Source of the DNA: Candidatus Moraniibacteriota bacterium
GTDB taxonomy: Bacteria > Patescibacteriota > Minisyncoccia > Moranbacterales > UBA1568
Length of the DNA stretch: 64,000 bases
Direction of reading: 5' to 3'
Assembly (NCBI GenBank): GCA_016699875.1
Contig: CP064989.1
Coordinates: 252,326-316,325 of the forward strand
Part shown: positions 1 to 64,000 of the stretch, one piece after another
How the letters are laid out: each line of letters begins with the position of its first letter
Position numbering within the stretch: the first letter of the stretch is position 1
Notes under the pieces: model-generated
Told to the model about the DNA's origin: nothing
Seen by the model: the letters and a program-made list of their open reading frames with translations, nothing else
The model's database searches: none
Program-made: the position numbers and the translations under genes

Positions 1-956
1 TTCTCAATGAGAAGAACGATGCACTGACATCGCTTTTTCCGAAGCTCTCTGCGAAGATTTCCGGGCAAGAAACAGCACTCAAGACACTGTCTCGAAATAT
101 TATCCGCTCCCAACTCGGACTCAAGAATCATGCCAACCGACCATCGGGATCATTTCTCTTCCTCGGGCCTTCCGGCGTTGGGAAGACACTCACCGCAAAA
201 ACACTCGCCGAAACGCTCTTCGCCACAAAACACTCATTCCTTCGTTTTGACATGAGCGAATTCAGAGAGCGCCATACCATGGCACAAATGATCGGCTCCC
301 CTGCCGGATACGTCGGATTCGGCGAAGGAGGGAAACTCACCGAACACATACGGCGCCACCCCGCTTCAGTCATCCTCTTCGACGAAATTGAGAAAGCGCA
401 CCCGGATGTGCTCAACCTCTTGCTGCAAATTCTTGAGGAGGGCATCCTCACCGATGCTGAGGGAAGACAAGCCCATTTTCGAGAGAGCATTATCATTCTC
501 ACGTCGAATATCGGCACGGAATCATTCCTCAAAGAAGGCAGCTTCGGTTTCGGCAACGCAGCGAACCCTTCATTTGAATCCCTACAAGAAGAAGCGTTGC
601 GAGAACTCAAGCGCTCGCTTCGCCCAGAGCTTCTTGCCCGCCTCGACCATACCATTGTTTTCCGTCCGCTCGACGCATCCTCACTCTCGGAAATAGCCGC
701 CGGAGAACTTTCCCGCCTCGCTGACAATATGAAACACCATGCCGTTCGTCTCAGGAGAAGTCCGACTCTCGCCGAGTTCATCGGCGAGAAAAGCTCCAAA
801 GAATCAGGCGGCGCGCGCGCTGTCCGAAACATTATCGGACAATACATCGAGGATCCGATTGCCGACCTGCTCATTGCGGCAAAACGATCTCCAAAGAGTA
901 TTTCTCTCTCCGTTCCATCATCCAGAGACCGCGTGACTATCAAGGCAACACCATGA
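1..956 (+). CDS. Clp-family AAA+ ATPase, C-terminal (D2) part; the 5' end is truncated by the window edge
   Basis: In-frame translation from nt 3 gives ...SGSFLFLGPSGVGKT (Walker A), DEIEKAHPDVLNLLLQILEEG and the sensor-2 region, typical of the ClpA/B/C second nucleotide-binding domain. No stop occurs upstream of the listed ORF at 252-956 in the same frame. Confidence 0.8.
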   Translation, partial: LNEKNDALTSLFPKLSAKISGQETALKTLSRNIIRSQLGLKNHANRPSGSFLFLGPSGVGKTLTAKTLAETLFATKHSFLRFDMSEFRERHTMAQMIGSPAGYVGFGEGGKLTEHIRRHPASVILFDEIEKAHPDVLNLLLQILEEGILTDAEGRQAHFRESIIILTSNIGTESFLKEGSFGFGNAANPSFESLQEEALRELKRSLRPELLARLDHTIVFRPLDASSLSEIAAGELSRLADNMKHHAVRLRRSPTLAEFIGEKSSKESGGARAVRNIIGQYIEDPIADLLIAAKRSPKSISLSVPSSRDRVTIKATP

Positions 957-1711
957 AGAATATCGCCAATATGCAACTCTTTCAGCATCTCCTTTTTCTT
1001 GGAAAGGAGATGCTTTTTCCTCGTTTCTGCAGCTTGTGTCACAAAGAAGGGTGCTTCTTATGCGAATCGTGCTTCTTGACCATTTCAAAAGGACGACGCC
1101 AATCTCAAGTATGCGGACACTGCGGCGCGCGCGAAACGCCCGAAGGACAGATCTGTTTCTCCTGCGCAGGCAGCATTCCTCATGATGGCATATTCGCCGC
1201 GCTCCATTACAGTGATCCGCGCGTATCGCACCTCGTTCACCTCTTCAAATACCGATTCATACAAGACCTCGGGTCATCCCTTGGAAAGATTCTTGCACTT
1301 GCACTCCTTCAATCGGAGGTTTCACTCCCCGATGCCATAATTCCCGTTCCGCTTCATCCGCGGCGCGAACGCTGGCGCGGATGGAATCAAGCTGATATCC
1401 TCGCTCAGGCACTCACAAAAAATATGCCACAAGATATTGTGCCACCAATTCTCGATGATATTCTCATTCGAACAAAATTCACTGCACCGCAAATGTCATT
1501 GCAGAGCAGAGACCTCCGCCAAGAAAATATCGCAGGAGCCTTCCAACTCACTCCGAACATACAAACAAAAACCGGCAAGGCAGACATCATCGGAAAATCC
1601 ATATGGCTGGTAGACGATGTAGCCGCATCGGGCGCGACCCTAGCAGCGTGCGCAAAAGCTCTCAAAGAACACGGCGCCAAAAAAATATTCGGCATTGTTG
1701 TCGCACGATAA
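953..1711 (+). CDS. comFC: ComF-family phosphoribosyltransferase-domain protein (competence protein ComFC-like)
   Basis: N-terminal Cys-rich double zinc ribbon (CSLCHKEGCFLCESC...CGHCGARE...CFSCAG) and a C-terminal PRTase motif LVDDVAASGATL. The start overlaps the preceding gene by 4 nt, suggesting an operon. Confidence 0.75.
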   Translation: MKNIANMQLFQHLLFLGKEMLFPRFCSLCHKEGCFLCESCFLTISKGRRQSQVCGHCGARETPEGQICFSCAGSIPHDGIFAALHYSDPRVSHLVHLFKYRFIQDLGSSLGKILALALLQSEVSLPDAIIPVPLHPRRERWRGWNQADILAQALTKNMPQDIVPPILDDILIRTKFTAPQMSLQSRDLRQENIAGAFQLTPNIQTKTGKADIIGKSIWLVDDVAASGATLAACAKALKEHGAKKIFGIVVAR

Positions 1712-1758
1712 GCAACTGGAAATCAGAGAACTCTCTACAAGCGATATAGAAGTGAGCT

Positions 1759-2556
1759 TTGAAATATCCTATACTGGCAATAGGATCTCCAACACCGTGC
1801 AGCAAAAAAAACAGCAAACCAAAACCTATGAACAGAAAAACCTCGGACCCCTACCATATCAAAAATATAGGCATCGTGAACAATATTTCCGTCTGGCTTG
1901 TTGACGGTGGGAAAGTTCGAAAAGACTTAAGCGAAAACTTCGTGCAAAGCAGTCACCACACGTATTTTTCTTTCATTCCAACCGATGAATTTTGGATTGA
2001 TACTAACACGGATTTTCGCGAACACCGATTTTTTATGGACAGATTCTTTGCCGAACAAACCCTCATGAGAAACGGGATGAAACCGGAGAAAGCCGAAAAA
2101 ATCGGCGCCATACTCGAACAGCACGAACGCGAGGAATCCCTCTCTCGAGAAATCCTGAAACTTAAGAACTCAAGAAATGCGCTTATCGAAAGAATTCACC
2201 GGCGACACTTCACGCCCTACAGCTCCAACGAGCTCGCCATTTGGATCGTTGACGGCAAACTCGTCCGCGATCTCCTCTTTCTCAATTACGATGCCGGCGG
2301 ACATGATCGTGTTTATCCATGGATTCCCGACCGAGAAATATGGATTGAGGAAGCGCTCCCCGAAGAAGAACGACGTTTCATCCTCCTTCACGAACTCCAT
2401 GAGCGGTTTCTCATGGGAACCGGCAAAAAGTATCCAGAGGCACACCACGGCGCCACTATCATTGAAGACCGCTTCCGAAACACGCCGAAAGAACTCGAAT
2501 CTCGCATCCAAGAGGAACTCAGGAAAAACCGAGACAACGAATCATTCGCGAAGTGA
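1759..2556 (+). CDS. Hypothetical protein with an internal tandem duplication and an HExxH motif
   Basis: Two related segments (VWLVDGGKVRKDL...IPTDEFWID and IWIVDGKLVRDLL...IPDREIWIE). An HELHE (HExxH) motif lies near the C-terminus. I recognise no family, and the true start may be the internal Met (MNRKTSD). Confidence 0.45.
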   Translation: MKYPILAIGSPTPCSKKNSKPKPMNRKTSDPYHIKNIGIVNNISVWLVDGGKVRKDLSENFVQSSHHTYFSFIPTDEFWIDTNTDFREHRFFMDRFFAEQTLMRNGMKPEKAEKIGAILEQHEREESLSREILKLKNSRNALIERIHRRHFTPYSSNELAIWIVDGKLVRDLLFLNYDAGGHDRVYPWIPDREIWIEEALPEEERRFILLHELHERFLMGTGKKYPEAHHGATIIEDRFRNTPKELESRIQEELRKNRDNESFAK

Positions 2557-2559
2557 AAT

Positions 2560-3513
2560 TCACTCAGCATCTCGACCCAAAATATCCCGTGAACGGAGAT
2601 AGAAGGGAATAGCGGAGAAGCTCACGATCATCTGTATAAACCGACTCGTCACAGCAACGGCGACCGCCGCCTCGACAGAGGTGCCAAGATACCCGAAGAA
2701 TGTAGCATACGCCCACTCTTTTACGCCGATATTATTGATACTGATCGGAATATTCGAGACAATTGTCACTAAGAAAATAACACCGAGATACTCAATCACA
2801 TGCACCTCGCCACCCAGCGCCCGAAAGAGCACGAGGTTTGCAAGTCCCACACCGACAAGGTTAAACAAAAGCGACCACCCCAGCACCGGAACCGTCGTCC
2901 GACGAAACGGATAGCGCATCACTTCCCGAATCAATCGCTGCACGCGTTCCGGAAGTTTCCCTAAAAAAAAATGGGCGGATGGCATTTTCCGAAGAACCGG
3001 CAGAGCGAAATCAAACGAAAGCGAGCCAAGTATGGCGATATCCAAGAAAAGCCAGAACGGGTTTGCAAACACCAGCTTCAAATGGAATAACGAAAAAATA
3101 ATAGCAAACACCATCGCCGCCCAAATTCCCGTAAACCGATCAAAGAGCGCCGTAGAGAGTGCCGGCGACAATTTTCCGTCCCGTTTTCCAAGCCACAGCG
3201 TCCGATACGTATCGCCACCGATAGTTGAAGGAAGAAAATTATTAATAAACGTACCCGTAAGGTACGCACGAAAGAAATCTCGGTACGGGCGATCAAATCC
3301 CTTGGATCGCGCGATAGTTTGCCATTTTCTCGACGAAATTGCGATGCCCGCAAGAAGAATGCAGATGTAGAGGGAAAGAAACGGCAAATCCACTTCCGAA
3401 ATTCTCCGAACAACCTCCGCCCAGTTGATACGCCATACGAGCCACAGAACAAACCCGCTCGACACCAAGAGTTTCAAGAAAAAAGAGAGTCGTTTTCGGA
3501 GAGCTGTTTTCAT
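2560..3513 (-). CDS. Flippase-like / lysylphosphatidylglycerol-synthase-TM-like (UPF0104) polytopic membrane protein
   Basis: About 8 predicted TM helices. The sequence resembles the membrane domain family that commonly accompanies GT2 and GT4 glycosyltransferases. The start overlaps the GT4 stop by 4 nt. Confidence 0.55.
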   Translation of the reverse strand: MKTALRKRLSFFLKLLVSSGFVLWLVWRINWAEVVRRISEVDLPFLSLYICILLAGIAISSRKWQTIARSKGFDRPYRDFFRAYLTGTFINNFLPSTIGGDTYRTLWLGKRDGKLSPALSTALFDRFTGIWAAMVFAIIFSLFHLKLVFANPFWLFLDIAILGSLSFDFALPVLRKMPSAHFFLGKLPERVQRLIREVMRYPFRRTTVPVLGWSLLFNLVGVGLANLVLFRALGGEVHVIEYLGVIFLVTIVSNIPISINNIGVKEWAYATFFGYLGTSVEAAVAVAVTSRFIQMIVSFSAIPFYLRSRDILGRDAE

Positions 3514-4685
3514 GATTTTGAAGATATCGCTTCTTCGTAAGATACCCGATACGCCTTTGCCACTTCATTCCAACCCAAGCTCTCGGCACGGCGCCGACTC
3601 TCTTCACCGTATCGCTTCGCTTCATCCGAATGCGACGCAAGAAACGCAATTTTTTCAGCGATATGTTTCGAGTCGCGCATACGGACAATGCAACCGTTCA
3701 CACCGTCTTCTACCAATTCGCGTGTCCCGCCGGTATCCGTCGTAATAATCGGGAGTCCGCAGGCAAGCGCTTCAAGCACGTTATTGCTCATCCCCTCATT
3801 GAGAGAGGGTAGTACGTACACATGTGCCCGATGATAGAGCGGCACCACTTCATTGTGCGGCACCCGCCCGACAAATCGCACCCGATCAGAAAGGTCATGC
3901 TCCGCCACAAACGCCTCGAGCGACTCGCGTTCATGCCCATCGCCGGCGATATCCAAGAGAAATCGCCTCTTCTCCGAATTTTTCAACAAATGCATCGCCT
4001 CGAGCAATGACCGCAAACCCTTTCGAGGCGTGAGACGCGCAATAGCCAATACCTGAAATGGCTCGGAGACACCGTCTGAATAATTCCTCGGAACCGAGAA
4101 AAATTCCTTGATATCAACACCATTGCGCACGACCGCAATATCTCGCGACGACTCCGTAAGGAGCGCGAGTGTCCGAAGTCCCTCGCTGTTTGCGATTACC
4201 TTCGCCGCGTTCCGCCAAATAAACCGCGTCACCGGACGCAAGAAGAGGTAGAGATTCTTAAATCGCTCGCTATACCCAGGCACATCCGAACCGCGCAACG
4301 ATACGATATACGGGAGATGAAACTCCATAGAAAGCAGACGCATCACCAACCCCGATGGAACCGAAAAAAACGCATGCATACAATCGAACTGCTCCCGCTT
4401 CAAGAGCTGCCGTGAAAACATCCACGACTTCCAAGAATACGCAAGCAGATTCGCCTTCGACTGAAAATGAAGATCGCGCGCGCCATCTTTCTTCCCGACC
4501 GGGAGCCGCTCTATCTTGATATTCGGCGCCGGATATTCCGTCCGGTGAACACCGTCAACTGACGACGTCACCAGCACAATCTCCATATCCGAGAACACCG
4601 CAAACTCCCGAAGCATGTACTCCGTCGCATTCCCCGCTCCGCCTCCCAACGGCGGATACTCATAATTATGAATGAGGAGTTTCAC
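3510..4685 (-). CDS. GT4-family glycosyltransferase (GT-B fold)
   Basis: C-terminal block ...PSLNEGMSNNVLEALACGLPIITTDTGGTRELVEDGVNG matches the EX7E motif of retaining GT4 enzymes, and the N-terminus carries the Gly-rich GGGAG start. Confidence 0.8.
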   Translation of the reverse strand: MKLLIHNYEYPPLGGGAGNATEYMLREFAVFSDMEIVLVTSSVDGVHRTEYPAPNIKIERLPVGKKDGARDLHFQSKANLLAYSWKSWMFSRQLLKREQFDCMHAFFSVPSGLVMRLLSMEFHLPYIVSLRGSDVPGYSERFKNLYLFLRPVTRFIWRNAAKVIANSEGLRTLALLTESSRDIAVVRNGVDIKEFFSVPRNYSDGVSEPFQVLAIARLTPRKGLRSLLEAMHLLKNSEKRRFLLDIAGDGHERESLEAFVAEHDLSDRVRFVGRVPHNEVVPLYHRAHVYVLPSLNEGMSNNVLEALACGLPIITTDTGGTRELVEDGVNGCIVRMRDSKHIAEKIAFLASHSDEAKRYGEESRRRAESLGWNEVAKAYRVSYEEAISSKS

Positions 4686-4710
4686 AGGAAAAATGGTCTA
4701 TATAAAGACG

Positions 4711-5568
4711 CTACATAACAAAAGAGCCAACCTTAGGAGCAACGGCGCGCCAAAGTGAATCTAACTTAGCCATATCAGAATGACGCTTTCCCTCGTTCCT
4801 CTGAATCTTTTCTTGAAGGTCAGCAAGAAGCCGACCGGGGAGCGAACCGGAAAATCCCAGCGGTTGCCATTCTCCATTACCCTCTAGTTCTCGCATTTTC
4901 TTTGTTATGAAGTCACGCTGATAAATCAATGCGCTTGAGAGAACATTTTTAATTTTTTCCACAAGACTTTCCACAGTCGCGTCAAAATTCTTACTTCCTT
5001 TTTCCTCTCCAACTTGAAGGGTAAGACTCTCCCGCTCCATATTGTCGTATATGAGTTGCATGCGATCTGAATATTGTCCCACGCCTTCTTCGAGAAGTCG
5101 CGCGTTCGTTTTTCTTATATTTTCTCTGTTTGCGTCCTCATGTAAACGATCCAATGGAGAAGTAAGATCCGGAGCCTTCCCCTTAAGGTCATTTGAATAA
5201 TCAAAATTTTCTACTTTGGCTATTTCGTCATCAAAATAGGAGATGGCATCCTCAAGAAACTTGATTCTCTCTTTAATTCTTGCTTTTTTTTCGGGTTTTG
5301 CACCAGTAATTTCTGCTATTTGCAAATCAGCGTACAGTGCCGAAATAACTTTTTCCGCATTTCGCATTTTTTCAATACGAAGTTCTCGATTGCGAAGAAT
5401 TGATTCTATCTCCTTGTTATGAGTTTCTCGTAGGGAAGACACTTCATTTTGGAGTTCTTCCGATTGCAAATTGTCTACTTCAAAAGAATTTAGCTTCTCC
5501 TTACTTCTACCATCATCTTCTTCATTTATCCCCACTTTTTTAGTAGGACTTTCTCCTTCAATCCGCAT
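4711..5568 (-). CDS. Hypothetical coiled-coil protein
   Basis: Lys/Glu-rich heptad-like sequence with no recognisable domain. It is noticeably more AT-rich than the flanking glycosylation genes. Confidence 0.4.
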   Translation of the reverse strand: MRIEGESPTKKVGINEEDDGRSKEKLNSFEVDNLQSEELQNEVSSLRETHNKEIESILRNRELRIEKMRNAEKVISALYADLQIAEITGAKPEKKARIKERIKFLEDAISYFDDEIAKVENFDYSNDLKGKAPDLTSPLDRLHEDANRENIRKTNARLLEEGVGQYSDRMQLIYDNMERESLTLQVGEEKGSKNFDATVESLVEKIKNVLSSALIYQRDFITKKMRELEGNGEWQPLGFSGSLPGRLLADLQEKIQRNEGKRHSDMAKLDSLWRAVAPKVGSFVM

Positions 5569-5614
5569 ACATTTGTTTTGACTTGATTAAAAAACTTTGC
5601 ACTCCCCTTACATT

Positions 5615-6925
5615 TTACACTCCCACACCAAAGTACGTAAACCCGGCAGCTTCGGCTTCGCTTCGGCGGAAAATGTTGCGTCCGTCAACGATCACCGTGC
5701 CGCGCATGCGCTTTTGCAGATCGGCGAAATCCGCCGTACGAAATTCATCCCATTCAGTCGCCACGACGAGTGCGTCCGCGCCATCTGCCGCGCTATATTG
5801 ATCTTTGGAAAACTTCAACCGGGCATTGCTTTTCAAGACCGCCTTGGCATTTTCGGTCGCTACCGGATCAAAAGCAACCACGGAAGCGCCGCTCTTAAGA
5901 AGAGTGTCGATAATGAGCAGAGCTGGCGCTTCACGCACATCATCCGTTCGCGGTTTAAATGAAAGTCCCCAGAGCGCTATTCGCTTACCCTTCAAAGTCT
6001 TGAGCGACTTCTTGAGGAAATTGATAGGCAAAAGTTTCTGCTTTTCATTTGCCGCACGCACCGCTTCAAGAATAGTAAACTCGTAGCCGTACTCCGTACC
6101 GGTATGAAGAAGCGCTTTCACATCCTTCGGGAAGCACGAGCCGCCATAGCCGATACCCGCAGAGAGAAAGCGCGATCCGATACGTGTATCAAACCCCATG
6201 CCGCGTGCCACTTCTTTGGCGTTTCCGCCGACAATCGCGCAAAAGTTCGCAATTTCATTGATAAAAGAAATCTTTGTTGCCAAGAACGAGTTGGATGCAT
6301 ATTTGATAATTTCCGCACTCTTCACATCGGTCTGGATAATGGGCCTGCCGGCACGCGCAACCGGCCGATAGATCCGCTCCATAATCGCCCAAGCTCGCTC
6401 TGATTCCGTACCGACAATCACGCGATCAGGGTTCAAGAAATCCTTAACCGCCGTTCCCTCGCGCAGAAATTCCGGATTCGACACGACGTCGAATTCCTGC
6501 GTGCCATCACTCGATTGCATCACAATCTCGCGCACGCGATCCGCTGTCCCAACCGGCACCGTCGACTTGTTCACAAGCACCTTGTATTCGTTCAGATTTT
6601 TCCCAAACGCCTCAGCGACCGCAAAAACATACTGCAAATCCGCCTCTCCCGTCTTGGGATCGGGCGGCGTCCCCACCCCGCTGAAAACCGCTTCCGATTC
6701 GCGAATTGCCTTCCCGATATCAGTCGTAAAAGAAAGTCTCCCCTGCCGCACATTCTCCTTCACGAGTTCTTCGAGTCCGAATTCATAGATAGGAATCCCG
6801 CCACGCTTCAACTTTGCAATCTTCTTCGCATCCACATCCGCACATACCACCGTATGTCCGATCTCCGCCATGCACGCGCCCGACACCAATCCGACATATC
6901 CCGCCCCGACAAACGTGAGTTTCAT
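5615..6925 (-). CDS. ugd: UDP-glucose 6-dehydrogenase
   Basis: MKLTFVGAGYVGLVSGACMAE (NAD-binding Rossmann fold) and the catalytic GGSCFPKD motif. The listed ORF runs on to 7234, but it overlaps the next gene and contains the canonical Met start at 6925, so I cut it there. Confidence 0.85.
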   Translation of the reverse strand: MKLTFVGAGYVGLVSGACMAEIGHTVVCADVDAKKIAKLKRGGIPIYEFGLEELVKENVRQGRLSFTTDIGKAIRESEAVFSGVGTPPDPKTGEADLQYVFAVAEAFGKNLNEYKVLVNKSTVPVGTADRVREIVMQSSDGTQEFDVVSNPEFLREGTAVKDFLNPDRVIVGTESERAWAIMERIYRPVARAGRPIIQTDVKSAEIIKYASNSFLATKISFINEIANFCAIVGGNAKEVARGMGFDTRIGSRFLSAGIGYGGSCFPKDVKALLHTGTEYGYEFTILEAVRAANEKQKLLPINFLKKSLKTLKGKRIALWGLSFKPRTDDVREAPALLIIDTLLKSGASVVAFDPVATENAKAVLKSNARLKFSKDQYSAADGADALVVATEWDEFRTADFADLQKRMRGTVIVDGRNIFRRSEAEAAGFTYFGVGV

Positions 6926-6948
6926 ACCGTTTCCGATTAACTGATTAT

Positions 6949-7899
6949 TTATTTCCGTTCGATCACTTCTCGAATACCGTAATTCATCGAATGATGACTT
7001 CTGTAGTACGCACGAATCATCATATCCGTCATGAGACCAAAAATAAAGAGCTGAATGCCCGCAAGAAGCAAGAAGACGCCGATCATAGGCCAAATGCGAT
7101 CCGAAAGCGATGCGCCAAAGAAGACTTTCTCCACAAACATCCAAAAGAGAATCCCCGATCCCAAGATAGAAAGCAAAAAGCCGCCGCCGCCGAAGAGGTG
7201 CACCGGGCGATGCGAGTACTTCCGCCAGAACCACACGGCGAGCATGTCGACAAATCCCTTCACGCTCCGCTTCCAGTTGTATTTGGTGACGCCATGCACG
7301 CGCGGATGGTGCGAAACCGGCACCTCCGCCACACGGAAACCCTTAATCTCAAGAAGCGCCGGAATAAACCGATGCATCTCACCAAAGAGATCGAAGTCCT
7401 CGAAACATTCCCTTCGAAACGCTTTGAGACTGCAGCCCGAATCGTGAATATTGTCGTGAATGAGAATGGTACGCAGCATGTTCGCGCCGCGCGAAAAGAT
7501 CTTCTTGCTCAAAGAATCTTGCCGCTTCACCCGCCATCCGGAGACCACATCATAGCCCTCGTCGAGCTTCGCAAGAAGAAGCGGGATATCAGCCGGATCA
7601 TTCTGCAAATCGCCGTCCATCGTAATCACAATATCGCCCGTCGCCCGCTTGAAACCTGCGTCAAACGCCGCGCTCTGTCCGAAGTTCTTGCGGAATACCA
7701 CGAGCGTAAGTGGCGAAAGCGCATGGCATTTCTCGAGCGTCGCGTCCCTCGACCCGTCATCGACAAAGATGATCTCATATAACTCACCGAGCTTCTCCAA
7801 GGATTCCTTGATGCGCCGATGGAGTTCCTCGACATTCCCCTCTTCGTTATAAAGCGGAACAACAACCGAATACCGAACCCGCCCGGAATCTGTTTCCAT
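6949..7899 (-). CDS. GT2 polyprenyl-phosphate glycosyltransferase (DPM1/ArnC-like)
   Basis: YSVVVPLYNEEGNV, FVDDGSRD and DGDLQNDP (DxD) motifs, with two C-terminal TM helices. Confidence 0.8.
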   Translation of the reverse strand: METDSGRVRYSVVVPLYNEEGNVEELHRRIKESLEKLGELYEIIFVDDGSRDATLEKCHALSPLTLVVFRKNFGQSAAFDAGFKRATGDIVITMDGDLQNDPADIPLLLAKLDEGYDVVSGWRVKRQDSLSKKIFSRGANMLRTILIHDNIHDSGCSLKAFRRECFEDFDLFGEMHRFIPALLEIKGFRVAEVPVSHHPRVHGVTKYNWKRSVKGFVDMLAVWFWRKYSHRPVHLFGGGGFLLSILGSGILFWMFVEKVFFGASLSDRIWPMIGVFLLLAGIQLFIFGLMTDMMIRAYYRSHHSMNYGIREVIERK

Positions 7900-8131
7900 A
7901 AAAAGAAAAACAAAGCCCCTACCGCCCTATTGTACCAAACCCCCGCCCAGAGGCAAGGAAAGCCCCTTTCTTCATTGTCGGTTCAGACAAGGTCAGACAA
8001 TATCCACCTTTCAAGAGCTCCTCTCAAGAGACAAAACTCTGATTCCTCCACTCCAATTAGAACAACAAAGAATCGAATCAAGAAAAATCCGCCAAAGAAG
8101 AATACTCTCTGGCGGCACTACACATCATGCT

Positions 8132-8401
8132 TCATTGCTTTTTTTGAATCTTCGTTGCAGCGTACACAGCAGAGGCAAGTTCGTCAAGCAGAGAGTATAA
8201 TGGGCTGTCCGCCCCATCGCCAAATATCTCCCGTAGCTTTTCAAATGCATCATACGCCTTTACCGCCCTTTCCGAGAGCGGAACTTCGCAAAGAACGGTA
8301 TCTTCTTCCCCATATCCCCCATCTGTTGCCGTCCACTGAACAACCGAGACTGTTCCAAGATCACCATCAAACACAACAAAAAGCTTTCTCGTATCTGCCA
8401 T
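8132..8401 (-). CDS. Small hypothetical protein (89 aa)
   Basis: Clean ORF between two long non-coding spacers. No recognisable motif. Confidence 0.35.
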   Translation of the reverse strand: MADTRKLFVVFDGDLGTVSVVQWTATDGGYGEEDTVLCEVPLSERAVKAYDAFEKLREIFGDGADSPLYSLLDELASAVYAATKIQKKQ

Positions 8402-8502
8402 GTTTAAATCTCCTCAGACTTCAACAACAAAACACCCTCAAGAGGGTACGCTATCAAATTTGATCAGTCAATATGTCGATTGAGTTTACAAGACATAAGC
8501 AG

Positions 8503-8528
8503 AGAGCGAGGCTCTCACCTCGCTCTCA
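8503..8528 (-). terminator. Stem-loop 12 nt downstream of the dnaK stop; possible terminator
   Basis: Perfect 10-bp inverted repeat gagagcgagg/cctcgctctc with a 6-nt loop. The trailing U-tract is weak. Confidence 0.3.
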
Positions 8529-8539
8529 CCCGTCAAACT

Positions 8540-10441
8540 CTACTTCCCATCCTCCACCTCTGCGTCTTTCGGAGATTCGGGAGTGCCTTCGGTTTTCGGC
8601 GGCTCGCCCTGCCCCGGTGCGGGAGGCGTTTCCGATTCCTGCGCGGCTTTGTAGAGTTTCTCGCCGATTTTCTGTGCGGATTCGGAGACCGCCTGCGATG
8701 CCTTCCGGATCGCTTCAAGATCATCGCCATTCTTCACCTTGTTGAGCTCGGCAATCGCGTCTTCCACTGGTTTCTTTTCATCCGCCGTCACTTTGTCGCC
8801 GGCATCGCGGATCGCTTTCTCGGTTGTGTAGACGAGACTGTCCGCCATATTGCGCGCTTCGACCAGTTCCTTCTTCCGCTTGTCTTCTTCAGCATGAAGC
8901 TCAGCGTCTTTCTTCATACGCTCGACCTCCTCTTTGGACAATCCGGTTGAAGATTCGATGCGGATAGACTGCGTCTTGTTCGTCGCTTTGTCCTTCGCGG
9001 TCACCGAGAGAATACCGTTTGCATCGATATCAAATGCGACTTCGATCTGCGGCACGCCGCGTGGCGCCGGCGGAATACCATCCAAAATAAACCGCCCGAG
9101 CGATTTGTTGTCCGCCGCCGTCTCGCGCTCGCCCTGGAGTACGTGTATTTCGACCGACGGTTGACTGTCCGCCGCCGTCGAGAATACCTTTGACTGCGAA
9201 ATAGGCACGGTTGAGTTTGCATCGATGATCGGTGTCCGCATACCGCCCAAGGTTTCGATGCCCAAGGTGAGTGGCGTCACATCAAGCAGAAGCACGTCTT
9301 TCACTGACCCCTCGAGCACGCCCCCCTGGATCGCAGCACCGATCGCCACAACTTCGTCGGGGTTCACGGAGATATCCGGCTTCTTGCCGAAGAACTCTTC
9401 GACGGTCTTAAGGACAAGCGGCATGCGCGTCATACCCCCGACCATCACTACCTCATTGATATCCTTCGCGCTCATGTCAGCATCTTTGAGCGCCTGCTTC
9501 ACCGGCGCAAGCGTCGCCACCACGAGATCATGCACGAGTTCTTCGAGCTTCGCTCGCGTCAACTTCATCACCAAGTGCTTCGGTCCCGAGGCATCGCTTG
9601 TAATAAACGGCTGATTGATTTCGGTATCCTGCGCCGTCGAGAGCTCGATCTTTGCCTTCTCTGCCGACTCCTTGATGCGCTGGAGTGCCAAAGGATCTTT
9701 GGAGAGATCGATACCTTCCTGCTTTTTGAATTCGTCGAGTATCCAATGAATCACCTTCTGATCGAAGTCGTCACCGCCCAAGTGCGTGTCACCGTTCGTC
9801 GAACGCACCTCAACCGTATCCGCTGCCACTTCGAGAATAGAGATATCGAATGTTCCCCCGCCCAAGTCATACACAGCGATTTTCTCATCTTGCTTCTTGT
9901 TGAAGCCATAAGCCAAAGCTGCCGCAGTCGGTTCATTGATAATCCGCCGCACATTGAGACCCGCGATTTCTCCCGCTTCCTTCGTCGCTTTGCGCTGCGA
10001 GTCATCGAAATACGCCGGCACCGTGATAACCGCCTCGGTGATTTTTTCGCCCAAGCGATCCTCGGCATCCGCCTTCAATTTCTGCAATACCATCGCCGAG
10101 ATTTCCTGCGGCGAGTATTCTTTGCTACCCATCACCACTTTCACGCCCTCGCCCGCTTTTACGATTTTATACGGAAGCGTTTTCTTATCGCGTTCCACTT
10201 CCTCGTCATCGAAGCGTCGCCCGATGAGTCTCTTGATCGAGAAGAGCGTATTCTCCGGATTCGTCACCGCCTGTCGCTTCGCGAGAAGTCCCACAAGCCG
10301 CTCGCCTGTCTTCGACACGGCAACCATCGATGGCGTCGTGCGATTTCCCTCTTTATTTTCTACGATCGTCGGGCTTCCGCCTTCAACAAACGCCATCGCC
10401 GAATTCGTCGTCCCGAGATCGATACCAAGTATCTTTGCCAT
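8540..10441 (-). CDS. dnaK: Molecular chaperone DnaK (Hsp70)
   Basis: [26 protein letters not shown] and the full-length actin-like ATPase plus substrate-binding domain (633 aa). Confidence 0.95.
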
Positions 10442-10608
10442 ACTGTTTCATTGGGATAAAGATTGAAGAATAAGGAATAATGCAAATGTATCCCATGTCC
10501 TCACGTCCTAACTCCCTTAATTTAATACTTAAAAATTCAATTTCTCGCTTCATGTGCTTCGTCCACTCCCCGGGATTTGCTCCGAGGGAGTGTCGAAGCA
10601 AACGAAGA

Positions 10609-11022
10609 TTACTTCACCGTGACCGCAATCTTCTTCGGCTTCATCTCTTCCGCCTTCGGCGCGGTAATCGTGAGAATACCCTTCTCATACGATGCCGCCG
10701 CCTTGTCACCTTCCACCTTCATCGGGAGGATGATAGACCGGGAGAATTCGCCGCGACTAATTTCCTTGCGGTAATAGTCTTCGCGCTTCACTTCGTGCCG
10801 CTCCTCGCTTGATCCCGAAACCGTGAGCACGTCGTTCTCAATAGTGATGTTTACCTTCTCCGAATCGATATTCGGAAGTTGAAAGTCCACGATCACATTG
10901 TCTTTGTCCTGACGGACATCTACCGCCGGAGCAAAACCGTGCGCCCACATATCCTCATCGAAGAAACGATCGATATCGCGCATCGGTGACCAATGAATAA
11001 TGCTTCGTGTCATAGTACTCAC
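10609..11022 (-). CDS. Hsp20/alpha-crystallin-family small heat-shock protein
   Basis: Alpha-crystallin domain (VDVRQDKDNVIVDFQLPNI...GILTITAPK). It sits between grpE and dnaK. Confidence 0.8.
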   Translation of the reverse strand: MSTMTRSIIHWSPMRDIDRFFDEDMWAHGFAPAVDVRQDKDNVIVDFQLPNIDSEKVNITIENDVLTVSGSSEERHEVKREDYYRKEISRGEFSRSIILPMKVEGDKAAASYEKGILTITAPKAEEMKPKKIAVTVK

Positions 11023-11068
11023 CTCCTCTCTGGGTTAAAATTCCTATCGAAAATTCAAAATGCAAGTC

Positions 11069-11959
11069 CTATCTCACCACTACCTTTGCCGGACGAATCA
11101 CTCTCGAGCCACTCTTGTATCCCATCTGGAGCATCTTCGCCACCTTGCCCTCTTCCGCTGATTCGCCTTCTTCTCGACTTACAGCTTCATGCACATGCGG
11201 ATCAAAGGTATCGCCTTCCTTCACTTCGAATGCCGAGATGCCATTCGTCGCAAGCGCTTCTTCGAGTTGCTTTCCGATATAGGTAATACCCGTCATCCAT
11301 GCATTCTCCTTCTCCGCTTCCGGCACATGCTGCGCTGCCATGCGAAAGTTGTCGATCACCGGAATAATATCGAGCGCAAATCGCTCCGAACTCATCGCCG
11401 ACAATTCTCTCATCCGCTCTTCCTGCCGCCGCCGATAATTCTCAAAATCCGCCGAAATCCGCTTCACATCATTCAAATATTCCCGCTCTTTGAGTCGTTC
11501 GACAGCTGCCGATATAAAATACTTTGCCATGCTGCCAAACTCATCATTCTGAGCAACTTCTTCCGCTGTCACCCATCGATACTCACTGTGTTCCGAGCTC
11601 AGCGTAATATCCTGCGAAGAAGACATTTGCACTGTATATCCGAGAGTCAACACGCGTTTCTTTCTATATTCAGCTAAGAAAACCCCAGATTGTTTCAAGC
11701 TCTCATCAACATCAAAGCCAATCTCTTCTCCAAGTTCTCGAGACAAAGAGTCTTCAAGACTTTCCGCAACATCCACCCGACCGCCGGGAAAATCCCACAC
11801 ACCGTACTTTTGAACGAAGAAACTTTCTATATCGGCAATCTTCAACATCAAGAACACTTTCTTCTCAGGATCATACACCACTATCTTTTGCGATATCTGA
11901 AAGAGTTCATGTCCTTTCTCATCTACTATAAATTTTCCATCAACAACTTTTGTTTCCAT
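11069..11959 (-). CDS. grpE: NUDIX hydrolase domain fused to nucleotide-exchange factor GrpE
   Basis: N-terminus carries a perfect NUDIX box, GRVDVAESLEDSLSRELGEEIGF (Gx5Ex7REUxEExGU). The C-terminus aligns with GrpE (DFENYRRR, IPVIDNF, FDPHVHEAV, GYKSGSRVIRPAKVVV). Both lie in one uninterrupted ORF. Start placed at METKVVD. Confidence 0.8.
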   Translation of the reverse strand: METKVVDGKFIVDEKGHELFQISQKIVVYDPEKKVFLMLKIADIESFFVQKYGVWDFPGGRVDVAESLEDSLSRELGEEIGFDVDESLKQSGVFLAEYRKKRVLTLGYTVQMSSSQDITLSSEHSEYRWVTAEEVAQNDEFGSMAKYFISAAVERLKEREYLNDVKRISADFENYRRRQEERMRELSAMSSERFALDIIPVIDNFRMAAQHVPEAEKENAWMTGITYIGKQLEEALATNGISAFEVKEGDTFDPHVHEAVSREEGESAEEGKVAKMLQMGYKSGSRVIRPAKVVVR

Positions 11960-11975
11960 AAAATTTTTCCAAAAA

Positions 11976-12722
11976 CTAGTGCAACACAATAAACATTGCA
12001 ATCACTCCCGCCGATCCGCCCAGCATGCGCTTCATGTATTCCAAAAGAGATTTGTTCTTCGCATACTTCATGCGCTTCGGACCGATGATAGCAAGAACCC
12101 CTCGATCACCGTCGGCGTTCTGATAGGGTGATACCATCATAGCGCAGTTGGAAATTTCCTTGATCGGGTTCTCCTCGCCAATGAATATCTTGACTTCGCC
12201 GTCTTTCATCTTGGACAAAAGCGTATCGATATTCTCATCAATCGAATCGAGCGCCTCCACCAGTCGACACACTTCGTCGAGCTCCTGAAACTCCGGCTCA
12301 CCCATCAATTCCTTCATGCCGAAATCATAGAATTCGTCGCGACTCACAATACCGGACACCGCAAGACTCCCCGAAAACGCCGAGAGAAGCTTGGCAGTCG
12401 TCCGTGCCAATCGAGCGTTCCGCGCCTCAAGCACCAAGAGCTCCTTTTTCAATTCTGCTTCTTCTTCCTTTGAAAGAGCCTCGTCTTTCATCCCATGCTC
12501 GATATAAAAGCGATACCCCTTGTCGGTTGGAATACGCCCCGACGAAACATGCGGCTGATAGAGATACCCCTCTTCTTCCAAAGTCGCCATATCGCTCCGC
12601 ACCGTCGCCGACGACACCGGCAGATGAACCCGCGAGAGAAGCACTTCGGAACCGACCGGGAGTGCACTTTTCGTATAGAGTTCTACGACCGCCGAAAGAA
12701 TAGTTTTCTGTCGCTCATTCAT
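11976..12722 (-). CDS. hrcA: Heat-inducible transcription repressor HrcA (short form)
   Basis: N-terminal winged-helix region (MNERQKTILSAVVELYTKSALPVGSEVL) and position as the first gene of the hrcA-grpE-dnaK operon directly downstream of a CIRCE. Start set at the internal Met so the gene does not overlap the CIRCE. Confidence 0.75.
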   Translation of the reverse strand: MNERQKTILSAVVELYTKSALPVGSEVLLSRVHLPVSSATVRSDMATLEEEGYLYQPHVSSGRIPTDKGYRFYIEHGMKDEALSKEEEAELKKELLVLEARNARLARTTAKLLSAFSGSLAVSGIVSRDEFYDFGMKELMGEPEFQELDEVCRLVEALDSIDENIDTLLSKMKDGEVKIFIGEENPIKEISNCAMMVSPYQNADGDRGVLAIIGPKRMKYAKNKSLLEYMKRMLGGSAGVIAMFIVLH

Positions 12723-12745
12723 ACGTTTCCAGTATAAATCACAGA

Positions 12746-12772
12746 TTAGCACTCGTCAAGTATGAGTGCTAA
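12746..12772. promoter_or_regulatory. CIRCE operator (HrcA binding site), perfect consensus
   Basis: TTAGCACTC-gtcaagtat-GAGTGCTAA read directly from the sequence, immediately upstream of hrcA. Confidence 0.9.
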
Positions 12773-13020
12773 TTCATACTTTTTGGCTCTGGAGGCGGGT
12801 CATAGCCGCCCGGGTGCCAGGGGTGGCATCGTAGGAATCGGCGAAGTGAAAGATACCCGCCGCGGAGAACACCGGACCGTTCGACAGCTTGCCGCGCGTA
12901 TTCCGAGCACGACGGATAAAATCGACAAACGCGAATCGGCACGATTTTCCCCAAAAGCCCATGGTCCAGCGAAAGCGTTTTTTGATATATCCGAATGAAA
13001 AAGGAGAGCCATTGTTTCAT
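12769..13020 (-). CDS. yidD: Membrane protein insertion efficiency factor YidD
   Basis: [44 protein letters not shown]. The listed ORF extends to 13194; I trimmed it to the internal Met (MKQWLSFF). Confidence 0.8.
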
Positions 13021-13066
13021 GTTCCGTATGGTATAATGGAGATGTTTGATCTCCAAATAGAAAATC

Positions 13067-13975
13067 ATGAAAACGGTTTCCTTTGGAAAAATTTCATGGG
13101 TCGACATGCCAAACCCCGGACCCGAAGACATTTTGCATTTGCAAGAGGATTTCAATATCCATCCGATAGCGATCGAGGAATTTTCAACGCCCACCTACCA
13201 GCCCAAAGCGATCAACTTCGACAATTGTCTGTTTCTTTCGGTGCATATTCCTCTCTTCGATGCCAAGAATCGCACCACCTATCCGGGCGAAATGGACATC
13301 ATTCTCACCAGCACGCATCTCATCACCGGACATCGGGACGATATGTTCCAAGTGACCGATTTCTTCGACGCGCTCGAGAAGAACGAGGGCAAGCGTCGAC
13401 TCCACATGGACAAGACGCCAGCACACCTCATGTACCACATCCTCGATCTGCTCATGAATTCATGCTTCCCTCGCCTCGACCATATCGCACGCAATCTCGA
13501 CGCTATCGAAGACAATGTCTTCAACGGCAAAGAGAAAGAAATGGTTTTTGAGATCTCTGTCGTAAAGCGCGACATCCTGAATTTTCGACGAACACTGAAA
13601 CCGCAACGATCTATCATCGAATCCATATTCCAGAAACAAAGTCCCTTCATCCCAGAGGGACTCACCATGTATTTCCAGGACCTCATCGGCACAAATATTC
13701 GTCTGTGGAACATTCTTGAGAACAACAAAGAAATTATCGAGTCGCTCGAAGCTACCAACAATTCCCTCCTCTCAAACAAACTCGATCTCACCATGAAAGT
13801 GCTCACGATTTTCTCGGCTATCATGCTCCCGATGACCGTCTATTCAAACGTGCTCGCCATGAGTGCGAGCATCCCCTTTGCCAACAGCCCGTACGCTTTT
13901 TGGATACACGTCGGCATCATGTTCTGCATTTCACTCATTACTATCGTCATTTTCCGTGCTAAGAAGTGGTTTTAA
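13067..13975 (+). CDS. CorA-like divalent-cation transporter
   Basis: Cytoplasmic alpha/beta domain plus two C-terminal TM helices. The GMN loop is replaced here (YSNVLAMS), so this is a divergent family member. Confidence 0.55.
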
Positions 13976-14070
13976 TACGTGAAAAGGCGAGATGAAACAT
14001 ACAGAAACGCATTCTTCCTCAAGAGAAATCCGTACAATAGATCAGAATACCGTTTATAACACCCGAGTCT

Positions 14071-14436
14071 ATGCGTTTCTATCAGTCGCCCATCAAAAAT
14101 CCTGCCGCCACATCACTCTCGTTTCTTCTTGGAGCAGTGGTGATCACGGCGATCGTCCTCTCCTTGCGTGTCGCTGACTCCGGTCGACTCGCTCAAAATG
14201 CCGAGCAAACCACCGAAACAATTCCTATCGACCCGGCACTGTCCGAAACACAACGCATTATCCAAGAAGACCGCGAGCAAAAACTCAAGAGCTCCACTCC
14301 GGCACTTCAGAAAACTATCACCGAAACCAAACCAGTCAAAACCACGACACTCGTCCCCTCATCAACAAGCACCTCCTCTTCCTCATCCAGCTCCACGACA
14401 ACGAAAAAAGCAGATAGAACTACAAGAACATCCTGA
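14071..14436 (+). CDS. Small membrane-anchored Ser/Thr-rich protein
   Basis: One N-terminal TM helix followed by a low-complexity S/T-rich tail (SSTSTSSSSSSSTTT). Confidence 0.4.
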   Translation: MRFYQSPIKNPAATSLSFLLGAVVITAIVLSLRVADSGRLAQNAEQTTETIPIDPALSETQRIIQEDREQKLKSSTPALQKTITETKPVKTTTLVPSSTSTSSSSSSSTTTKKADRTTRTS

Positions 14437-14465
14437 CAACGCCACGATAAAAAATCTAAGACGCT

Positions 14466-14846
14466 ATGAAAAAACAAGTTGTCATCCTTCTCTCTTCACT
14501 CATACTTATCCTCGGCACAAATGCCCTAGTAACAGAGCGGTATGTTTCGCATGCCGAGGATGATGACGATGAGGAAGAGTATGAAGACGAAGATGAAGAC
14601 GATGATCGAAGCAGTAAAGACTCCCAACAAGACGATGTCGAGTCTGAGAAGACAAGCGTTACCAAAGAGACAACTCTTGTGCCGGTGACAACCATCACCC
14701 AGCAGGAAGTAGCCACAGTGCTCACCGACAGCGACGGAGACGGACTCTACGACAATGAAGATCCGCATCCGGACATCCCTGAAATCTACATCGTACGCGA
14801 TGACAACAAAAACGGCATCGCAGACTACCTGGAAACCTCGCCGTAG
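14466..14846 (+). CDS. Secreted acidic protein with a Ca-binding (thrombospondin type-3-like) motif
   Basis: Signal peptide (MKKQVVILLSSLILILGTNA), a D/E-rich stretch, and DSDGDGLYDNEDPHPD (DxDxDGxxDxxD). Confidence 0.5.
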   Translation: MKKQVVILLSSLILILGTNALVTERYVSHAEDDDDEEEYEDEDEDDDRSSKDSQQDDVESEKTSVTKETTLVPVTTITQQEVATVLTDSDGDGLYDNEDPHPDIPEIYIVRDDNKNGIADYLETSP

Positions 14847-14869
14847 CATTTCTCCCTTTCGGAACACTC

Positions 14870-15847
14870 ATGACTCCGAATCACCCAAACACGAAGGAGG
14901 CACTTCTCTCAACGACCCGTCTCTTTCGCGCTATGGGAACGGAGACATACCTCGAAATAGTCCACCGAAAAGGCGAGGAAAGGAAGGCCGAACAAACCCT
15001 GGCAAGCACAGTAAAGGGCTGTTTTGAAAAGATACGGATTTTCAATCGCTTCGATCCCGAAAGCGAACTCTCGGAATTCAATCGTCATCTCGGGAAATTC
15101 CGAAATGCCTCGCCGGATATGCTCGCTCTCGCACTTCACACTCTCTCGTTCCATAAAGAAAGCAACGAACTCTTCGATCCGCGCATCCTGTCAATTCTCA
15201 AGCATATCGGGTATGATGCGGATTTCTCCAAGATGCCTGCAAGCCTGCCTGTACTGGAAAAGTTATTCTCTCCTCGGACAGCGCCTCTGAGAAGCGAGCT
15301 TTCTGTATGGGGTGAAATGATACGATTCGAGGCGCCGATGGACTTTTCCGGAATAGCCAAAGGGTATATTCTGGACAAAATGGCCGAGCGGATACGGCAA
15401 GACGACTGGTCAAACTTTCTCGTTGACTCCGGCGGCGATATGGTGGCATGTGGCACGAATCGCGCGAGAGAAAAGTGGCGCATCAGTGTCGAGAACATAC
15501 CTGAAGAGTCCGCTCTTTTTGAAATGACAAACCAGGCGATTGCCACCTCAGGCATCACCAGAAAACACTGGGTGTCTTCCCGAGGAAAACACTATCACCA
15601 TCTCATTCATCCAAAACACCCGAACAATTTTTCATTCAATCTTCTGTCAGTCACCGCAATCTCAACATCTGCCGAGCGTGCCGATTTTCTCGCCAAGACG
15701 CTGTTTCTCATGGGAATTAAAGACGGTTTTTCTTATGCAAGCAAACATTCCATCCCCGCACTCTTCGTTCAAGCAAAAGCCAAAAACCCAACAACCAATC
15801 CTTGGATCATGACCCCGAAGATAAAACCATTCCTCGCCAAACAATAA
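14870..15847 (+). CDS. apbE: ApbE-family FAD:protein FMN transferase
   Basis: RLFRAMGTETYLEI (AMGT signature) and the conserved ApbE core. Confidence 0.75.
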   Translation: MTPNHPNTKEALLSTTRLFRAMGTETYLEIVHRKGEERKAEQTLASTVKGCFEKIRIFNRFDPESELSEFNRHLGKFRNASPDMLALALHTLSFHKESNELFDPRILSILKHIGYDADFSKMPASLPVLEKLFSPRTAPLRSELSVWGEMIRFEAPMDFSGIAKGYILDKMAERIRQDDWSNFLVDSGGDMVACGTNRAREKWRISVENIPEESALFEMTNQAIATSGITRKHWVSSRGKHYHHLIHPKHPNNFSFNLLSVTAISTSAERADFLAKTLFLMGIKDGFSYASKHSIPALFVQAKAKNPTTNPWIMTPKIKPFLAKQ

Positions 15848-15858
15848 ACTCTCCCACT

Positions 15859-16776
15859 ATGAAGATATCTACTCTCGTATTTACTGCCGCTATTGGAGCG
15901 CTTCTTCTTGCTCCGGCAGCCACTCGCGCCGCAGACACTTCCGACCCCATATCCTACCCCGACGGACCCGTGCTCGATTCCGATCTCGACGGATTAACCG
16001 ACATTGGAGAGACGACGCGTTTCCAAACCGACCCGAAAAATCCCGACAGTGACAGCGACGACTGGTACGACGGCACGGAAATACTGGCGCAAACAGATCC
16101 GCTCGACCCGACATCGCCGTCGGCGACCGTCATCGTTACCTCTGATCCGTCTTCGGTGCAGGTGCCCTGGGTCTGGTATGTCACGCGCGCTTCGGGACTC
16201 ATTGCTTTTGCCTTCGCATGGCTCGCCATTTTCCTTGGTATTGCCGTCCGACTTCCCATTCTCAAAGATATCATTCGCCCCGCCTATTCCCTCTCTGTTC
16301 ACTACACCATTGCTGTTCAGACGCTCTTCTTTGCTCTCCTTCATGGCATAAGCTTCCTCTTTGATCCGTTCATACGGCCAACAATTGCCGATGCATTTAT
16401 TCCCTTTCATATAGCCGCCGATAAAATCAATCCTCTTTCGCTCGCGCTCGGCATCATGGCATTTTACGGATTTATCGTTCTCGTCCTCACCAGCTGGATC
16501 AAACCCATGATCCCGCAACGCCTCTGGCGCATCACACATTTCCTCAACATATTCGTATATGTTGCCGTCATCGCTCACGCGCTCCTTCTTGGCACCGATA
16601 TGAAAGTCCCACTCTACCGAAACATTTTCATCAGCGCCAATATATTCCTCATGTCGCTTCTCCTCATGAACTTCGCCCTCAAACTCGCCAACGTCATCCG
16701 CCACACGATTACCAAACAGCAACCGGTACCGGAAGAAATACCTGCTGGCAGTTCAAACACGCAAACCCTCTCTTGA
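15859..16776 (+). CDS. MsrQ/YedZ-like (ferric-reductase-type) heme-binding 6-TM protein with an N-terminal secreted Ca-binding repeat region
   Basis: Signal peptide (MKISTLVFTAAIGALLLAPAATRA). Two DxDxDG-type repeats follow (DSDLDGLTD, DSDSDDWYDG). Then a 6-TM domain with paired His in TM helices (HYTIAVQTLFFALLHG, HFLNIFVYVAVIAHALLLG). Start is the internal ATG 12 nt after the apbE stop. Confidence 0.6.
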   Translation: MKISTLVFTAAIGALLLAPAATRAADTSDPISYPDGPVLDSDLDGLTDIGETTRFQTDPKNPDSDSDDWYDGTEILAQTDPLDPTSPSATVIVTSDPSSVQVPWVWYVTRASGLIAFAFAWLAIFLGIAVRLPILKDIIRPAYSLSVHYTIAVQTLFFALLHGISFLFDPFIRPTIADAFIPFHIAADKINPLSLALGIMAFYGFIVLVLTSWIKPMIPQRLWRITHFLNIFVYVAVIAHALLLGTDMKVPLYRNIFISANIFLMSLLLMNFALKLANVIRHTITKQQPVPEEIPAGSSNTQTLS

Positions 16777-16852
16777 GATAAGTTGCCCTATAAAAAAATC
16801 CCCGAAACCATAACGGCTTCGGGGTTATTTGCAATAAGCATGTCGTCTGGAC

Positions 16853-18532
16853 TTACTGTATCTTTCCAATACTCCTCAGATATCCCTCCGGATATCCATT
16901 CAGCAGGAAAGGAAATACGGCGACTACTTTTCCCGATCCCATTCGAATCGATGACACCAGAGCGAGTTGTCCAGAAAGAAGGTGTTGAGTTGCCGGAAGT
17001 CCGGGACGATACAGCTCGAGCGCTCGAGTACGAAGGTTTTTGATACCATCAACCACTCCCTCCGAGATACCCGGAACATTCCTCCAGAGAAACTGTGCCA
17101 ACTCATCAGATGACATATCAGCCCACGAAGTTTCCCCCCATTCTAGAGCAGACAAGCCTTCGGCAACCTCTTTGGGGACATCTTCGTAAACTCGCTCGGA
17201 AATAAAAACCGGAACCGGACTTTTCACAAATGCAGACACATCGCTTCCAAAACATTCCTCGATGAAAGAACGCTCTCCTTCCGGAAACCGTCCGGCACCA
17301 CGATTCCCTCGCACAATAGAAGCTGCAAAGCCAGCAACATACGAAAGCATAGCTACGCCACCATTACTATATCCATTAACAGGAAATGGCGACGCCATAT
17401 CGTACGGACCACGGGCGAACGTCGTCACAACAACCACACCTTCCTGATGTTGTTTGTACGGATAACCTCCCCCGGAACTCAGAAGATGACCGAGGATCGC
17501 ATTCGAAAGAAGTATCGACATGCGAAGACGGAACTCCACTGAATCTTCTGCAAGAACAGGGAATATCCGTTTCAATTCACTTCGGAGACGCGGCGCCACT
17601 TCATCCCAAATATCCGCGATATACATCCAGAGCCGACGCATACTCTCATCGTAGTGCCGTCGAAAATCAATCTCTCCAACCTGAGATTTCGCTTGTTCGC
17701 ACACATCGAATAGAATACCTCCGTTTTCTGAAAGAACCGCTGTCGAAAGAGTTTTCCTCTCGCGAGCCAGTGCCTCCAAAACAGCCCCGGTGTAGCCTTC
17801 CCGCGTCACGCGATGATCAGAGAGAGATACCCCTTGATCAAGTCCCATGAAAAGAAACCCGCGTTCCACATCAAAAGACGTTTGAATCACGAAAACCTTT
17901 TCACTACTCAAATTACCGTACGCTCGATTCGAAAAATCATGAATCGCAAGGGCAATATCTTTCTTTCGCATCACGTCATTGAGCAAACCACCGTCAGAAG
18001 CCGGGACTCCCGAAGACGCTTTTTCTTCCTCGCCCTTCGCAGCACAGTGACTGTGACTATCTAAGATGACAACTACTCTCCCGAATTTCCTCACTCGATC
18101 ACGAATCTCGCGCGTAAAGTCTCCCTCTACAAGATAGAAACTCCCATCCTTCATACGGAGAGCATCGGAAATATCCGCTGCCGGAGTACGAAACGATTCA
18201 CCGGAAAGTCCAAACACCGTCTCCACAAGAACGCGCCCATCGATACAGAGACATGGGAGGATCTCTTCTAAGGAAGCGCCAATTACGCGCTCCATGAAGA
18301 GACGAGCCTCTTGCATTTTTTCTGACGCCAGATCCGCAACTCGCGCATTCCTTGTCGCGATAAATCCACGAACAAGAAACTGGAGATAACGGACTTCCGG
18401 AGTATTCTTATCCCGAGAGAACAGTTGAGAAAAACTGTCGATGTATCTGTCCACCATAATCATAACTCCTATTGTTAACCGTCGGGGGTTTCCGACAAAC
18501 CAGGGAGAGTATAAAAGAAAAGAGCGTTTCAA
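16853..18532 (-). CDS. Large hypothetical protein with beta-carbonic-anhydrase-type zinc motifs (CsoSCA-like?)
   Basis: CIDGR (CxDxR), then about 65 aa later DSHSHC (HxxC), which is the spacing of beta-CA zinc ligands. 559 aa with non-ATG (TTG) or internal Met start candidates. I recognise no other domain. Confidence 0.3.
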   Translation of the reverse strand: MKRSFLLYSPWFVGNPRRLTIGVMIMVDRYIDSFSQLFSRDKNTPEVRYLQFLVRGFIATRNARVADLASEKMQEARLFMERVIGASLEEILPCLCIDGRVLVETVFGLSGESFRTPAADISDALRMKDGSFYLVEGDFTREIRDRVRKFGRVVVILDSHSHCAAKGEEEKASSGVPASDGGLLNDVMRKKDIALAIHDFSNRAYGNLSSEKVFVIQTSFDVERGFLFMGLDQGVSLSDHRVTREGYTGAVLEALARERKTLSTAVLSENGGILFDVCEQAKSQVGEIDFRRHYDESMRRLWMYIADIWDEVAPRLRSELKRIFPVLAEDSVEFRLRMSILLSNAILGHLLSSGGGYPYKQHQEGVVVVTTFARGPYDMASPFPVNGYSNGGVAMLSYVAGFAASIVRGNRGAGRFPEGERSFIEECFGSDVSAFVKSPVPVFISERVYEDVPKEVAEGLSALEWGETSWADMSSDELAQFLWRNVPGISEGVVDGIKNLRTRALELYRPGLPATQHLLSGQLALVSSIRMGSGKVVAVFPFLLNGYPEGYLRSIGKIQ

Positions 18533-19176
18533 ACAAGAGCATCCGTATCGGGATTATTCCCATTCATCCTGTCCTGCATCATGCGTCTCTTCTCCTGCCT
18601 ATACTTCAAAATGCCTGGCAGAAATGACAAGATGATAATGATGACGACGATCGGGAGAATATATCGGTCGACATCAGGCACAACTTGCCCCAAGAAAAAC
18701 CCGCCGAGCAAAAGTCCGAACGACCACAGAAAGCCGCCAATCACGTTGTAGAAAAAGAACTCGCGAAAATTCATCCGCCCGACACCAGCGAGAATCGGCG
18801 CGAATGTGCGAACAATCGGCATAAATCGCGCAAGCACGATAGTCTTCGCACCATAGCGATTAAAGAATTCTTCTGCCCGACGAACATGCGACTTCTTGAA
18901 GAGCACCGACTCTTCGCGGCTAAAAAGCGACGTCCCAACGCGAAGCCCGAATATATACCCGGTCACATTCCCCAAGACCGCTGCGGTAAATACGATCATA
19001 AGAAGCGCCGGGAGAGAAAGCACTCCGCCGCTTGCCAAAAGCCCCGCCACAAACAAGAGGCTATCCCCGGGCAAAAAGAAACCCAGAAACAGCCCTGTTT
19101 CAGCGAATATGACTGCAAAGAGACCTATGTACCCGATAGTGAGGATAAACTCCGAGAGATTGACTCCAGGCAACAT
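18529..19176 (-). CDS. DedA/SNARE-associated family membrane protein
   Basis: FLPGDSLLFVAGLLA and the conserved DedA core. Start set at the internal Met (MLPGVN). Confidence 0.7.
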   Translation of the reverse strand: MLPGVNLSEFILTIGYIGLFAVIFAETGLFLGFFLPGDSLLFVAGLLASGGVLSLPALLMIVFTAAVLGNVTGYIFGLRVGTSLFSREESVLFKKSHVRRAEEFFNRYGAKTIVLARFMPIVRTFAPILAGVGRMNFREFFFYNVIGGFLWSFGLLLGGFFLGQVVPDVDRYILPIVVIIIILSFLPGILKYRQEKRRMMQDRMNGNNPDTDALV

Positions 19177-19277
19177 AACCGTTTCATTAGGCGAATAACC
19201 CCCACAGTATAGGTAACTTCCCCGAAAAAGGGAAGGGCTGATAGGAGTTGCTACTTTCAAGAAAATGTCTTTTCAAA

Positions 19278-20213
19278 TCAAACGCTCCGCCCAGCAGGCA
19301 CCCGAAGCAACTGATGCTCCCGTCCTTTTGGAAAAAGAGGTGCAACTTTCCACGACAGAAGCGCGATACCAAGTGCCAAGGAGAGCCACCCCGCAAGCGA
19401 ACTCGCCGAAATCGTTCCGGTAACGAAAATCGAGGAAAGCGCTCCCGTAATAAATGCGGCCGGCACCAAAAGACTCGCCACAAACCCTGCCGGCGCAAGC
19501 GAAAGTGCGCGATACCAGCAACTCACATATCCCACAAGAAGAAGACTCGTCAGAAATGTCCATCCCCAAGCAGACCAAGAAAGAGAAAACGCTATCCCGA
19601 CTTTTCCGGAAAGAACAAGCCAGCAGAAAATAACTACCGAACCGAGAATCATCCGAGCGCTCATGGCGGAGAGACTCGAGATATGATGGAGAACTTTCTT
19701 GGCGAGAATATTCTCAACCGCCCACAAGATCGTTGCCAGCAAAACCAAGACTTCCCCAAGACCAAACGAATGCCACACCGGAACCTGGAACAATAGGACA
19801 CCGAAGAGCAACAACCCCAAAGCGAAAGCATGCAACCAATCAACCCGCTCGCCCAAAAACGGAACCGCAAGCATTGCCACCCAAAGAAAAAGCGTCTTGT
19901 GGATAAACACCGCCGTCGCCGCCGGAATCATAGACAGCCCGCTAAAGTAGAGGAGAAACGGGATTCCGCCCCCAACAATGCCAATCAAGAAGAGCAATCG
20001 CTTGTCCCGAGAAGATGCCTCTCTGATTTCATTCGACTTCCGAAACCAAAGAAATACACCAAAAAATATCAGAGACACAATCGCATTCTTCAAAAACGTA
20101 AACACAACCGGATCGCCAACTTCCGAAACTGCCGCCTTCGTCAGAAAACCGTTCACCCCCGAAAAAAGAGCCGCTCCAAGCGAAAGAAAAACCGCCCGAA
20201 AGAAAATGCTCAT
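19278..20213 (-). CDS. EamA/DMT-family transporter
   Basis: About 10 TM helices with two EamA-like repeats. Start set at the internal Met (MSIFFRAVF). Confidence 0.6.
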   Translation of the reverse strand: MSIFFRAVFLSLGAALFSGVNGFLTKAAVSEVGDPVVFTFLKNAIVSLIFFGVFLWFRKSNEIREASSRDKRLLFLIGIVGGGIPFLLYFSGLSMIPAATAVFIHKTLFLWVAMLAVPFLGERVDWLHAFALGLLLFGVLLFQVPVWHSFGLGEVLVLLATILWAVENILAKKVLHHISSLSAMSARMILGSVVIFCWLVLSGKVGIAFSLSWSAWGWTFLTSLLLVGYVSCWYRALSLAPAGFVASLLVPAAFITGALSSIFVTGTISASSLAGWLSLALGIALLSWKVAPLFPKGREHQLLRVPAGRSV

Positions 20214-20349
20214 ACGCGTATGACGACATGAATTGTATGGACGTACGCAAAAACACTCTAAGTATACCACGACCACACGCAACAAAAGACAGCCCTGAAA
20301 AATCCCGGGGCTGTCTTCCTGATATCTTTTCTTCAAAGAAGAGTGGAGA

Positions 20350-20775
20350 CTACTTCAAAGTCACGGTAGCACCAGCTTCTTCGAGCTTCTTCTTCATGGT
20401 TTCAGCGTCCGCTTTCGCCACCTTTTCCTTCACTACTTTCGGCGCGCCATCCACCAAGTCCTTCGACTCTTTGAGTCCGAGTCCGGTAATTTCGCGAACC
20501 GCCTTGATCACATTGATCTTCTGACCACCGGCAGCAGTCAATTCGACATCGAAGTCAGTCTTCTCGGCCGGAGCATCCGCACCACCCGCTGCACCCGCCG
20601 GCATCGCACCACCCATCATCACCGGAGCCGCCGCAGACACGCCAAATTTCTCCTCAAGCACCTTCACCAGTTCGGAAAGATCCAAGACGCTCATCTTTTC
20701 GATTTCCTCGACGAGCTTCGCAAACTTCTCCGGAACCGCCACTACTTTCTTCTCTTCGACTTTTTCTTCAGTCAT
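20350..20775 (-). CDS. rplL: 50S ribosomal protein L7/L12
   Basis: [23 protein letters not shown], an Ala/Gly hinge, and [24 protein letters not shown]. Confidence 0.95.
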
Positions 20776-20808
20776 ACGAAAAATATTATTGAACTTAATA
20801 CGAAAATA

Positions 20809-21324
20809 TCAACCTTTCTGCTCGGCAATTTGCTGCAGCGTACGAACCAACCCCGAGAGATTTCCCGAGAGCGTCCGGGCAAATCCGGAAATCGGAGCCG
20901 CAAGCGTCCCGGCAAGCTTCGCTCGAAGTTCCAAAAGCGACGGGAGCTTCGAAAGCGCCGTCACTTCATCCGCAGACAATTGCTTCTCACCAAGCGATCC
21001 GGCAGCAATCACGAGCGCCTTGTGCTTCTTTGCAAATTCCACCAACACCTTCGGCGCCGTCACTTCATCCGGGGAAAACGCCGCAACAATCTGCCCCTCA
21101 AGCGCACGAGCATCCACCTGGATACCGACCGACTTGAGCGCAATTGAGAGCAACGTTTTCTTTACCACTCGCAACGAACCGCCGCTCTTGCGAAGTTCCC
21201 GCTGAAGCTCCATGGATTCCTTCACGGTAAGCCCGGCATACTTCGCAAACACAACCGACTTCGAAGCGCGTGCACGTTCAGTGACATCGCTTACAATATC
21301 TTCCTTCTGTTTCTTTGTCTGCAT
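20809..21324 (-). CDS. rplJ: 50S ribosomal protein L10
   Basis: Typical L10 sequence, located directly upstream of rplL. Confidence 0.9.
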   Translation of the reverse strand: MQTKKQKEDIVSDVTERARASKSVVFAKYAGLTVKESMELQRELRKSGGSLRVVKKTLLSIALKSVGIQVDARALEGQIVAAFSPDEVTAPKVLVEFAKKHKALVIAAGSLGEKQLSADEVTALSKLPSLLELRAKLAGTLAAPISGFARTLSGNLSGLVRTLQQIAEQKG

Positions 21325-21644
21325 AAATTCTTTTCAAAATAGATGCTACCGGGGAAGTTCGACCGGACATCCCCTTTCTTTTCAATCCTTCCTCTTCGTG
21401 GAAGAAGCTATTCCGTATAGTTCTTTCTTACACCGTGCGGAGTCCGATAAGAAACAGATTCTTCCAAAAAGAGAGCTGGTATTTCCCGAAAACAAAAAAT
21501 CCGCGTTTTCCGCGGACAAGACAGGAGACTACAAGAAATCCCCCCCCCAAGGAATCTCTCTGCATCTCTTTCCTCGTGAGGACTTCTCTTCATAACTGAA
21601 GCGCCTCATGTCTGCGGAAATATTTCCAAATATAGAGCAAGGTG
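21325..21644 (-). promoter_or_regulatory. Long 5' leader of rplJ-rplL (candidate L10 autoregulatory leader)
   Basis: A 320-nt non-coding spacer between rpsP and rplJ. L10 operons commonly carry a structured leader. No motif was confirmed. Confidence 0.3.
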
Positions 21645-21998
21645 CTATGCATTCACTTCTGTTTCCGATTTTTCGACAGGAGCTTCTTCTGCCACTTTCG
21701 CCCCTTCCGTTGCCGGAGCCTCTTTCACGGTCGGCTTCGGCATTTTCACCGAACGCTTCTTTTCCGTGAGAACTCCTTCTCGGACCAAGAGATTGTGCGC
21801 GGTATCCGAAGGCTGCGCGCCCTGCCCAATCCAATACTGTATCCGCTCGCGCTTCAACACCGACTGCTTGGAATACGGGTCATAGCTCCCCAAAACCTCG
21901 ACATGCCGCCCGCCCGGCGCCACCGTATGCTCCTGCAGCACCACCCGATAACTCGGCCGATGCTTCCGTCCTGATCTATTGAATCGAATCGTCAACAT
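21645..21998 (-). CDS. rpsP: 30S ribosomal protein S16
   Basis: MLTIRFNRSGRKHRPSYRVV...GSYDP. Confidence 0.9.
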   Translation of the reverse strand: MLTIRFNRSGRKHRPSYRVVLQEHTVAPGGRHVEVLGSYDPYSKQSVLKRERIQYWIGQGAQPSDTAHNLLVREGVLTEKKRSVKMPKPTVKEAPATEGAKVAEEAPVEKSETEVNA

Positions 21999-22114
21999 AA
22001 AAAATCGCTCTTCTTAAAGCTCCTCCCACTCTAGCGCGCAGCTCGCATGTTGTCAATACTCGACCACACCAATCTGAAATTCCCAAGAAGCGGTGTCCTT
22101 GGTAGGATGCGGAT

Positions 22115-24139
22115 ATGAAGCATTCAACCGAAAAATCCTCTCGACTTATCCGCGTTGTCCCACTGATTGCCATTGCCCCGGGGAAATCGCCGTTTTTCTC
22201 ATACATATCAACCGAGAACATCCCTCGAGGATCCGTGATTTCGATCTCCTTCGGACCGAAAACGGTCCGCGGCATCGTCTGGGGAGAAGAATCCCAAGAG
22301 GTAACACACCCGCGAAAACCGATCCGATACAAAACAGTCGGAAAACTCCTCGCGCAAGCATTCCTCTCAAAAGCAACACTCCTCTTTGCCGAGCGCGCCG
22401 CACAAGCCGACTCAATCGCCCTCGGCACGCTGCTTCTCAAATTCCTCCCAAAAACATTTGCAAAAGACACAGAGGATAGCACGGCACGCTCCGAAAAGGT
22501 GCGAGTATCACAACAAAAGATTTCCACCCGAAAAACATCACCCCCCTTGACCGGCGGACAACGGAAAGCGGCAGCTGATATTCTCGATTCCCAACATCCA
22601 TACATACTTCTCTTCGGGCCATCAGCATCCGGCAAAACAAGAGTGCACTTTGAGTGTATCAGGGAGCTCATAACAAACAGCGGCCAGACACTCATCATCG
22701 TTCCCGATCGATCCCTCCTCTTACAAGAAGAAAATCGCTACACGCATGCGTTTGATCGGAAATCGGTCGCTGTGTTTCACTCGGGCATGAAACCAAACGA
22801 GCGAGACGAGACCGTACGCCAAGTGCAAAGCGGCGCCGTCCGCATCATCCTCGGCACGCGGTCGGCGATCTTCCTTCCTTTCCGCGCCCTCAAACTCATC
22901 ATCGTGGACGATGCCGGCGCGCCAGCATATCGGAAGCAAGGACTCGCCCTGCCTGACGACACACACCGCTCCGCGCAAACACTCGCATCAGCGCATCACG
23001 CCATCTGTCTCTTCAGTGCATCGGCACCATCGTTCAACCTCTTGTTCACGGCACGCAAATCAGGAGCGCTCGTCACTCTCCCGGCGCTTTCCGATCGTTC
23101 CCTCTCACTCCAAACTATCAACCTTCGACTCGAACGATGGAAGAAAAAGCTCTCTCCCATTTCGGAAGAACTCGGCAATGCCATCGCCGCAACCGTTGCC
23201 CGCAAAGAACAAGCTTTACTCTTCGTCTCGCGCGAAGGCATGAATTCTTTTTCTGTCTGCGCAGAATGCAAAGCCGTATTCCGCTGCACAACATGCGGAA
23301 AGCCTTTCTCCTACAGAGCGGAAGGCGACTATGTCTGCGCGCGCTGCAAGCAGAACGCCGGAACAACGCCCGCTTGTCCCATGTGCGGATCTCTCGCGTT
23401 TCAGCATCTTGGCGCCGGCACCGAGCGTGTCGAGCGGGATCTTGCACGGCGTTTCCCGTATATCAGCACGGTCCGATACGATCGGAAGAACGCCACAAAA
23501 AAAACGACCCTGTCTCATCTTCAGGAATTTCTCGCCGGAACGCGAGACGTACTCATCACGACCGAGCGAGGCATACGCGGCTGGGACTTGCCCCGTCTCT
23601 CGCTCATTGGTATCATAGACGCGGATGCATTGCTCGGCTCTCCGAGCTGGGATGCGGACGAGAGAGCCTTTCAAAACATGCTTTCCGCAATCGGACGAAC
23701 CGCAAGAAGCGATGGAAAGAAGTCCGCACCCGGATCAGTTTTCATTCAGACGTTTCATCCGGAGAATCCAATCTTCTCATTGCTCGCCGCCGAAAATCTC
23801 GAAGGATTTTTTCAAACAATCGAGGATGAACGCCGACTCCTGCTCTACCCCCCTTTCGGTATCATAACCAAGCTCACGTGCCGACTGGCAAGCAAAATCA
23901 AGCTCTCGCAAGAAACAGATCGAGTATACGAAGCACTCCAGCGGCACGCAGAAAAATCCGGTCGAACACTGCGCATTTCTCCGCGATCGCCGATTCGCCA
24001 AGTGATACCAACATTAAAGAGTCACCTCTTTCAGCGGCATATTCTTGTCCGGCAATCGCTCTCATCCACAAAAAATTCCGCCAGCCTCGAAGATTTCATA
24101 GCCTCACTTCCCCGCGAATGGACACGGACAAACGAGTAG
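22115..24139 (+). CDS. priA: Primosomal protein N' (PriA replication-restart helicase)
   Basis: N-terminal 3'-DNA-binding domain, a helicase core (GPSASGKT) and the Cys-rich zinc module (CAECKAVFRCTTCGKPFSY...CARC...CPMCGS). Confidence 0.85.
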   Translation: MKHSTEKSSRLIRVVPLIAIAPGKSPFFSYISTENIPRGSVISISFGPKTVRGIVWGEESQEVTHPRKPIRYKTVGKLLAQAFLSKATLLFAERAAQADSIALGTLLLKFLPKTFAKDTEDSTARSEKVRVSQQKISTRKTSPPLTGGQRKAAADILDSQHPYILLFGPSASGKTRVHFECIRELITNSGQTLIIVPDRSLLLQEENRYTHAFDRKSVAVFHSGMKPNERDETVRQVQSGAVRIILGTRSAIFLPFRALKLIIVDDAGAPAYRKQGLALPDDTHRSAQTLASAHHAICLFSASAPSFNLLFTARKSGALVTLPALSDRSLSLQTINLRLERWKKKLSPISEELGNAIAATVARKEQALLFVSREGMNSFSVCAECKAVFRCTTCGKPFSYRAEGDYVCARCKQNAGTTPACPMCGSLAFQHLGAGTERVERDLARRFPYISTVRYDRKNATKKTTLSHLQEFLAGTRDVLITTERGIRGWDLPRLSLIGIIDADALLGSPSWDADERAFQNMLSAIGRTARSDGKKSAPGSVFIQTFHPENPIFSLLAAENLEGFFQTIEDERRLLLYPPFGIITKLTCRLASKIKLSQETDRVYEALQRHAEKSGRTLRISPRSPIRQVIPTLKSHLFQRHILVRQSLSSTKNSASLEDFIASLPREWTRTNE

Positions 24140-24170
24140 AATCCATCTCAGAGCCCATTCAAAAAGTCAG

Positions 24171-24247
24171 CTTTTCTGGGAAAAATTCTTTTTTGCGGCT
24201 TTCGTACGAAGTGTAAGACAAGCAAAAAAGAGTTTTTCCCAGAAAAG
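24171..24247. repeat. Long near-perfect inverted repeat (26-nt arms) enclosing a short palindrome; candidate terminator or structured element between priA and def
   Basis: cttttctgggaaaaattcttttttgc ... gcaaaaaagagtttttcccagaaaag, with ctttcgtacgaag in the loop. Confidence 0.5.
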
Positions 24248-24311
24248 CCCTCCCAATTCTCTTTGTCTTGAAACTTTTTTTTGACACACTCTCAAATATT
24301 TCCTACACATT

Positions 24312-24791
24312 ATGACGACCATCCTCCCGATTGTCACCGGCAGAGACACCGAAATCCTTCATCGAAAAGCCGACCGGATAAAAGACCCTCTCTCGCCCGA
24401 CATCCAAAAGCTCATCCCCGTCATGTTTGATTCCCTTCGCGTCGCCGAGGGAATCGGTCTCGCTGCCCCGCAAATCGGACACTCGATCCGATTGGCAGTC
24501 ATCGATGTGGAAGGAGATCGTACCGTACTCATTAACCCGAAAATCACTTCCTATTCCCAGGAGAAGATTCTCTTCGAAGAAGGGTGTCTCAGCCTTCCCA
24601 AAGAATACTTCCTCATCGAACGTTCCGAACGCGTCACGGTGCGCTACGAAGACGAACATGGCAAAGAGATAAAAAAGCGAGCATCCGGGCTCTTCGCTAT
24701 CGTCGTCCAGCACGAGATCGATCATCTCGACGGCATCCTTATCGCCGATCGCTTCAAAAGCCAGAAAAAACGAAAGCAGTACGCACTCTGA
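24312..24791 (+). CDS. def: Peptide deformylase
   Basis: GIGLAAPQIG, EGCLS and HEIDHLDG. Confidence 0.9.
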   Translation: MTTILPIVTGRDTEILHRKADRIKDPLSPDIQKLIPVMFDSLRVAEGIGLAAPQIGHSIRLAVIDVEGDRTVLINPKITSYSQEKILFEEGCLSLPKEYFLIERSERVTVRYEDEHGKEIKKRASGLFAIVVQHEIDHLDGILIADRFKSQKKRKQYAL

Positions 24792-24964
24792 AACCCGCTG
24801 TCCCAAGTAAAGCCAAAGAATCTCAATCCTGAACAAAATACCTCTATCAACTAAATCAAAGCAGCTGCTCGCATCAACCTCGATCAACACAGCAAATAGA
24901 ACGTCTCGCTCAGCGCAAGAATATATTGAAAACCCAAAGAATAGATAACCAATAGAAAAAACCT

Positions 24965-25924
24965 ATGCCGGAAACATCGGACGCGCGCGTAGTATTCATG
25001 GGAACGCCGAGTTTCGCAGAATCAATCCTCGCTTCTCTCGTCGACAATCACTACAATATAGTCGCCGTCTATACGCAGCCCGACCGTCCGTCCGGACGCA
25101 ATCAAGAGGTTGTGCAGAGCCCCGTCAAGATATTTGCCGAAGCTCACACCGTACCCGTTGTACAGCCCGATCGATTCGACCGCGAAACCATCGAGCAATT
25201 GCGCGAATTCAAACCGGACATCATCATCGTCGCCGCATACGGAAAAATTCTGCCTCAGGACGTACTGAATATACCGCCATTCGAATGCATCAATGTTCAT
25301 GCATCACTCCTCCCTCGCTGGCGAGGCGCTTCCCCGATACAAAACGCTCTCCTTGCTGGCGATACCGAGACCGGTGTCACCATCATGAAAATGGATGCCG
25401 GCATGGACACCGGCCCAATTTTCCAGCAGAAATCACTCCCAATCAGCTCATCCGACACCGCCGAAACACTTCTTCCGAAACTCGCCGAAGCCGGCGCATC
25501 AATCCTGCTTTCGACTCTCGAACAATGGCTCGACAAAAAAATAGACCCGAAACCACAACCATCGGAAGGTGTCACGCTTTGCCAGCTCATCGAGCGTGAG
25601 GATGGAAAAATATTCTGGAGCGACGAAGCGGAATCGATATACAATCGCTATCGTGCACTCTCTCCATGGCCCGGCATTTTCTCGTTTTGGCGAAAAGACG
25701 GATCGCTCCTCCGAATAAAGTTTCATCGAATCTCTTTGCAAAAACAAAGCCCGGAAACACCTCACGAACTCGGACAGGTGTTTGAAATCGGCGAAACCAT
25801 CGGCATCGAAACCGCTCGCGGCACTATCCTCCTCGACGAAGTCCAGCTCGAAGGAAAATCTTCCGTTCCCATCAAGGATTTTGTCCGCGGATATCCCGAT
25901 TTCATCGGCGCGATACTCGAATAA
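24965..25924 (+). CDS. fmt: Methionyl-tRNA formyltransferase
   Basis: VVFMGTP, ECINVHASLLPRWRGASPIQ, and position directly after def. Confidence 0.9.
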   Translation: MPETSDARVVFMGTPSFAESILASLVDNHYNIVAVYTQPDRPSGRNQEVVQSPVKIFAEAHTVPVVQPDRFDRETIEQLREFKPDIIIVAAYGKILPQDVLNIPPFECINVHASLLPRWRGASPIQNALLAGDTETGVTIMKMDAGMDTGPIFQQKSLPISSSDTAETLLPKLAEAGASILLSTLEQWLDKKIDPKPQPSEGVTLCQLIEREDGKIFWSDEAESIYNRYRALSPWPGIFSFWRKDGSLLRIKFHRISLQKQSPETPHELGQVFEIGETIGIETARGTILLDEVQLEGKSSVPIKDFVRGYPDFIGAILE

Positions 25925-25931
25925 TACCGCT

Positions 25932-26768
25932 ATGTCTCAAGGAAAAGGATCGAGGGACACCCTGGTAATTTTTCTGGGACTTGCCTTGGTCGCCATCATT
26001 GGATCATGGTCGTTCATTCGCTTCGCAAGAGATCAGTCCTCGAGTCAGAACCAGCCTGACAGCTCCGCCCGACAGAAAACGGCAACCGACCTCCGCACCA
26101 TCTCACTGCAGACACTCCAAGACATTGTTCTGGAAAAGCAATCCGACAAAGACGTACGCATTGTCGATATGCGCCCGACATCACTCTGGGCGGACGAGCA
26201 TATCATCGGCTCCGAGAACCTGATGTTGGAAGATGCGGAACAAAATTTCCACCCGACCGACGCCGAGAAATCACAGAATTGGATCATCGTCGCCCCAAGC
26301 ACCTCCGCCGCCGGACAGCTTGTCGCACTCTTCCGCGCGCGCGGCATCCCCGACGATCGCATCTCGGTATTCGACGGCACCTACGAATCATGGAAAGAGA
26401 AAACCGGTCTTGTCGTGCACCGTGCCGATCCAACATCCGCGCTCGATGTCACCAAAATCACCCTCGTTTCGCCGGAAGAAGCCAAGGAACGGATCGGGCG
26501 CGGCGGACAATGGTTCATCCTCGACACGCGGTCTCCCGATCTTTTCGCCGGCGGACATATTGCCGGCGCCACCAATATTCCGTTCGCCGAAATCGAAACA
26601 CGCCGCCGCATCATTCCCTCGACCGCCAGTATCCTTGTTTACGGCGCCAATGATCGCGAAAGTTTTGCCGGCGGCGTTCTCCTCTTCGATCTCGGCTTCT
26701 TCAACACCATCACCCTCTCCTCCGGTTTCGACGAATGGAAAACAAAGAATCTCCCGGTAGGGAAATGA
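25932..26768 (+). CDS. Membrane-anchored tandem rhodanese-homology-domain protein, probably non-catalytic
   Basis: Two rhodanese-like modules follow an N-terminal TM helix. Both active-site loops lack the Cys (IIVAPSTSAAG and ILVYGANDRESFAG). Start set at the ATG 8 nt after the fmt stop. Confidence 0.6.
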   Translation: MSQGKGSRDTLVIFLGLALVAIIGSWSFIRFARDQSSSQNQPDSSARQKTATDLRTISLQTLQDIVLEKQSDKDVRIVDMRPTSLWADEHIIGSENLMLEDAEQNFHPTDAEKSQNWIIVAPSTSAAGQLVALFRARGIPDDRISVFDGTYESWKEKTGLVVHRADPTSALDVTKITLVSPEEAKERIGRGGQWFILDTRSPDLFAGGHIAGATNIPFAEIETRRRIIPSTASILVYGANDRESFAGGVLLFDLGFFNTITLSSGFDEWKTKNLPVGK

Positions 26769-26776
26769 GCTAAACA

Positions 26777-26812
26777 GAAACGACCCACTCGTAAGAGAGG
26801 GGTCGTTTCTAT
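26777..26812. terminator. Bidirectional intrinsic terminator between the convergent rhodanese and groES genes
   Basis: 10-bp stem gaaacgaccc / gggtcgtttc with T-runs on both sides. Confidence 0.55.
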
Positions 26813-26849
26813 ATTCAACAATAAAGCAGGGGATGCGGATATCAGAAAC

Positions 26850-27131
26850 CTACTCCGTCACCACGGCGAGGATGTCTTCGTGTTTGACAATAGCGTATTC
26901 GGCGCCGGCTATCTTAATGTCCGTTCCGCCATAGCGGGTATAAATAACATGCTGACCCGGCTTCACCTTGATCTTGTCGCTCTCGCCAATGGCCACTACC
27001 TTTCCCTCCTTCGAGGATTTGTCAGAAGAGGCATTCTCCGGCAGATACAGTCCCGAATCGGTTTTGACTTCCGGCTTCTCAAATGCAACAAGAACATTCT
27101 CGCCAAGCGGCATCACGTTCACTTTTTTCAT
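26850..27131 (-). CDS. groS: Co-chaperonin GroES (Hsp10)
   Basis: VMPLGENVLVAFEKPEVKTDSGLYLPENA...GKVVAIGE...VKPGQHVIY is the GroES fold sequence. No groEL follows it in this window. Confidence 0.85.
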   Translation of the reverse strand: MKKVNVMPLGENVLVAFEKPEVKTDSGLYLPENASSDKSSKEGKVVAIGESDKIKVKPGQHVIYTRYGGTDIKIAGAEYAIVKHEDILAVVTE

Positions 27132-27181
27132 ACGCGTATTCGGATTAACAGATTATTACCTCTCCTATTTTAAGAAGACGA

Positions 27182-27208
27182 TTGGCACTTGTCAAGGAAG
27201 AGTGCTAA
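27182..27208. promoter_or_regulatory. Degenerate CIRCE-like operator upstream of groES
   Basis: TTGGCACTT-gtcaaggaa-GAGTGCTAA has 2 mismatches to the consensus left arm and the same 9-nt spacing. Its spacer starts gtcaag, like the hrcA CIRCE. Confidence 0.55.
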
Positions 27209-27218
27209 AAGACATCTC

Positions 27219-28394
27219 CTACAAATCCACTGTCACATCCTGCTCATTCTCACCACGAAGAATGCGGAGCGTGGCAACATCCCCCTGACTCAAATTTCCG
27301 ATCGCGACCGAGAGCGGATTGTCGAGATTGATCTCCTGTCCATTGACCGCGATAACGATATCACCGACACGCAACCCCGCCTTCTCAGCTGGCGAGCCAG
27401 AGAGAATGGCAAGTCCCTGTCGCCCGGAAGGTGTCGTGATAAGTGCGCCGCGATCCCGGCTCAGGGAATTTGCAATCGCATACGCTTTCGTAATAGAGAC
27501 GTACGACACACCGAGGTCGGGTCGTTTGGAAAGCGTCCCGCGAACCTGTCGCTCCAGTGATAATTTTACAGCGCTTGCCGGAAGCAAAAATGTTTCGAAG
27601 TCGCCGTTGTTCGGTGCATTACCGACAATGCCCACAAGGTCGCCCTGATAGTCAATCGCCGGACCGCCGAGATACGGAGCAAGCGTTGCCGCATCGACAG
27701 TATACACGCCCTCCCATCGCTCCGATGAAGCCACGGCGCCGCCCGCAATATTGAACGTCTTATCCGTATTTCCTAAGAGTCCGGTCGAGTAACGGTTCCG
27801 ATATTCCTCCGACGTATTGGCAATCAAAATGAGCTTCTTCCCCGCGCGAATACTGTCCGATTCGGCAAATGATATGGACGGCAGATTGGACGCCGCAATC
27901 GACAAATACGAAATCCCCGTCAGAGAGTCCGTCGCCACCAAGGTCGCCGGATAGCTTGTACCATTGTAGAGAAACACCGTATACGAGGCATTCTCGAGAA
28001 GCGCCGTATGGAACGTTGCAATGAGACCATCATTGGTCACTAAGACGCCACTCCCTTGAAGCGTGCCGATATTTTTCGACGTCTCCTCTCCCACCTTGGC
28101 AATTTCCGTGTCGCCCCCTCTTCGCACCGAAAGGATATTCACTACTGAAGGAGAGGCTGACAGCGCGATCGTTTCCACGGAGTCGTCCTCTCGGATCATA
28201 ACCTGCTCCGTCTTGTTGATGATAACCGTATTCTCCGCCGCTTTCCGAAATATTCCCCATCGCGACAAGAAGCTATCCGCCGCTATTTTCGGAAGAAGCA
28301 CTCGGTCGGCAATGATGCCGGCGAAGCCCCCCACAACAGCGATACCCGCGATCGCCAATCCATACCACGCACATTTTCTGGCAAAAACACGCAT
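27219..28394 (-). CDS. HtrA/DegP-family serine protease with a C-terminal PDZ domain
   Basis: N-terminal TM anchor, a trypsin-like core (GSGVLVTNDGLIATFHTA) and a PDZ domain (GSPAEKAGLRVGDIVIAVNGQEI). Start set at the internal Met (MRVFARK). Confidence 0.75.
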   Translation of the reverse strand: MRVFARKCAWYGLAIAGIAVVGGFAGIIADRVLLPKIAADSFLSRWGIFRKAAENTVIINKTEQVMIREDDSVETIALSASPSVVNILSVRRGGDTEIAKVGEETSKNIGTLQGSGVLVTNDGLIATFHTALLENASYTVFLYNGTSYPATLVATDSLTGISYLSIAASNLPSISFAESDSIRAGKKLILIANTSEEYRNRYSTGLLGNTDKTFNIAGGAVASSERWEGVYTVDAATLAPYLGGPAIDYQGDLVGIVGNAPNNGDFETFLLPASAVKLSLERQVRGTLSKRPDLGVSYVSITKAYAIANSLSRDRGALITTPSGRQGLAILSGSPAEKAGLRVGDIVIAVNGQEINLDNPLSVAIGNLSQGDVATLRILRGENEQDVTVDL

Positions 28395-28435
28395 AACATT
28401 TCCATAGTCAAAAATATTCGCCAAATCCGTTCCAA

Positions 28436-29248
28436 TTATACCACCTGCAGCCACTGGGCACTCGAGAGCACTACCGCCGCAAGAAGAAGCACAAAAATCA
28501 CTTGAATCGCCAGTCGCTTCTTTGAAATTCCGCCCGTCGTTTCTGCCTGGACACCCTCCCAGAGAGGAGAAGTAAAGATAAGCATAAGCACGCCGGTTGT
28601 CAAGTAGCCAAACGGCCAAAATGTCCCGATCCACGCCATTTGCGCAGCAAAGAGACCAAGAATAAGCGCGCAAAGCATTGCCTTCCCTCGATTCTCACGG
28701 AACGAGCGCAAAAAGATAGAGAGCCCCACTAAAAATGCCGAAAGTCCACATGAAAGCATGAGCATATACTCCGTAAACCGTTGAAAGTTCAAGAAGAGTC
28801 CCGAAAAAACACTGAAGAGGAAAAAAAGCGTCGTCATCGCGACAAGAGAAAGCATGCTCTGCGCCGTGAGATCGCCATCATACTGCCGCAGCCGATAAAT
28901 ACCGAGCGCCGCCATATAGAAAACAAGCGAACTTAGAAAGATAAAAATATGTTTTTCACGTGCGGAACTCACAAAGAACAAGAGAAACACCGTCGAAAAC
29001 GAGAAGAGCGTCGGCACAATCGCCGAGCTCGCCGTTCCTCCGAGCCGCCACGAAAAACGAAACACTCCCCCAAGAAAGAGGAGTGAGAGTATCAAAAACC
29101 ATTCTGGAAACATCACTACCAATTCCAATGATCCGAAAAAGAAAATCGCAAACAGCAACAAAGACGCATGAAACAACATAAATCCCCCGAAAAAATTCTC
29201 CGCCTGACTTCTCCATCCTACTCTTTCCTTGCATCCAAATGCAAGCAT
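28436..29248 (-). CDS. Hypothetical polytopic membrane protein
   Basis: At least 8 predicted TM helices and no recognisable motif. The start may be an internal Met. Confidence 0.4.
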   Translation of the reverse strand: MLAFGCKERVGWRSQAENFFGGFMLFHASLLLFAIFFFGSLELVVMFPEWFLILSLLFLGGVFRFSWRLGGTASSAIVPTLFSFSTVFLLFFVSSAREKHIFIFLSSLVFYMAALGIYRLRQYDGDLTAQSMLSLVAMTTLFFLFSVFSGLFLNFQRFTEYMLMLSCGLSAFLVGLSIFLRSFRENRGKAMLCALILGLFAAQMAWIGTFWPFGYLTTGVLMLIFTSPLWEGVQAETTGGISKKRLAIQVIFVLLLAAVVLSSAQWLQVV

Positions 29249-29329
29249 ATCACGAAAAAAAAGACTTCCCCGCGAATAAAAAACTGCCCCGAAACCACAA
29301 GGGGCAGTTCATGCGGACATTGCCGCAAA

Positions 29330-30832
29330 TCAATCAATTTTCATACTTTCCCGCCAGAACCGTTCGATAGGCATTCCCGCCATAATTTCGAACATGCGCA
29401 GATACTTAGAAGTCATCTCCTCAACAAGATCCCTAGGAGGAACCCAGCAAGGATTTGTTTTTGGAAAACCAGCTGCCTTCCCTGCATCTCTAATTATTTG
29501 TTTATCCAGACTTGGCGGCGCCTCCCCTCTGTCGAGAGCAGCTTGCCGCTGATCAGCCAACCAAAAACGACTCGAATCAGGCGTCAGAGCTTCATCGCAA
29601 AGCACGATACGACCATCTTCATCATAAGCAAATTCGAATTTCGTATCGGCAAGAATGATACCCAAAGGCCGAAGCATATCTCGAGCGAATTCATACAACC
29701 GAAGGGACAGGTCGCGTATAGTTTCCGCCGCTTCCAACCCGATTCTCTCAACCATATCCTCGAAGTCGATATTCTCATCATGCTCGCCATAGGGCGCCTT
29801 CGTAGATGGAGTGAAAATTGGCTGCGGCAACTCGCTGCCATCGGAAAGTCCGCGAGGCAATTCGATACCACAGACTTTCCCAGTCTGTTGGTAACCAGTA
29901 AGACTGGATCCTGTCAAGAACCCCCGAACAATTGCCTCGATCTGAAACACTCTGACACGCTTCACAACAATCATGTGCCGCATGAGAAAACGCATTTGCT
30001 CAGAACTCAGCACGTATCGGAGACGCTCAGGAAAGTAATCAGTAATAGTGCGGCCAAAGGCTTTGAGATGGTTAGGAATATCTGTCTGAAGCAACCAATG
30101 CACCGTTGCTGCTGTCAAGACGGCTCCCTTCATTGGAATAGCCGCATTGAGCACTCGGTCAAAGATACTCACCCGATCCGTCGCTAAAATATAGAGATAC
30201 TCGAGGCATTCGGGATTGACAAATATTTCCCGTGTCTTCCCGGTATTCCAGTGAATCAGTCCGCCTGATTCCAATAAGGCTATATTAGAATCGGCAGAAG
30301 CTTCCCCTGTATACCTCTGTCGACCCTCGTGATAGGCATTCTGAAGAGTCAGCGTTCTCGACGGTTTTTGCTCCCGCAACTGAACCGTCGGGAATTCTCC
30401 CCGAACGCCGCAAATGGCATACCAGAATGCCTGCGCAGGGTCATGGAAGAACTCTTCCATAAAAACAAACTGCGAATCCGGCACCTCTGTTGCCGCAAGA
30501 TACGCCGCCTGAGTGGCATTCTCCGTCTCGCCCTTCAATGGAACTGCGATAAACAAAGTGTGCTTATTTCCCAACCCATTCCTTGAGATGGAGTCCACAT
30601 AACCGAATATCGCCGCCAATTTCCCGGCACACACAATCACGGCATCTACAGAGCAATCGTTAAATTTTCGAAGCAATTCCCGCAACTCGTCGGGATTCCG
30701 GTGAGCACTGCATACTTCGACTGCAAGAACACAAATTAAGTCCTGCGCCTCCGCCTCGCGAAGCACTGCTAGCCCGGATGCAATTTTCCTGAAATCAGAG
30801 TCCGAACCGCAAAGAACCACTATATTTCTCAT
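29330..30832 (-). CDS. Bifunctional PurE (N5-CAIR mutase/AIR carboxylase) fused to PurC (SAICAR synthetase)
   Basis: N-terminal VLCGSDSD...VCSAHRNP is the PurE signature. C-terminal RGFLTGS, IFTPSTKAPYGEHDENI, ILADTKFEFA and LTPDSSRFW match long-form SAICAR synthetase. Confidence 0.8.
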   Translation of the reverse strand: MRNIVVLCGSDSDFRKIASGLAVLREAEAQDLICVLAVEVCSAHRNPDELRELLRKFNDCSVDAVIVCAGKLAAIFGYVDSISRNGLGNKHTLFIAVPLKGETENATQAAYLAATEVPDSQFVFMEEFFHDPAQAFWYAICGVRGEFPTVQLREQKPSRTLTLQNAYHEGRQRYTGEASADSNIALLESGGLIHWNTGKTREIFVNPECLEYLYILATDRVSIFDRVLNAAIPMKGAVLTAATVHWLLQTDIPNHLKAFGRTITDYFPERLRYVLSSEQMRFLMRHMIVVKRVRVFQIEAIVRGFLTGSSLTGYQQTGKVCGIELPRGLSDGSELPQPIFTPSTKAPYGEHDENIDFEDMVERIGLEAAETIRDLSLRLYEFARDMLRPLGIILADTKFEFAYDEDGRIVLCDEALTPDSSRFWLADQRQAALDRGEAPPSLDKQIIRDAGKAAGFPKTNPCWVPPRDLVEEMTSKYLRMFEIMAGMPIERFWRESMKID

Positions 30833-31013
30833 GACTGCCTCCTTCGAGAAATCTCTCGAATCTTCTTGCGTGATTTACCCAGTTGTCAAAGATAGAGAAG
30901 CCGACACCTACCGAAATAGCCGCAGCTTCTCCCATATCAAAGAAAGCAGAAATTCCTATTACTGTCAATTTGAGTCAATTCGGAATCCCGCCAAGAAGCA
31001 AAGTATCTCTCAC

Positions 31014-31688
31014 CTATCGGCCAGCATACCGCCCATACGCCTCCCCTATGAACTTCCTCACCCGCACAATCAGGGCGACATGCGGATATCGGGCGAGCGC
31101 TTTGAGTGCGATGTAGATACTAATCACAAAGATGGCATCCCAAATACCGGAAGCGTGGCGAATAGCAAACGCATGAATCATGCCAAATACGAACACCGCA
31201 TATACAATTCTGTGAAGCGTCACCCATTTCCTCTTGAGAAGGCGGAGAGAAAGCGCATTGGATGTCGCCAAAAGCGGGAGTGTCAGAATATAGGACACTA
31301 CTCCGAGGAGTAAGATCGGCTCTATGCGAAGCGGCGAGGCAAGATACGTCGACCAAGAAAGCGGGAACCACAATGGATCCATCAGATATCCGACACCGTG
31401 CACCGTCGCCAGGTAGGCAAAAAGAATGCCAAGCTCCCGACGCATCCCCAGCAAGAGCTGAAAAAACGAGATCGGAAAAATTCTTGCGAGCGGACTCACG
31501 AAAAGAATAAGGACGAGGAGATTTCTCGACCACTCGCCGAAGCTGTTGCGCAATTCGGGGAAGAACAAACCGAAAAGGCTCGCGTGAGCAATCAACAAGA
31601 GAGCGATTTTTATCTGTCGATAATACTGCCGCAAAAGTCTCGTCACGCCCTCATGTGCCCAGAAAAACGGGCGAAGCAACAGATTCAT
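31014..31688 (-). CDS. MsrQ/YedZ-like ferric-reductase-type heme-binding membrane protein (second copy in window)
   Basis: 6 TM helices with His residues placed as in YedZ (LATVHGVGY, IHAFAIRHAS). Confidence 0.55.
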   Translation of the reverse strand: MNLLLRPFFWAHEGVTRLLRQYYRQIKIALLLIAHASLFGLFFPELRNSFGEWSRNLLVLILFVSPLARIFPISFFQLLLGMRRELGILFAYLATVHGVGYLMDPLWFPLSWSTYLASPLRIEPILLLGVVSYILTLPLLATSNALSLRLLKRKWVTLHRIVYAVFVFGMIHAFAIRHASGIWDAIFVISIYIALKALARYPHVALIVRVRKFIGEAYGRYAGR

Positions 31689-31763
31689 AACATCCGGAAC
31701 AAGAATTTTAACAACTGCACGGAAGTAGTACGCATGTTCTCGGGAAATCTTTCGCGAAAGCCG

Positions 31764-33479
31764 CTACTTCTTTCGCACTTTCTCAGTCACCCAAAACTCG
31801 CCGAAGTAGTTCCCAAAAAGCAAGCGCGTCTGCGAATCAATCGCCGGAAATGCCGAGAGGAAAGCGACAAACGGAGACAAAACCCACTGAAACAGCATGA
31901 AAAAATGCTTCGACCAGTGATACTTCGCCGGCCGCGGAGGAAGCGAGAAGATAGAAAGCGGCACCGACACGACCATGCCGAGCATCGCAAGCGTCATAAG
32001 ACGCTGGGTAATAAGCGGCAAATTGTGTGCCAAAACACTCTCACGAAACGCAACGCCGCCCAAGACCAAGGGCAACCACCCGAGAAGCGCCAAAATAAAC
32101 GAGGTCGTCGCCCACGAATAGTGCCCCTCGAGCATTTCAAACGAAATGCGGAGCTTCTTAAAGAAGGCGATGCGCCGATCGGGCCAGAGAGCGCGCATCG
32201 TCACAGGGAAATTCTCGATACCATAGGCCCATCGACGATTCTGCTTGTACAAATTCACCACGGTTTTCCAATAGGTATCCGAAAGCACCGCATCGAGCGA
32301 AACCGGCAAATGAATCGGACACACTTCGTAGTCTCCATGAAAATACGCGAGGCATTTCCAGTAGATATTGGAGTCCTCGCTGATCATATTAACCAGCCAA
32401 AAGTCCACCTTTACCAGAGTATCAAACGGCTCGCTGTGCGATGAAAACGTCACCATCTGCCGCCTGGTACTCTGAAACAAGTGCCAAAACGACGACCCGG
32501 TCACCGCAAGCCGCACAAATGCATTCGTATCCCACAGCGTATTATGATAAACCGGCATCGGTTGGTATGCGCGCCGGAGCCGCTTCGGATTCGTCACATA
32601 TGCATAGGTGAGCGCGGCAAAGTACTCCGGATGCGCGATACTGTCGCAGTCAAAATTCGAGAAAACAACGCGCGTGTAATCAATGTGCCGTTCATCAAGA
32701 TATTTCTGCAATTCCTTCGCCGCAAATTTCGCATTCGATGCCTTGCATTTCATCTCTCCGTCCGCCACCACATGCGTCGTTACCAGAAAGTCTCGAAACA
32801 CCCCGTCAAATTTCTTCTTCAAAAATTCAACTTTCGCCAATCGATGCACCTCATCTTCACGTTCCTCGGTCGCCAAGAGCACGATCATCTGTTCTTTGGG
32901 AAAATTCGCCTCGGCAAGCGCGCGAATCGATGGCTCGATAATATCCGCACTCTCCCCTGCCGTCGGCAAGAGGACAACATGAATCACGCTCCTCCAGTCC
33001 ATGATGTCATGTTCGGACACTGCCAATCGCTTCGCCTCGGCAAGCGTCTCTTTCGTCCGGGCAATCTCTGCGTTCACTGCGCGCCGACGACGAAGCGAGA
33101 CAATCGAAAGACGCGAACGCGCATCTCGAAGACTTAAAAGACGCGACTCCAACTCACAGACAAATCCCGCCGGATCAAGACTCTTCTGACACCGCTCCCA
33201 CCAGTCTATTCTCTTGGATCGCACCAAACGGAAATGCGCCCGCGTTGAATAGAACGAAATAAACACGATACGATAGAGCCAGTAGAGATCGAAGAGAATA
33301 ATAAAAACCGCTGCCCACAGCGGCAAAAGAAATGAAACGACAAACATCCCGATAAGCGTCCCCCACGACAAAATCCCCGGCACCATCTCAAGCGCCCGTT
33401 GCACCCGCCGATTCTTCGGATCCGTTGTCTTCGGATCGGGAAACTCAAAGATATCCTCCGTTTGCCTGCTCGTATTCAT
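31764..33479 (-). CDS. Membrane-embedded GT2-family glycosyltransferase
   Basis: N-terminal TM pair, a cytoplasmic GT-A domain (DCDS, QxxRW-like RRWAYG) and C-terminal TM helices. Confidence 0.6.
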   Translation of the reverse strand: MNTSRQTEDIFEFPDPKTTDPKNRRVQRALEMVPGILSWGTLIGMFVVSFLLPLWAAVFIILFDLYWLYRIVFISFYSTRAHFRLVRSKRIDWWERCQKSLDPAGFVCELESRLLSLRDARSRLSIVSLRRRRAVNAEIARTKETLAEAKRLAVSEHDIMDWRSVIHVVLLPTAGESADIIEPSIRALAEANFPKEQMIVLLATEEREDEVHRLAKVEFLKKKFDGVFRDFLVTTHVVADGEMKCKASNAKFAAKELQKYLDERHIDYTRVVFSNFDCDSIAHPEYFAALTYAYVTNPKRLRRAYQPMPVYHNTLWDTNAFVRLAVTGSSFWHLFQSTRRQMVTFSSHSEPFDTLVKVDFWLVNMISEDSNIYWKCLAYFHGDYEVCPIHLPVSLDAVLSDTYWKTVVNLYKQNRRWAYGIENFPVTMRALWPDRRIAFFKKLRISFEMLEGHYSWATTSFILALLGWLPLVLGGVAFRESVLAHNLPLITQRLMTLAMLGMVVSVPLSIFSLPPRPAKYHWSKHFFMLFQWVLSPFVAFLSAFPAIDSQTRLLFGNYFGEFWVTEKVRKK

Positions 33480-33590
33480 GCGAGAATAATACCTTGTTTT
33501 AGGGAAAAAGACAAGAAAAAAGCCGCGTTCAAAATCAACTGAATCGCGGCATCAGACATTGAGAGCGTTGTTTTGTTACGGAAACAACAC

Positions 33591-33935
33591 TCAGGAAGTT
33601 ATGATGATTGTTCCAAAAACCCACTCAACAAAGAACTGAGCGGCTGTTTCCGGAACACCTTCTTCCCGCATCTTACTTATGATTAGATCTCGAAGTATGC
33701 CACATATCACATCAGAACACTGGCATCTCAATACACAGTTACTCCAAGACATACATAATCGAATCAGAGGGAGTATTTCAGAATGAAAGGTAACGAATTG
33801 AATCGGCGTTATCACTAAGACATTCCGAACGCCAGTATTCGCAACTTTGCTAATGTCCTGCTGGAGAATATACCCCTCCCATTTCTGATCATTTAACGCG
33901 AAAGATGGGATGTTTACAACGTATTCTTCAGACAT
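33591..33935 (-). CDS. Small Cys-rich hypothetical protein
   Basis: ORF in an AT-rich island, directly downstream of the conserved promoter-like motif. Confidence 0.4.
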   Translation of the reverse strand: MSEEYVVNIPSFALNDQKWEGYILQQDISKVANTGVRNVLVITPIQFVTFHSEILPLIRLCMSWSNCVLRCQCSDVICGILRDLIISKMREEGVPETAAQFFVEWVFGTIIITS

Positions 33936-33987
33936 CTCATTTCTCCTTACAAGTTGTTCGAGAACTACACCTTCTCCCTACCGTAAA

Positions 33988-34042
33988 TTCCGGCAGACAT
34001 CACATTTATGTATACTTTTTTCAAAAGTTTTGTCAATACACG
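33988..34042 (-). promoter_or_regulatory. Promoter-like element, copy A (TTGACA-17/18-ATACAT plus a conserved TGCCGGAA box downstream)
   Basis: Minus strand reads ttgacaaaacttttgaaaaaagtatacataaatgtgatgtctgccggaa. It is nearly identical to the copy at 36101-36155. Confidence 0.55.
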
Positions 34043-34267
34043 CCTGAAAGTTCCAAAACAAACTAGCCCTAAATGTGAAAACATATCACTTGCAGTGAGA
34101 AAAATTCATTCGTTCTCAAAATATCCGGCCAGGGCTCAATAAGAAATACTTGAATACAAATTTCCTCTCTGCAAGAAATTCTGAGAACATACGTACCAAC
34201 TAAAGTACGACAATCGCCTTCTTCAACCGGTGAGTGGTATGTCGGATAATTTTTTAGAATAGTCGGT

Positions 34268-34999
34268 ATGAAAAAGAAAAAGAATTTGATTGGATATTCA
34301 GTTGCCGTGGCAGTTGCCGCAATATCATTTGCAACACTCTCTTCGGGAAGCGCGCTCGCCGAATTCGGTTCGAGAAACATGGGACAATATGGACAAAATC
34401 GGCAAATGCGCGACGGCGATCAACAGGGCGGACCATTCAGATCAAACGAATCCGTTTCCGCCTGCGAGGATAAATCCGAAGGAGACAGCTGTTCGTTCTC
34501 CATGACGCCGCCGAATGGCAGTGATGCCGTCACTGTAGAAGGCACCTGTTCCAAAGCTCCCACAAGACAAGGTCAAGACGACGACACCGAAAGCGATACG
34601 CTTTCGTGCATGCCGGCACGAAATGAACTCATGAAAAACGCTCCCGATGGTGCGAAAGTCACCTCGCAAAACCGACTCGAGAGAGCGGAAGCTATGAGGG
34701 AACGCGCAGCATCAAGAATCACCGCAACACAAACTCGACTCAGCAACATCGTAAGCTTCTTGCAATCAAAAGATGTCGATACCAGCGCAATTGAAAGCGA
34801 AATCGACACACTCAAAGAAAAAACTGATACTGTGCTCGACAAATACGATGCACTGATTACGCTCCTCAGAGAAGACAGCCCCTCGAGCGACGACGTCAAG
34901 ACTGCTTTCGAGGCCGTCCGTTCCGCCGAGAAAGCAGTGCGGGACTACTTCACTGGCACCCTACGAACCGCAATCCGATCCGCACTCGATTCGTTGTAA
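34268..34999 (+). CDS. Secreted hypothetical protein
   Basis: Signal peptide (MKKKKNLIGYSVAVAVAAISFATLSSGSALA), a Cys pair and a helical C-terminus. Confidence 0.5.
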   Translation: MKKKKNLIGYSVAVAVAAISFATLSSGSALAEFGSRNMGQYGQNRQMRDGDQQGGPFRSNESVSACEDKSEGDSCSFSMTPPNGSDAVTVEGTCSKAPTRQGQDDDTESDTLSCMPARNELMKNAPDGAKVTSQNRLERAEAMRERAASRITATQTRLSNIVSFLQSKDVDTSAIESEIDTLKEKTDTVLDKYDALITLLREDSPSSDDVKTAFEAVRSAEKAVRDYFTGTLRTAIRSALDSL

Positions 35000-35040
35000 A
35001 CCGATTCAAAGCGAAACACTCACCAACAATACATCTCTCT

Positions 35041-35352
35041 ATGGATCCCAAAAGAAAAATTATCACGCTCATAGCGTCCGCAGTCGCCATCATAGTCGTC
35101 GGAGGGCTCATCCTCTTCTCGGTCTCCGGCAATAAGAAGCAAGTATCGAACAACAGCTCACCCTCAACAGAGACAGCGACAGACGCGCTTTCCGGAAAGA
35201 CAGGTGCCGCATCGTCCGCAAACAATGCTGCACCACCGACAAAGAAAGCGGAAGAAATTCCCGCCGTCACCACCAAAGACGATGCCGAAAAGTCACTCGA
35301 CCAAATCGACTCCGACATGGCATCCTCCGAAACAGATACAAGCGGTTTTTAG
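35041..35352 (+). CDS. Small membrane-anchored hypothetical protein
   Basis: N-terminal TM helix followed by a Ser/Thr/Ala-rich acidic tail. Confidence 0.45.
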   Translation: MDPKRKIITLIASAVAIIVVGGLILFSVSGNKKQVSNNSSPSTETATDALSGKTGAASSANNAAPPTKKAEEIPAVTTKDDAEKSLDQIDSDMASSETDTSGF

Positions 35353-35371
35353 GAAAAACAAATGTAAAAAA

Positions 35372-35400
35372 CCCGCATCTCTTCATGAGTGCGGGTTTTG
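35372..35400. terminator. Probable bidirectional intrinsic terminator
   Basis: Imperfect hairpin cccgcatctc...gagtgcggg followed by TTTT. It lies between convergent genes. Confidence 0.4.
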
Positions 35401-35419
35401 CGGTTATTACAATCCCTCC

Positions 35420-36040
35420 TTATTCTGCTCTAAAGCCAGGCTGCCATTTTTTAACTTCTTCGCCCTTACCGGCAGCAGGAGGCGTATTCAGGTGATTAGC
35501 ACAGAGCACTTCAAAAAAATCTCCTTCCGACCCACCGCGGATCCAATAATCTTCGTCGATAGCATCAACACCTAAACGAGCGCAAGGAATGAAGTGCACA
35601 TTGAAACTGCGAATATTTTCGCCACAAGGTTTTCTCAATTCGATCACAACTTCATCACGACCCGAGGAATTCTCAGTGATAATTAAGCGAGCTGAACTGA
35701 ATTCGGTAGGACGAACAACGACAGTCCTTTTACCCTCAGGAGAGATGTCATCTTCATCCATGAACACATTCGTCGCCATTTCAACCATGGCTTGGAACCT
35801 CCGAAGCCAATCTTGAGCTTTCCTTGCTTGGTCATTCGCTCTTTCCGCCCATAAGTGGCGTTGTTCAATAACAGTCTTCCATTCCTCCTTTATTTCGTCT
35901 AACTCGGAACTTAACAGTTTAGTCCGTTCCCGAAGGGGCTTGACATTGAAAAGCATGACTAGAGAACCACCAATAAAAAATCCCGATACGACGCCAAACA
36001 AAGTGCCAATTACAAAATACGTAGAATCAACAATGCTCAT
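35420..36040 (-). CDS. Membrane-anchored coiled-coil hypothetical protein
   Basis: N-terminal TM helix, a coiled coil and a C-terminal globular part. Confidence 0.45.
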   Translation of the reverse strand: MSIVDSTYFVIGTLFGVVSGFFIGGSLVMLFNVKPLRERTKLLSSELDEIKEEWKTVIEQRHLWAERANDQARKAQDWLRRFQAMVEMATNVFMDEDDISPEGKRTVVVRPTEFSSARLIITENSSGRDEVVIELRKPCGENIRSFNVHFIPCARLGVDAIDEDYWIRGGSEGDFFEVLCANHLNTPPAAGKGEEVKKWQPGFRAE

Positions 36041-36100
36041 CTCAATTCCCCTCTTTAGGTTTCTTTGGATTTAAGGTACTGCTCCGCTATACTGGAACCA

Positions 36101-36155
36101 TTCCGGCAAGCGTCATATCTATATACACCTTTTTCATAGTTTTGTCAATATGATT
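36101..36155 (-). promoter_or_regulatory. Promoter-like element, copy B (TTGACA-17-TATATA plus a TGCCGGAA box)
   Basis: Minus strand reads ttgacaaaactatgaaaaaggtgtatatagatatgacgcttgccggaa. The -35 overlaps the divergent GH1 start codon. Confidence 0.55.
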
Positions 36156-37406
36156 CGGCAATTTCCCGAGGGATTCCTCTGGGGCGCAGCGACCGCATCG
36201 CATCAGGTAGAAGGTGGCAATACGAATGATTGGTCAGAGTGGGAAGCACAAAATGCCAGCCGCCTCGCCAAGAAATCCACTTCTGAATTCGGACATCTCC
36301 CCGGCTGGACCGAGAAGTTCGGCACGGAAGCCGCGCGCCCCGAGAACTATATTTCCGGAGTCGCTGTCGATCACTATCATCGCTATGAAGAAGACTTCGA
36401 TATTGCCAAAGAACTCGGCCACACCGCCTCCCGGTTCTCCATCGAGTGGTCGCGCGTCGAGCCACAGGAGGGGGTGTGGAATGAGGAAGAAATAGTCCAT
36501 TATCAAACAGTTGTCCGCGCGCTTCGAGCAAGGAACATCGAGCCATTCGTCACTCTCTGGCACTGGACACTGCCCCTCTGGCTCAGAGAGCAGGGCGGGA
36601 TGCTCGCGCCAAAGTTTCCGGAATACTTCGCCCGCTATGCCAAAAAGGTTGCAATCGCACTTGGAAACGATGTAACTTTTTGGATTACCCTCAACGAACC
36701 GGACGTCGTCACCGGACACGCCTATATAAAAGCTCAGTGGCCACCGCAAGAAAGAGGGCTTCTAAAGTATATCCGCGCCAACTTCGCACTCATCAAAGCG
36801 CATCGAAGCACGTACTCCGCCATCAAACAACACAATCCAAACGCGCACATCGGCATCGCCAAGCACCAGCTGTCATTCGAACTCAAGAGAAACACGTTCG
36901 TTAACCGAACACTCAAGCTATTCGCTCACTATTTTTGGAACAAGTGGTTTCTCAATCGCGTCAAAGACACGCAAGATTTCGTCGGATTAAATCACTACGG
37001 GCGATGCGTGATCGATAATGGGCTCTACAAAAACCCCAATGAGCGCCGAACCGATATCGGCTGGGAATTTTATCCCGAGTCTATTTACCAAGCACTCACG
37101 GAGTTGAAACCATACGGCAAGCCCATTTATATCACCGAAAACGGCCTCGCCGACCGAAGCGACACACTCCGGCAAGAGTTTCTGACGCGCGCACTCGCAT
37201 CCGTCCACCGCGCAATAGAAGACGGCGCCGAAATCAAAGGTTATCTCCACTGGTCGCTTCTTGACAACTTCGAATGGGACAAGGGCTTCTGGCCATGCTT
37301 CGGACTCATCGCTGTCGACCGCACAACACAAAACCGAACCGTTCGCGAAAGCGCGAGATACTACGCCAAGATCTGCCACGCAAACGAGCTCGAAACTACT
37401 GAGTAA
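36150..37406 (+). CDS. Glycoside hydrolase family 1 beta-glucosidase
   Basis: TLNEP (acid/base) and YITENG (nucleophile), plus the FLWGAATASHQVEG N-terminus. Confidence 0.85.
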   Translation: MIRQFPEGFLWGAATASHQVEGGNTNDWSEWEAQNASRLAKKSTSEFGHLPGWTEKFGTEAARPENYISGVAVDHYHRYEEDFDIAKELGHTASRFSIEWSRVEPQEGVWNEEEIVHYQTVVRALRARNIEPFVTLWHWTLPLWLREQGGMLAPKFPEYFARYAKKVAIALGNDVTFWITLNEPDVVTGHAYIKAQWPPQERGLLKYIRANFALIKAHRSTYSAIKQHNPNAHIGIAKHQLSFELKRNTFVNRTLKLFAHYFWNKWFLNRVKDTQDFVGLNHYGRCVIDNGLYKNPNERRTDIGWEFYPESIYQALTELKPYGKPIYITENGLADRSDTLRQEFLTRALASVHRAIEDGAEIKGYLHWSLLDNFEWDKGFWPCFGLIAVDRTTQNRTVRESARYYAKICHANELETTE

Positions 37407-37443
37407 CCCTTGCATCGCCGCCTTTTTGTGCTACAATCCCAGA

Positions 37444-37470
37444 AAGCCGATCGGCTTTTGTTTTTGTCTT
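37444..37470 (+). terminator. Intrinsic terminator after the GH1 gene
   Basis: aagccgatcggctt palindrome followed by ttgtttttg. Confidence 0.55.
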
Positions 37471-37472
37471 CC

Positions 37473-37507
37473 GGTCCCATCGTCTATCGGTTAGGACATC
37501 AGGTTTT
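37473..37507 (+). repeat. Partial duplicate of the tRNA-Glu 5' half (positions 1-35, ending in the anticodon loop)
   Basis: 35/35 identity with 37819-37853, then divergence. Confidence 0.7.
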
Positions 37508-37569
37508 TCAGTCAAAGACTGACCAGCCTCTGGCTGGCATCCTAGGAAGAGGGGTCGCGGAGGATTTCT

Positions 37570-37815
37570 ATGTACTACACATATATACTCAAAAGCGCCA
37601 AGAAACCCTATCGATATATTGGTTCCACTGAAAATCTAAGGAAGCGACTTCTTGAACACAATCAAGGAAAAACCAAATCCATTCAACACCTCATTCCTTT
37701 TGCACTCGAATATTATGAAGCCTACACAACAAAGAAACTCGCCAGAAAAAGAGAGCTAGAACTCAAGAAGAACAGCTTTAAGAAACGAGAACTTTTTGAG
37801 AGAATCAGCGAATAA
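37570..37815 (+). CDS. Small GIY-YIG nuclease-domain protein (81 aa)
   Basis: YYTYILKS...YIGSTENLRKRLLEHN is a GIY-YIG motif. A strong SD (GGAGG) sits 6 nt upstream. The gene lies between the duplicated tRNA-Glu segments. Confidence 0.7.
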   Translation: MYYTYILKSAKKPYRYIGSTENLRKRLLEHNQGKTKSIQHLIPFALEYYEAYTTKKLARKRELELKKNSFKKRELFERISE

Positions 37816-37818
37816 TCT

Positions 37819-37890
37819 GGTCCCATCGTCTATCGGTTAGGACATCAGGTTTTCATCCTGAAAAGAGGGGTTCGACTCCCCTTGGGACTA
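37819..37890 (+). tRNA. tRNA-Glu (anticodon UUC)
   Basis: Cloverleaf folded by hand: 7-bp acceptor stem (G1-U72), D-stem gtct/ggac, anticodon stem tcagg/cctga, loop ttTTCat, T-arm agggg-ttcgact-cccct. No encoded CCA. Confidence 0.7.
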
Positions 37891-37896
37891 CTTTCT

Positions 37897-39054
37897 ATGA
37901 TCCTCGCGATCGAAACTTCGTGTGATGAAACCGCAGCGGCAGTTGTCGAGAAGTCTGGCGACGCCGTGCGCGTACTCTCAAGTGTCGTCTCATCGCAGAT
38001 TGCGCTCCATGCACCATTCGGCGGCGTCGTTCCCAATCTTGCAGCACGCGAACATACGAAGAACATTGTCCCTGTCATTGAGTCAGCTCTCCGAGAAGCA
38101 TCCGCTTCTATGAAAGATATAGCGGCTATCGCCGTCACCGCAGGACCCGGACTCGCGCCCGCTCTTCAGATCGGCGTCACGGCAGCAAAGTCCCTTGCCT
38201 ATCTCTGGCGGAAACCTCTTCTTCCCATCCACCACATCGAGGGGCACATCTACGCAAATTTCATCAAAGAAGAACAGCCGGCAACCGGAAACCCACACAA
38301 TAGAAAGAGCTACCAAGAGTCAGAAGTCGGGAATGGGGAGTCAAAAAATTCCTTCCCTCTTCTTGCTCTGGTTGTATCCGGAGGACACACCGAACTCGTA
38401 TTCATGCGCGATCATTTCACCTATGACATTCTCGGTGAGACGGAAGATGATGCTGTCGGCGAAGCCTTCGACAAAGTCGCGAAGATGCTCGATCTTCCCT
38501 ACCCGGGCGGTCCCGAAATCGCCAAGAGAGCGGATGCATTCCGAAGAAGCGCCGCATTCTCATCGCACAATTCGGCAAATTTTTCTTTCCCGCGCCCAAT
38601 GAAGGAAAGTGGTGACTACCGATTCTCTTTTTCCGGACTCAAAACTGCGGTGCTCTACTTTCTGAAGAAACACGAGACACAAAAACAGATGGAGAACTTC
38701 ATCAATGCTGTCTGCTTCGAATTCCAAGAGTCCGCGCTCGATGTCCTCATCGAGAAAACTCGCCGCGCCCTCGCGGAATACCATCCTGAAACTGCCATCA
38801 TAGCAGGTGGCGTCTCAGCAAACATCGAGCTTCGCCACCGCATGGGCGAGATGATTGGGCACGATTTTCCAGATACGTGCTTCCTCATGCCACCTTTCAA
38901 ATATTCCCTCGACAACGCCGCGATGATCGGCGCGGCAGCAGTCTTCCGATGGGACTGCCTATCAGACACAGAAAAGAGCCGGACGACTACACTATGGAGA
39001 ACACTCCGAGCTGATCCCAACATGAAACTCTGCAGTATCGGCGTAAGATTATAG
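37897..39054 (+). CDS. tsaD: tRNA N6-adenosine threonylcarbamoyltransferase TsaD (Kae1/YgjD family)
   Basis: MILAIETSCDETAAAV, HIEGHI and GGVSAN. Confidence 0.85.
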   Translation: MILAIETSCDETAAAVVEKSGDAVRVLSSVVSSQIALHAPFGGVVPNLAAREHTKNIVPVIESALREASASMKDIAAIAVTAGPGLAPALQIGVTAAKSLAYLWRKPLLPIHHIEGHIYANFIKEEQPATGNPHNRKSYQESEVGNGESKNSFPLLALVVSGGHTELVFMRDHFTYDILGETEDDAVGEAFDKVAKMLDLPYPGGPEIAKRADAFRRSAAFSSHNSANFSFPRPMKESGDYRFSFSGLKTAVLYFLKKHETQKQMENFINAVCFEFQESALDVLIEKTRRALAEYHPETAIIAGGVSANIELRHRMGEMIGHDFPDTCFLMPPFKYSLDNAAMIGAAAVFRWDCLSDTEKSRTTTLWRTLRADPNMKLCSIGVRL

Positions 39055-39140
39055 GCAGCACATCTGCTATTACACCCTTTTAACGCCACATATATCTGCT
39101 ATCACCCTCCTTCCTGAAGACATTGCTAAAGGAAAAAGAA

Positions 39141-39176
39141 AGCAGCAACAACTATGCATTGCTGCTGCTTCTTTAT
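39141..39176. terminator. Bidirectional terminator between tsaD and the FN3 gene
   Basis: agcagcaa/ttgctgct stem followed by a T-tract. Confidence 0.45.
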
Positions 39177-39207
39177 TCCATCCAAAACGAAAGCTCGAGT
39201 TAAGGCA

Positions 39208-40077
39208 CTATCGGCTCTTCCCACCGGCATTTGACGTGGAAGCACTCGCCGTTGAAGAAAATCCGGACTCATTCCCGGCAGCATCCATCGCCTTGACCCG
39301 ATAACTATACGACGTCTTCGGCGAAAGGCCAGCATCAGAGAAAGCTGCAGTCGAACTCGTCGAAATCTCTGTCGTAGGAACACATTTCCGTCCGGAACAT
39401 CGGTATATCTTATATCCCATCACTCCAACATCGTCCGTTGAAGCCGTCCACGAAAGGGAAATTTCTGTTGCGGAAATCGTCGAACCAGAAAGATTCGTTG
39501 GAACCGATGGCGGCGTCGTATCATTTTCAGAAACAACGTCAAGTGTCTTTACGGACACTTCGCTCGATTGAGCACTTTCCAATCCCAACGTCCCCGCTGC
39601 TGACACCGTATATGCATAAGAAGTATTTGCACTCAACGATTTATCGGCATATGACGTCCCGGAAGAAACCTCTGCGACATTTTTCCCATCTCGATACACC
39701 ACATACTTCACAATTTCCATATCCGTATTTGCCGCCCACGAGAGGTCGATCTCGGATGTAGATACCGGAACAGCCGAAAGTCCTGTCGGCGCCACAGGCG
39801 TGTAGATCGACGTAGGTGGTGGTGGCGGAGGTGGCGGAAGCGGCAATCCGGAAGCTGCCGATCTATTTTGCGCATTCCGACTCATCACCAGAACAACCCC
39901 AACAACACTGCCCGCGACAAACGCAAATACCGTCATAAACTGCATAAACCGCTTCCCAGAGGAGAACGGCCACAATGCCCATTTCGATAAAGCACTAAAA
40001 GAGGTGGTCGCCGCACGATCAATAGACCTCTCCGACGATTCCGCATTTGATTCGAAGCCGCTCTTCGAAGAATCCAT
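39208..40077 (-). CDS. Membrane-anchored protein with two fibronectin type III domains and a poly-Pro linker
   Basis: TM helix, PPPPPPPP, then two approximately 90-aa repeats ending YRVKAMDAAGNES and YAYTVSAAGTLGLES (FN3-like). Confidence 0.55.
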   Translation of the reverse strand: MDSSKSGFESNAESSERSIDRAATTSFSALSKWALWPFSSGKRFMQFMTVFAFVAGSVVGVVLVMSRNAQNRSAASGLPLPPPPPPPPTSIYTPVAPTGLSAVPVSTSEIDLSWAANTDMEIVKYVVYRDGKNVAEVSSGTSYADKSLSANTSYAYTVSAAGTLGLESAQSSEVSVKTLDVVSENDTTPPSVPTNLSGSTISATEISLSWTASTDDVGVMGYKIYRCSGRKCVPTTEISTSSTAAFSDAGLSPKTSYSYRVKAMDAAGNESGFSSTASASTSNAGGKSR

Positions 40078-40262
40078 AAATTAAGAAATAGATAAGAATT
40101 GCATACGTTTACACCGAGAAGTATAGCACAAAGAGAGCGCTTCAAGAGAAGAATCCATGCGCAAGCACTGTGCCAGAGTGCCTGCAGCACCTCAACCACG
40201 AAGGCATTGCAAATCAGATACTACCTTGAAATATGCCCCCTTCAATGATACTATTTTCCCAT

Positions 40263-43019
40263 ATGAAACAGGAAATACCCAAGACCTACGAGCCGAGAGA
40301 CTACGAAGATACCGTCTATCAGACCTGGGAAAAGAGCGGTTTTTTCAATCCGGATACCTGCATCGAAAAAGAGGTGACACCTCCCGATGCGACGCCATTC
40401 TCTATTGTCCTTCCGCCGCCCAATGTAACCGGCACGCTTCATCTGGGGCACGCCGCTATGCTCGCGATTGAGGATATTATGGTGCGCTACCATCGAATGC
40501 GGGGCGATCGGACGCTGTGGCTCCCCGGTACCGATCATGCCGCCATCGCAACCCAAGAGAAAGTCGAGCGCATACTCTGGAACGAGGAGCAGAAAACCCG
40601 CCATGATCTCGGGCGCGAAGTTTTCCTCGACCGTGTCAGGAAATTCGCGCAAGATTCTCACGACACGATCGTCAATCAATGCAAAAAAATGGGCGCTTCG
40701 CTCGATTGGAGTCGAGAAGCCTACACACTTGATGAGGCACGGAATCGCGCCGTAAACGAAGCTTTCCGCAGGATGTTTGAAGACGGCATCATCTATCGCG
40801 GTCCGCGCATCGTCAACTGGGATCCGAAATTTCAAACCACCGTGTCCGATGACGAAGTAGACCGGCGCGAAGAGAAAGCGCCGTTCTATTACTTACAGTA
40901 CGGTCCCTTTGTAATCGGCACCGCTCGTCCCGAAACAAAATTCGGCGACAAATACGTTGTCGTGCATCCGGATGACGAACGCTATGCCGCCTACCAACAT
41001 GGACAAAAAATAGAAAATATCGAATGGATAAACGGCACTATCACCGCCACCCTCATCAAAGACGAAGCAATCGACATGAATTTCGGTACCGGCGCCATGA
41101 CAATAACGCCATGGCACGACGCGACCGACTTCGATATCGCCGAGCGACACAACCTCGAGAAGGAACAAGTTATCGGCTATGACGGCAAACTCCTCGATAT
41201 TGCCGGCGAATTTGCCGGTATGGATATTTCCGAAGCACGGACGAAGATCGTTGAGAAACTCCGAGCAAAGGGACTCGTCACGAAAACAGACGAAAACTAC
41301 ATTCACAATGTCGCTATAAACAGTCGCGGCGGAGGTATTATCGAGCCGCAAATCAAAGAACAGTGGTTCATCGACGTCAATAAGGAATTCAACCGTAACG
41401 GAAAAAGCACAACGCTCAAATCCCTCATGCAAAATGCCGTCCGCTCCGGCGACGTAAATATCATTCCCGAACGCTTCAAGAAGACCTACTTCCACTGGAT
41501 CGATCACCTGCGCGACTGGTGCATCTCCCGCCAAATCTGGTACGGCCACCGGATTCCGGTGTGGTATCACGATACTTGCCAAGCATGTGATGACTACGGA
41601 AAAAACTTTTTCTACAGACCAGCTTTTATCGGAGAAGAAATCTCCCGAGGAAAAAACGATCTTTTTTGGTGTCCAAACTGCGGCAATGGTTACGAATCAA
41701 AGGATCATTTTTCACAAGACCCTGATACGCTCGACACCTGGTTTTCATCCGGACTCTGGACATTTTCGACGCTCGGGTGGGGTTCGGATGAAAAGAAGTG
41801 GGAGCAAGAAAAAATCTATCATCCGACATCTGTCCTCGAAACCGGTTGCGATATCCTTTTCTTTTGGGTGGCGCGCATGATACTCATGTCCGAGTACCTT
41901 CTTGGCGAAGCGCCTTTCAAAACAGCCTATCTTCATGGACTTGTAAAGGATGAGCAAGGTCGGAAAATGTCGAAATCAATCGGAAATGTTATCAATCCGC
42001 TTGATGTCTCGGCAAAGTATGGTACCGATGCTGTGCGACTCTCCCTCGTGATCGGCGGGACACCAGGAAACGACATTCGCCTCGGCGAAGAAAGAATCGC
42101 CAGCTTCCGAAACTTCGCCAATAAACTCTGGAATATCGGGCGTTATGTCCTGCAACAAGAAGCAGACAATAAAAAGCCGACACCAACTACAAATGCGGAA
42201 AACGGAAGATTGAAAATAGAAGGCAAATCAGATGCCGATCACTGGATTCTTTTCCAACTCGATAAAACCGTTCGAGAGGTAACCCGACTCATTGAGAAAT
42301 ACCAGTTTTCGCTCGCCGGAGAGACACTTCGCGATTTCACCTGGAATGAATTTGCCGACTGGTATGTGGAAATTCACAAAGTGGAAAAGAATAACGAGAT
42401 ACTCCGATATGTTTTCGAAACACTTTTGAAACTCTGGCATCCGTTCATGCCATTCGTTACTGAAACACTCTGGGAAAATTTTGAAAAAGATTCCCTGCTC
42501 ATGATCGCTCGCTGGCCGGAAGCTCGCGACGAATCACCCGAACTCAAAAAGCAGAGCCGTGCATTCTCGCATATCATTGATATCATTACTGCCATTCGGA
42601 ATTCCCGATCCGAAAACCGCATTCCTCCGAAACAATCCGTCGACGTTATCATCACCGGCAAACGCGGGATATTCCTGCAGCGAAATAGACATATCATAGA
42701 GCAGTGCGCCCGTGTCAATTCGATTGATTTCAACAAAGAAGCGCCGAAGCTACGGGCGCACACAGTACAAATGATGGTTGGCGAAACCCATATATCAATG
42801 GTTTTTGAAACGCACGTTGACCTCAAAAAGGAGAAAGAGCGTCTCGAAAAAGAATTGACGCAGATCGAAAGATATATCAAGAATACCGATACCCGTCTCA
42901 AGAACGAATCTTTTCTCGAAAAAGCGCCGGCGGAACTCATTGAAAATACTCGGGCACAACTCCGAGAACAGGAACAGAGGCGAGTTGATATACAATCCGC
43001 CCTTAAAGACCTTCTATGA
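40263..43019 (+). CDS. valS: Valine--tRNA ligase
   Basis: PPPNVTGTLHLGHA (HIGH motif), RKMSKSIGN (KMSKS motif), and a C-terminal coiled coil. Confidence 0.9.
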   Translation: MKQEIPKTYEPRDYEDTVYQTWEKSGFFNPDTCIEKEVTPPDATPFSIVLPPPNVTGTLHLGHAAMLAIEDIMVRYHRMRGDRTLWLPGTDHAAIATQEKVERILWNEEQKTRHDLGREVFLDRVRKFAQDSHDTIVNQCKKMGASLDWSREAYTLDEARNRAVNEAFRRMFEDGIIYRGPRIVNWDPKFQTTVSDDEVDRREEKAPFYYLQYGPFVIGTARPETKFGDKYVVVHPDDERYAAYQHGQKIENIEWINGTITATLIKDEAIDMNFGTGAMTITPWHDATDFDIAERHNLEKEQVIGYDGKLLDIAGEFAGMDISEARTKIVEKLRAKGLVTKTDENYIHNVAINSRGGGIIEPQIKEQWFIDVNKEFNRNGKSTTLKSLMQNAVRSGDVNIIPERFKKTYFHWIDHLRDWCISRQIWYGHRIPVWYHDTCQACDDYGKNFFYRPAFIGEEISRGKNDLFWCPNCGNGYESKDHFSQDPDTLDTWFSSGLWTFSTLGWGSDEKKWEQEKIYHPTSVLETGCDILFFWVARMILMSEYLLGEAPFKTAYLHGLVKDEQGRKMSKSIGNVINPLDVSAKYGTDAVRLSLVIGGTPGNDIRLGEERIASFRNFANKLWNIGRYVLQQEADNKKPTPTTNAENGRLKIEGKSDADHWILFQLDKTVREVTRLIEKYQFSLAGETLRDFTWNEFADWYVEIHKVEKNNEILRYVFETLLKLWHPFMPFVTETLWENFEKDSLLMIARWPEARDESPELKKQSRAFSHIIDIITAIRNSRSENRIPPKQSVDVIITGKRGIFLQRNRHIIEQCARVNSIDFNKEAPKLRAHTVQMMVGETHISMVFETHVDLKKEKERLEKELTQIERYIKNTDTRLKNESFLEKAPAELIENTRAQLREQEQRRVDIQSALKDLL

Positions 43020-43522
43020 TTTACGCCTTGGTCCGCGGATGGCTCGCCGGTATGGCTGTTCTCCTCATCGAAATTCTACTGAGCACGTTTTTTCTCGCCC
43101 CGAATTTCACTTCCCCTCTCTCAAACACATTCGCACCGGAACCACTCTCGCTTGCTCTCATTGCATTCCTCGAAGAGAGCCTGAAGTGTCTTTCGCTTCG
43201 CGGCATTGCACGTGAGACGATGCCGTTTTTCCGAAATGCGATATTCAAAGGCTTGCTGGTCGGCTTCGGTTTCGCCCTCTTTGAAACATGTATCAAGATA
43301 CTCTTCTCCGCAGACAACGCCACCAGTAGCTCGCTCGTATTTGGCACTATCAGCAGTACGTTGCTCCACATCGTAACCGGAGGCATACTCGGTGCCGCCT
43401 GGTTCTCCCATGTCAGGAACCGCCCAGTCAGCATCTTCCTCATTCTCTTTCTTTTTGCATGTATCATCCACGCCATGTATAACATACTCCTCGCGCCCAT
43501 ACTCTTTGGACAGTTCTCCTAG
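43016..43522 (+). CDS. PrsW-like intramembrane protease-family membrane protein
   Basis: Multi-TM protein with EExxK (FLEESLK), FxxxE (FALFE) and HxxxN (HAMYN) motifs. Overlaps the valS stop (ATGA). Confidence 0.45.
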   Translation: MIYALVRGWLAGMAVLLIEILLSTFFLAPNFTSPLSNTFAPEPLSLALIAFLEESLKCLSLRGIARETMPFFRNAIFKGLLVGFGFALFETCIKILFSADNATSSSLVFGTISSTLLHIVTGGILGAAWFSHVRNRPVSIFLILFLFACIIHAMYNILLAPILFGQFS

Positions 43523-43546
43523 TCCTTCAGCACGCTCATTCCCTTC

Positions 43547-43575
43547 TTGCGAATTTTCCCGATTTCGATATACTA
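43547..43575 (+). promoter_or_regulatory. Candidate sigma70-type promoter of the second hsp20 gene
   Basis: TTGCGA-16-TATACT about 45 nt upstream of the ATG. Confidence 0.3.
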
Positions 43576-43618
43576 TACGTATTGTGTCCCATTGATAATT
43601 CCGATCGAAAATAAATCT

Positions 43619-44173
43619 ATGACAAAAACAAAACAGTCTTTCTTCGAACGACTCACCGGGGCACGCTCCGTCGGCGAGCCAACGTCTCAAGTTCCTGTTT
43701 TTGAAGAGTCAACAGAGGAGTTCGTCGAAACCTACGGCGCACCCGAGACTCCACATATGGCACACGCGGCTATCCCGGAAGAATCCCGCTGGGAAAATCC
43801 CGCAATGGGAGGTCAGAACGATACTATCGCGCAAGACGATGCCGAGGGACAGCTCACCATCGATGTCTACCAGACGGATGATGCCATCGTAATCAAGTCA
43901 ACCATTGCCGGTGTCAAACCCGAAGATCTTGATGTTGCTATCAATAACGACATGGTAACCATCAAGGGCGAACGAAAAAACGAAGAAAGCGTGCCCGATG
44001 GAAACTACTACTACCAAGAATGCTATTGGGGTCCTTTTTCCCGATCCATTCTTCTCCCGGTAGACATTGTGTCCGACAAAGCAGAGGCATCACTCAAGAA
44101 CGGCATACTTTCAATTCGCCTCCCGAAAGCCGACACGACAAGAATCAAGCGAATTCAAGTACGAGGGTTCTAG
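43619..44173 (+). CDS. Hsp20/alpha-crystallin-family small heat-shock protein (second copy)
   Basis: Alpha-crystallin domain (GQLTIDVYQTDDAIVIKSTIAGVKPEDLDVAINNDMVTIKGER...GILSIRLPK). Confidence 0.75.
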   Translation: MTKTKQSFFERLTGARSVGEPTSQVPVFEESTEEFVETYGAPETPHMAHAAIPEESRWENPAMGGQNDTIAQDDAEGQLTIDVYQTDDAIVIKSTIAGVKPEDLDVAINNDMVTIKGERKNEESVPDGNYYYQECYWGPFSRSILLPVDIVSDKAEASLKNGILSIRLPKADTTRIKRIQVRGF

Positions 44174-44201
44174 TGCTTTCTCCGATATTGAACCCCGAAG
44201 G

Positions 44202-44233
44202 CCCGGCTTGTTTTTTGGCAAGCCGGGTTTCTC
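44202..44233 (+). terminator. Intrinsic terminator after hsp20
   Basis: 9-bp stem cccggcttg/caagccggg followed by a T-run. Confidence 0.5.
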
Positions 44234-44256
44234 TGCCCGACAAAGATTCGCCAGTT

Positions 44257-45555
44257 ATGTCCATAAGAATACTGTCACTGTCATACATATTCCTACTCTG
44301 TTTCGGAGGAGTTCTTTTTTTGCAACCGAAGAATGCGAGTGCTGAGACAACCTCTCTCATTCCGATCCCTGAATCACTCTTGATCTCTTGGGGAAATAAC
44401 GAGAGAGCCGTCTCCCGCGACACAATTGACTCATGGGTAAGTCCAATAAATTCGCTTCAATTTCAACCGGGAATAACGACTGAAGTTATATCTCCGACAC
44501 GCTGCCCATGGGATGCGTTCTTTTGCGATTTCTTTCTCACAGAGCAACAGAGATTCTCCGTTCGCTCCAAAACAACATTTATTCTCAATGACGAATCGAT
44601 CCGTCAATTCTTGGAACAACTGCAATCGGAAACTCGCGACAATCCAATCGACGCTGTTTTCACGGTTAGAGAAAACAATACCGTTTCCGCTTTTGCTCCG
44701 AGCCGAGATGGATCCGAAATTGATGTCGAGACCGGCACACAATCAATACGGAACGCGCTCGCCACATCTCACAGCGAATCGGCGTTAGTCACCATACCAA
44801 TGGTCACCCTTTCACCAAAAATCACCTCGACCGATGCCGATCGTCTTGGTATCACACAATTCCTCGGCGAAGGACGGACGAGTTTTGCCGGATCACCAAA
44901 AAATCGCATTTTCAACATTAAGCGCGCCATGGAACAATTCCAGGGAGCTCTCATTGCGCCCGGAGAGGATTTCTCGTTCGTGAAACGCCTTGGCGAGGTC
45001 GATGGCGAACATGGGTATCTGCCCGAACTCGTCATCAAGCGAGGACAAACCACGCCGGAATTCGGCGGCGGCATCTGCCAAGTTTCAACAACACTCTTTC
45101 GTGCCGCACTCAATACCGGACAAAAAATCACCGAACGTCGCAACCATGCCTACCCGGTAAGCTACTACAAACCCTACGGCATGGACGCCACCATATACGT
45201 CCCCAAACCGGATTTCCGATTTATGAACAACACGCTGGGACACATCCTCCTCCAGGTTGCCATCGAGGGAAGCGAGCTCGTTTTCCGATTCTACGGCACG
45301 CCGGACGGACGAAGTGTTTCCATAGACGGCCCGCACATCCTCGAACGCTCCTCGGATGGCGCCATGAAAACCATCTTTACTCAAACCGTGCTTGCTGCCG
45401 ACGGATCAACTATGATCAATGATTCCTTCCGAAGCTCCTACGACTCTCCAAACAAATACCCGCACCCCGGCACAGAGACCTACACTGAAAAACCGAGAGA
45501 CTGGTCCGAAAAACAATGGGTCACCTATGTCAAAACAGGCACACTCCCGCGTTGA
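44257..45555 (+). CDS. VanW-like family secreted protein
   Basis: Signal/TM N-terminus and the GGGICQVSTTLF VanW core. The listed ORF begins at 44020, overlapping hsp20; I set the start at MSIRIL. Confidence 0.6.
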   Translation: MSIRILSLSYIFLLCFGGVLFLQPKNASAETTSLIPIPESLLISWGNNERAVSRDTIDSWVSPINSLQFQPGITTEVISPTRCPWDAFFCDFFLTEQQRFSVRSKTTFILNDESIRQFLEQLQSETRDNPIDAVFTVRENNTVSAFAPSRDGSEIDVETGTQSIRNALATSHSESALVTIPMVTLSPKITSTDADRLGITQFLGEGRTSFAGSPKNRIFNIKRAMEQFQGALIAPGEDFSFVKRLGEVDGEHGYLPELVIKRGQTTPEFGGGICQVSTTLFRAALNTGQKITERRNHAYPVSYYKPYGMDATIYVPKPDFRFMNNTLGHILLQVAIEGSELVFRFYGTPDGRSVSIDGPHILERSSDGAMKTIFTQTVLAADGSTMINDSFRSSYDSPNKYPHPGTETYTEKPRDWSEKQWVTYVKTGTLPR

Positions 45556-45628
45556 CGAAGCGCCCACACTTTGCTAGGATTCCAATACTTCTCCTGCGAG
45601 GAGAAGGTGTTGTTTGCGGACACAGAAT

Positions 45629-45701
45629 GCGCGCATAGCTCAGCTGGTAGAGCAGTTGGCTCTTAACCAAACGGTCGGGGGTTCGAATCCCTCTGCGCGC
45701 A
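45629..45701 (+). tRNA. tRNA-Lys (anticodon CUU)
   Basis: Hand-folded: acceptor gcgcgca/tgcgcgc, D-arm gctc-agctggta-gagc, loop ctCTTaa, T-arm ggggg-ttcgaat-ccctc. There is a G27-A43 mismatch. Confidence 0.6.
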
Positions 45702-45746
45702 CATAAACACAAGTGGCATAGGCCCCGATAGCCTACTAGCGTCCCT

Positions 45747-45818
45747 GCCCCTGTAGCTCAATGGATAGAGCATGGGACTTCTAAGCCTGTGATGTAGGTT
45801 CGATTCCTACCGGGGGCA
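45747..45818 (+). tRNA. tRNA-Arg (anticodon UCU), anticodon stem poorly paired
   Basis: Acceptor, D-arm and T-arm (gtagg-ttcgatt-cctac) are canonical. The loop is ctTCTaa, but the flanking 5-mers tggga/gcctg pair weakly. Confidence 0.45.
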
Positions 45819-45856
45819 CAAAGAAACAAAAAATACCCTCCGGAAGTCTTCGGCGG

Positions 45857-45931
45857 GGTGACTATCGTTCAATGGTAGGACAGTGGTTTGTGGAACCATC
45901 AACGAGGGTTCGATTCCCTCTAGTCACCCCA
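45857..45931 (+). tRNA. tRNA-His (anticodon GUG) with an encoded G-1 and 3' CCA
   Basis: Acceptor gtgacta/tagtcac, discriminator C, CCA present, extra 5' G, anticodon stem gtggt/accat, loop ttGTGga. Confidence 0.65.
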
Positions 45932-46003
45932 GCGAAGATTTCTTTCTCTCCAACAAAAAGACAGTCTTCGTAGGGCTGTTTTTTTTGTTTCTCGCTTTTG
46001 AAA

Positions 46004-46717
46004 TCAGAATCGTGTTTTCTTCAAAAAATACTGTCGTTTCTCAGGAGGGAATTTCTCGATCGAATAGCGAAGCATCGTCCGCGGCATGCGATCCGCATAT
46101 TGCTCAAGAAATCGAGTTAGCACTGTTTCGTCCCGCTTTCCTACTTCGCGAAGCATCCATCCGGTAGCTTTGTGCATCAAATCATGCTCATCATGAATGA
46201 AAATTGTCGCAAGAGAAAATGTATCGCGGAAATCCCCATTGCGTATAAATCGAAACGTTGCAAGAATCGCCATCCGCCGCTCCCAAAGATTCTCCGAATG
46301 AGCCCAGGCAAAAAGAATCTTTCGATCTTTACCGTGAGACAAAAAATCCCCGACAATATTCGGCGTCGTCACATCTACCAAATCCCAATTGTTCACCGCC
46401 GATCGATGCGTGATGTAGAAGTCAAAAACCTCTCGCCGCTCTACCTCATTACTTGCCTTTTCATACCGAAGCACGAGCATCAAGAGTCCGATCATCCGCT
46501 CTTCGTGCCACGAACTTTCCAAAAGTTTCTCGATATCCGGATACCCGAGATCCCGATATGCCTTCACGAGTGCCCGTTGATCCATCATTGTCAGCCCAAG
46601 AAATCGATCCCCCTCACCGTATTCACCCTTCCCTGTCTTGAAAAACCGCGCATTCACCCGTGCCCGATCTTTCGAACCACATTCCCGAATATCTCGCTTC
46701 AAATCCAAAAGTTTCAT
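46004..46717 (-). CDS. DNA alkylation repair protein (AlkD/AlkC-like HEAT-repeat glycosylase family)
   Basis: Overall similarity to the DNA_alkylation family (WDLVD, HEAT-like helical repeats). Confidence 0.6.
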   Translation of the reverse strand: MKLLDLKRDIRECGSKDRARVNARFFKTGKGEYGEGDRFLGLTMMDQRALVKAYRDLGYPDIEKLLESSWHEERMIGLLMLVLRYEKASNEVERREVFDFYITHRSAVNNWDLVDVTTPNIVGDFLSHGKDRKILFAWAHSENLWERRMAILATFRFIRNGDFRDTFSLATIFIHDEHDLMHKATGWMLREVGKRDETVLTRFLEQYADRMPRTMLRYSIEKFPPEKRQYFLKKTRF

Positions 46718-46731
46718 AAACGTGACTTCAT

Positions 46732-47310
46732 TTACGAAGCAAATGGATTTGGTCCATCAAAATCAAGACGCGGCGTTTGGTTGTTTATTTCATCAAGCGT
46801 TACGCCGTATTTACGCTGATATAGCGTTCCGACCGCACAGAAAAGCGCTTCGGAATAATTGAGTCCGAGTTCTTCTGAAACATGCTTCACCGATTCCTCC
46901 GAGTCGCCCTCCACTTCAATAAACGGCTCGAGAAATGGCCATTCATCTATGGTGATCTCCACTCCATCGAGCTTCCATAGTTCTCGCTTTGTCACCTGAT
47001 ATGATTTCTCTTTACAGCCAATCATACCCAGAAGCTCACAGGCGAACGAGAAGTCGTTCACCGAAAGACATATTTCTTTCTGATCGGTAATAGTATCACC
47101 ATCCACGGTCTTGAGACTCATGGTTATCTTGTTTCCCTCGTCGCGCACACGAAGCCACGCATTCTCTGATCGTTTTTCCTTTGGCAGGTGAAACGTCTTC
47201 CTTTTCTGTACATATTCCGGCCGCACCAAAAGAGCGCCCGACAATCTGAGCCGCTCACGAACATCATCCTTATCCACATCTGGAAATGTTGCTTCGTATT
47301 CAATGTTCAT
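46732..47310 (-). CDS. CYTH-like domain protein (class IV adenylate cyclase / triphosphatase superfamily)
   Basis: N-terminal IEYE(A)TF strand and a beta-barrel-like pattern of acidic residues. Low certainty. Confidence 0.35.
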   Translation of the reverse strand: MNIEYEATFPDVDKDDVRERLRLSGALLVRPEYVQKRKTFHLPKEKRSENAWLRVRDEGNKITMSLKTVDGDTITDQKEICLSVNDFSFACELLGMIGCKEKSYQVTKRELWKLDGVEITIDEWPFLEPFIEVEGDSEESVKHVSEELGLNYSEALFCAVGTLYQRKYGVTLDEINNQTPRLDFDGPNPFAS

Positions 47311-47353
47311 ACAGTAAAAATTCGCCCCCCTTCACCCCACTCCTTGCATAGCA

Positions 47354-47713
47354 TCATGTCCGAACTATTTCCGACCGGAAAAACTGTTCCTGGAAGTGTG
47401 TCGCCTTTCGAATTTCTTCGTCAGACATATCCTCGCTCGATTTCGGAACCACCACCAACTTGTCATCATCATCGTTCAGGCGGTGAATAATGGCAATACA
47501 TTTCCCCTTGAAAGATTCGATAGGTTTTTCAACACCGAGAACATAGGCATCCAATTCTTCCCCGTCGGGAGCTTTCGTATCGGGAATATATCCATAGTTC
47601 ACTTCATAGACAAAGCCATGCTTCGGATGTTTACTCCCGAACGGACGATCAATAACCGCCTCGACCTCTTTTCCGAGGTAGAGTTTGGCAGGTAAGAGAG
47701 GCGCTGATTTCAT
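47354..47713 (-). CDS. ppa: Inorganic pyrophosphatase-like protein (family I), N-terminally short
   Basis: NYGYIPDT...DGEELDAYVLG...DDKLVVVP parallels E. coli PPase NYGYINHT...DGDPVDVLVC...DAKLVAVP. Confidence 0.55.
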   Translation of the reverse strand: MKSAPLLPAKLYLGKEVEAVIDRPFGSKHPKHGFVYEVNYGYIPDTKAPDGEELDAYVLGVEKPIESFKGKCIAIIHRLNDDDDKLVVVPKSSEDMSDEEIRKATHFQEQFFRSEIVRT

Positions 47714-47768
47714 ATCAAGATACTACCATCAGTCTTTCACACAAGTAAAGCAAGAATCGAACAAGAAC

Positions 47769-47825
47769 ACGAAAAGCCCTTCGACAGAGTGCTCGAAAGG
47801 GCTTCGTGTTCGGACTGGCGGGGAC
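47769..47825. repeat. 57-bp direct repeat, copy 1 (duplicate of the tRNA-Asp 3' end plus its terminator hairpin)
   Basis: 57/57 identical to 48700-48756. Confidence 0.8.
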
Positions 47826-47950
47826 TGCGGGACGATTTTAGAACTATGGATTGGCACAATCTTTCGATTTAACTACAGCCAATACCTACCATTTGAGCGA
47901 GAATAGTATTTCCGACAGCATTGCTTATCCACGAGAAATTGAAGAGACAT

Positions 47951-48649
47951 TCATAACAACCCGACCATCTTTCTCGCTATTCCCGCATATTCGATTCTTG
48001 TCTCGGAGAATTGTTTCAAAAGTTTCCAGAATTCTGAATCGTGGTCTCGGATAAAAGGAAGCGCCTTGACCGGAGAAAGTGACCAGGAATTTCGATTCTC
48101 AAACCAGACACGGATCAGGGCTTCGTAGGCGATGCCGGCATAGTAAAACTGAACCGCCGGATTATCTTGATACTTCTCCAGTTTCTCCAACCAGCGACGA
48201 AGTTTATTTTTTCGATCCTTACAACCTGCCTGGTAAGCCACTTGAGGACCTTGATCAAAGACATGTTGTGTCCGTTCCATAGCTGCTTCAAACTTTCCTT
48301 GAGTATCATCAAAAAGAATCTTGACCGGCCAGATGGGAGCGTAGGGATTCGTAAAGACCCACCCTTCCGGTTTCGGCCATTCGTGAAAAGTAAGATCAAG
48401 TTCATGTCCATTCCAGTCAATGATCTCGCTCGGATATTTTTTCTCTCCGAACAGAAAAAGATCCCAATCGCTTGTCTCCGTCGCTGTTGTGTCCGTGCGC
48501 GACCCGGCGAGCGCAATCACATGAGGTTGATACGTTCTCCGCAAGAAAGCAATGAGTTGATGTTCCATAGTTTCGAATTCAAGTACAAAGCGCCCATTGT
48601 TGGGAATAATAGCACGGAAAGGTTCACCCAGAACCCACATTTTTTCCAC
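47951..48649 (-). CDS. Polymerase-beta-superfamily nucleotidyltransferase (ANT/KNTase-like)
   Basis: GSRTDTTATETSDWDLFLF (GS-x10-DxD) and a C-terminal helical domain. It lies between the 57-bp direct repeats. Confidence 0.6.
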   Translation of the reverse strand: MEKMWVLGEPFRAIIPNNGRFVLEFETMEHQLIAFLRRTYQPHVIALAGSRTDTTATETSDWDLFLFGEKKYPSEIIDWNGHELDLTFHEWPKPEGWVFTNPYAPIWPVKILFDDTQGKFEAAMERTQHVFDQGPQVAYQAGCKDRKNKLRRWLEKLEKYQDNPAVQFYYAGIAYEALIRVWFENRNSWSLSPVKALPFIRDHDSEFWKLLKQFSETRIEYAGIARKMVGLL

Positions 48650-48699
48650 CTACTATCAAAATCAGCCGTAAGAAAAGATTTGAGAGATACCCCTACAAT

Positions 48700-48756
48700 A
48701 CGAAAAGCCCTTCGACAGAGTGCTCGAAAGGGCTTCGTGTTCGGACTGGCGGGGAC
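48700..48756. repeat. 57-bp direct repeat, copy 2 (overlaps the 3' 10 nt of tRNA-Asp and includes its terminator hairpin)
   Basis: Identical to 47769-47825. Contains aagccctttcga...tcgaagggctt. Confidence 0.8.
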
Positions 48757-48823
48757 GACCGGGCTCGAACCGGCGACCTTCTGCGTGACAGGCAGACGCT
48801 CTAACCAACTGAGCTACGCCCCC
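48747..48823 (-). tRNA. tRNA-Asp (anticodon GUC), CCA encoded
   Basis: Reverse complement folds as gggggcg-...-tctgc-ctGTCac-gcaga-...-cgtcccc-g-CCA. Confidence 0.7.
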
Positions 48824-48845
48824 AATATAATATCTGCTTCGCGAG

Positions 48846-48919
48846 TACCAGGGGAGAGATTCGAACTCTCGACCCCGGGCTTATGAGTCCCGTGCTCTAA
48901 CCAACTGAGCTACCCTGGC
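48846..48919 (-). tRNA. tRNA-Met family (anticodon CAU); elongator versus Ile2 type is ambiguous
   Basis: Reverse complement folds as gccaggg-ta-gctc...gagc-a-cggga-ctCATaa-gcccg-...-ccctggt-a. Confidence 0.55.
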
Positions 48920-49067
48920 AAATAGTATCAGACACCGCCTCGTTCTGTCCAGACGCAGAAAAGATCGGTGAAATACCACCGTATCGACAGCCTACCAGAG
49001 AAGCAAGTTTCTTTCAAGTAAATTTCGACAATAAAAAAAGCCCTCAGAACCTTGCGGAAATGAGGAC

Positions 49068-49328
49068 TCAAAGTGAAAAATCATGAGACACTCCCAATAA
49101 CATCGCGTAGAATATCCCGAATTTGATCTTTCTTTCATCACTTAAGGAGCTCTTGTAAATAGCAGCACTTACCTCCTCAAAATAATTGCCAAATCCGCGA
49201 AACCTCCCCTGAATCGCCCGTTGCAAGATAATTACCTCTCCGATAGACAGCTCGAGTATATCGCGCAACCGATGCACAACATCAACAACGAACGCCCAGT
49301 CTGCCACACTCATTTCATACACCTCCAC
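49068..49328 (-). CDS. Small hypothetical protein
   Basis: ORF only, sitting in a tRNA-flanked spacer. Confidence 0.25.
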   Translation of the reverse strand: MEVYEMSVADWAFVVDVVHRLRDILELSIGEVIILQRAIQGRFRGFGNYFEEVSAAIYKSSLSDERKIKFGIFYAMLLGVSHDFSL

Positions 49329-49388
49329 ACAAGAAAACAGGTACTACTCCAATATCTACTCCACTCTTCGATTCTCCGCAAGAGTTGC

Positions 49389-51170
49389 TCACTCCTCCAG
49401 AAACCCTCCGGTTTGCTTGTTCCAAAGTTTCGCATAAAGACCACCATGAACAAGCAGTTCTTCGTGCTTACCCTCTTCTTCGATTTCCCCTCCGCGATTC
49501 AAGACTACGATGCGATCGAGCTTGCGAATCGTGCTCAGCCGATGCGCAATGACAACCGCCGTCTTTCCGAGCATAAGCTCATCGAGTGCCTCCTGTATCG
49601 CGTGTTCGCTCTCCGAATCAAGCGAACTCGTCGCCTCGTCCAAAACAAGAATCATAGCATCTTTCAAAATCGCACGCGCAATAGCAATCCGCTGACGTTC
49701 ACCGCCAGAGAGTTTCACGCCGCGTTCCCCAACCAGTGTGTCATATCCTTTCGGAAGCCTTGATATGAAATCATGCGCCTCGGCTTGCTTGGCGGCCGCT
49801 ACCACCTCTTCATCCGAAGCCTCCGGCCGACCATAGGCAATGTTTTCACGAATCGACCGATGAAACAACATCGGCTCCTGAGGCACATAGGCGATATGCG
49901 AGCGAAGATCGTCTTGACGAATATTACGGATATTCTGTCCGTCAACGCGAATTTCCCCATCTTGCGGATCAACAAATCGAAGAAGAAGCTTCGTCACCGT
50001 CGACTTCCCCGCGCCGGAAGGTCCGACGATTCCCACCTTCTCTCCATCTCGGATAGCGAGTGAGAAATCCGTAAACACATTCTCGCCATCGGAATATTTG
50101 AAATAAATATTTTGGAACTCAATCCGCCCTTCCTGCATCCGATCCAATTCGGGATGCTTCGGATCAAGCACATCCGGCGCCGCATCGAACACCTCTATCA
50201 TTTCATCTGCATAGGCAAGGCTCCCGGTCATTTTCGAAAATATCCGACCAACAGCAAAAAGCATTTGAGCGATAGAAGTGATGTATATTTGCACCAATAC
50301 AACCGTTCCGGTAGAAATCATTCCTGCAAGCCAGAGCCGAATTGCCCCATACATACCGCCGATTTCTAAAATACTCAGAAGACTCATCTGAACAATAAAT
50401 GTAAGATTCTGAAAATTCCACGCTCGACGACGCAACTTTTCCTCAACGTCGGTCGATTCCTCAAACTGATGTTGCTCTCGAGTACCCGATGAGAACATCT
50501 TCACGGCGAGCATATTCGAAACAACATCCGAAAGTCTCCCGACTACCACGGAATCTTGTTCTGCTACAGCCAAATCATACGGGGCCTTCTTTTTTGAAAG
50601 CCACCAAGCCGTCAGAAGATAAAGTGCTGTCCAAACAAAGAATCCCGCCCCAAGAATCGGGGAAAGAACAAGCAGCGTCGCCAATATGCCAATCAAATTA
50701 ACCAGCGTCATCCATGCCGAAAAGACCACTTGGTCAAACAAATCTTCAAACGATTTTACATATCGCTTTGCTTTGGCCACCAAACTCCCAACAAAATTCC
50801 CCGAAAAGAAATGATAGCTATGCTGCTCCAAAGCAGAGAACGTCCGATCGGACACGTGTTTCATGACACGACTCTGCACATATACGATCGCATAATCCCC
50901 TATCCGATAGAGAACTTGGTAGGTAGCAATACAAGCAATAAGCCAGTAAAAATCCTGAAGGAGACGTTCGGAAACATCGCTTCGAATATTCGCTGTGGAA
51001 ACCGTATCAATGATGTTCCGGTAGACCAGCGGGAAAATTGCATGAGATATGATCGCCGCCAGTCCATACGCGACAAACAAGAGGATCGTCAAAAACCAGT
51101 ACCCCTTAAACGAAGGCGCGTAGGACAAAAAAACTCGTTTCAATAAATTGTTCGATTTCCGTTCCGACAT
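49389..51170 (-). CDS. ABC exporter with fused permease and ATPase domains (MsbA/ABCB-type)
   Basis: 6-TM domain followed by Walker A GPSGAGKST, the signature LSGGERQRIAIARA, and Walker B ILVLDEATS. Confidence 0.85.
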   Translation of the reverse strand: MSERKSNNLLKRVFLSYAPSFKGYWFLTILLFVAYGLAAIISHAIFPLVYRNIIDTVSTANIRSDVSERLLQDFYWLIACIATYQVLYRIGDYAIVYVQSRVMKHVSDRTFSALEQHSYHFFSGNFVGSLVAKAKRYVKSFEDLFDQVVFSAWMTLVNLIGILATLLVLSPILGAGFFVWTALYLLTAWWLSKKKAPYDLAVAEQDSVVVGRLSDVVSNMLAVKMFSSGTREQHQFEESTDVEEKLRRRAWNFQNLTFIVQMSLLSILEIGGMYGAIRLWLAGMISTGTVVLVQIYITSIAQMLFAVGRIFSKMTGSLAYADEMIEVFDAAPDVLDPKHPELDRMQEGRIEFQNIYFKYSDGENVFTDFSLAIRDGEKVGIVGPSGAGKSTVTKLLLRFVDPQDGEIRVDGQNIRNIRQDDLRSHIAYVPQEPMLFHRSIRENIAYGRPEASDEEVVAAAKQAEAHDFISRLPKGYDTLVGERGVKLSGGERQRIAIARAILKDAMILVLDEATSSLDSESEHAIQEALDELMLGKTAVVIAHRLSTIRKLDRIVVLNRGGEIEEEGKHEELLVHGGLYAKLWNKQTGGFLEE

Positions 51171-51245
51171 ACCCCGAATATAAACACAACTTTTTCAGAT
51201 GAAATATCCCCATCAAAAGACGGGGATATTCCGAAAACTCATTTT

Positions 51246-51320
<75 letters not shown>

Positions 51321-51375
51321 GCAATGTCGCGACAGTATTTTCGATAGTACAAGAATCCCCCTCAAACGTCAATCG

Positions 51376-51449
51376 GTGGGCGTGCCAAGACTCGAACTTG
51401 GGACCTCGACATTATCAGTGTCGCGCTCTAACCACCTGAGCTACACGCC
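51376..51449 (-). tRNA. tRNA-Ile (anticodon GAU)
   Basis: Reverse complement folds as gggcgtg-ta-gctc-aggtggtta-gagc-g-cgaca-ctGATaa-tgtcg-aggtc-ccaag-ttcgagt-cttgg-cacgccc-a. Confidence 0.7.
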
Positions 51450-51546
51450 CGAAAACCAACAGCACGCCGGACATCATCCGACTCTCCGTAGCATCCTATC
51501 AAAAAGACCCGAGGAGCGCAAGATTCCTCGGAATATACGCCGAATG

Positions 51547-52218
51547 TCAACATTCCAATAAATGACCATTTTCTTTGAGCCACTGCCGCTCACGAGCAAA
51601 CCCTGGGCATATTTCTGTAACAACATGCCAAAATTTTTTCGAATGATTCGGATGTACGAGATGCGCCAATTCATGCGCCACCACATAGTCGATAACCGAG
51701 AGAGGCGCCATAACGAGCCGAAACGTGAAATTAAGATTCCCCTTTCCGCTGCATGATCCCCAGCGCGTCCGCGCGGCATTTATACGAATAGACCCGTAGA
51801 CGAGCCCGTGCTTTCGAGCATAAAAGGCAACTCGCTCAGTAAGCACCTTTTTCGCCTCTCGCCTATACCAGGAGCGGAATCGACCATTCGCTTGATTCAA
51901 AAATCGCGAAAGAAGCACAAATTCACCACCCATAAAATCCACTGACAATTTCCCGGACTCTGATATTCGAAGCGGATACTGTTCCCCAAGGTACCGGAAC
52001 AGTTCCCCATCAACGTACCTTCGTGTTTTCCGGGAAGCCAGTGCCCGCATACGATCCACAGCCCGACGAACCCACTCCTCATGACAATCGACAAATGCTC
52101 CAACAAACTCCGCCGATATCCGAAACGGTACGCGCACTACAACAGTCGCATCCGGTTTTACAACCAGTGATACGCTCTTGCGCTTTGAACGAACCAGCGT
52201 ATAAGGAAATTCCGACAT
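51547..52218 (-). CDS. YgjP/DUF45-like (WLM/SprT-type) zinc metallopeptidase
   Basis: HELAHLVHPNH (HExxH plus a downstream His) at the C-terminus. Start set at the internal Met (MSEFPY). Confidence 0.6.
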   Translation of the reverse strand: MSEFPYTLVRSKRKSVSLVVKPDATVVVRVPFRISAEFVGAFVDCHEEWVRRAVDRMRALASRKTRRYVDGELFRYLGEQYPLRISESGKLSVDFMGGEFVLLSRFLNQANGRFRSWYRREAKKVLTERVAFYARKHGLVYGSIRINAARTRWGSCSGKGNLNFTFRLVMAPLSVIDYVVAHELAHLVHPNHSKKFWHVVTEICPGFARERQWLKENGHLLEC

Positions 52219-52333
52219 ATATCTTGAGGGACGGAAACGAACGTTCAGTAGAACGTATAATACCGCGAAACACAAAACGTCGCCATGTTATGCTGGCGAC
52301 GTTCACTTGTTTCTCCGGAAAACACGAACGATA

Positions 52334-53158
52334 TCAGTTGCAACGATCAAAAGCCGGGAGATGTTTCTCTTGCGATGCATTCATAAGATTCGTGAAGACA
52401 CTGGTAATATCCGGATACTCAGTCACCGCCGGAAGCAATTTCTCTCGGTAGAGCGCCGCATTGGCGATTTCAGCATCAACACCCGTCTGACAAGCCGTTG
52501 TAATACTGTCCGGAGCCGTCACTTTCCCAGTCCACGGATCCGCCGGCACAGCGATGCCATACTTATCAAGAAGCGCTTTGAGCGAGGAAATGTGCTGCTC
52601 TTCTGCGCGGATAATCATCGAAAAAGGTCGGATAGAACCGAATTTTCCAATAACTGCTTCATATGTCGCGTGCGCCTTGTACTCATCATCAATCGCCAAA
52701 AATATCGCTTGCTTCGCCTGATCCGAAAGAGTTCCCGCCGGATACTCAAGTCCGTCAACCGCAAGGCACTCATCCGCCACACACTCATTCTTCCCGAGCG
52801 CGCGACCTCCCTGACCATTCATCATTCCCGCACCCTGTCCCAAGCCCTGGTTTTGCCCCTGACCTTGCCCGCCATTTTGTTGCATTCCTCCCTGCGATCC
52901 ACGATTTTGATTCTGCCCTCCCGCACCATTAAATTCACCATTGCGATTGCGCCCGTCATCATTCCAACGGTTGCGAGCGCCATAACCACTCCCACCACCA
53001 TCACGAAACATACTGCCGCGACCACTGTCGAAATCCGCCCGACCGGCAACCTTGCCGACAGCATACCCCGCTACTCCTCCAAGAACCAACACGCCGACAC
53101 CTACGGCAACCATCTTTCGCATCGGAGTCATTGCTCCGAGCATCTTTGAAATCTCCAT
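52334..53158 (-). CDS. Membrane-anchored protein with a Gly/Asn/Gln-rich low-complexity linker and a ferritin-like (DUF2202-like) C-terminal domain
   Basis: TM anchor (VAVGVGVLVLGGVAGYAV), a GGQNQNRGSQGGMQQNGGQGQGQNQGLGQG linker, and C-terminal DDEYKAHATYEAV...RAEEQHISSLKALLDKYG. The listed ORF extends through tRNA-Ala, so I trimmed it to the Met at 53158. Confidence 0.4.
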   Translation of the reverse strand: MEISKMLGAMTPMRKMVAVGVGVLVLGGVAGYAVGKVAGRADFDSGRGSMFRDGGGSGYGARNRWNDDGRNRNGEFNGAGGQNQNRGSQGGMQQNGGQGQGQNQGLGQGAGMMNGQGGRALGKNECVADECLAVDGLEYPAGTLSDQAKQAIFLAIDDEYKAHATYEAVIGKFGSIRPFSMIIRAEEQHISSLKALLDKYGIAVPADPWTGKVTAPDSITTACQTGVDAEIANAALYREKLLPAVTEYPDITSVFTNLMNASQEKHLPAFDRCN

Positions 53159-53240
53159 ATATCCGAAATTTACAAAATTAACGAAAAACATTCCCCCACG
53201 TATATAGTATACTACGAACCAAAACTCTTCTGTTTGCAAC

Positions 53241-53266
53241 AAAAAACAACCCGGAAAGGGTTGTCC
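53241..53266 (-). terminator. Intrinsic terminator downstream of tRNA-Ala
   Basis: caaccc/gggttg stem followed by TTTTTTG on the minus strand. Confidence 0.5.
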
Positions 53267-53270
53267 CGTG

Positions 53271-53343
53271 TGGACTGTAGGAGATTCGAACTCCTGACCC
53301 CCGCATTGCAAATGCGGTGCTCTACCAACTGAGCTAACAGCCC
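53271..53343 (-). tRNA. tRNA-Ala (anticodon UGC)
   Basis: Reverse complement folds as gggctgt-ta-gctc...ccgca-ttTGCaa-tgcgg-...-acagtcc-a, with the G3-U70 identity pair. Confidence 0.7.
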
Positions 53344-53582
53344 AAAAACACTTGGATCGCAGAAGTAAGACTCTGCCAGCAAAAGTGCCTCCATTGTAAG
53401 GAAGAATATGGAATTTGTCCAACGAAACACCACCCTGGCAACAAATTTCAGGGTGGTATTTCTTGAGAGAGTGCGCCTCCCATTTCGGGAGAAAGGGCGG
53501 AGATCTCCGTCCCTCTTTGATTGAGACTCGTCCGAAAAGGACAGAGCTATGAGGGTGACAAATTGTGTTTTTGTGTTGGTGT

Positions 53583-54419
53583 TTACATAGGCGTTATGTT
53601 TCGTGAAGAAGACAATCGAGGTCGATGAAGGAACAATCGGAGCACAATAGCAGCAGCAATCCCTTCGAGGCATCCGATACACACCAGAGTCGCCACTACC
53701 AAAGTGTGAATCGAGATATCAGGCAACAGGAATACGGAGAGAAAGACAGATAAAGCTCCCACTCTGGCTCCTTGGGTTTCCGCAGAAGCGCCTGGAACAT
53801 CCCTACCCTCGGAAGCACTATTCACTTGCTCGTGAGCAGATGATACCCCGGAGACCATCGGAGCGACCGGAGCATCGACCGAAAGAGACTTCCACGGAGC
53901 CGTATCGGCAACCGACTCACCAAATCGAGTCCCGAAGAGTTCCACCGTGAGGACCGTCGTTTTCCCCTTCCAGGGAATCTCAGCAACAGCAATACCAGTC
54001 TCGACATATTTCGGAGAGAGGATATTCTCTCGATGCTTCTCGCTCGCCATCCATGCAAACTCTTCATCCTTTGCATCCGTAAAATGAATCGCAAGATTCT
54101 CCCCGGCATAACGATACGCATAACCCGCTTTTTCAAAGAAGGACCAGGGTGTCGTGCCATCCGGCGCCGTGTGAGCAAAATAATCCTTTGCTACCATATC
54201 CATCGCCTTAGCCTCCGCCGCTCGAGAAAGCACAGGATCGATTCGAAGTGCTGGCAAACCAACTGACAGACGATCCTGATTCACCCAGTCGGCAACATCC
54301 TGCGAAGAAAACGTGCCCGCTAGAGCGATATGTGTTGGCACAAAGAAAACCAGAGTAAAAAGCGCTTTTCTCGTACAGAAGGTTACAAATTGGGTAGTGG
54401 AGTGCTTCATATAATTCAA
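53583..54419 (-). CDS. CAP/SCP (PR-1-like, YkwD-type) domain protein, secreted, with a C-terminal TM anchor
   Basis: YFAHTAPDGTTPWSF...GENLA CAP motifs, an N-terminal signal and a C-terminal hydrophobic helix. Confidence 0.6.
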   Translation of the reverse strand: MNYMKHSTTQFVTFCTRKALFTLVFFVPTHIALAGTFSSQDVADWVNQDRLSVGLPALRIDPVLSRAAEAKAMDMVAKDYFAHTAPDGTTPWSFFEKAGYAYRYAGENLAIHFTDAKDEEFAWMASEKHRENILSPKYVETGIAVAEIPWKGKTTVLTVELFGTRFGESVADTAPWKSLSVDAPVAPMVSGVSSAHEQVNSASEGRDVPGASAETQGARVGALSVFLSVFLLPDISIHTLVVATLVCIGCLEGIAAAIVLRLFLHRPRLSSSRNITPM

Positions 54420-54580
54420 AAAATGAGAAAACGGGCTTTGTTCACCCGTTTTCTCATTGATTACACTCCAATTATAACCCAGAAAATAGAGATTGTCAAA
54501 CCATTCATGGAAAATCGCGCCTCCTCACCGCGACTTTCCCCCTCTCCAGATTCCGTGTCACAGACAACATACGATCATAT

Positions 54581-54901
54581 CTATTGCCCAAAAAACACAT
54601 CGCGGAAATGTTCCGGTGGTCTCTCATGTTCCATCACGCGAGCATCGATCATACCAAGCACGGCATCGAATCGATTCTGCTGAAACTTCACCTGCTTATT
54701 TTTGGAAAGTCGGTACGCCTGCTCCTCATCCGAACTCCAGTGAAATGCATAGAGGCTGCGATACCACGAAAAAACACCCAAACCGGAAACAGCAAGAAAG
54801 AGCACGAGAAACACCGTGGAATTCCATTTCTTCCACCACAACCCCGCTACGCCCAGCGCCTTCGAAAAGGAGAATTTTTTCGGAAAAGAAAGAGGAGACA
54901 T
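54581..54901 (-). CDS. Small bitopic membrane protein at the end of the pilus cluster (PilP-like?)
   Basis: Single TM helix. Located directly downstream of the pilO-like gene. Confidence 0.3.
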   Translation of the reverse strand: MSPLSFPKKFSFSKALGVAGLWWKKWNSTVFLVLFLAVSGLGVFSWYRSLYAFHWSSDEEQAYRLSKNKQVKFQQNRFDAVLGMIDARVMEHERPPEHFRDVFFGQ

Positions 54902-54919
54902 AAAAGAGATGTGAGTGAA

Positions 54920-55702
54920 TCAGGGCGCTGTATAAATAACCGTCAAAAAAGATGCGGTCACATCTGTAGCATTCTCCGGAGAGTCAGCCGAAGCATCTGG
55001 TAATTCCCCTGCCACCACGGTCGAATTTGAAAATGGATTCAGAGAAACACGGGGCACAGAAGAAGCTGGCACCGATCTGGCTGCCTCATCCTTGACCGGA
55101 ACAGGTGAAATATCAAAAGAGAGTACATCGAGCAAAGTGGGCATGGTATCCAATTTCTGAAGAAACGCAAGCACATGATCATATGTGCCCGTCACCTTGA
55201 ACGTAACAAAAATTGATCGATCTGCCGGCAAGAGTAACGACAATGCTTTGTCATCCGATCCCTCTTCTGTTGGAGTCGCTGCGGTTGCCTCATCGCCTTT
55301 CGAAGTATTCCTCTCGGTAACAATCTTCTTTGTTGCCGAAGGAGCAGTTCGAGGAGCTTCCGAAGCTTCCGACACAACCGTTACATTCAGGTCTTTCCCG
55401 ATAGCCTCCAGAGACTCGACCAGTGAAACAATACGGCTCTTCGGCAAGAAAACATCCAATTTTCCATCCGACGCTTGGATATGCTCCCAGGTATCGCGCA
55501 TACCGGCAATACCTTGCGATTGCTCTTCAAGCATTTTTCTATCGACAATCGCCTTTTGGATCGATTCCATTTTCTCATGATTGTTCCCCATAATGCGAAC
55601 AATACCGAAATACACCAATGCAGCCAAGAAACCGGCCATGCCAAGCAGCACAATAACTTCTCTGAATTGTTTCCAAAAAATCAACATACTGAAAATACTC
55701 AC
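54920..55702 (-). CDS. pilO: PilO-like type IV pilus assembly protein
   Basis: N-terminal TM helix and a coiled coil. Position after pilM-pilN. Confidence 0.45.
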   Translation of the reverse strand: MSIFSMLIFWKQFREVIVLLGMAGFLAALVYFGIVRIMGNNHEKMESIQKAIVDRKMLEEQSQGIAGMRDTWEHIQASDGKLDVFLPKSRIVSLVESLEAIGKDLNVTVVSEASEAPRTAPSATKKIVTERNTSKGDEATAATPTEEGSDDKALSLLLPADRSIFVTFKVTGTYDHVLAFLQKLDTMPTLLDVLSFDISPVPVKDEAARSVPASSVPRVSLNPFSNSTVVAGELPDASADSPENATDVTASFLTVIYTAP

Positions 55703-55716
55703 GAGAAGCGCTCTAG

Positions 55717-56292
55717 TTATTGATTATCCTCTCCACTTACAAGACACGATTTCAGCACGGTAGCACTCAGTTGGAAGTCGATATTTTCCTTCACGAGCTT
55801 ATCCGAAAGCGGCACAGAAGCATCCGAAAAACAATCTGAATCATTGACGGAATTTTCGAGAGCAAGCAATGCCTCACGACTCGGCGCTGTGCCACTAGCC
55901 GAAAAGAAAAGATCATTTCCGACAGCTATCTTCGAATACAGCACTCCAGAAGGCGTCGCGGTATCAAGAGCGCGAAAGAGAGGCTTCCAAGAAATATGTC
56001 CCGCAAGAAGCCGGGAAATCTCTGAAACCCGCTTATTGGTATCTTGAAAGGACTGTTCATAGGACTCAATCTCTCTTTGTCCCGAAACAGCCGAAGCGCC
56101 GTCGGAAGACAGAAGCCCTTGCATTGATGAGAGCTGCGATGACAATAACGCCGAAATACCGAGAAGCGAGCAACAATAGAAAAATCCCAGAAAAATAATA
56201 ACCGACCCATGAGCAACAATCATGCGAAAGCGCGTCTGCCTCCGCATTTCAATTTTTTTCTCAACTGGAAGAAGGTTAAGCAGGATTTTCAT
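55717..56292 (-). CDS. pilN: PilN-like type IV pilus assembly protein
   Basis: MKILLNLLPVEKK is the INLLP motif, followed by a TM helix. Start set at the internal Met. Confidence 0.55.
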   Translation of the reverse strand: MKILLNLLPVEKKIEMRRQTRFRMIVAHGSVIIFLGFFYCCSLLGISALLSSQLSSMQGLLSSDGASAVSGQREIESYEQSFQDTNKRVSEISRLLAGHISWKPLFRALDTATPSGVLYSKIAVGNDLFFSASGTAPSREALLALENSVNDSDCFSDASVPLSDKLVKENIDFQLSATVLKSCLVSGEDNQ

Positions 56293-57370
56293 AGTTTCGT
56301 ATGCCTCGAAGCGCGAGTCCAAGTGCCGTCGAATATTGCACCGACTGTTTCTTATTAATGACAGGGATGGATTTTCCAATATGGAGATTCACCCAAGGAT
56401 TGCCGAACTCAACCGGCTTCCCCATTTTCCGAGCGAGATAAGGAAGAATGCCTCGCATATTGGAACCGCCGCCACACAAAACCACCTTGTCCACTGCTGA
56501 AGAATATTTAAGCGTGTTGAGATAGAAATCTACCGATCGTTCCATTTCCGCAGTAAGACTCGAAAGTACCGGCTCCACCATACGGAAGAGCGGATCTCCC
56601 TTTGTCTGAGATCCGATGCCTTCTGCGATTTTAATCCGTTCTGCTTCCTCAAACGGCACTTTCATGCTCTTTGAAATAGAATCGGTAAACATCTGAGAAG
56701 AAAGCGGGATACTTGAAGTGAACACCGGAATATTTCCAAGTGCAATCAGAAAACTTGTCCGCCGGTCGCCGATATCGATAATGAGCGTCGTCACATCGCT
56801 TTCCTCCTCGGGCAATAAAATACGCGCCTGCGCGATGGATTCCGTCTCAAATCCAACTACCTCGAGCCCTGCGGATTCGAGTGCTCCCACAAATTGGTCT
56901 ACCACTGAACGAGCCACTGCCACTACCAAGACACTCATCTTTCCCTGCTCCCGCGTGATATTCCTATCGAGAAGTTGATAATCGTAATACACCTGGTCAA
57001 GTGTAAGTGGAATATTTGCCTCAATTTCCCATTTAATCGCTTCCTCCACCTCGCTCGCATCCATCTTCGGTAGACTCACAATACGCAAAAAAGCCTTTGT
57101 CTCAGGCAGAGAACAAAAGACTCTTCGGGAGTGAATTTTACCCGGACCGGCTGTCTTGAGAAGCGTCTTTACACCCGAAACTACTGCTTCTTCTTTAAGA
57201 ATTTTCCCATCTGACACTGATTCAAACGGGAGATTAACCGCACCGTAACTCACGATTTTGTCGCGCTCACCCTCTTCGTCAAGAAACACCGCCTTGAGAG
57301 AGAGGTCGCTCAAATCCAATCCGAACGGTCGCGGCGTCAGTCGAAAGATATTTCTGTTCCAGAGAGACAT
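56276..57370 (-). CDS. pilM: Type IV pilus assembly ATPase-like protein PilM
   Basis: Actin-like fold sequence (FGLDLSDLSLKAVFL...VLCGGGSNMRGI). Confidence 0.75.
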   Translation of the reverse strand: MSLWNRNIFRLTPRPFGLDLSDLSLKAVFLDEEGERDKIVSYGAVNLPFESVSDGKILKEEAVVSGVKTLLKTAGPGKIHSRRVFCSLPETKAFLRIVSLPKMDASEVEEAIKWEIEANIPLTLDQVYYDYQLLDRNITREQGKMSVLVVAVARSVVDQFVGALESAGLEVVGFETESIAQARILLPEEESDVTTLIIDIGDRRTSFLIALGNIPVFTSSIPLSSQMFTDSISKSMKVPFEEAERIKIAEGIGSQTKGDPLFRMVEPVLSSLTAEMERSVDFYLNTLKYSSAVDKVVLCGGGSNMRGILPYLARKMGKPVEFGNPWVNLHIGKSIPVINKKQSVQYSTALGLALRGIRNYENPA

Positions 57371-57420
57371 TTCGTTTGATTTTGTTTTTGACAGAGCCTC
57401 GAAAAGTTTCTTTCATTTTA

Positions 57421-58827
57421 TCACAGCTCCTCCCACAAATCTATGAGGTATTGCTTTCCGGTTGGAAAATACGGCGGTGGAGAGATCGAGAGATTCTCAT
57501 CAAAATGCAGTTCGCGATCTTGATATCCGGTACCATTCGTATATCCGAATCCGATACGACCTTTTGAGGCAATAGCACCGAAAATAGTGATTTTATTCTT
57601 TGCATTCCCATAATTCGCTCGAGAAACGGATCCTTTCTGAGCGAGGAGTGCACCATTTATAGTAAGATTATCATCCGAATCATAGGGAAAATCTATTGAT
57701 CCCTCAGCAATAAACCCAATCGCTTCTGTGCCGCCTCCTCCGTTTTTATATTTCGTCCCACTGATAATATAGAGATTCGGATCGGTCCCATAAGCAAGAT
57801 CAGCCGCAACCAATGTCATTCGTTCCGAGTCAAACTGTTCACCTGCAAGGCTTCCAGACACACCCTTTCCGTCAAACCATACGGTATCTTCAACAAATAT
57901 CAGCCCATTCGAGGGATAGTTACTGGAAACTTTTGAAGAGTTATCAACCTTAGTAATCGTATTTCGACTACTGTTGATTGTCTTCACTTTGACAATTTCA
58001 TATCCAGTCGGCTTAAATTCAATAAGATATCCGAATTGTCCGCTCGGACCATAGTAGTGCGCAGCCGATCCGCTATTCTGCGCAACATCCTTCATATACG
58101 AAAGATCAGCGGTCACGCTATTGAAATCAACCGTCGTAACCGGAAAGGTTTTCCCTCCGAGAAAAACAAGATTGCTTAGTGTGCTATTATACGGATCCGA
58201 TCCTGACCAATCACCTGACCAGACACCCGGACGCTCGCAGCTATTCACCGTTCCCGTATCAGGATCGTCATAACAGGTCACGCCAGCCGTCACCACATTG
58301 TGCGCCACACCGTCGAACCGAATACCGCCATTGCCATGCATCGGACCAAAGATCTCCGTCGTCTTACTTAACCGAAAAGGATCGTTTCCGAGAATCATGT
58401 ACTCGCTCCAACTCGGCCGACGAAATCGGACACGTATGGTGCGTGTGTGGCTCGGATATTTGTACGTCCACCCGGTCGATTCAATAGTAAAGAGCGTCGA
58501 ATTTGCCGCGGGCGGCGTCACGGTAATACGGTATTTTCCCAGTCCCTGAAAATCTCCCTCATAATCACTGTCGACGCCCAAAGGCGCCGGACTCGTCGAT
58601 TGCCAAAATTCATTAATCTGTTCGGTATTCTTTCCATCAAGCTCATGCGCAATATACCACCGATAGAAATGCGCACCTGCCTCTGCCACTTGAAGCGATT
58701 GCTCCCGAGAAACCACGAAGAGCCCGTACTGCAAATGCGACACGACATAGGAGATAACGCCGGCAAAAATAATCGTCGCTATCGTCGTCACGACAAGCAC
58801 AAATACCAGTCCCGACCCGCGAAGCAT
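57421..58827 (-). CDS. Large pilin-like / PilX-like minor pilin (prepilin-like N-terminus)
   Basis: MLRGSGLVFVLVVTTIATIIFAGV hydrophobic N-terminus after a Gly, then a large beta-rich Gly/Ser/Thr-rich ectodomain. Confidence 0.45.
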   Translation of the reverse strand: MLRGSGLVFVLVVTTIATIIFAGVISYVVSHLQYGLFVVSREQSLQVAEAGAHFYRWYIAHELDGKNTEQINEFWQSTSPAPLGVDSDYEGDFQGLGKYRITVTPPAANSTLFTIESTGWTYKYPSHTRTIRVRFRRPSWSEYMILGNDPFRLSKTTEIFGPMHGNGGIRFDGVAHNVVTAGVTCYDDPDTGTVNSCERPGVWSGDWSGSDPYNSTLSNLVFLGGKTFPVTTVDFNSVTADLSYMKDVAQNSGSAAHYYGPSGQFGYLIEFKPTGYEIVKVKTINSSRNTITKVDNSSKVSSNYPSNGLIFVEDTVWFDGKGVSGSLAGEQFDSERMTLVAADLAYGTDPNLYIISGTKYKNGGGGTEAIGFIAEGSIDFPYDSDDNLTINGALLAQKGSVSRANYGNAKNKITIFGAIASKGRIGFGYTNGTGYQDRELHFDENLSISPPPYFPTGKQYLIDLWEEL

Positions 58828-58887
58828 TGGCAACCGCCCTTGCCGCTCCTTGACACAACCATCCGAGAAAAAAGTCATAGGCATGTA

Positions 58888-59511
58888 TTATTTTCCCCAG
58901 AGATTTCGCAGGGAAGCAAATGATGAGATTTCAACCGCATTCGAACTTGCGGAATTGTTCGGGCTAACCATGATGGAAACATGTACCATGCGGACCGTCG
59001 AGAGCGTCGGGGTCGCTGAAAGCAACGTGTTGGCGCTGTCGTAATAGGAAAACACTGGTTCGGAAGCGTCGTTCACCACAGAAGAAGCGATAGCGGATAC
59101 CGAGTCGTCGCTTGCCGGATACGTTGGTGGCGTCGCCGTGGTCGGATCAGTAACGCCGTATTTGATCGTTTTCGGAGTTGTCGATTCATCATAGAACAGA
59201 TGAACACGTTCGATTTTCCCGTCATGATTCTCATCGGCGAAGAACGAAAACTCAGTAGCAGTCGCCCGCACAACAGGAAAAGATCCATCCGCGCCGGTTT
59301 GCGCATTTCTCATCAAATCCACCATGCCTTCGACACCGCGAGATGCCTCAAACGATGCCTGCCCGGTCCGCATGGTAAATGATTGTGTGCGCCATATGCT
59401 CGCCAAAAACGCTGACATGCCAAGCATCACGATCGACATAATGCCAATCGCCACGATAAGTTCCACCAAAGACATGCCCCGCAGAGACAAATAGTGCATA
59501 GCACGGTTCAC
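58888..59511 (-). CDS. Type IV pilin / pseudopilin (prepilin-type N-terminal cleavage and methylation domain)
   Basis: LRG/MSLVELIVAIGIMSIV has a G at -1 and an E at +5 (class III signal peptide). Confidence 0.7.
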   Translation of the reverse strand: MNRAMHYLSLRGMSLVELIVAIGIMSIVMLGMSAFLASIWRTQSFTMRTGQASFEASRGVEGMVDLMRNAQTGADGSFPVVRATATEFSFFADENHDGKIERVHLFYDESTTPKTIKYGVTDPTTATPPTYPASDDSVSAIASSVVNDASEPVFSYYDSANTLLSATPTLSTVRMVHVSIMVSPNNSASSNAVEISSFASLRNLWGK

Positions 59512-59533
59512 AGATAATCAAATTCCACACACA

Positions 59534-60925
59534 TCACATTGGAGAGAGCGTTACCGATTCCTCTGCCAATCCACTGGAAATCGTCGCAGTTCCATTTTCA
59601 TCATGATACCCGGTCGCTGTAATCTCGTAGGAATAGTCCTGAAGCAAAAGCACACTACCTTCATCATGTGGAAAATACACCTTGCCAAATTGATCAGTCG
59701 TTGACGTATGATCGTATCCGCTTGGGTCAAGCGGATCAAACAATCGAACCGAAGCATCTGGGACCGGTGACGTGCCATCTGTCACCGTGAAAAACACTCC
59801 GGGACGAGACATATCTATCGCCACCAACGAAAATTCGCTCGGCGTCCCGTCGGTACCAACAGAGACGGAAAACGCATCCGAAACAATAGCCGGATTGAGG
59901 CTCCAATAAGAATATGATGAAGGCGTTATCGATGGTCCGTCGACAAAATATGTTCCCGGAGGAGCGTCCGAAATCGACGTCTCTCCTGTTACAGATGTCG
60001 GGGAAAGCGAATATACCGGGCTATTGCCGTCCGAAGGATTAGTCCCCAAAAGCCGCCCGCCTGCAATCAAATAACTCACCGAATCCAACACATCTCCGGA
60101 AAGAACTTCCTTTGGCGAGAAAGTAATGGTATAGACTCTGTCCATCGCAAAAGACACGGTTTGCAACTGACCAGCAAGAATCGAGACGTGCTTATCAATC
60201 GGATCCAGCGTTGCTGTGGCATCGCGCGTCTCAACGGACTCGTATCCGGACTTCGAAAGTGTCACTTTATATCGCGGAGTAAGTTTTTCATCAAGCCCAA
60301 CAAACAAACAGCTGCCGCTTTCGGTAACGCACTGTGTTTGATCGCTACTATCAAGATCCGTCACCGTAACAGTGGCTGACGATACGCTGGCGCCGCTTGA
60401 ATCAGAAACATTCACCACCAAGTTGCCACCCCCGGCAATTGTCTCGATACCATCAGGAACAAAACGCGTTGATAAACGAACAGACTGTGAATCGTCTGAT
60501 CCCCACGACACCTCAACCGTCACTTTCTTTGAATCATTCGGAACTGTATCATTCGGAGATCCTCCCGCCGTCCCATCAAACGGGTCGTCGATATTCTGCA
60601 CAATAGTCTTCACAGTAAACGACGAGCCGGCGGAATTCACCGTCTTCTCTCGCTCGCTCGCCGGAAGCGTCCCACGAAGCGCCGTTGATGCTTCGTCTAC
60701 AAATCCAACGCTGGTGTATGCGATGTTGCGCAACTTCTCAAATTGCTCGTTCGCAACAGCAACTGCCGCCAACCGACGCTTCGAATCAAGCGCCAACCGA
60801 GCGCCATTCGAATACACCTCATAAAAAGACAGAGTGATGATCGAAAAAATAGCCAACATGACCAATCCCTCGATAATCGTCATGCCCTTCAGGGTTTTTC
60901 TGCAGGAAATCATGCGCACAATCAC
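59534..60925 (-). CDS. Large type IV pilin-like protein (463 aa) with a prepilin-type N-terminus
   Basis: KG/MTIIEGLVMLAIFSIITL has a G at -1 and an E at +5, followed by a long Ser/Thr/Asp-rich ectodomain. Confidence 0.65.
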   Translation of the reverse strand: MIVRMISCRKTLKGMTIIEGLVMLAIFSIITLSFYEVYSNGARLALDSKRRLAAVAVANEQFEKLRNIAYTSVGFVDEASTALRGTLPASEREKTVNSAGSSFTVKTIVQNIDDPFDGTAGGSPNDTVPNDSKKVTVEVSWGSDDSQSVRLSTRFVPDGIETIAGGGNLVVNVSDSSGASVSSATVTVTDLDSSDQTQCVTESGSCLFVGLDEKLTPRYKVTLSKSGYESVETRDATATLDPIDKHVSILAGQLQTVSFAMDRVYTITFSPKEVLSGDVLDSVSYLIAGGRLLGTNPSDGNSPVYSLSPTSVTGETSISDAPPGTYFVDGPSITPSSYSYWSLNPAIVSDAFSVSVGTDGTPSEFSLVAIDMSRPGVFFTVTDGTSPVPDASVRLFDPLDPSGYDHTSTTDQFGKVYFPHDEGSVLLLQDYSYEITATGYHDENGTATISSGLAEESVTLSPM

Positions 60926-60939
60926 ATGAAAAAGAAGGA

Positions 60940-62163
60940 TTACTTGATATTCTCAAGTACGCTATACATCGGCTGAAGCATGGCGACCGCGAAGAATCCG
61001 ACGCCGCCACCGATCAAGAGCATGAGAATCGGCTCAATAATAGACGACATGTTTTTCGTAATCTGAGACACTTCGTCTTCATAAAATGTCGCGAGTTTTT
61101 CCAAAACGGTTTCGGTCTTCCCGGTTTCTTCGCCGACAGCGATCATTTGCGGTACCAAAATTGGGAAAATTCTCGGATATCGTGAAATCACCACACTAAG
61201 CTCCGTCCCACGCTGTATTTCACCGATCGCTTGAGTAAGAGCATTTTTGTACGCGTCATTCGAAAGTACGCGAGACACAATGCCGAGTCCGTCAACCACG
61301 GAGACACCGCTTCGCAAGAGCGAGCTATAAATTCGCGAAAACCGCGCGCAGTTCACTTTAATCACAATATTCCCCACAATCGGCATATAGAGAAGAGAGA
61401 CGCTAAAAACACGCTTCCCTACTGCCGTCCCCAGAAAGATTTTCCCGGCAACAATCGCGCCGATCGTCAAAGCAATACTTGCTATATAATGCCCGCGCAG
61501 AAAATCACTGATACCGATAATAAAAAGTGTCATCGCCGGCAAATCCACGTCCATATCTTTGAACGTACCGATAATGCTCGGCAAGATATACGTAAGCATC
61601 AATACGGCAATGCCCACCATTGCCACCAAAATCACTGCCGGATAAATCAAAGCGCCCTTCACCTTGCTCGTGATATCGTGTTCTTTCTCCAATTGCGTTG
61701 CGAGTATTTCCAGGACCATCTCCAGGTTTCCGGACACCTCGCCCACATACACCATATTAACAAAGAGCTCATCGAATACTGCCGGGAATCGACCCATGCC
61801 CTCGGAAAGCGTCTTCCCTGTTTGAATATCGGCATGGATTGACTCAAGTATGCTTTGAAATTTCTTATTTTTGGTTTGCGTGCTCAAATTTTGAAGCGCG
61901 CGCGACATCGTGAGTCCCGACGATACCATGACCGCGAGATTCCGAGTAAACACCATCTTCTCTTTGAGAGACACCGAGGTGAATCTATCGAAAAACTTCA
62001 CGTGCACGCTCGATGCCTCCTCTTCAATCACCTTAATAGATGTCGGCACAAAATCCTCCGCAGCAAGCGCAGTTGCCACTCCTTTTTCATCTTTCGCAGT
62101 CAGTTCGCCGCCTTTCGACTCCCCTGTTTTGAGATTTTTTGCGGTATAGAGATACTTTGGCAT
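60940..62163 (-). CDS. pilC: Type IV pilus assembly platform protein PilC (GspF family)
   Basis: Two GspF repeats and three TM segments (EGMGRFPAVFDELFVNMVYVGEVSGNLE). Confidence 0.8.
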   Translation of the reverse strand: MPKYLYTAKNLKTGESKGGELTAKDEKGVATALAAEDFVPTSIKVIEEEASSVHVKFFDRFTSVSLKEKMVFTRNLAVMVSSGLTMSRALQNLSTQTKNKKFQSILESIHADIQTGKTLSEGMGRFPAVFDELFVNMVYVGEVSGNLEMVLEILATQLEKEHDITSKVKGALIYPAVILVAMVGIAVLMLTYILPSIIGTFKDMDVDLPAMTLFIIGISDFLRGHYIASIALTIGAIVAGKIFLGTAVGKRVFSVSLLYMPIVGNIVIKVNCARFSRIYSSLLRSGVSVVDGLGIVSRVLSNDAYKNALTQAIGEIQRGTELSVVISRYPRIFPILVPQMIAVGEETGKTETVLEKLATFYEDEVSQITKNMSSIIEPILMLLIGGGVGFFAVAMLQPMYSVLENIK

Positions 62164-62190
62164 AATGTTCCCGAGAAACACGTGCCGAAA

Positions 62191-63246
62191 TTATACCACA
62201 GTTTTATCAAATAATTTCAGATATTCTCCGTATCCTTTTTCCATCAACTGTTCCTTTGGCACAAAATGAAGCGCAGCTGAATTCATACAGTAGCGCTTCC
62301 CTCCCCGATCCGATGGACCATCATCGAAGACATGCCCCAAATGTGAATCCCCCTTTGCAGATCGTACTTCCGTCCGCACGGATGGAAGCGAAATATCATC
62401 CCGGAACAAAACCGCGTTCGAATCAATCGGCTTCACAAATGACGGCCACCCTGTCCCGGAGTCATACTTGTCTGTCGAGAGAAAGAGCGGCTCGCCGGAG
62501 ACGACATCAACATACAGTCCCTCGGCCTTGTTATCACAGTATTCATTTTCAAATGGACGCTCAGTGCCATTTTTCTGCGTTACCTCATACTGAATCGGTG
62601 AAAGTTTTTCGCGCAATTCTTTTTCCGGCGGTTTTTCACGAGAAGCTCCGTCCGACACCTGCCGAGATGATTTTGAAGAAAATTCATTCTGCTCCAACCC
62701 GGCGAGAAGATGCATCTTATCGCGATGCACCTCAATAAACGCCTCGCGCCCGGATCCTGTTCGATAGGCGCTATACCGTGCCGGGTTTTTCGAAGCGTAC
62801 CCTTGGTGGAATTCTTCCGCCCGCCAGAACCTCACGCGAGGCAATATGAGAAATGCCAGCGGTTTGTCGTAGATCTTTTTCTCCTCCACCTCGCGCACAA
62901 CTTCCCGAGCAATGCGCTTTTCTTCTTCAGTTTCAAAATAAATTGCCGGCGCATACTGCGCTCCGCGATCAGCAAACGACCCGCCCGCATCCGTCGGATC
63001 GCTGTAGAAAATAATGTGTTCAACCAAACTCCGATACGATGTCTTCGTCGGATCATATGTCACCTCCACCACTTCCCGATGCCCGCCCTCAGCATAGTTC
63101 TCATATGTCGGCGATTCCGTTGTCCCGCCCGCATACCCCGACTCCACTTTGAGAATCCCTGAGAGTTTCTCGAAATCCGCCTCCACACACCAAAAACACC
63201 CCCCGGCAAACATCGCGGTTTTATGCGATTGCAGAACGTTAACCAT
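62191..63246 (-). CDS. msrAB: Bifunctional peptide methionine sulfoxide reductase MsrA-MsrB
   Basis: MsrA active site [10 protein letters not shown]. The C-terminal MsrB has CxxC...CxxC and [11 protein letters not shown]. Start at MVNVLQ. Confidence 0.85.
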
Positions 63247-63461
63247 AGGTATGGAAGAATGCTTTACGTTTATAGAATAACAGACTCTCCCAAAAGGAGA
63301 AAAATTCGACAGAAACAAAAACCAACCTTTAGTTAAGGCTGGAAAAATATCGCGCTGTTTTACTATTTTCTCGTATCCAGGCTTCCAAATTCCAGGACAT
63401 CCTCTGGAGAGAAAATTTGTAACACTTGGTACACGCTGGTTTTATTAATCATGCATTGCCA

Positions 63462-63581
63462 CTACTTTTTGCGTCGCAAACGCAATGCCGCGCCAGCAAC
63501 TGATTTCTCTTTCTTTCGAGATAAATCTTTCTGAAGCGACCGAGCAGCAATTTTAGCTACACGTTTCGATGTCCGTGCCAT
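63462..63581 (-). CDS. Small basic protein (39 aa) not in the supplied ORF track
   Basis: MARTSKRVAKIAARSLQKDLSRKKEKSVAGAALRLRRKK, with a strong SD (GGAGGTGA) 6 nt upstream. Confidence 0.35.
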   Translation of the reverse strand: MARTSKRVAKIAARSLQKDLSRKKEKSVAGAALRLRRKK

Positions 63582-63636
63582 ATCATCACCTCCTTTCTAA
63601 AAAACTTGTGAAGATCATATTTTACATGTCACAGCT

Positions 63637-64000
63637 TTACGATAGTGCCGCGGTTTCGATATCGCTCATGCGGCGGCGGAAGGATTCGAATATATGCGGG
63701 CCACGCGGATGCGGGAGAAAGATGAGTGCGTCATCCGTCGCCTCGATAATGCCCTCGGACGTATGCGTCTTGGGATTTGCGGCGATTTTCCGTTTCTGCA
63801 GACGACGAAGCAAGAACTCGATCCCGATACCCACCAAGAAGATTTCTCCGATCGCGCGTGAAAGCCTTGCTAACGGAGTATCGCGGAGCAACAGCGTATG
63901 CGGAAGACTCGCCACCCGAAAATGCGGACGAAACCGGCGCATCCATTCATTGGACGTCTGAAACTTTCGGAAGACCGCTTCACCGAAAAACGGGATGATA
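63637..64000 (-). CDS. Hypothetical protein, C-terminal part; the ORF continues past the window end
   Basis: No stop codon between the first Met (63942) and nt 64000 in this frame. Confidence 0.35.
   Translation of the reverse strand, partial: IIPFFGEAVFRKFQTSNEWMRRFRPHFRVASLPHTLLLRDTPLARLSRAIGEIFLVGIGIEFLLRRLQKRKIAANPKTHTSEGIIEATDDALIFLPHPRGPHIFESFRRRMSDIETAALS

Follow-up and report, generated by a model that had tools for sequence, protein, structure and literature searches.

The fusion gene described here belongs to a heat-shock operon of a Candidatus Moraniibacteriota bacterium, which we analysed within a window of 64 kb, the whole stretch of DNA surveyed, taken from a genome of about 1.09 Mb. 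Four genes lie on the minus strand: hrcA (11976..12722, 248 aa, PF01628 E = 2.5e-22), the fusion gene (11069..11959), hsp20 (10609..11013, 134 aa, PF00011 E = 1.6e-20) and dnaK (8540..10441, 633 aa, PF00012 E = 1.2e-251). The start of hrcA was placed at MNERQ, as in relatives, whose orthologues are also 248 aa long. Directly upstream of hrcA, the perfect inverted repeat TTAGCACTC-N9-GAGTGCTAA (12746..12772) matches the CIRCE operator without any mismatch, where shuffling the sequence 100 times gave an expectation of 0, and constitutes a putative HrcA site. It is overlapped by a σ70-like candidate promoter, TTGACG-17-TATACT (12731..12759, minus strand), which is a consensus match only (10 of 12 positions). 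A terminator-like hairpin followed by a T-run, a pattern match only, is found 3' of dnaK (8432..8449, minus strand). The CIRCE element at the promoter and the presence of hrcA place the operon, as judged from its sequence, in the HrcA/CIRCE regulon, in agreement with the preliminary description of this DNA, which had proposed a hrcA-grpE-hsp20-dnaK operon under control of this type. A second CIRCE-like site is located upstream of groES.

The second gene of the operon is the grpE of this region. Its open reading frame runs without interruption over 296 codons plus stop, and both domains of the product are encoded in the same frame: Pfam profiles assign residues 25-139 to NUDIX (PF00293, E = 4.7e-15, 56.2 bits for a cut-off of 21.1) and residues 152-295 to GrpE (PF01025, E = 1.2e-39, 136.1 bits for a cut-off of 25.8). 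The single-frame NUDIX-GrpE architecture and the motifs quoted in the preliminary description, a NUDIX box now located at G60-F82 and GrpE motifs including DFENYRRR at residue 171, are thus recovered in the translation. The fusion does not reach the cut-offs of the NCBIfam GrpE equivalog models (best NF010738, 114 bits versus 137); among the best 25 NCBIfam matches listed, 24 are GrpE models and all score below their own cut-offs. In spite of these scores, the identical NCBI protein QQS15983.1, encoded on the 1.09-Mb contig of Ca. Moraniibacteriota, bears the name GrpE. The same protein, 100% identical, is also present on an independent Logan assembly contig, which excludes a frameshift or misassembly as the origin of the fusion, a possibility raised at the outset; the intact reading frame and the sharing of the architecture by more than 100 protein clusters lead to the same conclusion. 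The gene is a grpE orthologue at the canonical hrcA-grpE-dnaK position, with a MutT-type NUDIX domain instead of an acidic tail. Our literature search found no paper describing a NUDIX-GrpE architecture, in agreement with the preliminary description.

The NUDIX domain and its putative activity

The NUDIX fold covers residues 20-142 (11534..11902, minus strand) and is preceded by a 19-aa extension predicted with low confidence, in which we found no family-wide conserved motif and no conserved hydrophobic stretch resembling a pseudo-substrate. It is delineated by the Pfam match, by an AlphaFold2 model (pLDDT 91-97 over the fold, 89 for the whole fusion, with the NUDIX part spanning about residues 21-137) and by its similarity to 3GRN, a 'MutT-related' protein of M. 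mazei. In Foldseek searches, the NUDIX part superimposed on 3GRN with a TM-score of 0.84 and an rmsd of 2.3 Å, and more than 40 further NUDIX structures were matched; a strand of sequence LSxEHxEYxW is common to both proteins. The module shares the α/β/α fold and a perfect box with the small MutT-type NUDIX proteins (3GRN, E. coli MutT, NudG, NudI, YmfB, BdRppH and the NUDIX-type Ap4A hydrolases). It differs from them in that its C-terminal helix runs on into a coiled-coil stalk.

The NUDIX box (residues 60-82, 11714..11782, minus strand), identified by motif and alignment, reads GRVDVAESLEDSLSRELGEEIGF and fits the consensus GX5EX7REUXEEXGU exactly. Residues G59, G60, R74, E75, E78 and E79, together with the downstream E123, are invariant in 57 aligned fused sequences, while internal loops of the domain vary from 37 to 53 aa. 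Substitutions or deletion of the box were observed in only about 4 of some 80 family members. This invariance and the scarcity of box changes argue that the chemistry is what selection keeps. In one natural variant, P0030, the domain is retained and the box is lost, so that catalysis must be dispensable in at least one lineage. The dN/dS ratios (0.064 and 0.081 for NUDIX, 0.126 and 0.061 for the GrpE body) indicate that the module is under purifying selection, and values of 0.06-0.08 within a type led us to reject rapid diversifying selection as the source of NUDIX divergence. From these sequence features, the module is probably an active hydrolase.

The substrate was approached by comparison with characterized subfamilies. 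None of the curated NCBIfam NUDIX models was reached, the best scoring 47-63 bits against cut-offs of 95-245, and those of the MutT 8-oxo-dGTP diphosphatases were missed as well (TIGR00586, 34.8 bits versus 97.9; NF008044, 39.3 versus 148). RppH models gave 30 bits with the window module against cut-offs of 116-118. Ap4A hydrolases of the PDB were matched in sequence at E of about 5e-4 and in fold with TM-scores of 0.68-0.78. Ap4A hydrolases and RppH carry a tyrosine 16-18 residues past the NUDIX box, and ADP-ribose pyrophosphatases a proline about 16 residues past it. The window protein has Y98 16 residues past its box, a position that is not conserved in the family. ADP-ribose or ADP-sugar pyrophosphatase models of the NudE/NudF type did not match the window module, in which positions 97 and 98 are occupied by E and Y and neither of them by P; NudE was matched at E of 3e-5 to 5e-4 by 2 of 4 other modules. 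Neither the PDB sequence search, nor Foldseek (MutT, YmfB, GDPMH, Ap4A hydrolase and RppH were all retrieved), nor NCBIfam discriminated between subclasses, and we therefore rejected any firm assignment. As no subfamily model is reached and the fold search is non-discriminating, a MutT/NTP-like class is a guess that we put forward tentatively; a role towards alarmones (Ap4A and similar) is possible. Generic phage NUDIX families of PHROGs were matched too. The PADLOC model PDC-S07 matched at 3e-14, about the score of the generic Pfam NUDIX profile, and this match is thus not specific; it was the only hit in PADLOC, no defence-island context was seen in the loci read, and membership of a defence system was not retained.

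Occupants of the GrpE N-terminus in related genomes

Relatives of the NUDIX module were gathered by exhaustive HMMER search, a word-indexed search with the NUDIX part alone having returned almost nothing. We collected at least 113 NUDIX-fused protein clusters, 9 fused to a nucleotidyltransferase (NTase) and 104 clusters of tailed GrpE. Among the matches listed, the named carriers of the fusion are Moranbacteria, Parcubacteria and Patescibacteria. In more than 100 protein clusters, an enzyme domain is concealed behind the current annotation "nucleotide exchange factor GrpE". The GrpE slot lies between hrcA and dnaK in the window and in every related locus examined. No free-standing module was found among the closest NUDIX relatives, whose top short matches are truncated fusions, and in the loci examined the module never occurs as a separate gene of the operon. 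Locus L003, a candidate for an ancestral two-gene state with nudix and grpE apart, was rejected as a frameshift: it lies on an error-rich contig with many split genes, and its 'GrpE' reading frame starts inside the C-terminal strands of the NUDIX domain. We also rejected an origin by copying of a neighbouring gene, since the free-standing 161-aa NUDIX protein encoded upstream of hrcA in L089 and L090 shares only the box with the module (29% identity over 63 aa).

Comparison of close relatives, with flanks about 95% identical, revealed that the N-terminus of GrpE is occupied by NUDIX domains of only 30-57% identity, by a plain acidic tail or by a Pol β-type nucleotidyltransferase. Between the window and L084, hrcA is 87.6% identical at the nucleotide level, the NUDIX segment is unmatched, and identity rises to 95.3% from codon ~155 through dnaK. 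L089 (fused) and L090 (tailed) are 94-95% identical in nucleotides on both flanks and the module alone is replaced; their DnaK proteins differ at 1 of 638 residues and their HrcA proteins at 1 of 249. In the unfused relatives, a 35-40-aa acidic tail extends up to the motif EEYLxDLKR. For the tailed GrpE of sister Moranbacteria (for example L090/P0088, L001/P0103 and L088/P0099), bodies are 90-96% identical and both the flanking genes and DnaK are unchanged, this low-complexity tail standing where the fusion has its NUDIX domain. P0029 provides an example of mosaicism: its GrpE body is 99% identical to that of P0017, but its NUDIX domain shares 73% identity with that of P0053, a protein with only 54% identity in the GrpE body. 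Trees built from module and body are likewise incongruent, and the exchange breakpoints coincide with the start of grpE and with the EYLNDLKR codons.

Chimeric assemblies were rejected as a general cause of these mosaic alleles. Indeed, the L084-type allele (P0025) is found on 3 contigs from 3 sequencing runs, P0036 occurs on 24 contigs, and L089 and L090, contigs of 12.6 and 42.7 kb, are collinear on both sides of the module. As the alignments show, the GrpE N-terminus has at least three interchangeable occupants in this lineage, the NUDIX module being one of them: the acidic tail, NUDIX domains of several deeply divergent types, and the Pol β-type NTase. They are swapped through recombination in the interval from the start of grpE to the conserved EYLNDLKR codons, with no change in DnaK. 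We are highly confident in this architecture and in the exchangeability of the N-terminal module. Since near-identical genomes with or without the module have the same DnaK, it is not integral to the nucleotide-exchange cycle.

The NTase-GrpE proteins (L011; P0120, P0272-P0281), encoded in Moranbacteria and Patescibacteria, resemble NUDIX-GrpE in their slot, occupied in L011 by the gene at 3171-4151, in the junction motif EYLxGWKRCQADFENY and in bearing a predicted nucleotide-handling enzyme at the N-terminus. The module itself is a Pol β-type nucleotidyltransferase with a GS...DxD motif. Its fold matches TM1012 and ANT(2'')-Ia, the likeness to ANT(2'') being weak (TM-score 0.57, 13% identity), and Pfam gives a weak Aminoglyc_resit match. 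Whereas the NTase is joined through a linker of variable length, the NUDIX domain is joined through a near-invariant junction.

Predicted placement of the module on the GrpE stalk

The GrpE body (11069..11449, minus strand), delineated by Pfam, fold and PDB sequence matches, is complete: it comprises the stalk segment with DFENYRRR, the helices of the four-helix bundle and the C-terminal β-domain. Its sequence matches 4ANI (1.9e-22), 1DKG (6.8e-12), 8GB3 (1.7e-11) and also 3A6M, and Foldseek retrieved 1DKG_B, 9BLS_C and 9A81. The AlphaFold2 model has helices 143-210 and 220-238 and β-strands 241-295. In this model the final helix of the NUDIX part passes without a break into the stalk helix, the whole being predicted as a single helix from 143 to 210 with a pLDDT of 90-97. 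The connector (residues 143-170, 11450..11533, minus strand), defined from the model and the alignments, contains the 3' recombination breakpoint, which lies near 11496 (codon ~155) and immediately precedes the EYLND codons. The connector is 28 aa long in 56 of 57 fused sequences, even though identity within the family falls to about 30%.

Residue ~156 of the fusion aligns with residue 53 of M. tuberculosis GrpE and residue ~160 with residue 58 of the E. coli protein. According to the model and to the alignments with 1DKG and 8GB3, the NUDIX domain sits at the distal, N-terminal tip of the long helix that forms the stalk. The first 44 residues of M. tuberculosis GrpE are disordered (PMC10803776), and in its solved complex with DnaK the N-terminal end of the stalk adjoins the substrate-binding domain (SBD), the nucleotide cleft being contacted by the β-domain at the opposite end (PMC10803776). 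In both E. coli and M. tuberculosis the N-terminal tail binds to the SBD of DnaK and stimulates the release of clients, an action on the SBD that is controlled by unfolding of the coiled coil (PMC12915176; PMC10803776). Canonical GrpE (1DKG of E. coli, 4ANI of G. kaustophilus, 8GB3 of M. tuberculosis) thus shares with the window protein the stalk with DFENYRRR, the helix bundle, the β-domain and the operon slot under CIRCE. It has a disordered, SBD-engaging tail, whereas the window protein lacks it and carries a folded NUDIX domain of ~140 aa, predicted to be rigidly attached. The acidic tail of the unfused relatives and the alignment to both structures bear out the earlier proposal that the NUDIX domain takes the place of this tail; the net charges of the two are similar, -9 for the module versus -8 for the tail. 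By this structural analogy, the module is rather likely to be positioned beside the DnaK SBD, far from the nucleotide cleft. Its optional occurrence and its predicted placement at the stalk tip therefore argue for an accessory enzyme beside the SBD, not an ADP scavenger at the cleft.

Possible functions of the fused module

Taken as a whole, the data are best explained in our view by an accessory, strain-variable NUDIX hydrolase that replaces the GrpE tail and is not obligatory for the chaperone cycle, a reading that we hold to have about an even chance of being correct. The GrpE half would work as an ordinary dimeric nucleotide-exchange factor, whose coiled-coil stalk would carry at its tip a pair of adjacent NUDIX domains, adjoining the DnaK SBD and distant from the nucleotide cleft. 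Because it is fused to grpE, the NUDIX domain would be made only upon derepression of the HrcA regulon, at a constant 1:1 stoichiometry relative to GrpE and near DnaK. It may hydrolyse an NTP-derived stress metabolite, whether a non-canonical or damaged NTP or, as in the case of Ap4A, a dinucleoside or 5'-polyphosphate, and displacement of the tail would probably weaken or replace tail-mediated client release.

The fusion could also serve co-expression only: in a streamlined genome, an ordinary housecleaning NUDIX enzyme would have been joined to a gene of the heat-shock response, its expression thereby becoming coupled to stress, with no interplay with DnaK or GrpE. The optional presence of the module between near-identical genomes with unchanged DnaK fits this equally well, and the unrelated NTase filling the same slot on a variable linker and the generic, MutT-like nature of the module, devoid of special features, also favour it. 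However, the invariant length of the junction, kept despite divergence, and its predicted folding as one rigid helix point to a geometric constraint beyond simple co-expression; the module moreover always replaces the tail exactly, has never been found as a separate gene of the operon (L003 being a frameshift) and matches the tail in charge. We regard this explanation as doubtful. The same rigid connector and net negative charge would suit a structural or regulatory cap, in which an acidic NUDIX pair substitutes for the tail and tunes client release at the SBD or melting of the coiled-coil thermosensor, perhaps in response to nucleotides, catalysis being secondary. The action of GrpE tails on the SBD under the control of coiled-coil unfolding (PMC12915176; PMC10803776) and the box-less P0030 favour such a cap, but the catalytic residues do not vary in any of the 57 aligned sequences, the extension ahead of the fold lacks a conserved hydrophobic pseudo-substrate motif and DnaK does not differ between carriers of the tail and of the NUDIX domain, which makes it unlikely.

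The preliminary description had proposed that a hydrolase carried by the exchange factor could couple local ADP or alarmone turnover to chaperone cycling; the hydrolase would then act at the exchange site, on ADP released by DnaK or on an alarmone. Both predicted activities do reside on one polypeptide, but plain ADP is not a typical NUDIX substrate and ADP-ribose-type models score worst. The proposal is not sustained either by the geometry, a helix of ~68 residues separating the NUDIX domain from the cleft-opening β-domain at the opposite end of the stalk (PMC10803776), or by the dispensability of the module alongside a near-identical DnaK (1 of 638 residues), and we hold it to be very improbable. 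In its favour, Ap4A is reported to bind DnaK: crosslinking to DnaK, GroEL and ClpB is attributed to Johnstone & Farr 1991 where that work is cited in PMC10148737. Just as improbable to us is a detoxification or conflict module, whose enzymes would counter proteotoxic agents, for instance an ANT(2'')-like NTase acting against aminoglycosides or a NUDIX domain lowering Ap4A, which potentiates killing by aminoglycosides, strain turnover then reflecting chemical or phage warfare. Polymorphism in presence and type with recombination, ANT(2'')-Ia among the best non-GrpE structural neighbours of the NTase module together with the weak Aminoglyc_resit match, and the induction of the HrcA regulon expected from misfolded proteins are consistent with it, as is a reported rise of Ap4A caused by aminoglycosides (Ji et al. 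2019, an entry of the reference list of PMC10148737). Against it stand the generic nature of the PADLOC match, dN/dS ratios without diversifying selection within a type, the lack of mobile-element or defence-island context in the loci read and the weakness of the ANT(2'') likeness. Finally, the GrpE N-terminus of Moranbacteria might be a recombination-exchangeable docking slot, from which NUDIX types or NTase beside the SBD would act on DnaK or its bound clients, for instance through the addition or removal of a modification that contains a nucleotide. This is quite unlikely in our judgement; if true, it would represent a new, strain-variable layer of Hsp70 regulation.

The unexpected result of these comparisons is the exchangeability of the module at the GrpE N-terminus. 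How the disordered tail of GrpE contributes to client release is a subject of current Hsp70 research (JBC 2026, PMC12915176; Nat Commun 2024, PMC10803776). The relatives analysed here constitute a natural allele series, with the same DnaK and GrpE body and a stalk tip formed by a tail, a NUDIX domain or a nucleotidyltransferase, so that the question of the tail becomes directly testable with proteins validated by evolution. They also offer a clear case of domain-level allelic exchange within an essential housekeeping gene of CPR bacteria. The fusion ties a predicted hydrolase of nucleotide metabolites to the heat-shock machinery, both within one protein and at the level of transcription, and thereby bears on the old observation that stress nucleotides of the Ap4A type bind DnaK, GroEL and ClpB.

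The NUDIX-GrpE gene and its operon

The minus-strand ORF 11069..11959 translates without interruption into 296 residues. Profile searches, which the preliminary description had proposed as a check, placed two Pfam domains in the same frame: NUDIX at residues 25-139 (E=4.7e-15; 56 bits, cut-off 21) and GrpE at residues 152-295 (E=1.2e-39; 136 bits, cut-off 26). The NUDIX box GRVDVAESLEDSLSRELGEEIGF (G60-F82) fits the consensus GX5EX7REUXEEXGU exactly, and in the 64-kb window this box and the GrpE motif each occur once. An identical protein is found in GenBank (QQS15983.1, from a 1.09-Mb contig of a Candidatus Moraniibacteriota MAG), named only 'nucleotide exchange factor GrpE', and a second, independently assembled contig also encodes it. 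The intact single-frame ORF and the identical independent copy confirm the fusion and led us to reject an assembly artefact. The reading of this ORF as a textbook NUDIX box joined to GrpE was thus correct.

The operon is of the CIRCE/HrcA type, as had been described. The fusion gene is preceded by hrcA (11976-12722) and adjoined on its other side by hsp20 (10609-11013), with dnaK (8540-10441) next; the four genes share the minus strand. A perfect CIRCE palindrome (12746-12772; none expected by chance) overlaps a sigma-70-like promoter identified by consensus match, and pattern matching located a terminator-like hairpin 3' of dnaK. In the window, yidD directly adjoins the CIRCE/hrcA promoter, whereas at the same position in the closest related loci (L092 2926-4031, L093 2907-3991) divergent HIT-family and cytidylyltransferase-like genes lie between yidD and hrcA. 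The HIT family takes in Ap(n)A hydrolases and nucleotide phosphoramidate hydrolases. A second CIRCE-like palindrome with 2 mismatches (27182-27208) lies about 50 bp upstream of groES (26850-27131, minus strand, 93 aa). No groEL follows groES in the window, the next ORF being a rhodanese-like gene on the opposite strand, and a strict signature-motif search of the whole 64 kb found no GroEL.

Searching 5.8 billion proteins, clustered at 90% identity, gave about 80 clusters with both Pfam domains, at identities down to 34%; all named ones belong to Moranbacteria, the Parcubacteria group or Patescibacteria. A second search from another starting point enlarged the set to 235 GrpE bodies of this neighbourhood. 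The N-termini collected comprised at least 113 NUDIX-fused clusters, 9 fusions to another domain and 104 short ordinary tails, which answers the question, raised earlier, of whether orthologous grpE genes carry the same fusion. The fused gene sat in the canonical hrcA-grpE-(hsp20)-dnaK slot at all loci examined. Separate nudix and grpE genes called on one related contig, L003 (JGI 3300056827, Ga0558118_01421), were the single apparent case of this kind and were rejected as a frameshift: the contig is rich in errors, with frameshifts splitting CorA, ApbE, DnaK and the NUDIX-GrpE gene alike, and its gene calls are no basis for assuming two separate genes. Five loci titled 'uncultured Bdellovibrionales' or 'Candidatus Fimivivens' (L004, L006, L007, L010, L037) carry a Moranbacteria-type hrcA-(NUDIX)grpE-dnaK operon. 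In the four checked (all except L037) DnaK is 73-85% identical to that of the window, and judging from these sequences the taxonomic labels of the five MAGs look doubtful.

A folded domain in place of the disordered tail

The AlphaFold2 model of the fusion, built on 57 family members (mean pLDDT 89), comprises a low-confidence extension of 19 residues, a NUDIX fold (21-137), a single continuous helix (143-210), a second helix (220-238) and a beta-domain (241-295). The extension (METKVVDGKFIxDEKGHEL, window 11903-11959) is well conserved within the window's clade of about 20 clusters, not across the wider family. In Foldseek searches the N-terminal part resembled small MutT-type NUDIX enzymes (M. 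mazei 3GRN, TM 0.84) and the C-terminal part matched the GrpE structures 1DKG, 9BLS and 9A81. HMMER aligned residue 58 of E. coli GrpE with fusion residue ~160, and residue 53 of M. tuberculosis GrpE with residue ~156. Given this alignment and the disorder of residues 1-44 in the M. tuberculosis protein (PMC10803776), the end of the NUDIX fold coincides with the start of the ordered stalk helix in canonical GrpE. Tailed GrpEs of sister lineages carry an acidic low-complexity tail of 35-40 residues up to the motif '...EEYLxDLKRxQADFENY'; the fusion has the same motif (REYLNDVKRISADFENY), but there it follows the last NUDIX helix. The alignment and these tailed relatives bear out the proposal that NUDIX stands in place of the disordered tail. 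From the helix start to the GrpE Phe, the junction measures 28 residues in 56 of the 57 sequences, unlike the NUDIX-internal loops, which range from 37 to 53 residues. Modules and replaced tails have about equal mean net charges (-9 versus -8).

Exchange of N-terminal modules

Comparing separately the N-terminal module (NUDIX, tail or nucleotidyltransferase) and the downstream GrpE body revealed strong mosaicism at the sequence level, indicating that the module is exchangeable. Between related GrpE clusters, body and module identities were 98% versus 31-36% (P0001/P0025), 99% versus 40-42% (P0017/P0029) and 99% versus 53% (P0009/P0016), and several fused proteins have bodies 90-96% identical to those of tailed proteins. 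At the DNA level, the window and the P0025 locus L084 share 87.6% identity in hrcA, then a NUDIX segment of ~470 bp without detectable match, then 95.3% identity from codon ~155 on through grpE, hsp20 and dnaK; this alternative allele was recovered from three sequencing runs, on three contigs in all. The fused locus L089 and the tailed locus L090 are collinear at 94-95% identity on both sides (upstream for more than 4 kb, downstream for 2.4 kb), and only 487 bp (NUDIX) versus 167 bp (tail) cannot be aligned. Homology ends at the stop codon right before the grpE start and restarts at the EYLNDLKR codons. The two loci encode DnaK proteins with a single difference in 638 residues and HrcA proteins with one in 249. 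Nearest neighbours are also incongruent: P0029 and P0053 share 73% identity in NUDIX and only 54% in the GrpE body, and for 45 of 226 bodies the nearest body has a different kind of N-terminus.

Both L089 (4422-4907) and L090 (3435-3920) carry, upstream of hrcA, a free-standing 161-aa NUDIX gene adjoining TfoX-, LexA- and PemK-like genes. We rejected it as kin of the fused module, the likeness being limited to the NUDIX box.

The third occupant of the slot is a domain of ~150 residues with an invariant GS...DxD signature (YGSLGL...DxD), present in about ten clusters (P0120, P0272-P0281), for instance in the hrcA-grpE slot of Ca. Moranbacteria RIFCSPHIGHO2_02_FULL_40_12b (L011 3171-4151, MFRX01000041). 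Its model (pLDDT 78) has as best non-GrpE structural neighbours the Pol-beta-type nucleotidyltransferases TM1012, aminoglycoside ANT(2'')-Ia and MenT1; public annotation again gives GrpE only.

Catalysis and possible roles of the NUDIX module

G59, G60, R74, E75, E78, E79 and the downstream E123 are invariant across the 57-sequence alignment. The deviants among the ~80 fused members are P0018, P0068 and P0074, with single substitutions, and P0030 (QQS20664.1, Ca. Moraniibacteriota, 1.05-Mb contig). The latter has lost the whole NUDIX box and has an altered downstream E-H, but the remainder of the domain is retained, as is the junction; GrpE is its sole Pfam match, and judging by the sequence this variant may be a 'cap' devoid of catalysis. 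Computed against two close relatives, dN/dS was 0.064 and 0.081 for the NUDIX part, 0.126 and 0.061 for the GrpE body and 0.07-0.08 for hsp20. The NUDIX values lie in the range of those of its neighbours; the domain is thus under purifying selection, most simply as an enzyme.

Comparisons with PDB, Foldseek and NCBIfam gave no substrate. In PDB the top relatives either lack characterisation or are NTP-type (3GRN, MutT, MutT2, NudI, BdRppH), and the fold search ranked YmfB, GDP-mannose hydrolase, Ap4A hydrolases and RppH nearly alike. No NCBIfam subfamily model came near its cut-off; ADP-ribose and CoA types scored lowest, and one distant module type leans to NudC. Among the nearer module relatives, P0131 (1157 aa) has two tandem NUDIX domains and a long C-terminal extension, and the segment after the pair resembles, in its motifs, a RelA/SpoT-type region.

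The GrpE body is complete and in housekeeping position, so ordinary nucleotide exchange on DnaK is its most likely function. In the canonical GrpE dimer the stalk helices pair, and at their tip two NUDIX domains would thus come to lie together in fixed register; the invariant junction would be explained in this way. The tails act on the DnaK substrate-binding domain: those of E. coli GrpE bind its substrate groove (PMC12915176), and deletion of the first 42 residues (ΔN42) blocks client release in M. tuberculosis (PMC10803776). The NUDIX pair should thus sit beside this domain, tens of angstroms from the nucleotide cleft, and interception of released ADP appears unlikely. ADP is not known as a typical NUDIX substrate. 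As one DnaK serves tailed and NUDIX-bearing GrpE alike, the module is an accessory. Geometry and dispensability both speak against the preliminary proposal that local ADP or alarmone turnover could be coupled to chaperone cycling, if this is placed at the exchange site. We favour a DnaK-proximal predicted hydrolase, co-induced by heat shock, and tentatively see its substrate as a stress metabolite derived from NTP. Damaged NTPs and dinucleoside or 5'-polyphosphates (Ap4A, for example) are somewhat doubtful candidates; Ap4A is reported to crosslink to DnaK, GroEL and ClpB (Johnstone & Farr 1991, as cited in PMC10148737). That tail-mediated client release is lost or replaced would be a by-product or a second role.

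Module polymorphism beside an unchanged DnaK would also suit pure co-expression of NUDIX and GrpE without interplay, which may be the case, but the rigid, length-invariant junction argues against it. If NUDIX were instead a structural or thermosensor cap with catalysis secondary, the box-less P0030 and the conserved charge would be accounted for, the invariant catalytic residues would not. The ANT(2'')-like third module and the strain-level turnover are consistent with a stress-coupled detoxification or conflict function; however, neither diversifying selection nor, in the loci read, a defence context was seen.

NUDIX and GrpE are well-known families. In the literature searched we found neither their combination, in line with the preliminary description, nor the exact tail replacement, the rigid junction or the recombinational module exchange, and a 2025 review of GrpE-like factors mentions neither Nudix nor fusions. 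In proteins publicly annotated simply as GrpE, a predicted nucleotide hydrolase domain is tied to the heat-shock machine, a tie that may prove to be simple co-expression. Above all, enzyme modules are swapped by recombination at the N-terminus of an essential co-chaperone, which provides the Hsp70 field with natural tail-swap alleles.

Follow-up and report, generated by a model that had tools for sequence, protein, structure and literature searches.

A conserved ApbE and NOX-type di-haem gene cluster in Moranbacteria with a candidate C-terminal flavinylation site

Gene layout and encoded proteins

The window, that is the whole 64-kb stretch of Candidatus Moraniibacteriota DNA analysed here, carries a cluster of four plus-strand genes at positions 14071-16776, as read from the ORF list and the gene junctions. 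They encode sp1 (14071..14436, 121 aa, membrane-anchored), sp2 (14466..14846, 126 aa, predicted to be secreted on the basis of its ORF and family alignment), an ApbE-family FAD:protein FMN transferase (14870..15847, 325 aa, PF02424) and FRD, a ferric-reductase-domain protein of the NOX/MsrQ bis-haem membrane type (15859 (ATG) to 16776, 305 aa, PF01794). The gaps between them are 29, 23 and 11 nt, which leaves 11 nt between apbE and the PF01794 gene that follows it and bears out an earlier sequence-only reading of four co-directional, tightly spaced genes. A GC-rich, terminator-like hairpin (16800..16824, 11 pairs, 7 of them GC, then a T-run) sits between the FRD gene and a convergent minus-strand gene of 559 aa. 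It is likely the end of the operon and may serve as a bidirectional terminator.

The window ApbE is a genuine member of PF02424, matching the profile with an E value of 9.9e-48 and 163.4 bits (cut-off 25.6) over residues 22-299 (profile positions 1-266 of 266); its closest PDB match is V. cholerae ApbE 6nxi (E 1.2e-20). In PDB alignments with the V. cholerae, L. monocytogenes and S. enterica enzymes, YHH244LIHP paired with YSH257IIDP of V. cholerae. The catalytic His244 (15599-15601, plus strand) is thus the equivalent of H257, a column anchored by the H257G mutant entry 6nxj, and this position is invariant in 33 members of the ApbE clade. The ligands of metal site 1 in E. coli ApbE are D280 and T284 (OG1) (PMC4767422, Table 3). 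Here ADFLAK was aligned to ADGLAT, GDGLST and ADGWDT of the solved ApbEs, so that the Asp is retained (D272) and the Thr is replaced by Lys276 (15695-15697, plus strand). ADxxAK is found in 112/120 clade members; all five aligned solved ApbEs have Thr. Judged from the alignments, the Thr-to-Lys swap could impair transferase activity, but the strict conservation of the catalytic His and the other family-invariant residues argues for retained ApbE chemistry.

A signal peptide or lipobox at the N-terminus, reflecting an extracytosolic location, is typical of the ApbE family though not obligatory. In this clade 106 of 107 members have no hydrophobic N-segment, a median of 9 residues precedes the GT motif, and the ORF list offers no in-frame start upstream of 14870 for the window copy. 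The enzyme is therefore without a signal peptide and is predicted to be cytosolic, hence the module is not wholly extracytoplasmic as first proposed. What is new is a clade of signal-peptide-less ApbEs that keep the catalytic His and carry Lys in place of the metal-site-1 Thr.

FRD matched PF01794 with an E value of 2e-8 and 34.8 bits (cut-off 28), and 44 of 46 homologues match this profile too. It comprises a signal peptide (residues 1-24, 15859-15930), a TSP3-type Ca-binding N-domain (residues 33-84, 15955-16110) and a TM core (residues 104-287, 16168-16719), all on the plus strand. The AlphaFold model (pLDDT 82.8) confirmed the signal peptide and gave five TM helices rather than the six counted initially; short homologues consist of five TM helices alone, without the extra N-terminal part. 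SpNOX, STEAP2, STEAP1, DUOX1 and NOX5 were the best Foldseek matches of the model. The paired TM histidines pointed out in the sequence-only reading, H148-x13-H162 and H227-x12-H240, are all invariant in 46 sequences, and both pairs align to the haem ligands of SpNOX (8qt6) in a profile alignment, in which STEAP4 was also matched. FRD is predicted from these alignments to be a bis-haem membrane protein; H148 and H227 would hold the inner haem, H162 and H240 the outer one. Pfam detected no NAD/FAD domain in it. Some FRD homologues are labelled YedZ/MsrQ by JGI annotators.

The N-domain of FRD contains DSDLDG at residue 40. A second DxDxDG had also been claimed, but this position reads DSDSDD in the window copy and DSDGDG in homologues. 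Likewise, the TSP3-like character holds for the family better than for the window copy: 32/46 FRD family members matched TSP3_bac PF18884 (best E 3e-11), while the window FRD reached only 13.7 bits against a cut-off of 25, and sp2 had no significant match in Pfam, TSP3 included. The N-domain profile also matched the Bap Ca-binding region (7c7u). When GTDB genomes were scanned with FRD, only six full-length FRD loci were recovered, and the remaining matches were unrelated TSP3-repeat proteins.

In sp2 a signal peptide, in which the Ala ahead of the mature N-terminus is conserved, is followed by a poly-Asp/Glu tract of 15-20 residues and a linker rich in Thr. The conserved C-terminal domain, some 36 aa long, holds two Ca-type loops (residues 88-123; nt 14727-14834). 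The invariant residues of sp2 in the alignment are D88, D90, D92, G93, D99, H101, P102, I109, V110, D112, N116, G117 and D120. As stated in the earlier reading, sp2 carries a Ca-type motif, DSDGDGLYDNEDPHPD, in common with the FRD N-domain. The presence and absence of the two also co-vary across loci (both 24, neither 8, discordant 1+1). We read sp2 and the FRD TSP3 N-domain as an optional, co-inherited add-on, which would bind Ca outside the cell and probably anchor the unit or bind an acceptor.

Conservation of the cluster across related loci

The order sp1-sp2-ApbE-FRD was found in dozens of Moranbacteria/Parcubacteria loci at 35-96% identity, in agreement with the expectation that ApbE and the membrane gene co-occur in relatives. 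At least four genomic contexts were seen (CorA; Metallophos...enolase; amidase...rpoB; nrdDG...DUF167-ComEC). The four-gene arrangement is far beyond chance, although shared ancestry inflates the counts, every locus being from a single CPR lineage. Loci L113, L115, L118, L122 and L139 have a minimal form, sp1-ApbE-short FRD, with neither sp2 nor TSP3.

Tail-bearing sp1 and FRD were both present at 33 loci and both absent from 8, with 1+1 discordant. Meanwhile, ApbE is retained without sp1 and FRD in eight syntenic loci, where no pseudogene remnants of either gene were found; thus ApbE has, or can have, another substrate. It follows that sp1 accompanies FRD at least as closely as it accompanies ApbE. 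The core of the module is sp1, ApbE and FRD, with sp1 the component most tightly tied to it, which does not fit the first view of sp1 as a mere accessory. A C-terminal 'ENIRQ' seen in some FRD ORFs was considered as a docking motif and rejected, since it arises where the ORF runs on into the overlapping DUF167 gene; the match is also present in the ApbE-alone loci.

The sp1 tail as a candidate flavinylation site

The canonical flavinylation motif is D-x-x-[ST]-G-A-[ST] (PMC12052999). In agreement with the sequence-only reading, [ST]GA[ST] is absent from sp1, sp2, ApbE and FRD of the window, and no cassette protein matched PF04205 (FMN_bind). The strict pattern D..[ST]G[AG][ST] had a single match in the 64-kb window, in an unannotated 101-codon frame. 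The [ST]GA[ST] matches in the window were rejected as substrates, since each falls in an ORF that is out of frame or in an unrelated protein or ORF, none of them FMN_bind; the unrelated carriers include a phosphoribosyltransferase-domain protein, UDP-glucose dehydrogenase and an unannotated 472-codon ORF. Two cryptic sites in FRD were discarded as well: conservation of the Thr in the linker 'SPSAT' (residues 90-94) does not extend to more distant homologues, and 'RASG' at the start of TM1, a general feature of the FRD family, is variable at its S/T position, where several homologues have A or G. Thus there is no convincing canonical ApbE substrate in the four genes or elsewhere in the 64-kb window.

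The sp1 protein consists of a basic N-tail of 9-15 aa, one TM helix, a conserved helix (Q61/I64/R68/E69/L72) and a disordered T/S/K/P-rich tether of about 45 aa. It was predicted earlier that both small proteins are secreted or anchored and acidic; sp1 is anchored and not acidic, and sp2 is secreted and has its poly-Asp/Glu tract. In the AlphaFold model of sp1, helices span residues 11-45 and 55-75, and pLDDT is below 50 across residues 79-114. Neither Pfam nor NCBIfam gave a match. Across the sp1 family (196 clusters at 50% identity), T[KR]xS-COOH terminates 216/236 representatives. T(-3), K/R(-2) and S(0) are essentially invariant in a protein that is otherwise about 20-25% identical, and D/N stands at -6 in 52/108. 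Among the 548 ORFs of the window, sp1 is the only one with such an end.

The hydroxyl spacing of this tail is that of the canonical motif. The window heptapeptide D-R-T-T-R-T-S-COOH (14413..14433, plus strand), a candidate non-canonical FMN attachment motif, agrees with it at D(-6), T(-3) and S(0) and has R-T instead of G-A, and so is without the G-A core found at every experimentally proven ApbE site. The non-conforming tails are informative in this respect: 4/20 contain [ST]G[AST][ST] within the last 8 residues, a number reached in 0/20000 shuffles. One of them is an exact SGAT (p about 0.013), in sp1 member P0372 (N-V-K-S-G-A-T) of the intact cassette L171, a single lineage whose tail looks shortened compared with its closest relative. 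At L168 and L171, where the tail has turned canonical, K276 has not gone back to Thr and the GGD motif of ApbE is changed (n=2). At another locus, L146, which has no FRD in the vicinity, 6 nt separate an ApbE gene from the upstream gene of a 658-aa surface-type protein that ends in ...TTKTTKSS.

ApbE takes 7-residue motifs (PMC12052999), and unstructured C-terminal extensions are proven ApbE substrates (PMC11334425). The best reading of the conserved tail [DN]-x-x-T-[KR]-x-S-COOH is that it may be an ApbE flavinylation site and the missing substrate, one overlooked at first because it is not [S/T]GA[S/T]. Net charge places sp1 N-in/C-out in 181 cases versus 19; the K+R count alone is ambiguous. 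With a signal-peptide-less ApbE and an N-in/C-out sp1, enzyme and tail would be on opposite sides of the membrane unless modification precedes export.

Mechanism, relation to known systems and significance

We tentatively regard the operon as a flavinylation-coupled transmembrane electron-transfer unit, in which ApbE flavinylates the sp1 tail and the flavin couples to FRD, and we put this at slightly less than an even chance. It builds on what was observed: gene content, conservation, co-variation, the His alignment, the active-site substitution of ApbE and the invariance of the tail. FRD, as a member of the NOX/STEAP/MsrQ superfamily, would pass electrons across the membrane between the inner and outer haem. 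With FAD as its source, ApbE would link FMN through a phosphoester bond to the last residue of sp1, Ser (or to Thr at -3). Flavinylated sp1 would then act as a 'flavin on a leash' held at the membrane, trading electrons with one FRD haem and standing in for the FMN_bind protein of published MsrQ-like systems. What we infer is sp1 flavinylation, the compartment, the direction of electron flow, and any donor or acceptor.

As ApbE is predicted to be cytosolic, there are two options for the side of the flavin. We lean somewhat towards flavinylation of the tail in the cytoplasm followed by export, which would make sp1 a tethered extracellular shuttle at the outer haem. Alternatively, sp1 could be N-out/C-in, its flavin being the cytosolic entry for electrons that replaces the missing NOX dehydrogenase domain. 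The most specific form of the proposal, possible but doubtful, is a new kind of ApbE substrate: a disordered anchored peptide that would be flavinylated at its C-terminal residue via T-[KR]-x-S-COOH by a Lys-bearing cytosolic ApbE, then exported as a shuttle on a NOX-like di-haem conduit. If true, this would be a minimal device for extracellular electron transfer, one that could do without a folded FMN-binding domain and without the export of free FAD.

The missing G-A core also leaves room for an unlikely but serious alternative, in which sp1 is a structural or assembly subunit or stalk of FRD and the target of ApbE is S144 or S212 of FRD or a protein outside the operon. The co-variation of sp1 with FRD and the eight syntenic loci with ApbE alone would agree with it. 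In the homologue alignment S212 is invariant and S144 at least 90% conserved; they lie in the TM3-TM4 and TM1-TM2 loops respectively, adjoining the inner haem ligands on the cytosolic face, within reach of a cytosolic ApbE. However, these serines resemble no flavinylation motif, FRD has no canonical motif, and the S212 column is Ala in SpNOX (profile alignment), so that this Ser is not superfamily-wide. A subunit role also leaves unexplained the invariant hydroxyl-bearing C-terminus of a fast-evolving disordered protein and the drift of deviant tails towards SGAT-like sequences.

It is distinctly improbable that the unit is an assimilatory reductase of ferric or another metal, with the acidic tract of sp2 and the Ca-type repeats capturing Fe(III) and flavin assisting. 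PF01794 is the ferric-reductase TM domain, the 15-20-residue acidic tract co-occurs with the TSP3 domain, and some MsrQ-like clusters are linked to VIT1 iron transport (Meheust et al., PMC8238504). Nevertheless, the contexts examined show no neighbouring gene for iron transport (Feo, VIT1) or siderophores, and many short-FRD loci keep the core without sp2 or TSP3. As it names a possible acceptor, metal reduction is compatible with the flavinylated sp1 model rather than a replacement for it.

Very improbably, ApbE is no longer a transferase but keeps FAD bound permanently (or acts as an FAD pyrophosphatase), and serves as a stand-in for the dehydrogenase, or as a supplier of flavin, docked on the cytosolic side of FRD. 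Lys at the T284 position (E. coli numbering), the lack of an NAD/FAD domain in FRD, the predicted cytosolic location and the exposed isoalloxazine of ApbE-bound FAD (PMC12052999) point this way; the conserved catalytic base and the loci with ApbE alone speak against it. Moreover, ApbE is not known to have an NAD(P)H-binding site.

Extracytoplasmic redox repair like MsrPQ with ApbE acting outside the cell, the original proposal, is the least probable of all: FRD is homologous to MsrQ and some homologues bear its name, but no MsrP or molybdoenzyme occurs at any locus examined, NCBIfam gave no MsrQ model for FRD at E <= 0.1, the FRD pattern is the four-His NOX type rather than the three-His pattern of MsrQ, and nearly all ApbEs of the clade have no export signal. 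In methionine-sulfoxide repair MsrQ (YedZ) works with the molybdoenzyme MsrP (YedY), whose gene is usually its neighbour. That the module is distinct from MsrPQ did hold, since the window (annotated to about 45.6 kb) and about 45 related loci have no MsrP-like gene next to the module.

This kind of module has been described before: flavinylation-associated clusters of ApbE and PF01794 were defined as 'MsrQ-like systems' (Meheust et al. 2021, eLife, PMC8238504), and the present operon is a variant of them. By the operational definition used there, a PF01794 gene clustered with apbE or FMN_bind, the window belongs to this group; it has neither the signal-peptide-bearing ApbE or FMN_bind by which clusters were filtered nor a canonical FMN_bind substrate. 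It shares with these systems (PMC8238504; Huang et al. 2024, mSystems, PMC11334425) a PF01794 bis-haem protein beside apbE and the proposed role in moving electrons across the membrane, with a covalently flavinylated partner as donor or recipient. The published clusters are mainly actinobacterial, whereas this operon is from CPR, is without FMN_bind, NAD domain or ApbE signal peptide, and has the disordered tail-motif protein sp1 in the partner's place and the optional TSP3/sp2 Ca-binding add-on.

FRD resembles the NOX TM domain (SpNOX 8qt6/8qq7; csNOX5 5o0t) and STEAP1/2/4 in its H-x13-H and H-x12-H pairs on two helices of the same fold, but no FAD/NADPH dehydrogenase or F420-type reductase domain is fused to it, its core TM helices are five versus six, and it bears an extracellular TSP3 N-domain. 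Like the window enzyme, the Klebsiella pneumoniae ApbE of Bertsova et al. 2014, as cited in PMC12052999, is cytoplasmic without a signal peptide, and by that account localisation decides which substrate is modified. The Klebsiella enzyme is described there as modifying soluble fumarate reductase at a canonical motif, whereas the CPR enzyme has Lys for Thr at the metal site and no canonical substrate in its neighbourhood. The flavin-based extracellular electron transfer of Listeria (FmnB/PplA) resembles the proposed unit in combining an ApbE-type enzyme with a small surface-tethered FMN carrier fed by a membrane conduit, but PplA is a lipoprotein with folded FMN_bind domains, FmnB is extracytosolic and depends on exported FAD, and the conduit is EetA/EetB/DMK instead of an FRD cytochrome. 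In FMN_red proteins a motif in a disordered C-terminal extension was shown experimentally to be flavinylated by ApbE (Huang et al. 2024, PMC11334425); those extensions, with canonical-like motifs, fold back on a flavin-binding domain, which sp1 does not have.

CPR were 'strikingly underrepresented' in the flavinylation survey, from which ApbE genes without a signal peptide were dropped (PMC8238504); this filter is part of the reason why CPR appeared nearly devoid of flavinylation there. The supplementary text files of that study (Meheust et al.) do not mention Moranbacteria, Patescibacteria or Paceibacteria, and we found no literature on ApbE together with Patescibacteria or Moranbacteria. If the sp1 tail is an ApbE site, the known recognition code of flavin transferases would widen, a natural C-terminal 'flavin tag' on a disordered tether would be at hand, and it would become a mechanistic question whether export of a flavinylated chain is possible.

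The usual view of the ultra-small CPR bacteria is of fermentative episymbionts, poor in cofactors and nearly devoid of redox machinery in the membrane. A haem-plus-flavin unit in Moranbacteria would give such cells a surface route to shed or gain reducing equivalents, which could involve the host or a mineral.

Gene organization of the cassette

Four closely spaced genes, all on the plus strand, occupy positions 14071-16776, as the sequence-only reading had described, with intergenic spacers of 29, 23 and 11 nt in the order sp1-sp2-ApbE-FRD. The first gene (14071-14436) encodes sp1, a small membrane-anchored protein of 121 aa, which gave no Pfam or NCBIfam match and was 100% identical to an NCBI protein from a Candidatus Moraniibacteriota MAG. 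It is followed by sp2 (14466-14846), a small secreted protein of 126 aa with a signal peptide, a poly-Asp/Glu tract and a DSDGDGLYDNEDPHPD motif. The third gene (14870-15847) encodes a 325-aa member of the FAD:protein FMN transferase family, ApbE (PF02424, E 9.9e-48), and the last (ATG at 15859, end at 16776) a 305-aa ferric-reductase-domain bis-haem membrane protein, FRD, whose PF01794 match (E 2e-8) was over the cut-off. A GC-rich hairpin (16800-16824) stands at the closing end of the unit and faces a convergent gene.

This convergent gene (16853-18532, minus strand) is a 559-aa ORF with no Pfam or NCBIfam match; a 519-aa counterpart sits at the equivalent position of the related locus L001, and in other contexts it showed no linkage to the cassette. 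The window neighbours are common CPR housekeeping genes (DnaK, GrpE-NUDIX, HrcA, CorA, DedA and EamA). The grpE gene (11069-12001, minus strand) encodes a 310-aa fusion with a NUDIX hydrolase domain at the N-terminus and lies within an hrcA-grpE-dnaK heat-shock cluster that includes an Hsp20 gene; its L001 orthologue carries both PF00293 and PF01025. Elsewhere, a 500-aa ORF (29330-30832, minus strand) with an N-terminal AIR carboxylase (PurE-like) and a SAICAR synthetase (PurC) is an apparent purE-purC fusion. Nine tRNA genes were found, four on the plus strand at 37.8-45.9 kb (a lone Glu at 37.8 kb and a Lys-Arg-His cluster at 45629-45931) and five on the minus strand at 48.7-53.3 kb (Asp, Met, Met, Ile and Ala, 48747-53343), the Ile-GAT and Ala-TGC genes being separated by about 1.8 kb. 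GC skew is negative in all 2-kb bins across 1-64000 (-0.06 to -0.26) and cumulative skew falls monotonically; the entire window is on a single replichore, with a plus strand strongly richer in C than in G.

FRD, ApbE and the architectures of the cassette

The proposed pairing of ApbE with a ferric-reductase-type protein bearing paired transmembrane histidines held. Both pairs of FRD (H148-x13-H162 and H227-x12-H240) are invariant among 46 homologues and, in a PDB profile search, matched those of the S. pneumoniae NOX (SpNOX) residue for residue; STEAP4 was also matched. Foldseek ranked SpNOX, STEAP2, STEAP1, DUOX1 and NOX5 at the top. The AlphaFold model (pLDDT 82.8) contains five transmembrane helices plus a signal-peptide helix, which corrects the six transmembrane helices counted earlier. 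Because the N-domain is secreted, H148 and H227 are on the cytoplasmic side and H162 and H240 on the outer side, in agreement with NOX. Conservation is higher in this N-domain (Y33...E74) than in the transmembrane core. The repeats in it are putative Ca-binding ones: 32 of the 46 members match TSP3 (PF18884), with the window copy itself below the cut-off (13.7 against 25 bits), and there is a match to the Bap Ca-binding region. FRD gave no match to an NAD/FAD domain or, in NCBIfam, to the MsrQ equivalog, and no MsrP was found at any locus examined, so the distinction drawn from canonical MsrPQ stands. In several homologues (for example L113:7913-8569 and L115:7926-8612), the FRD ORF overruns into the start of the DUF167 (YggU-like) gene that follows, which is read in a different frame; a seemingly conserved C-terminal ENIRQ...FRRRI stretch came from this overrun and was rejected as spurious.

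The 120 nearest ApbE clusters are all about 305-325 aa, with a median of 9 residues ahead of the N-terminal GT motif. The module had been called extracytoplasmic, which suits the secreted FRD N-domain and the signal peptide of sp2 but not ApbE, as a hydrophobic N-segment is absent in 106 of 107 clade members. The exception, the 385-aa homologue P0150, has an N-terminal hydrophobic extension, with 84 residues before GT, and is either anchored in the membrane or annotated with too early a start. Upstream of the window gene there is no other start codon in frame. By standard criteria, ApbE is thus predicted to be cytosolic; cytosolic ApbEs are known in Klebsiella (PMC12052999). The catalytic base is retained (H244, aligned with V. 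cholerae H257), and Lys occupies the alignment position of the metal-site-1 ligand Thr (E. coli T284, ligand through OG1; PMC4767422 Table 3). The corresponding ADxxAK motif is present in 112 of 120 members, and Thr in all five aligned solved ApbEs.

Look-ups of FRD homologues recovered sp1-sp2-ApbE-FRD in 3 genomic contexts other than the window's own, and the cassette was also present in 6 GTDB representatives. Eighty metagenome loci were gathered by ApbE profile and scanned with HMMs of all four proteins. They showed three architectures: the full cassette; sp1-ApbE-short FRD, where sp2 is missing and FRD begins at the PWxWY motif itself, without signal peptide or TSP3 domain; and ApbE alone in unchanged syntenic position, where a search for pseudogene remnants found none. 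Among non-redundant loci having sufficient flank, the TSP3 domain and sp2 were both present in 24, both absent in 8 and discordant in 1+1; FRD and tail-bearing sp1 were both present in 33, both absent in 8 and discordant in 1+1. Based on these counts, sp2 and the TSP3 N-domain form an optional extracellular add-on, and sp1 goes with the FRD core. The cassette is a real, conserved feature.

At L132, L136, L137 and L144 (ApbE at about 7000-7900), sp1, sp2 and FRD are lost from an nrdD-nrdG...DUF167-ComEC context. The first three have DSGGDM changed to NANGDA or NVNGDA, L144 retains GGD (NAGGDA), and all four retain HHL[IV]NP and ADxxAK. This pattern suggests relaxed selection or a different substrate.

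The sp1 tail as a candidate flavinylation site

As noted from the sequence alone, [ST]GA[ST] occurs in none of the four cassette proteins, and nothing convincing was found in the rest of the window. The canonical ApbE motif is the 7-residue D-x-x-[S/T]-G-A-[S/T], with FMN on the last residue (PMC12052999); the sp1 tail has two hydroxyl residues spaced in the same way. Apart from this tail, sp1 is poorly conserved (mean column identity 26%), and its model consists of a transmembrane helix, a further single helix and 45 disordered T/K/S/P-rich residues. The C-terminal end T-[KR]-x-S-COOH is nearly invariant, being found in 108 of 113 word-indexed matches and in 108 of 124 representatives added when 1.84 billion proteins were searched exhaustively by profile, 216 of 236 overall. 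Position -6 is D or N in 52/108. The window sp1 ends in D-R-T-T-R-T-S, the only T-[KR]-x-S end among 548 window ORFs.

Four of the 20 non-conforming tails carry [ST]G[AST][ST] in their last eight residues, a number reached in 0 of 20000 shuffles. One of them, P0372, has an exact SGAT with N at -6 (p about 0.013), a motif absent from the stretch between residue 40 and position -8 in all 236 sp1 sequences; P0372 is an orthologue with 55% identity to a normal sp1 and belongs to an intact sp1-sp2-ApbE-FRD cassette. Beside G-containing, canonical-like tails (SGATR; TGTT), the ApbEs of L171:879-1850 and L168:2744-3655 are altered in the GGD motif (NGSGD; LGRD) and keep Lys276, which may be co-adaptation or decay. 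At L146, with no FRD nearby, a 658-aa surface-type protein ending in ...TTKTTKSS lies 6 nt 5' of ApbE. It is the second of two overlapping ORFs (3199-6190) that are identical over about 220 N-terminal residues, which indicates a tandem duplication; by eye it is repetitive and Ser/Thr-rich, with the end ...SSSSTTKTTKSS. A short peptide motif suffices for ApbE (PMC12052999), and C-terminal disordered extensions can be genuine substrates (PMC11334425).

Proposed mechanism and relation to known systems

Most likely, FRD would serve as a bis-haem conduit and ApbE would covalently flavinylate sp1, giving a membrane-tethered carrier in the role that an FMN_bind protein has in the MsrQ-like systems already published. 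A basic 9-residue N-tail and a net-charge bias (181 vs 19) favour an N-in/C-out sp1, although the K+R count alone gives no support. If the C-terminus is outside, cytosolic ApbE would have to act before export. The C-terminus would be the final segment to leave the cytoplasm, and the cell would be spared FAD export. Sec-exported adhesins glycosylated in the cytoplasm offer a precedent. If the C-terminus is inside, the tethered FMN would be a cytosolic electron entry replacing the absent NOX dehydrogenase domain. What donates and what accepts the electrons can only be inferred, as can the part played by the Ca-binding add-on.

Alternatively, sp1 may have a structural role as a subunit and ApbE may target the cytosolic loops of FRD (S144, S212) or a protein elsewhere, a reading that the ApbE-alone loci favour. 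The system may also be an iron reductase, but no transporter linkage supports this. The Lys-variant ApbE may no longer work as a transferase, but its strictly conserved catalytic His speaks against that. A repair role of the MsrPQ type, or redox repair as suggested earlier, found no support.

Clusters of ApbE and PF01794 are a published category (1797, mostly Actinobacteria; PMC8238504), so this kind of system is already known. MsrQ-like clusters have an exported ApbE, an FMN_bind substrate and an NAD domain, whereas the CPR version lacks all three and adds a Lys-variant cytosolic ApbE, a tail-motif tether and the sp2/TSP3 add-on. That survey left out ApbEs without a signal peptide and reported CPR to be nearly without flavinylation (PMC8238504). 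Our literature search found no paper connecting ApbE with Patescibacteria or Moranbacteria. The sp1 tail as an ApbE substrate is a specific, testable and potentially novel hypothesis.

Follow-up and report, generated by a model that had tools for sequence, protein, structure and literature searches.

The window considered here is the whole stretch of DNA that was analysed, i.e., 64,000 nucleotides from a Candidatus Moraniibacteriota bacterium. Found within it, at 16853-18532, is an open reading frame which the original prediction had described as encoding a 559-aa orphan protein. That open reading frame is real, but it lies on the minus strand and its 559 aa are a mechanical maximum, as read from a TTG start. 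The likely coding sequence is one of 534 aa with its ATG at 18457, a start that was chosen because AGGAG is found 8 nt upstream and because an identical database protein begins there. This is NCBI's 'hypothetical protein IPK84_01315 [Candidatus Moraniibacteriota bacterium]', encoded on a 1.09-Mb contig, to which the 534-aa CDS is 100% identical, and homologs begin as well at the position equivalent to its MVDRY. Residue numbering throughout is that of the 534-aa IPK84_01315 (= P0001). Transmembrane segments and signal peptides are absent from the protein, which therefore would be cytosolic. The features of the locus are collected in Table 1.

Table 1. Features at and around the IPK84_01315 locus (positions within the window).
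Feature	Positions	Strand	Basis
EamA (DMT) transporter	19278..20336	-	syntenic in 4 loci (position -2)
DedA/VTT-domain membrane protein, directly upstream of IPK84_01315	18529..19260	-	Pfam PF09335, synteny in 6 loci
5' part of the mechanical ORF, from its TTG up to the CDS, probably an untranslated leader	18458..18532	-	sequence reading, homolog starts
Ribosome-binding site AGGAG	18470-18466	-	8 nt upstream of ATG 18457
IPK84_01315 CDS, 534 aa + stop, CsoSCA-like two-domain beta-CA homolog	16853..18457	-	ORF, RBS, identical database protein, homologs, model
N-terminal region of three helices (residues 1-60), near-invariant R36 and R39	18278..18457	-	model DSSP, conservation
Catalytic beta-CA domain, helically elaborated (residues 61-330, approximately)	17468..18277	-	DSSP, hhalign to CsoSCA2/CynT, HMMER 6jqd/6jqc
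Motif 1, C71-I-D73-G-R75, first predicted zinc ligand and Asp-Arg dyad	18233..18247	-	conservation, alignment to beta-CAs
Motif 2, L-D-S-H135-x-x-C138-A-A, second and third predicted zinc ligands	18038..18064	-	conservation, alignment to CynT
H337-x-E339 signature opening domain 2	17441..17449	-	conservation, hhalign
Domain 2, about residues 331-534, degenerate beta-CA-like, without zinc ligands (pseudo-dimer partner)	16856..17467	-	
Strong hairpin resembling an intrinsic terminator (stem of 11 bp with 7 GC pairs) and T-run, 29 nt past the stop codon	16790..16824	-	
Ferric-reductase-like membrane protein (FRD)	15802-16776	+	convergent downstream, syntenic in 5-6 loci
ApbE flavin transferase	14870-15847	+	convergent downstream, syntenic in 5-6 loci

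IPK84_01315 is the last member of a same-strand series (rplJ, rplL, EamA, DedA, IPK84_01315) that ends at the terminator. The region between DedA and IPK84_01315 (18458-18528, 71 nt) contains a weak sigma-70-like TTGTTT-17 nt-TATACT, seen by eye only, a site which the consensus promoter scan did not report. The gene may possess its own promoter, that is, besides being reached by read-through from the rplJL-EamA-DedA transcript. The neighbors are as had been described earlier, with a heme/flavin membrane module (ApbE and the ferric-reductase-like protein) downstream and DedA upstream. Beyond ApbE, at 14466-14846 (+), is encoded a 126-aa secreted, highly acidic protein whose DSDGDGLYDNEDPHPD repeat resembles the Ca-binding thrombospondin-type-3 kind. 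Repeats of this type are seen also in the ferric-reductase-like protein, within its extracytosolic N-terminus, the ApbE gene lying between these two. Acidic repeat protein, ApbE and ferric-reductase-like protein may together constitute an extracytosolic flavin/heme electron-transfer module, and this putative module is conserved in 5-6 related loci. Elsewhere in the window are nine tRNA genes (Glu 37819-37891; Lys-Arg-His 45629-45931; Asp-Met 48747-48919; Met-Ile 51246-51450; Ala 53270-53343), with no Rfam families other than tRNA reaching gathering score anywhere in the 64 kb.

The interest of IPK84_01315 stems from a pair of motifs reminiscent of the zinc site of beta-class carbonic anhydrases (CAs), i.e., CIDGR followed, as originally claimed, about 65 residues later by DSHSHC. 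Both are present, as residues 71-75 (18247-18233) and residues 133-138 (18061-18044), respectively, with a spacing from C71 to H135 of 64 residues. Of the two His in HSHC, the first (H135) is the conserved ligand while H137 varies, and the second motif therefore is the canonical beta-CA H-x-x-C. Across 21 close homologs the pattern C-x-D-G-R-V ... L-D-S-H-x-x-C-A-A is invariant, while among full-length homologs the CxDxR...HxxC pair is found in 145 of 147, at spacings of 59-84. Among 200,000 shuffles of IPK84_01315 that preserve its composition, 31 contain the pattern CxDxR-(40..90)-HxxC.

A more diverse alignment (A2) consists of 57 members that are 20-37% identical to IPK84_01315. The sole residues that are invariant among these are D73, R75, H135, C138 and H337, with C71 and E339 near-invariant (56/57 each). 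A140 is found in 54/57 members and the Gly of CxDGR in 48/57. The Asp-Arg dyad, the conservation of which had been singled out earlier as worth checking, thus is complete (57/57 for both residues). Variable Cys and His residues, which had been named as counting against a zinc site, are not what is seen (C71 56/57, H135 57/57, C138 57/57). Near-invariant residues are found outside of the zinc site as well, i.e., R36, R39, D155, G157, L158, K165, W277, N319, R386, W445 and P516, several of which are basic. By analogy, these outer residues might constitute a site for an anion or metabolite, like the RuBP pocket of Cyanobium CsoSCA (Arg266/Lys469/Arg560).

The statement that nothing else in this protein resembles known families holds at the level of sequence profiles. 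Single-protein searches of Pfam, NCBIfam and PDB sequences, that is, returned no match even at E<=10, and this includes PF00484 (Pro_CA) and the NCBIfam CA models. Pfam searches with the 57 diverse members gave scattered noise and no consistent family, and no database source gives any family member a name. A word-indexed search recovered 21 relatives, all of the named ones being Moraniibacteriota, and a later profile search of the same database added one named member, from Uhrbacteria. An exhaustive profile search yielded 208 clusters (50% identity) at E<=1e-3, with 168 of them at E<=1e-30, and nearly all of the 208 are full-length proteins of 500-640 aa. The IPK84_01315 family itself is 520-640 aa in length, with a median of 550. 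Scanning of GTDB species genomes with the closer alignment (A1) as query gave 19 loci, the hosts of which are Moraniibacteriota, Uhrbacteria, Falkowbacteria, Peribacteria, Roizmanbacteria, Microgenomates, Saccharibacteria and ‘Patescibacteria group’ MAGs. This is, then, an unannotated family that is spread through the CPR/Patescibacteria.

A few TPA MAGs that carry the family gene are labelled instead as Bdellovibrionales, Gammaproteobacteria or Udaeobacter. Three of these (L005, L007 and L009, ‘uncultured Bdellovibrionales’) possess the same EamA-DedA-CA|FRD-ApbE block as do Moraniibacteriota, and because of this shared gene order they probably are mislabelled CPR bins. The MAGs labelled ‘Udaeobacter’ and ‘Gammaproteobacteria’ (L010, L015) also carry the gene. 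Distant members of the family (P0037, P0139, P0024, P0056, P0090) display hydrophilic N-terminal extensions, of 50-150 aa, ahead of the core. These extensions, which also lack transmembrane segments and signal peptides, probably are disordered. They recall, by analogy, the disordered RuBisCO-binding N-terminus of carboxysomal CsoSCA, such that a role in partner binding is conceivable.

Structure prediction, which had been proposed earlier as a check, yields a beta-CA-like fold rather than the lack of one that would have spoken against a CA. The AlphaFold2 model, based on a 21-sequence alignment, has a pLDDT of 92.5 and a pTM of 0.89. DSSP assignments place C71 at the end of a strand (66-71) and H135 at the end of another (128-135), with C138 just preceding a helix (139-149). 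As modelled, this layout of strands and ligands is that of the beta-CA topology, i.e., an alpha/beta fold with a parallel beta-sheet core and with ligands ending strands 1 and 3. In Foldseek comparison with the PDB, beta-CAs fill all of the best 50 matches. The six of these that are significant span the full length of the protein, and they are CsoSCA of Cyanobium (8thm) and of Halothiobacillus (9g4t and 2fgy) as well as the internally duplicated Porphyridium enzyme 1ddz. From these full-length matches it follows that there are two beta-CA-like domains in the one chain, arranged as in CsoSCA. The second domain has no conserved Cys or His at ligand-equivalent positions in the 57-member alignment. 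The protein thus has the form of a fused pseudo-dimer, consisting of a catalytic and a defunct domain with a single predicted zinc site per chain. Comparison of the domain 1 and domain 2 profiles was negative for internal duplication at the sequence level, and the duplication therefore is visible only structurally. A published account of CsoSCA views its C-terminal domain as a diverged copy of the catalytic one from which the zinc site has been lost (PMC11086599), and domain 2 of IPK84_01315 matches this account.

Similarity to canonical beta-CAs is distant. A HMMER profile of the 57 sequences matches the fungal beta-CAs 6jqd and 6jqc at a borderline E of 1e-3, with three further beta-CAs near E 1, and places CiDgR...RtpAG of the family on CMDAR...RNAGG of 6jqd. 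An hhalign comparison with E. coli CynT, statistically weak given a two-sequence target, places C71/D73/R75 on CSDSR and H135/C138 on the HSNC of GHSNCG. Canonical beta-CAs (PF00484; CynT/Can, Cab, CafC/CafD 6jqc/6jqd) are single-domain proteins of 160-230 aa which form true dimers with two sites, whereas IPK84_01315 is a fused two-domain chain with one predicted site. The duplicated beta-CA of Porphyridium purpureum (1DDZ), as known from its structure, retains a zinc site in both of its repeats, whereas IPK84_01315 has ligands in domain 1 only.

Relatedness to the carboxysomal enzyme is indirect. As a control, the CsoSCA from the cso locus of a Nitrobacter hamburgensis plasmid (L023) was used, and this matches PF20687, PF20686 and PF08936 strongly. 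None of the 57 family members (0/57) matches any of these three Pfam domains, and a full-length CsoSCA HMM, run with --max, gives a best family score of 2.9 bits. Direct homology to carboxysomal CsoSCA was rejected, since no link was detected by hhalign or by full-length HMMs in either direction. The family differs from carboxysomal CsoSCA (CsoS3; 2FGY, 8THM, 9G4T) in lacking detectable similarity even profile to profile, in lacking its RuBisCO-binding N-terminal peptide and ‘hook’ NTD (PF20687 negative), and in lacking nearby carboxysome or RuBisCO genes.

What connects the two is CsoSCA2. These are stand-alone PF08936 genes reported from 9 genomes of Cand. Moranbacteria, 8 of Falkowbacteria and 3 of Uhrbacteria as well as from further phyla (PMC9164163). 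The same group has been described as a ‘non-cso’ cluster, shorter and with a single zinc site per pseudo-dimer (Pulsford et al. 2024, PMC11086599). Data S1 of the latter includes the CPR sequences, e.g., A0A0G0BTW7 (Moranbacteria, 332 aa) and A0A1F5TLX1 (Falkowbacteria, 359 aa). They are 330-400 aa in length and display K-C-M-D-G-R ... T-Y-H-Y-S-x-G-D-x-x-R-G-C-A-G ... H-x-E-W. Comparison of the family profile with 11 CsoSCA2 sequences using hhalign gives a probability of 98.0%, E 2.6e-13, over 325 columns, i.e., almost all of CsoSCA2, with C71-I-D-G-R of the family aligned to KCMDGR. CsoSCA2 in turn aligns with carboxysomal CsoSCA at 98.3%, E 1e-14. With HMMER, the family and CsoSCA2 are linked by just 12-27 bits.

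Common to all three groups are the Gly in C-x-D-G-R, the Ala after the second Cys, and the H-x-E that opens domain 2, the last being found in 121/121 CsoSCA and 11/11 CsoSCA2 sequences (and, in the family, as H in 57/57 and E in 56/57). Like CsoSCA2, the IPK84_01315 family is encoded by stand-alone genes outside of carboxysome loci, in the same CPR phyla (Moran-, Falkow- and Uhrbacteria), and consists of fused pseudo-dimers that have a short N-terminus of helices and a single predicted zinc site. The family is not, however, the published CPR CsoSCA2, an equation which was rejected given the latter's shorter length, PF08936 matches and differing ligand motif. Spacing from the ligand His to the following Cys is 11 residues in 116/121 CsoSCA, where the two stand in Y-H-F-S...G-C, and 10 in 11/11 CsoSCA2, versus 3 in the IPK84_01315 family, and median lengths are 506, 352 and 550 aa, respectively. 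The last approximately 80 residues of IPK84_01315 (past about residue 455) furthermore have no counterpart in CsoSCA2. The family is set apart from CsoSCA and CsoSCA2 by all criteria of membership other than its architecture and its remote homology. Because it shares their signatures and is homologous to CsoSCA2, yet has its own spacing and length, its sequences place it in the CsoSCA-type lineage as a third clade, hitherto unannotated and remotely sister to CsoSCA2 and CsoSCA, which keeps the ancestral H-x-x-C. The kind of protein, i.e., CsoSCA-type beta-CA including stand-alone CPR forms, thus was already known. What is new is the unannotated family.

The reading that we prefer, at a probability of about 0.72, is of IPK84_01315 as a cytosolic, zinc-dependent CA of the beta class with CsoSCA architecture, its activity being predicted. 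The suggestion of a divergent CA, as originally made, thus gains support from the modelled beta-CA fold, the conserved ligands and dyad, and homology to CsoSCA2. The architecture may be described as ‘one active site for the price of two’, that is, N-terminal helices, then a catalytic beta-CA domain, then a degenerate beta-CA-like domain that would stand in for the second subunit of a usual beta-CA dimer. A single Zn2+ presumably is held by C71, H135 and C138. A salt bridge between D73 and R75 would keep the Asp off of the metal, leaving water or hydroxide as fourth ligand (the ‘open’, type-I state), and attack of Zn-OH- on CO2 would give HCO3-, with the reverse reaction occurring as well. H337 and E339, at the domain-2 boundary, most likely shape or serve the cleft of the active site, at the interface within the pseudo-dimer. 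The role of such an enzyme in non-autotrophic cells without carboxysomes would be a housekeeping one, with equilibration of CO2 and HCO3- serving, e.g., bicarbonate supply and pH/CO2 balance.

Other readings are possible at low probability, with none of them favored by the data. The same fold and zinc site might serve a different substrate, i.e., hydrolysis of COS, CS2 or another small heterocumulene, which we view as improbable. Equally improbable is a non-catalytic or regulatory zinc protein, that is, a CO2/bicarbonate sensor or a scaffold which keeps the beta-CA site for ligand binding. Some LCIB or CcmM-type CA homologs are indeed inactive, but in the IPK84_01315 family strict invariance is seen for the Asp-Arg dyad along with all three ligands, as is typical of active enzymes and unneeded for mere binding. 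Less probable than either is a joint reading, by analogy, in which the protein would be the soluble half of a CPR inorganic-carbon/proton module (DedA-coupled, or metabolite-gated at the basic surface of the defunct domain) and at once the ancestral H-x-x-C form of the carboxysomal CA lineage. A parallel for such gating is cyanobacterial CsoSCA, which is gated by RuBP.

Coupling to DedA can be viewed also on its own, that is, as a soluble CA acting vectorially with a PMF-dependent DedA in a DAB-like module for inorganic carbon uptake or pH homeostasis. DabA/DabB provides the precedent for this by analogy, a beta-CA-like protein there being coupled to a membrane subunit that translocates cations. 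DedA is, moreover, the same-strand, immediate upstream neighbor in 6 loci despite CA identities of merely 32-56%. The whole EamA-DedA-CA|FRD-ApbE block is syntenic throughout this clade, however, and the DedA-CA pairing therefore may be plain inherited gene order. The pairing also is absent from L001, a 53%-identical Moraniibacteria homolog located between rpsF-ssb-rpsR and uvrB, and from all other CPR lineages, and a 71-nt gap separates the two genes. DabA (DUF2309/PF10070), though a distant beta-CA-like protein with a membrane partner and in this a possible analogy for the DedA adjacency, is unlike IPK84_01315 in size and ligand spacing, and its PF10070 model matches neither IPK84_01315 nor any of the 57 members. 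No DabB-type (PF00361) gene neighbors IPK84_01315 within the window, the adjoining genes being DedA, EamA, ApbE and ferric-reductase-like. Coupling to DedA on its own we view as less probable still. Within the Nitrobacter hamburgensis control (plasmid 1; L023:1-1080), DabA (DUF2309) and PII genes lie directly upstream of LysR-cbbLS-csoS2-csoSCA, which is an ordinary arrangement, though one that supplies a reference sequence for DabA.

A survey of homolog neighborhoods, as had been suggested, covers 22 loci. Absence of a carboxysome or CO2-fixation context, also noted earlier, is borne out, with no cbbLS, csoS2, csoS4 or csoS1 in the window neighborhood or at the 21 other loci, and no RuBisCO, carboxylase, bicarbonate-transporter (SulP/SbtA), hydrogenase or carboxysome gene recurs among the 22. 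The syntenic block is limited to the Moraniibacteria-like clade, with neighbors unrelated in other lineages, and the block as a set of conserved functional partners was rejected in favor of clade-specific synteny. In two MAGs (‘Patescibacteria group’, L013:3997-5838, and Falkowbacteria, L021:3987-5827) the family gene comes right after those for ATP synthase beta and epsilon, ahead of which is gamma, all on the same strand. This adjacency may be coincidence or may be tied to proton or pH handling. Within the 64-kb window itself neither a second copy of the family nor a CsoSCA2 paralog was found.

Least probable, by far, is a chance motif match in a spurious or orphan open reading frame, for which nothing speaks besides the missing database annotation and which was ruled out by the shuffles (31/200,000) along with retention of the motif pair in 145/147 homologs.

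With IPK84_01315 read as a CsoSCA-type CA, at least 208 protein clusters from many CPR/Patescibacteria lineages, now ‘hypothetical’ and invisible to Pfam and NCBIfam, become assignable to the beta-CA superfamily, and this with specific predicted catalytic residues. The occurrence within one family of a CsoSCA-type fused pseudo-dimer along with an unmodified H-x-x-C implies, so far as sequences can tell, that fusion and site loss would have preceded the insertion between His and Cys by which CsoSCA and CsoSCA2 are marked. Descent of carboxysomal CsoSCA from stand-alone forms has been proposed (Sutter, Kerfeld & Scott 2022, PMC9164163), and the family is a third deep clade bearing on that origin. 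Lastly, that ultra-small, fermentative, host-dependent bacteria retain a 534-aa protein with predicted CA activity, and in some lineages CsoSCA2 too, points to a need, so far unappreciated, for such bacteria to interconvert CO2 and HCO3-.
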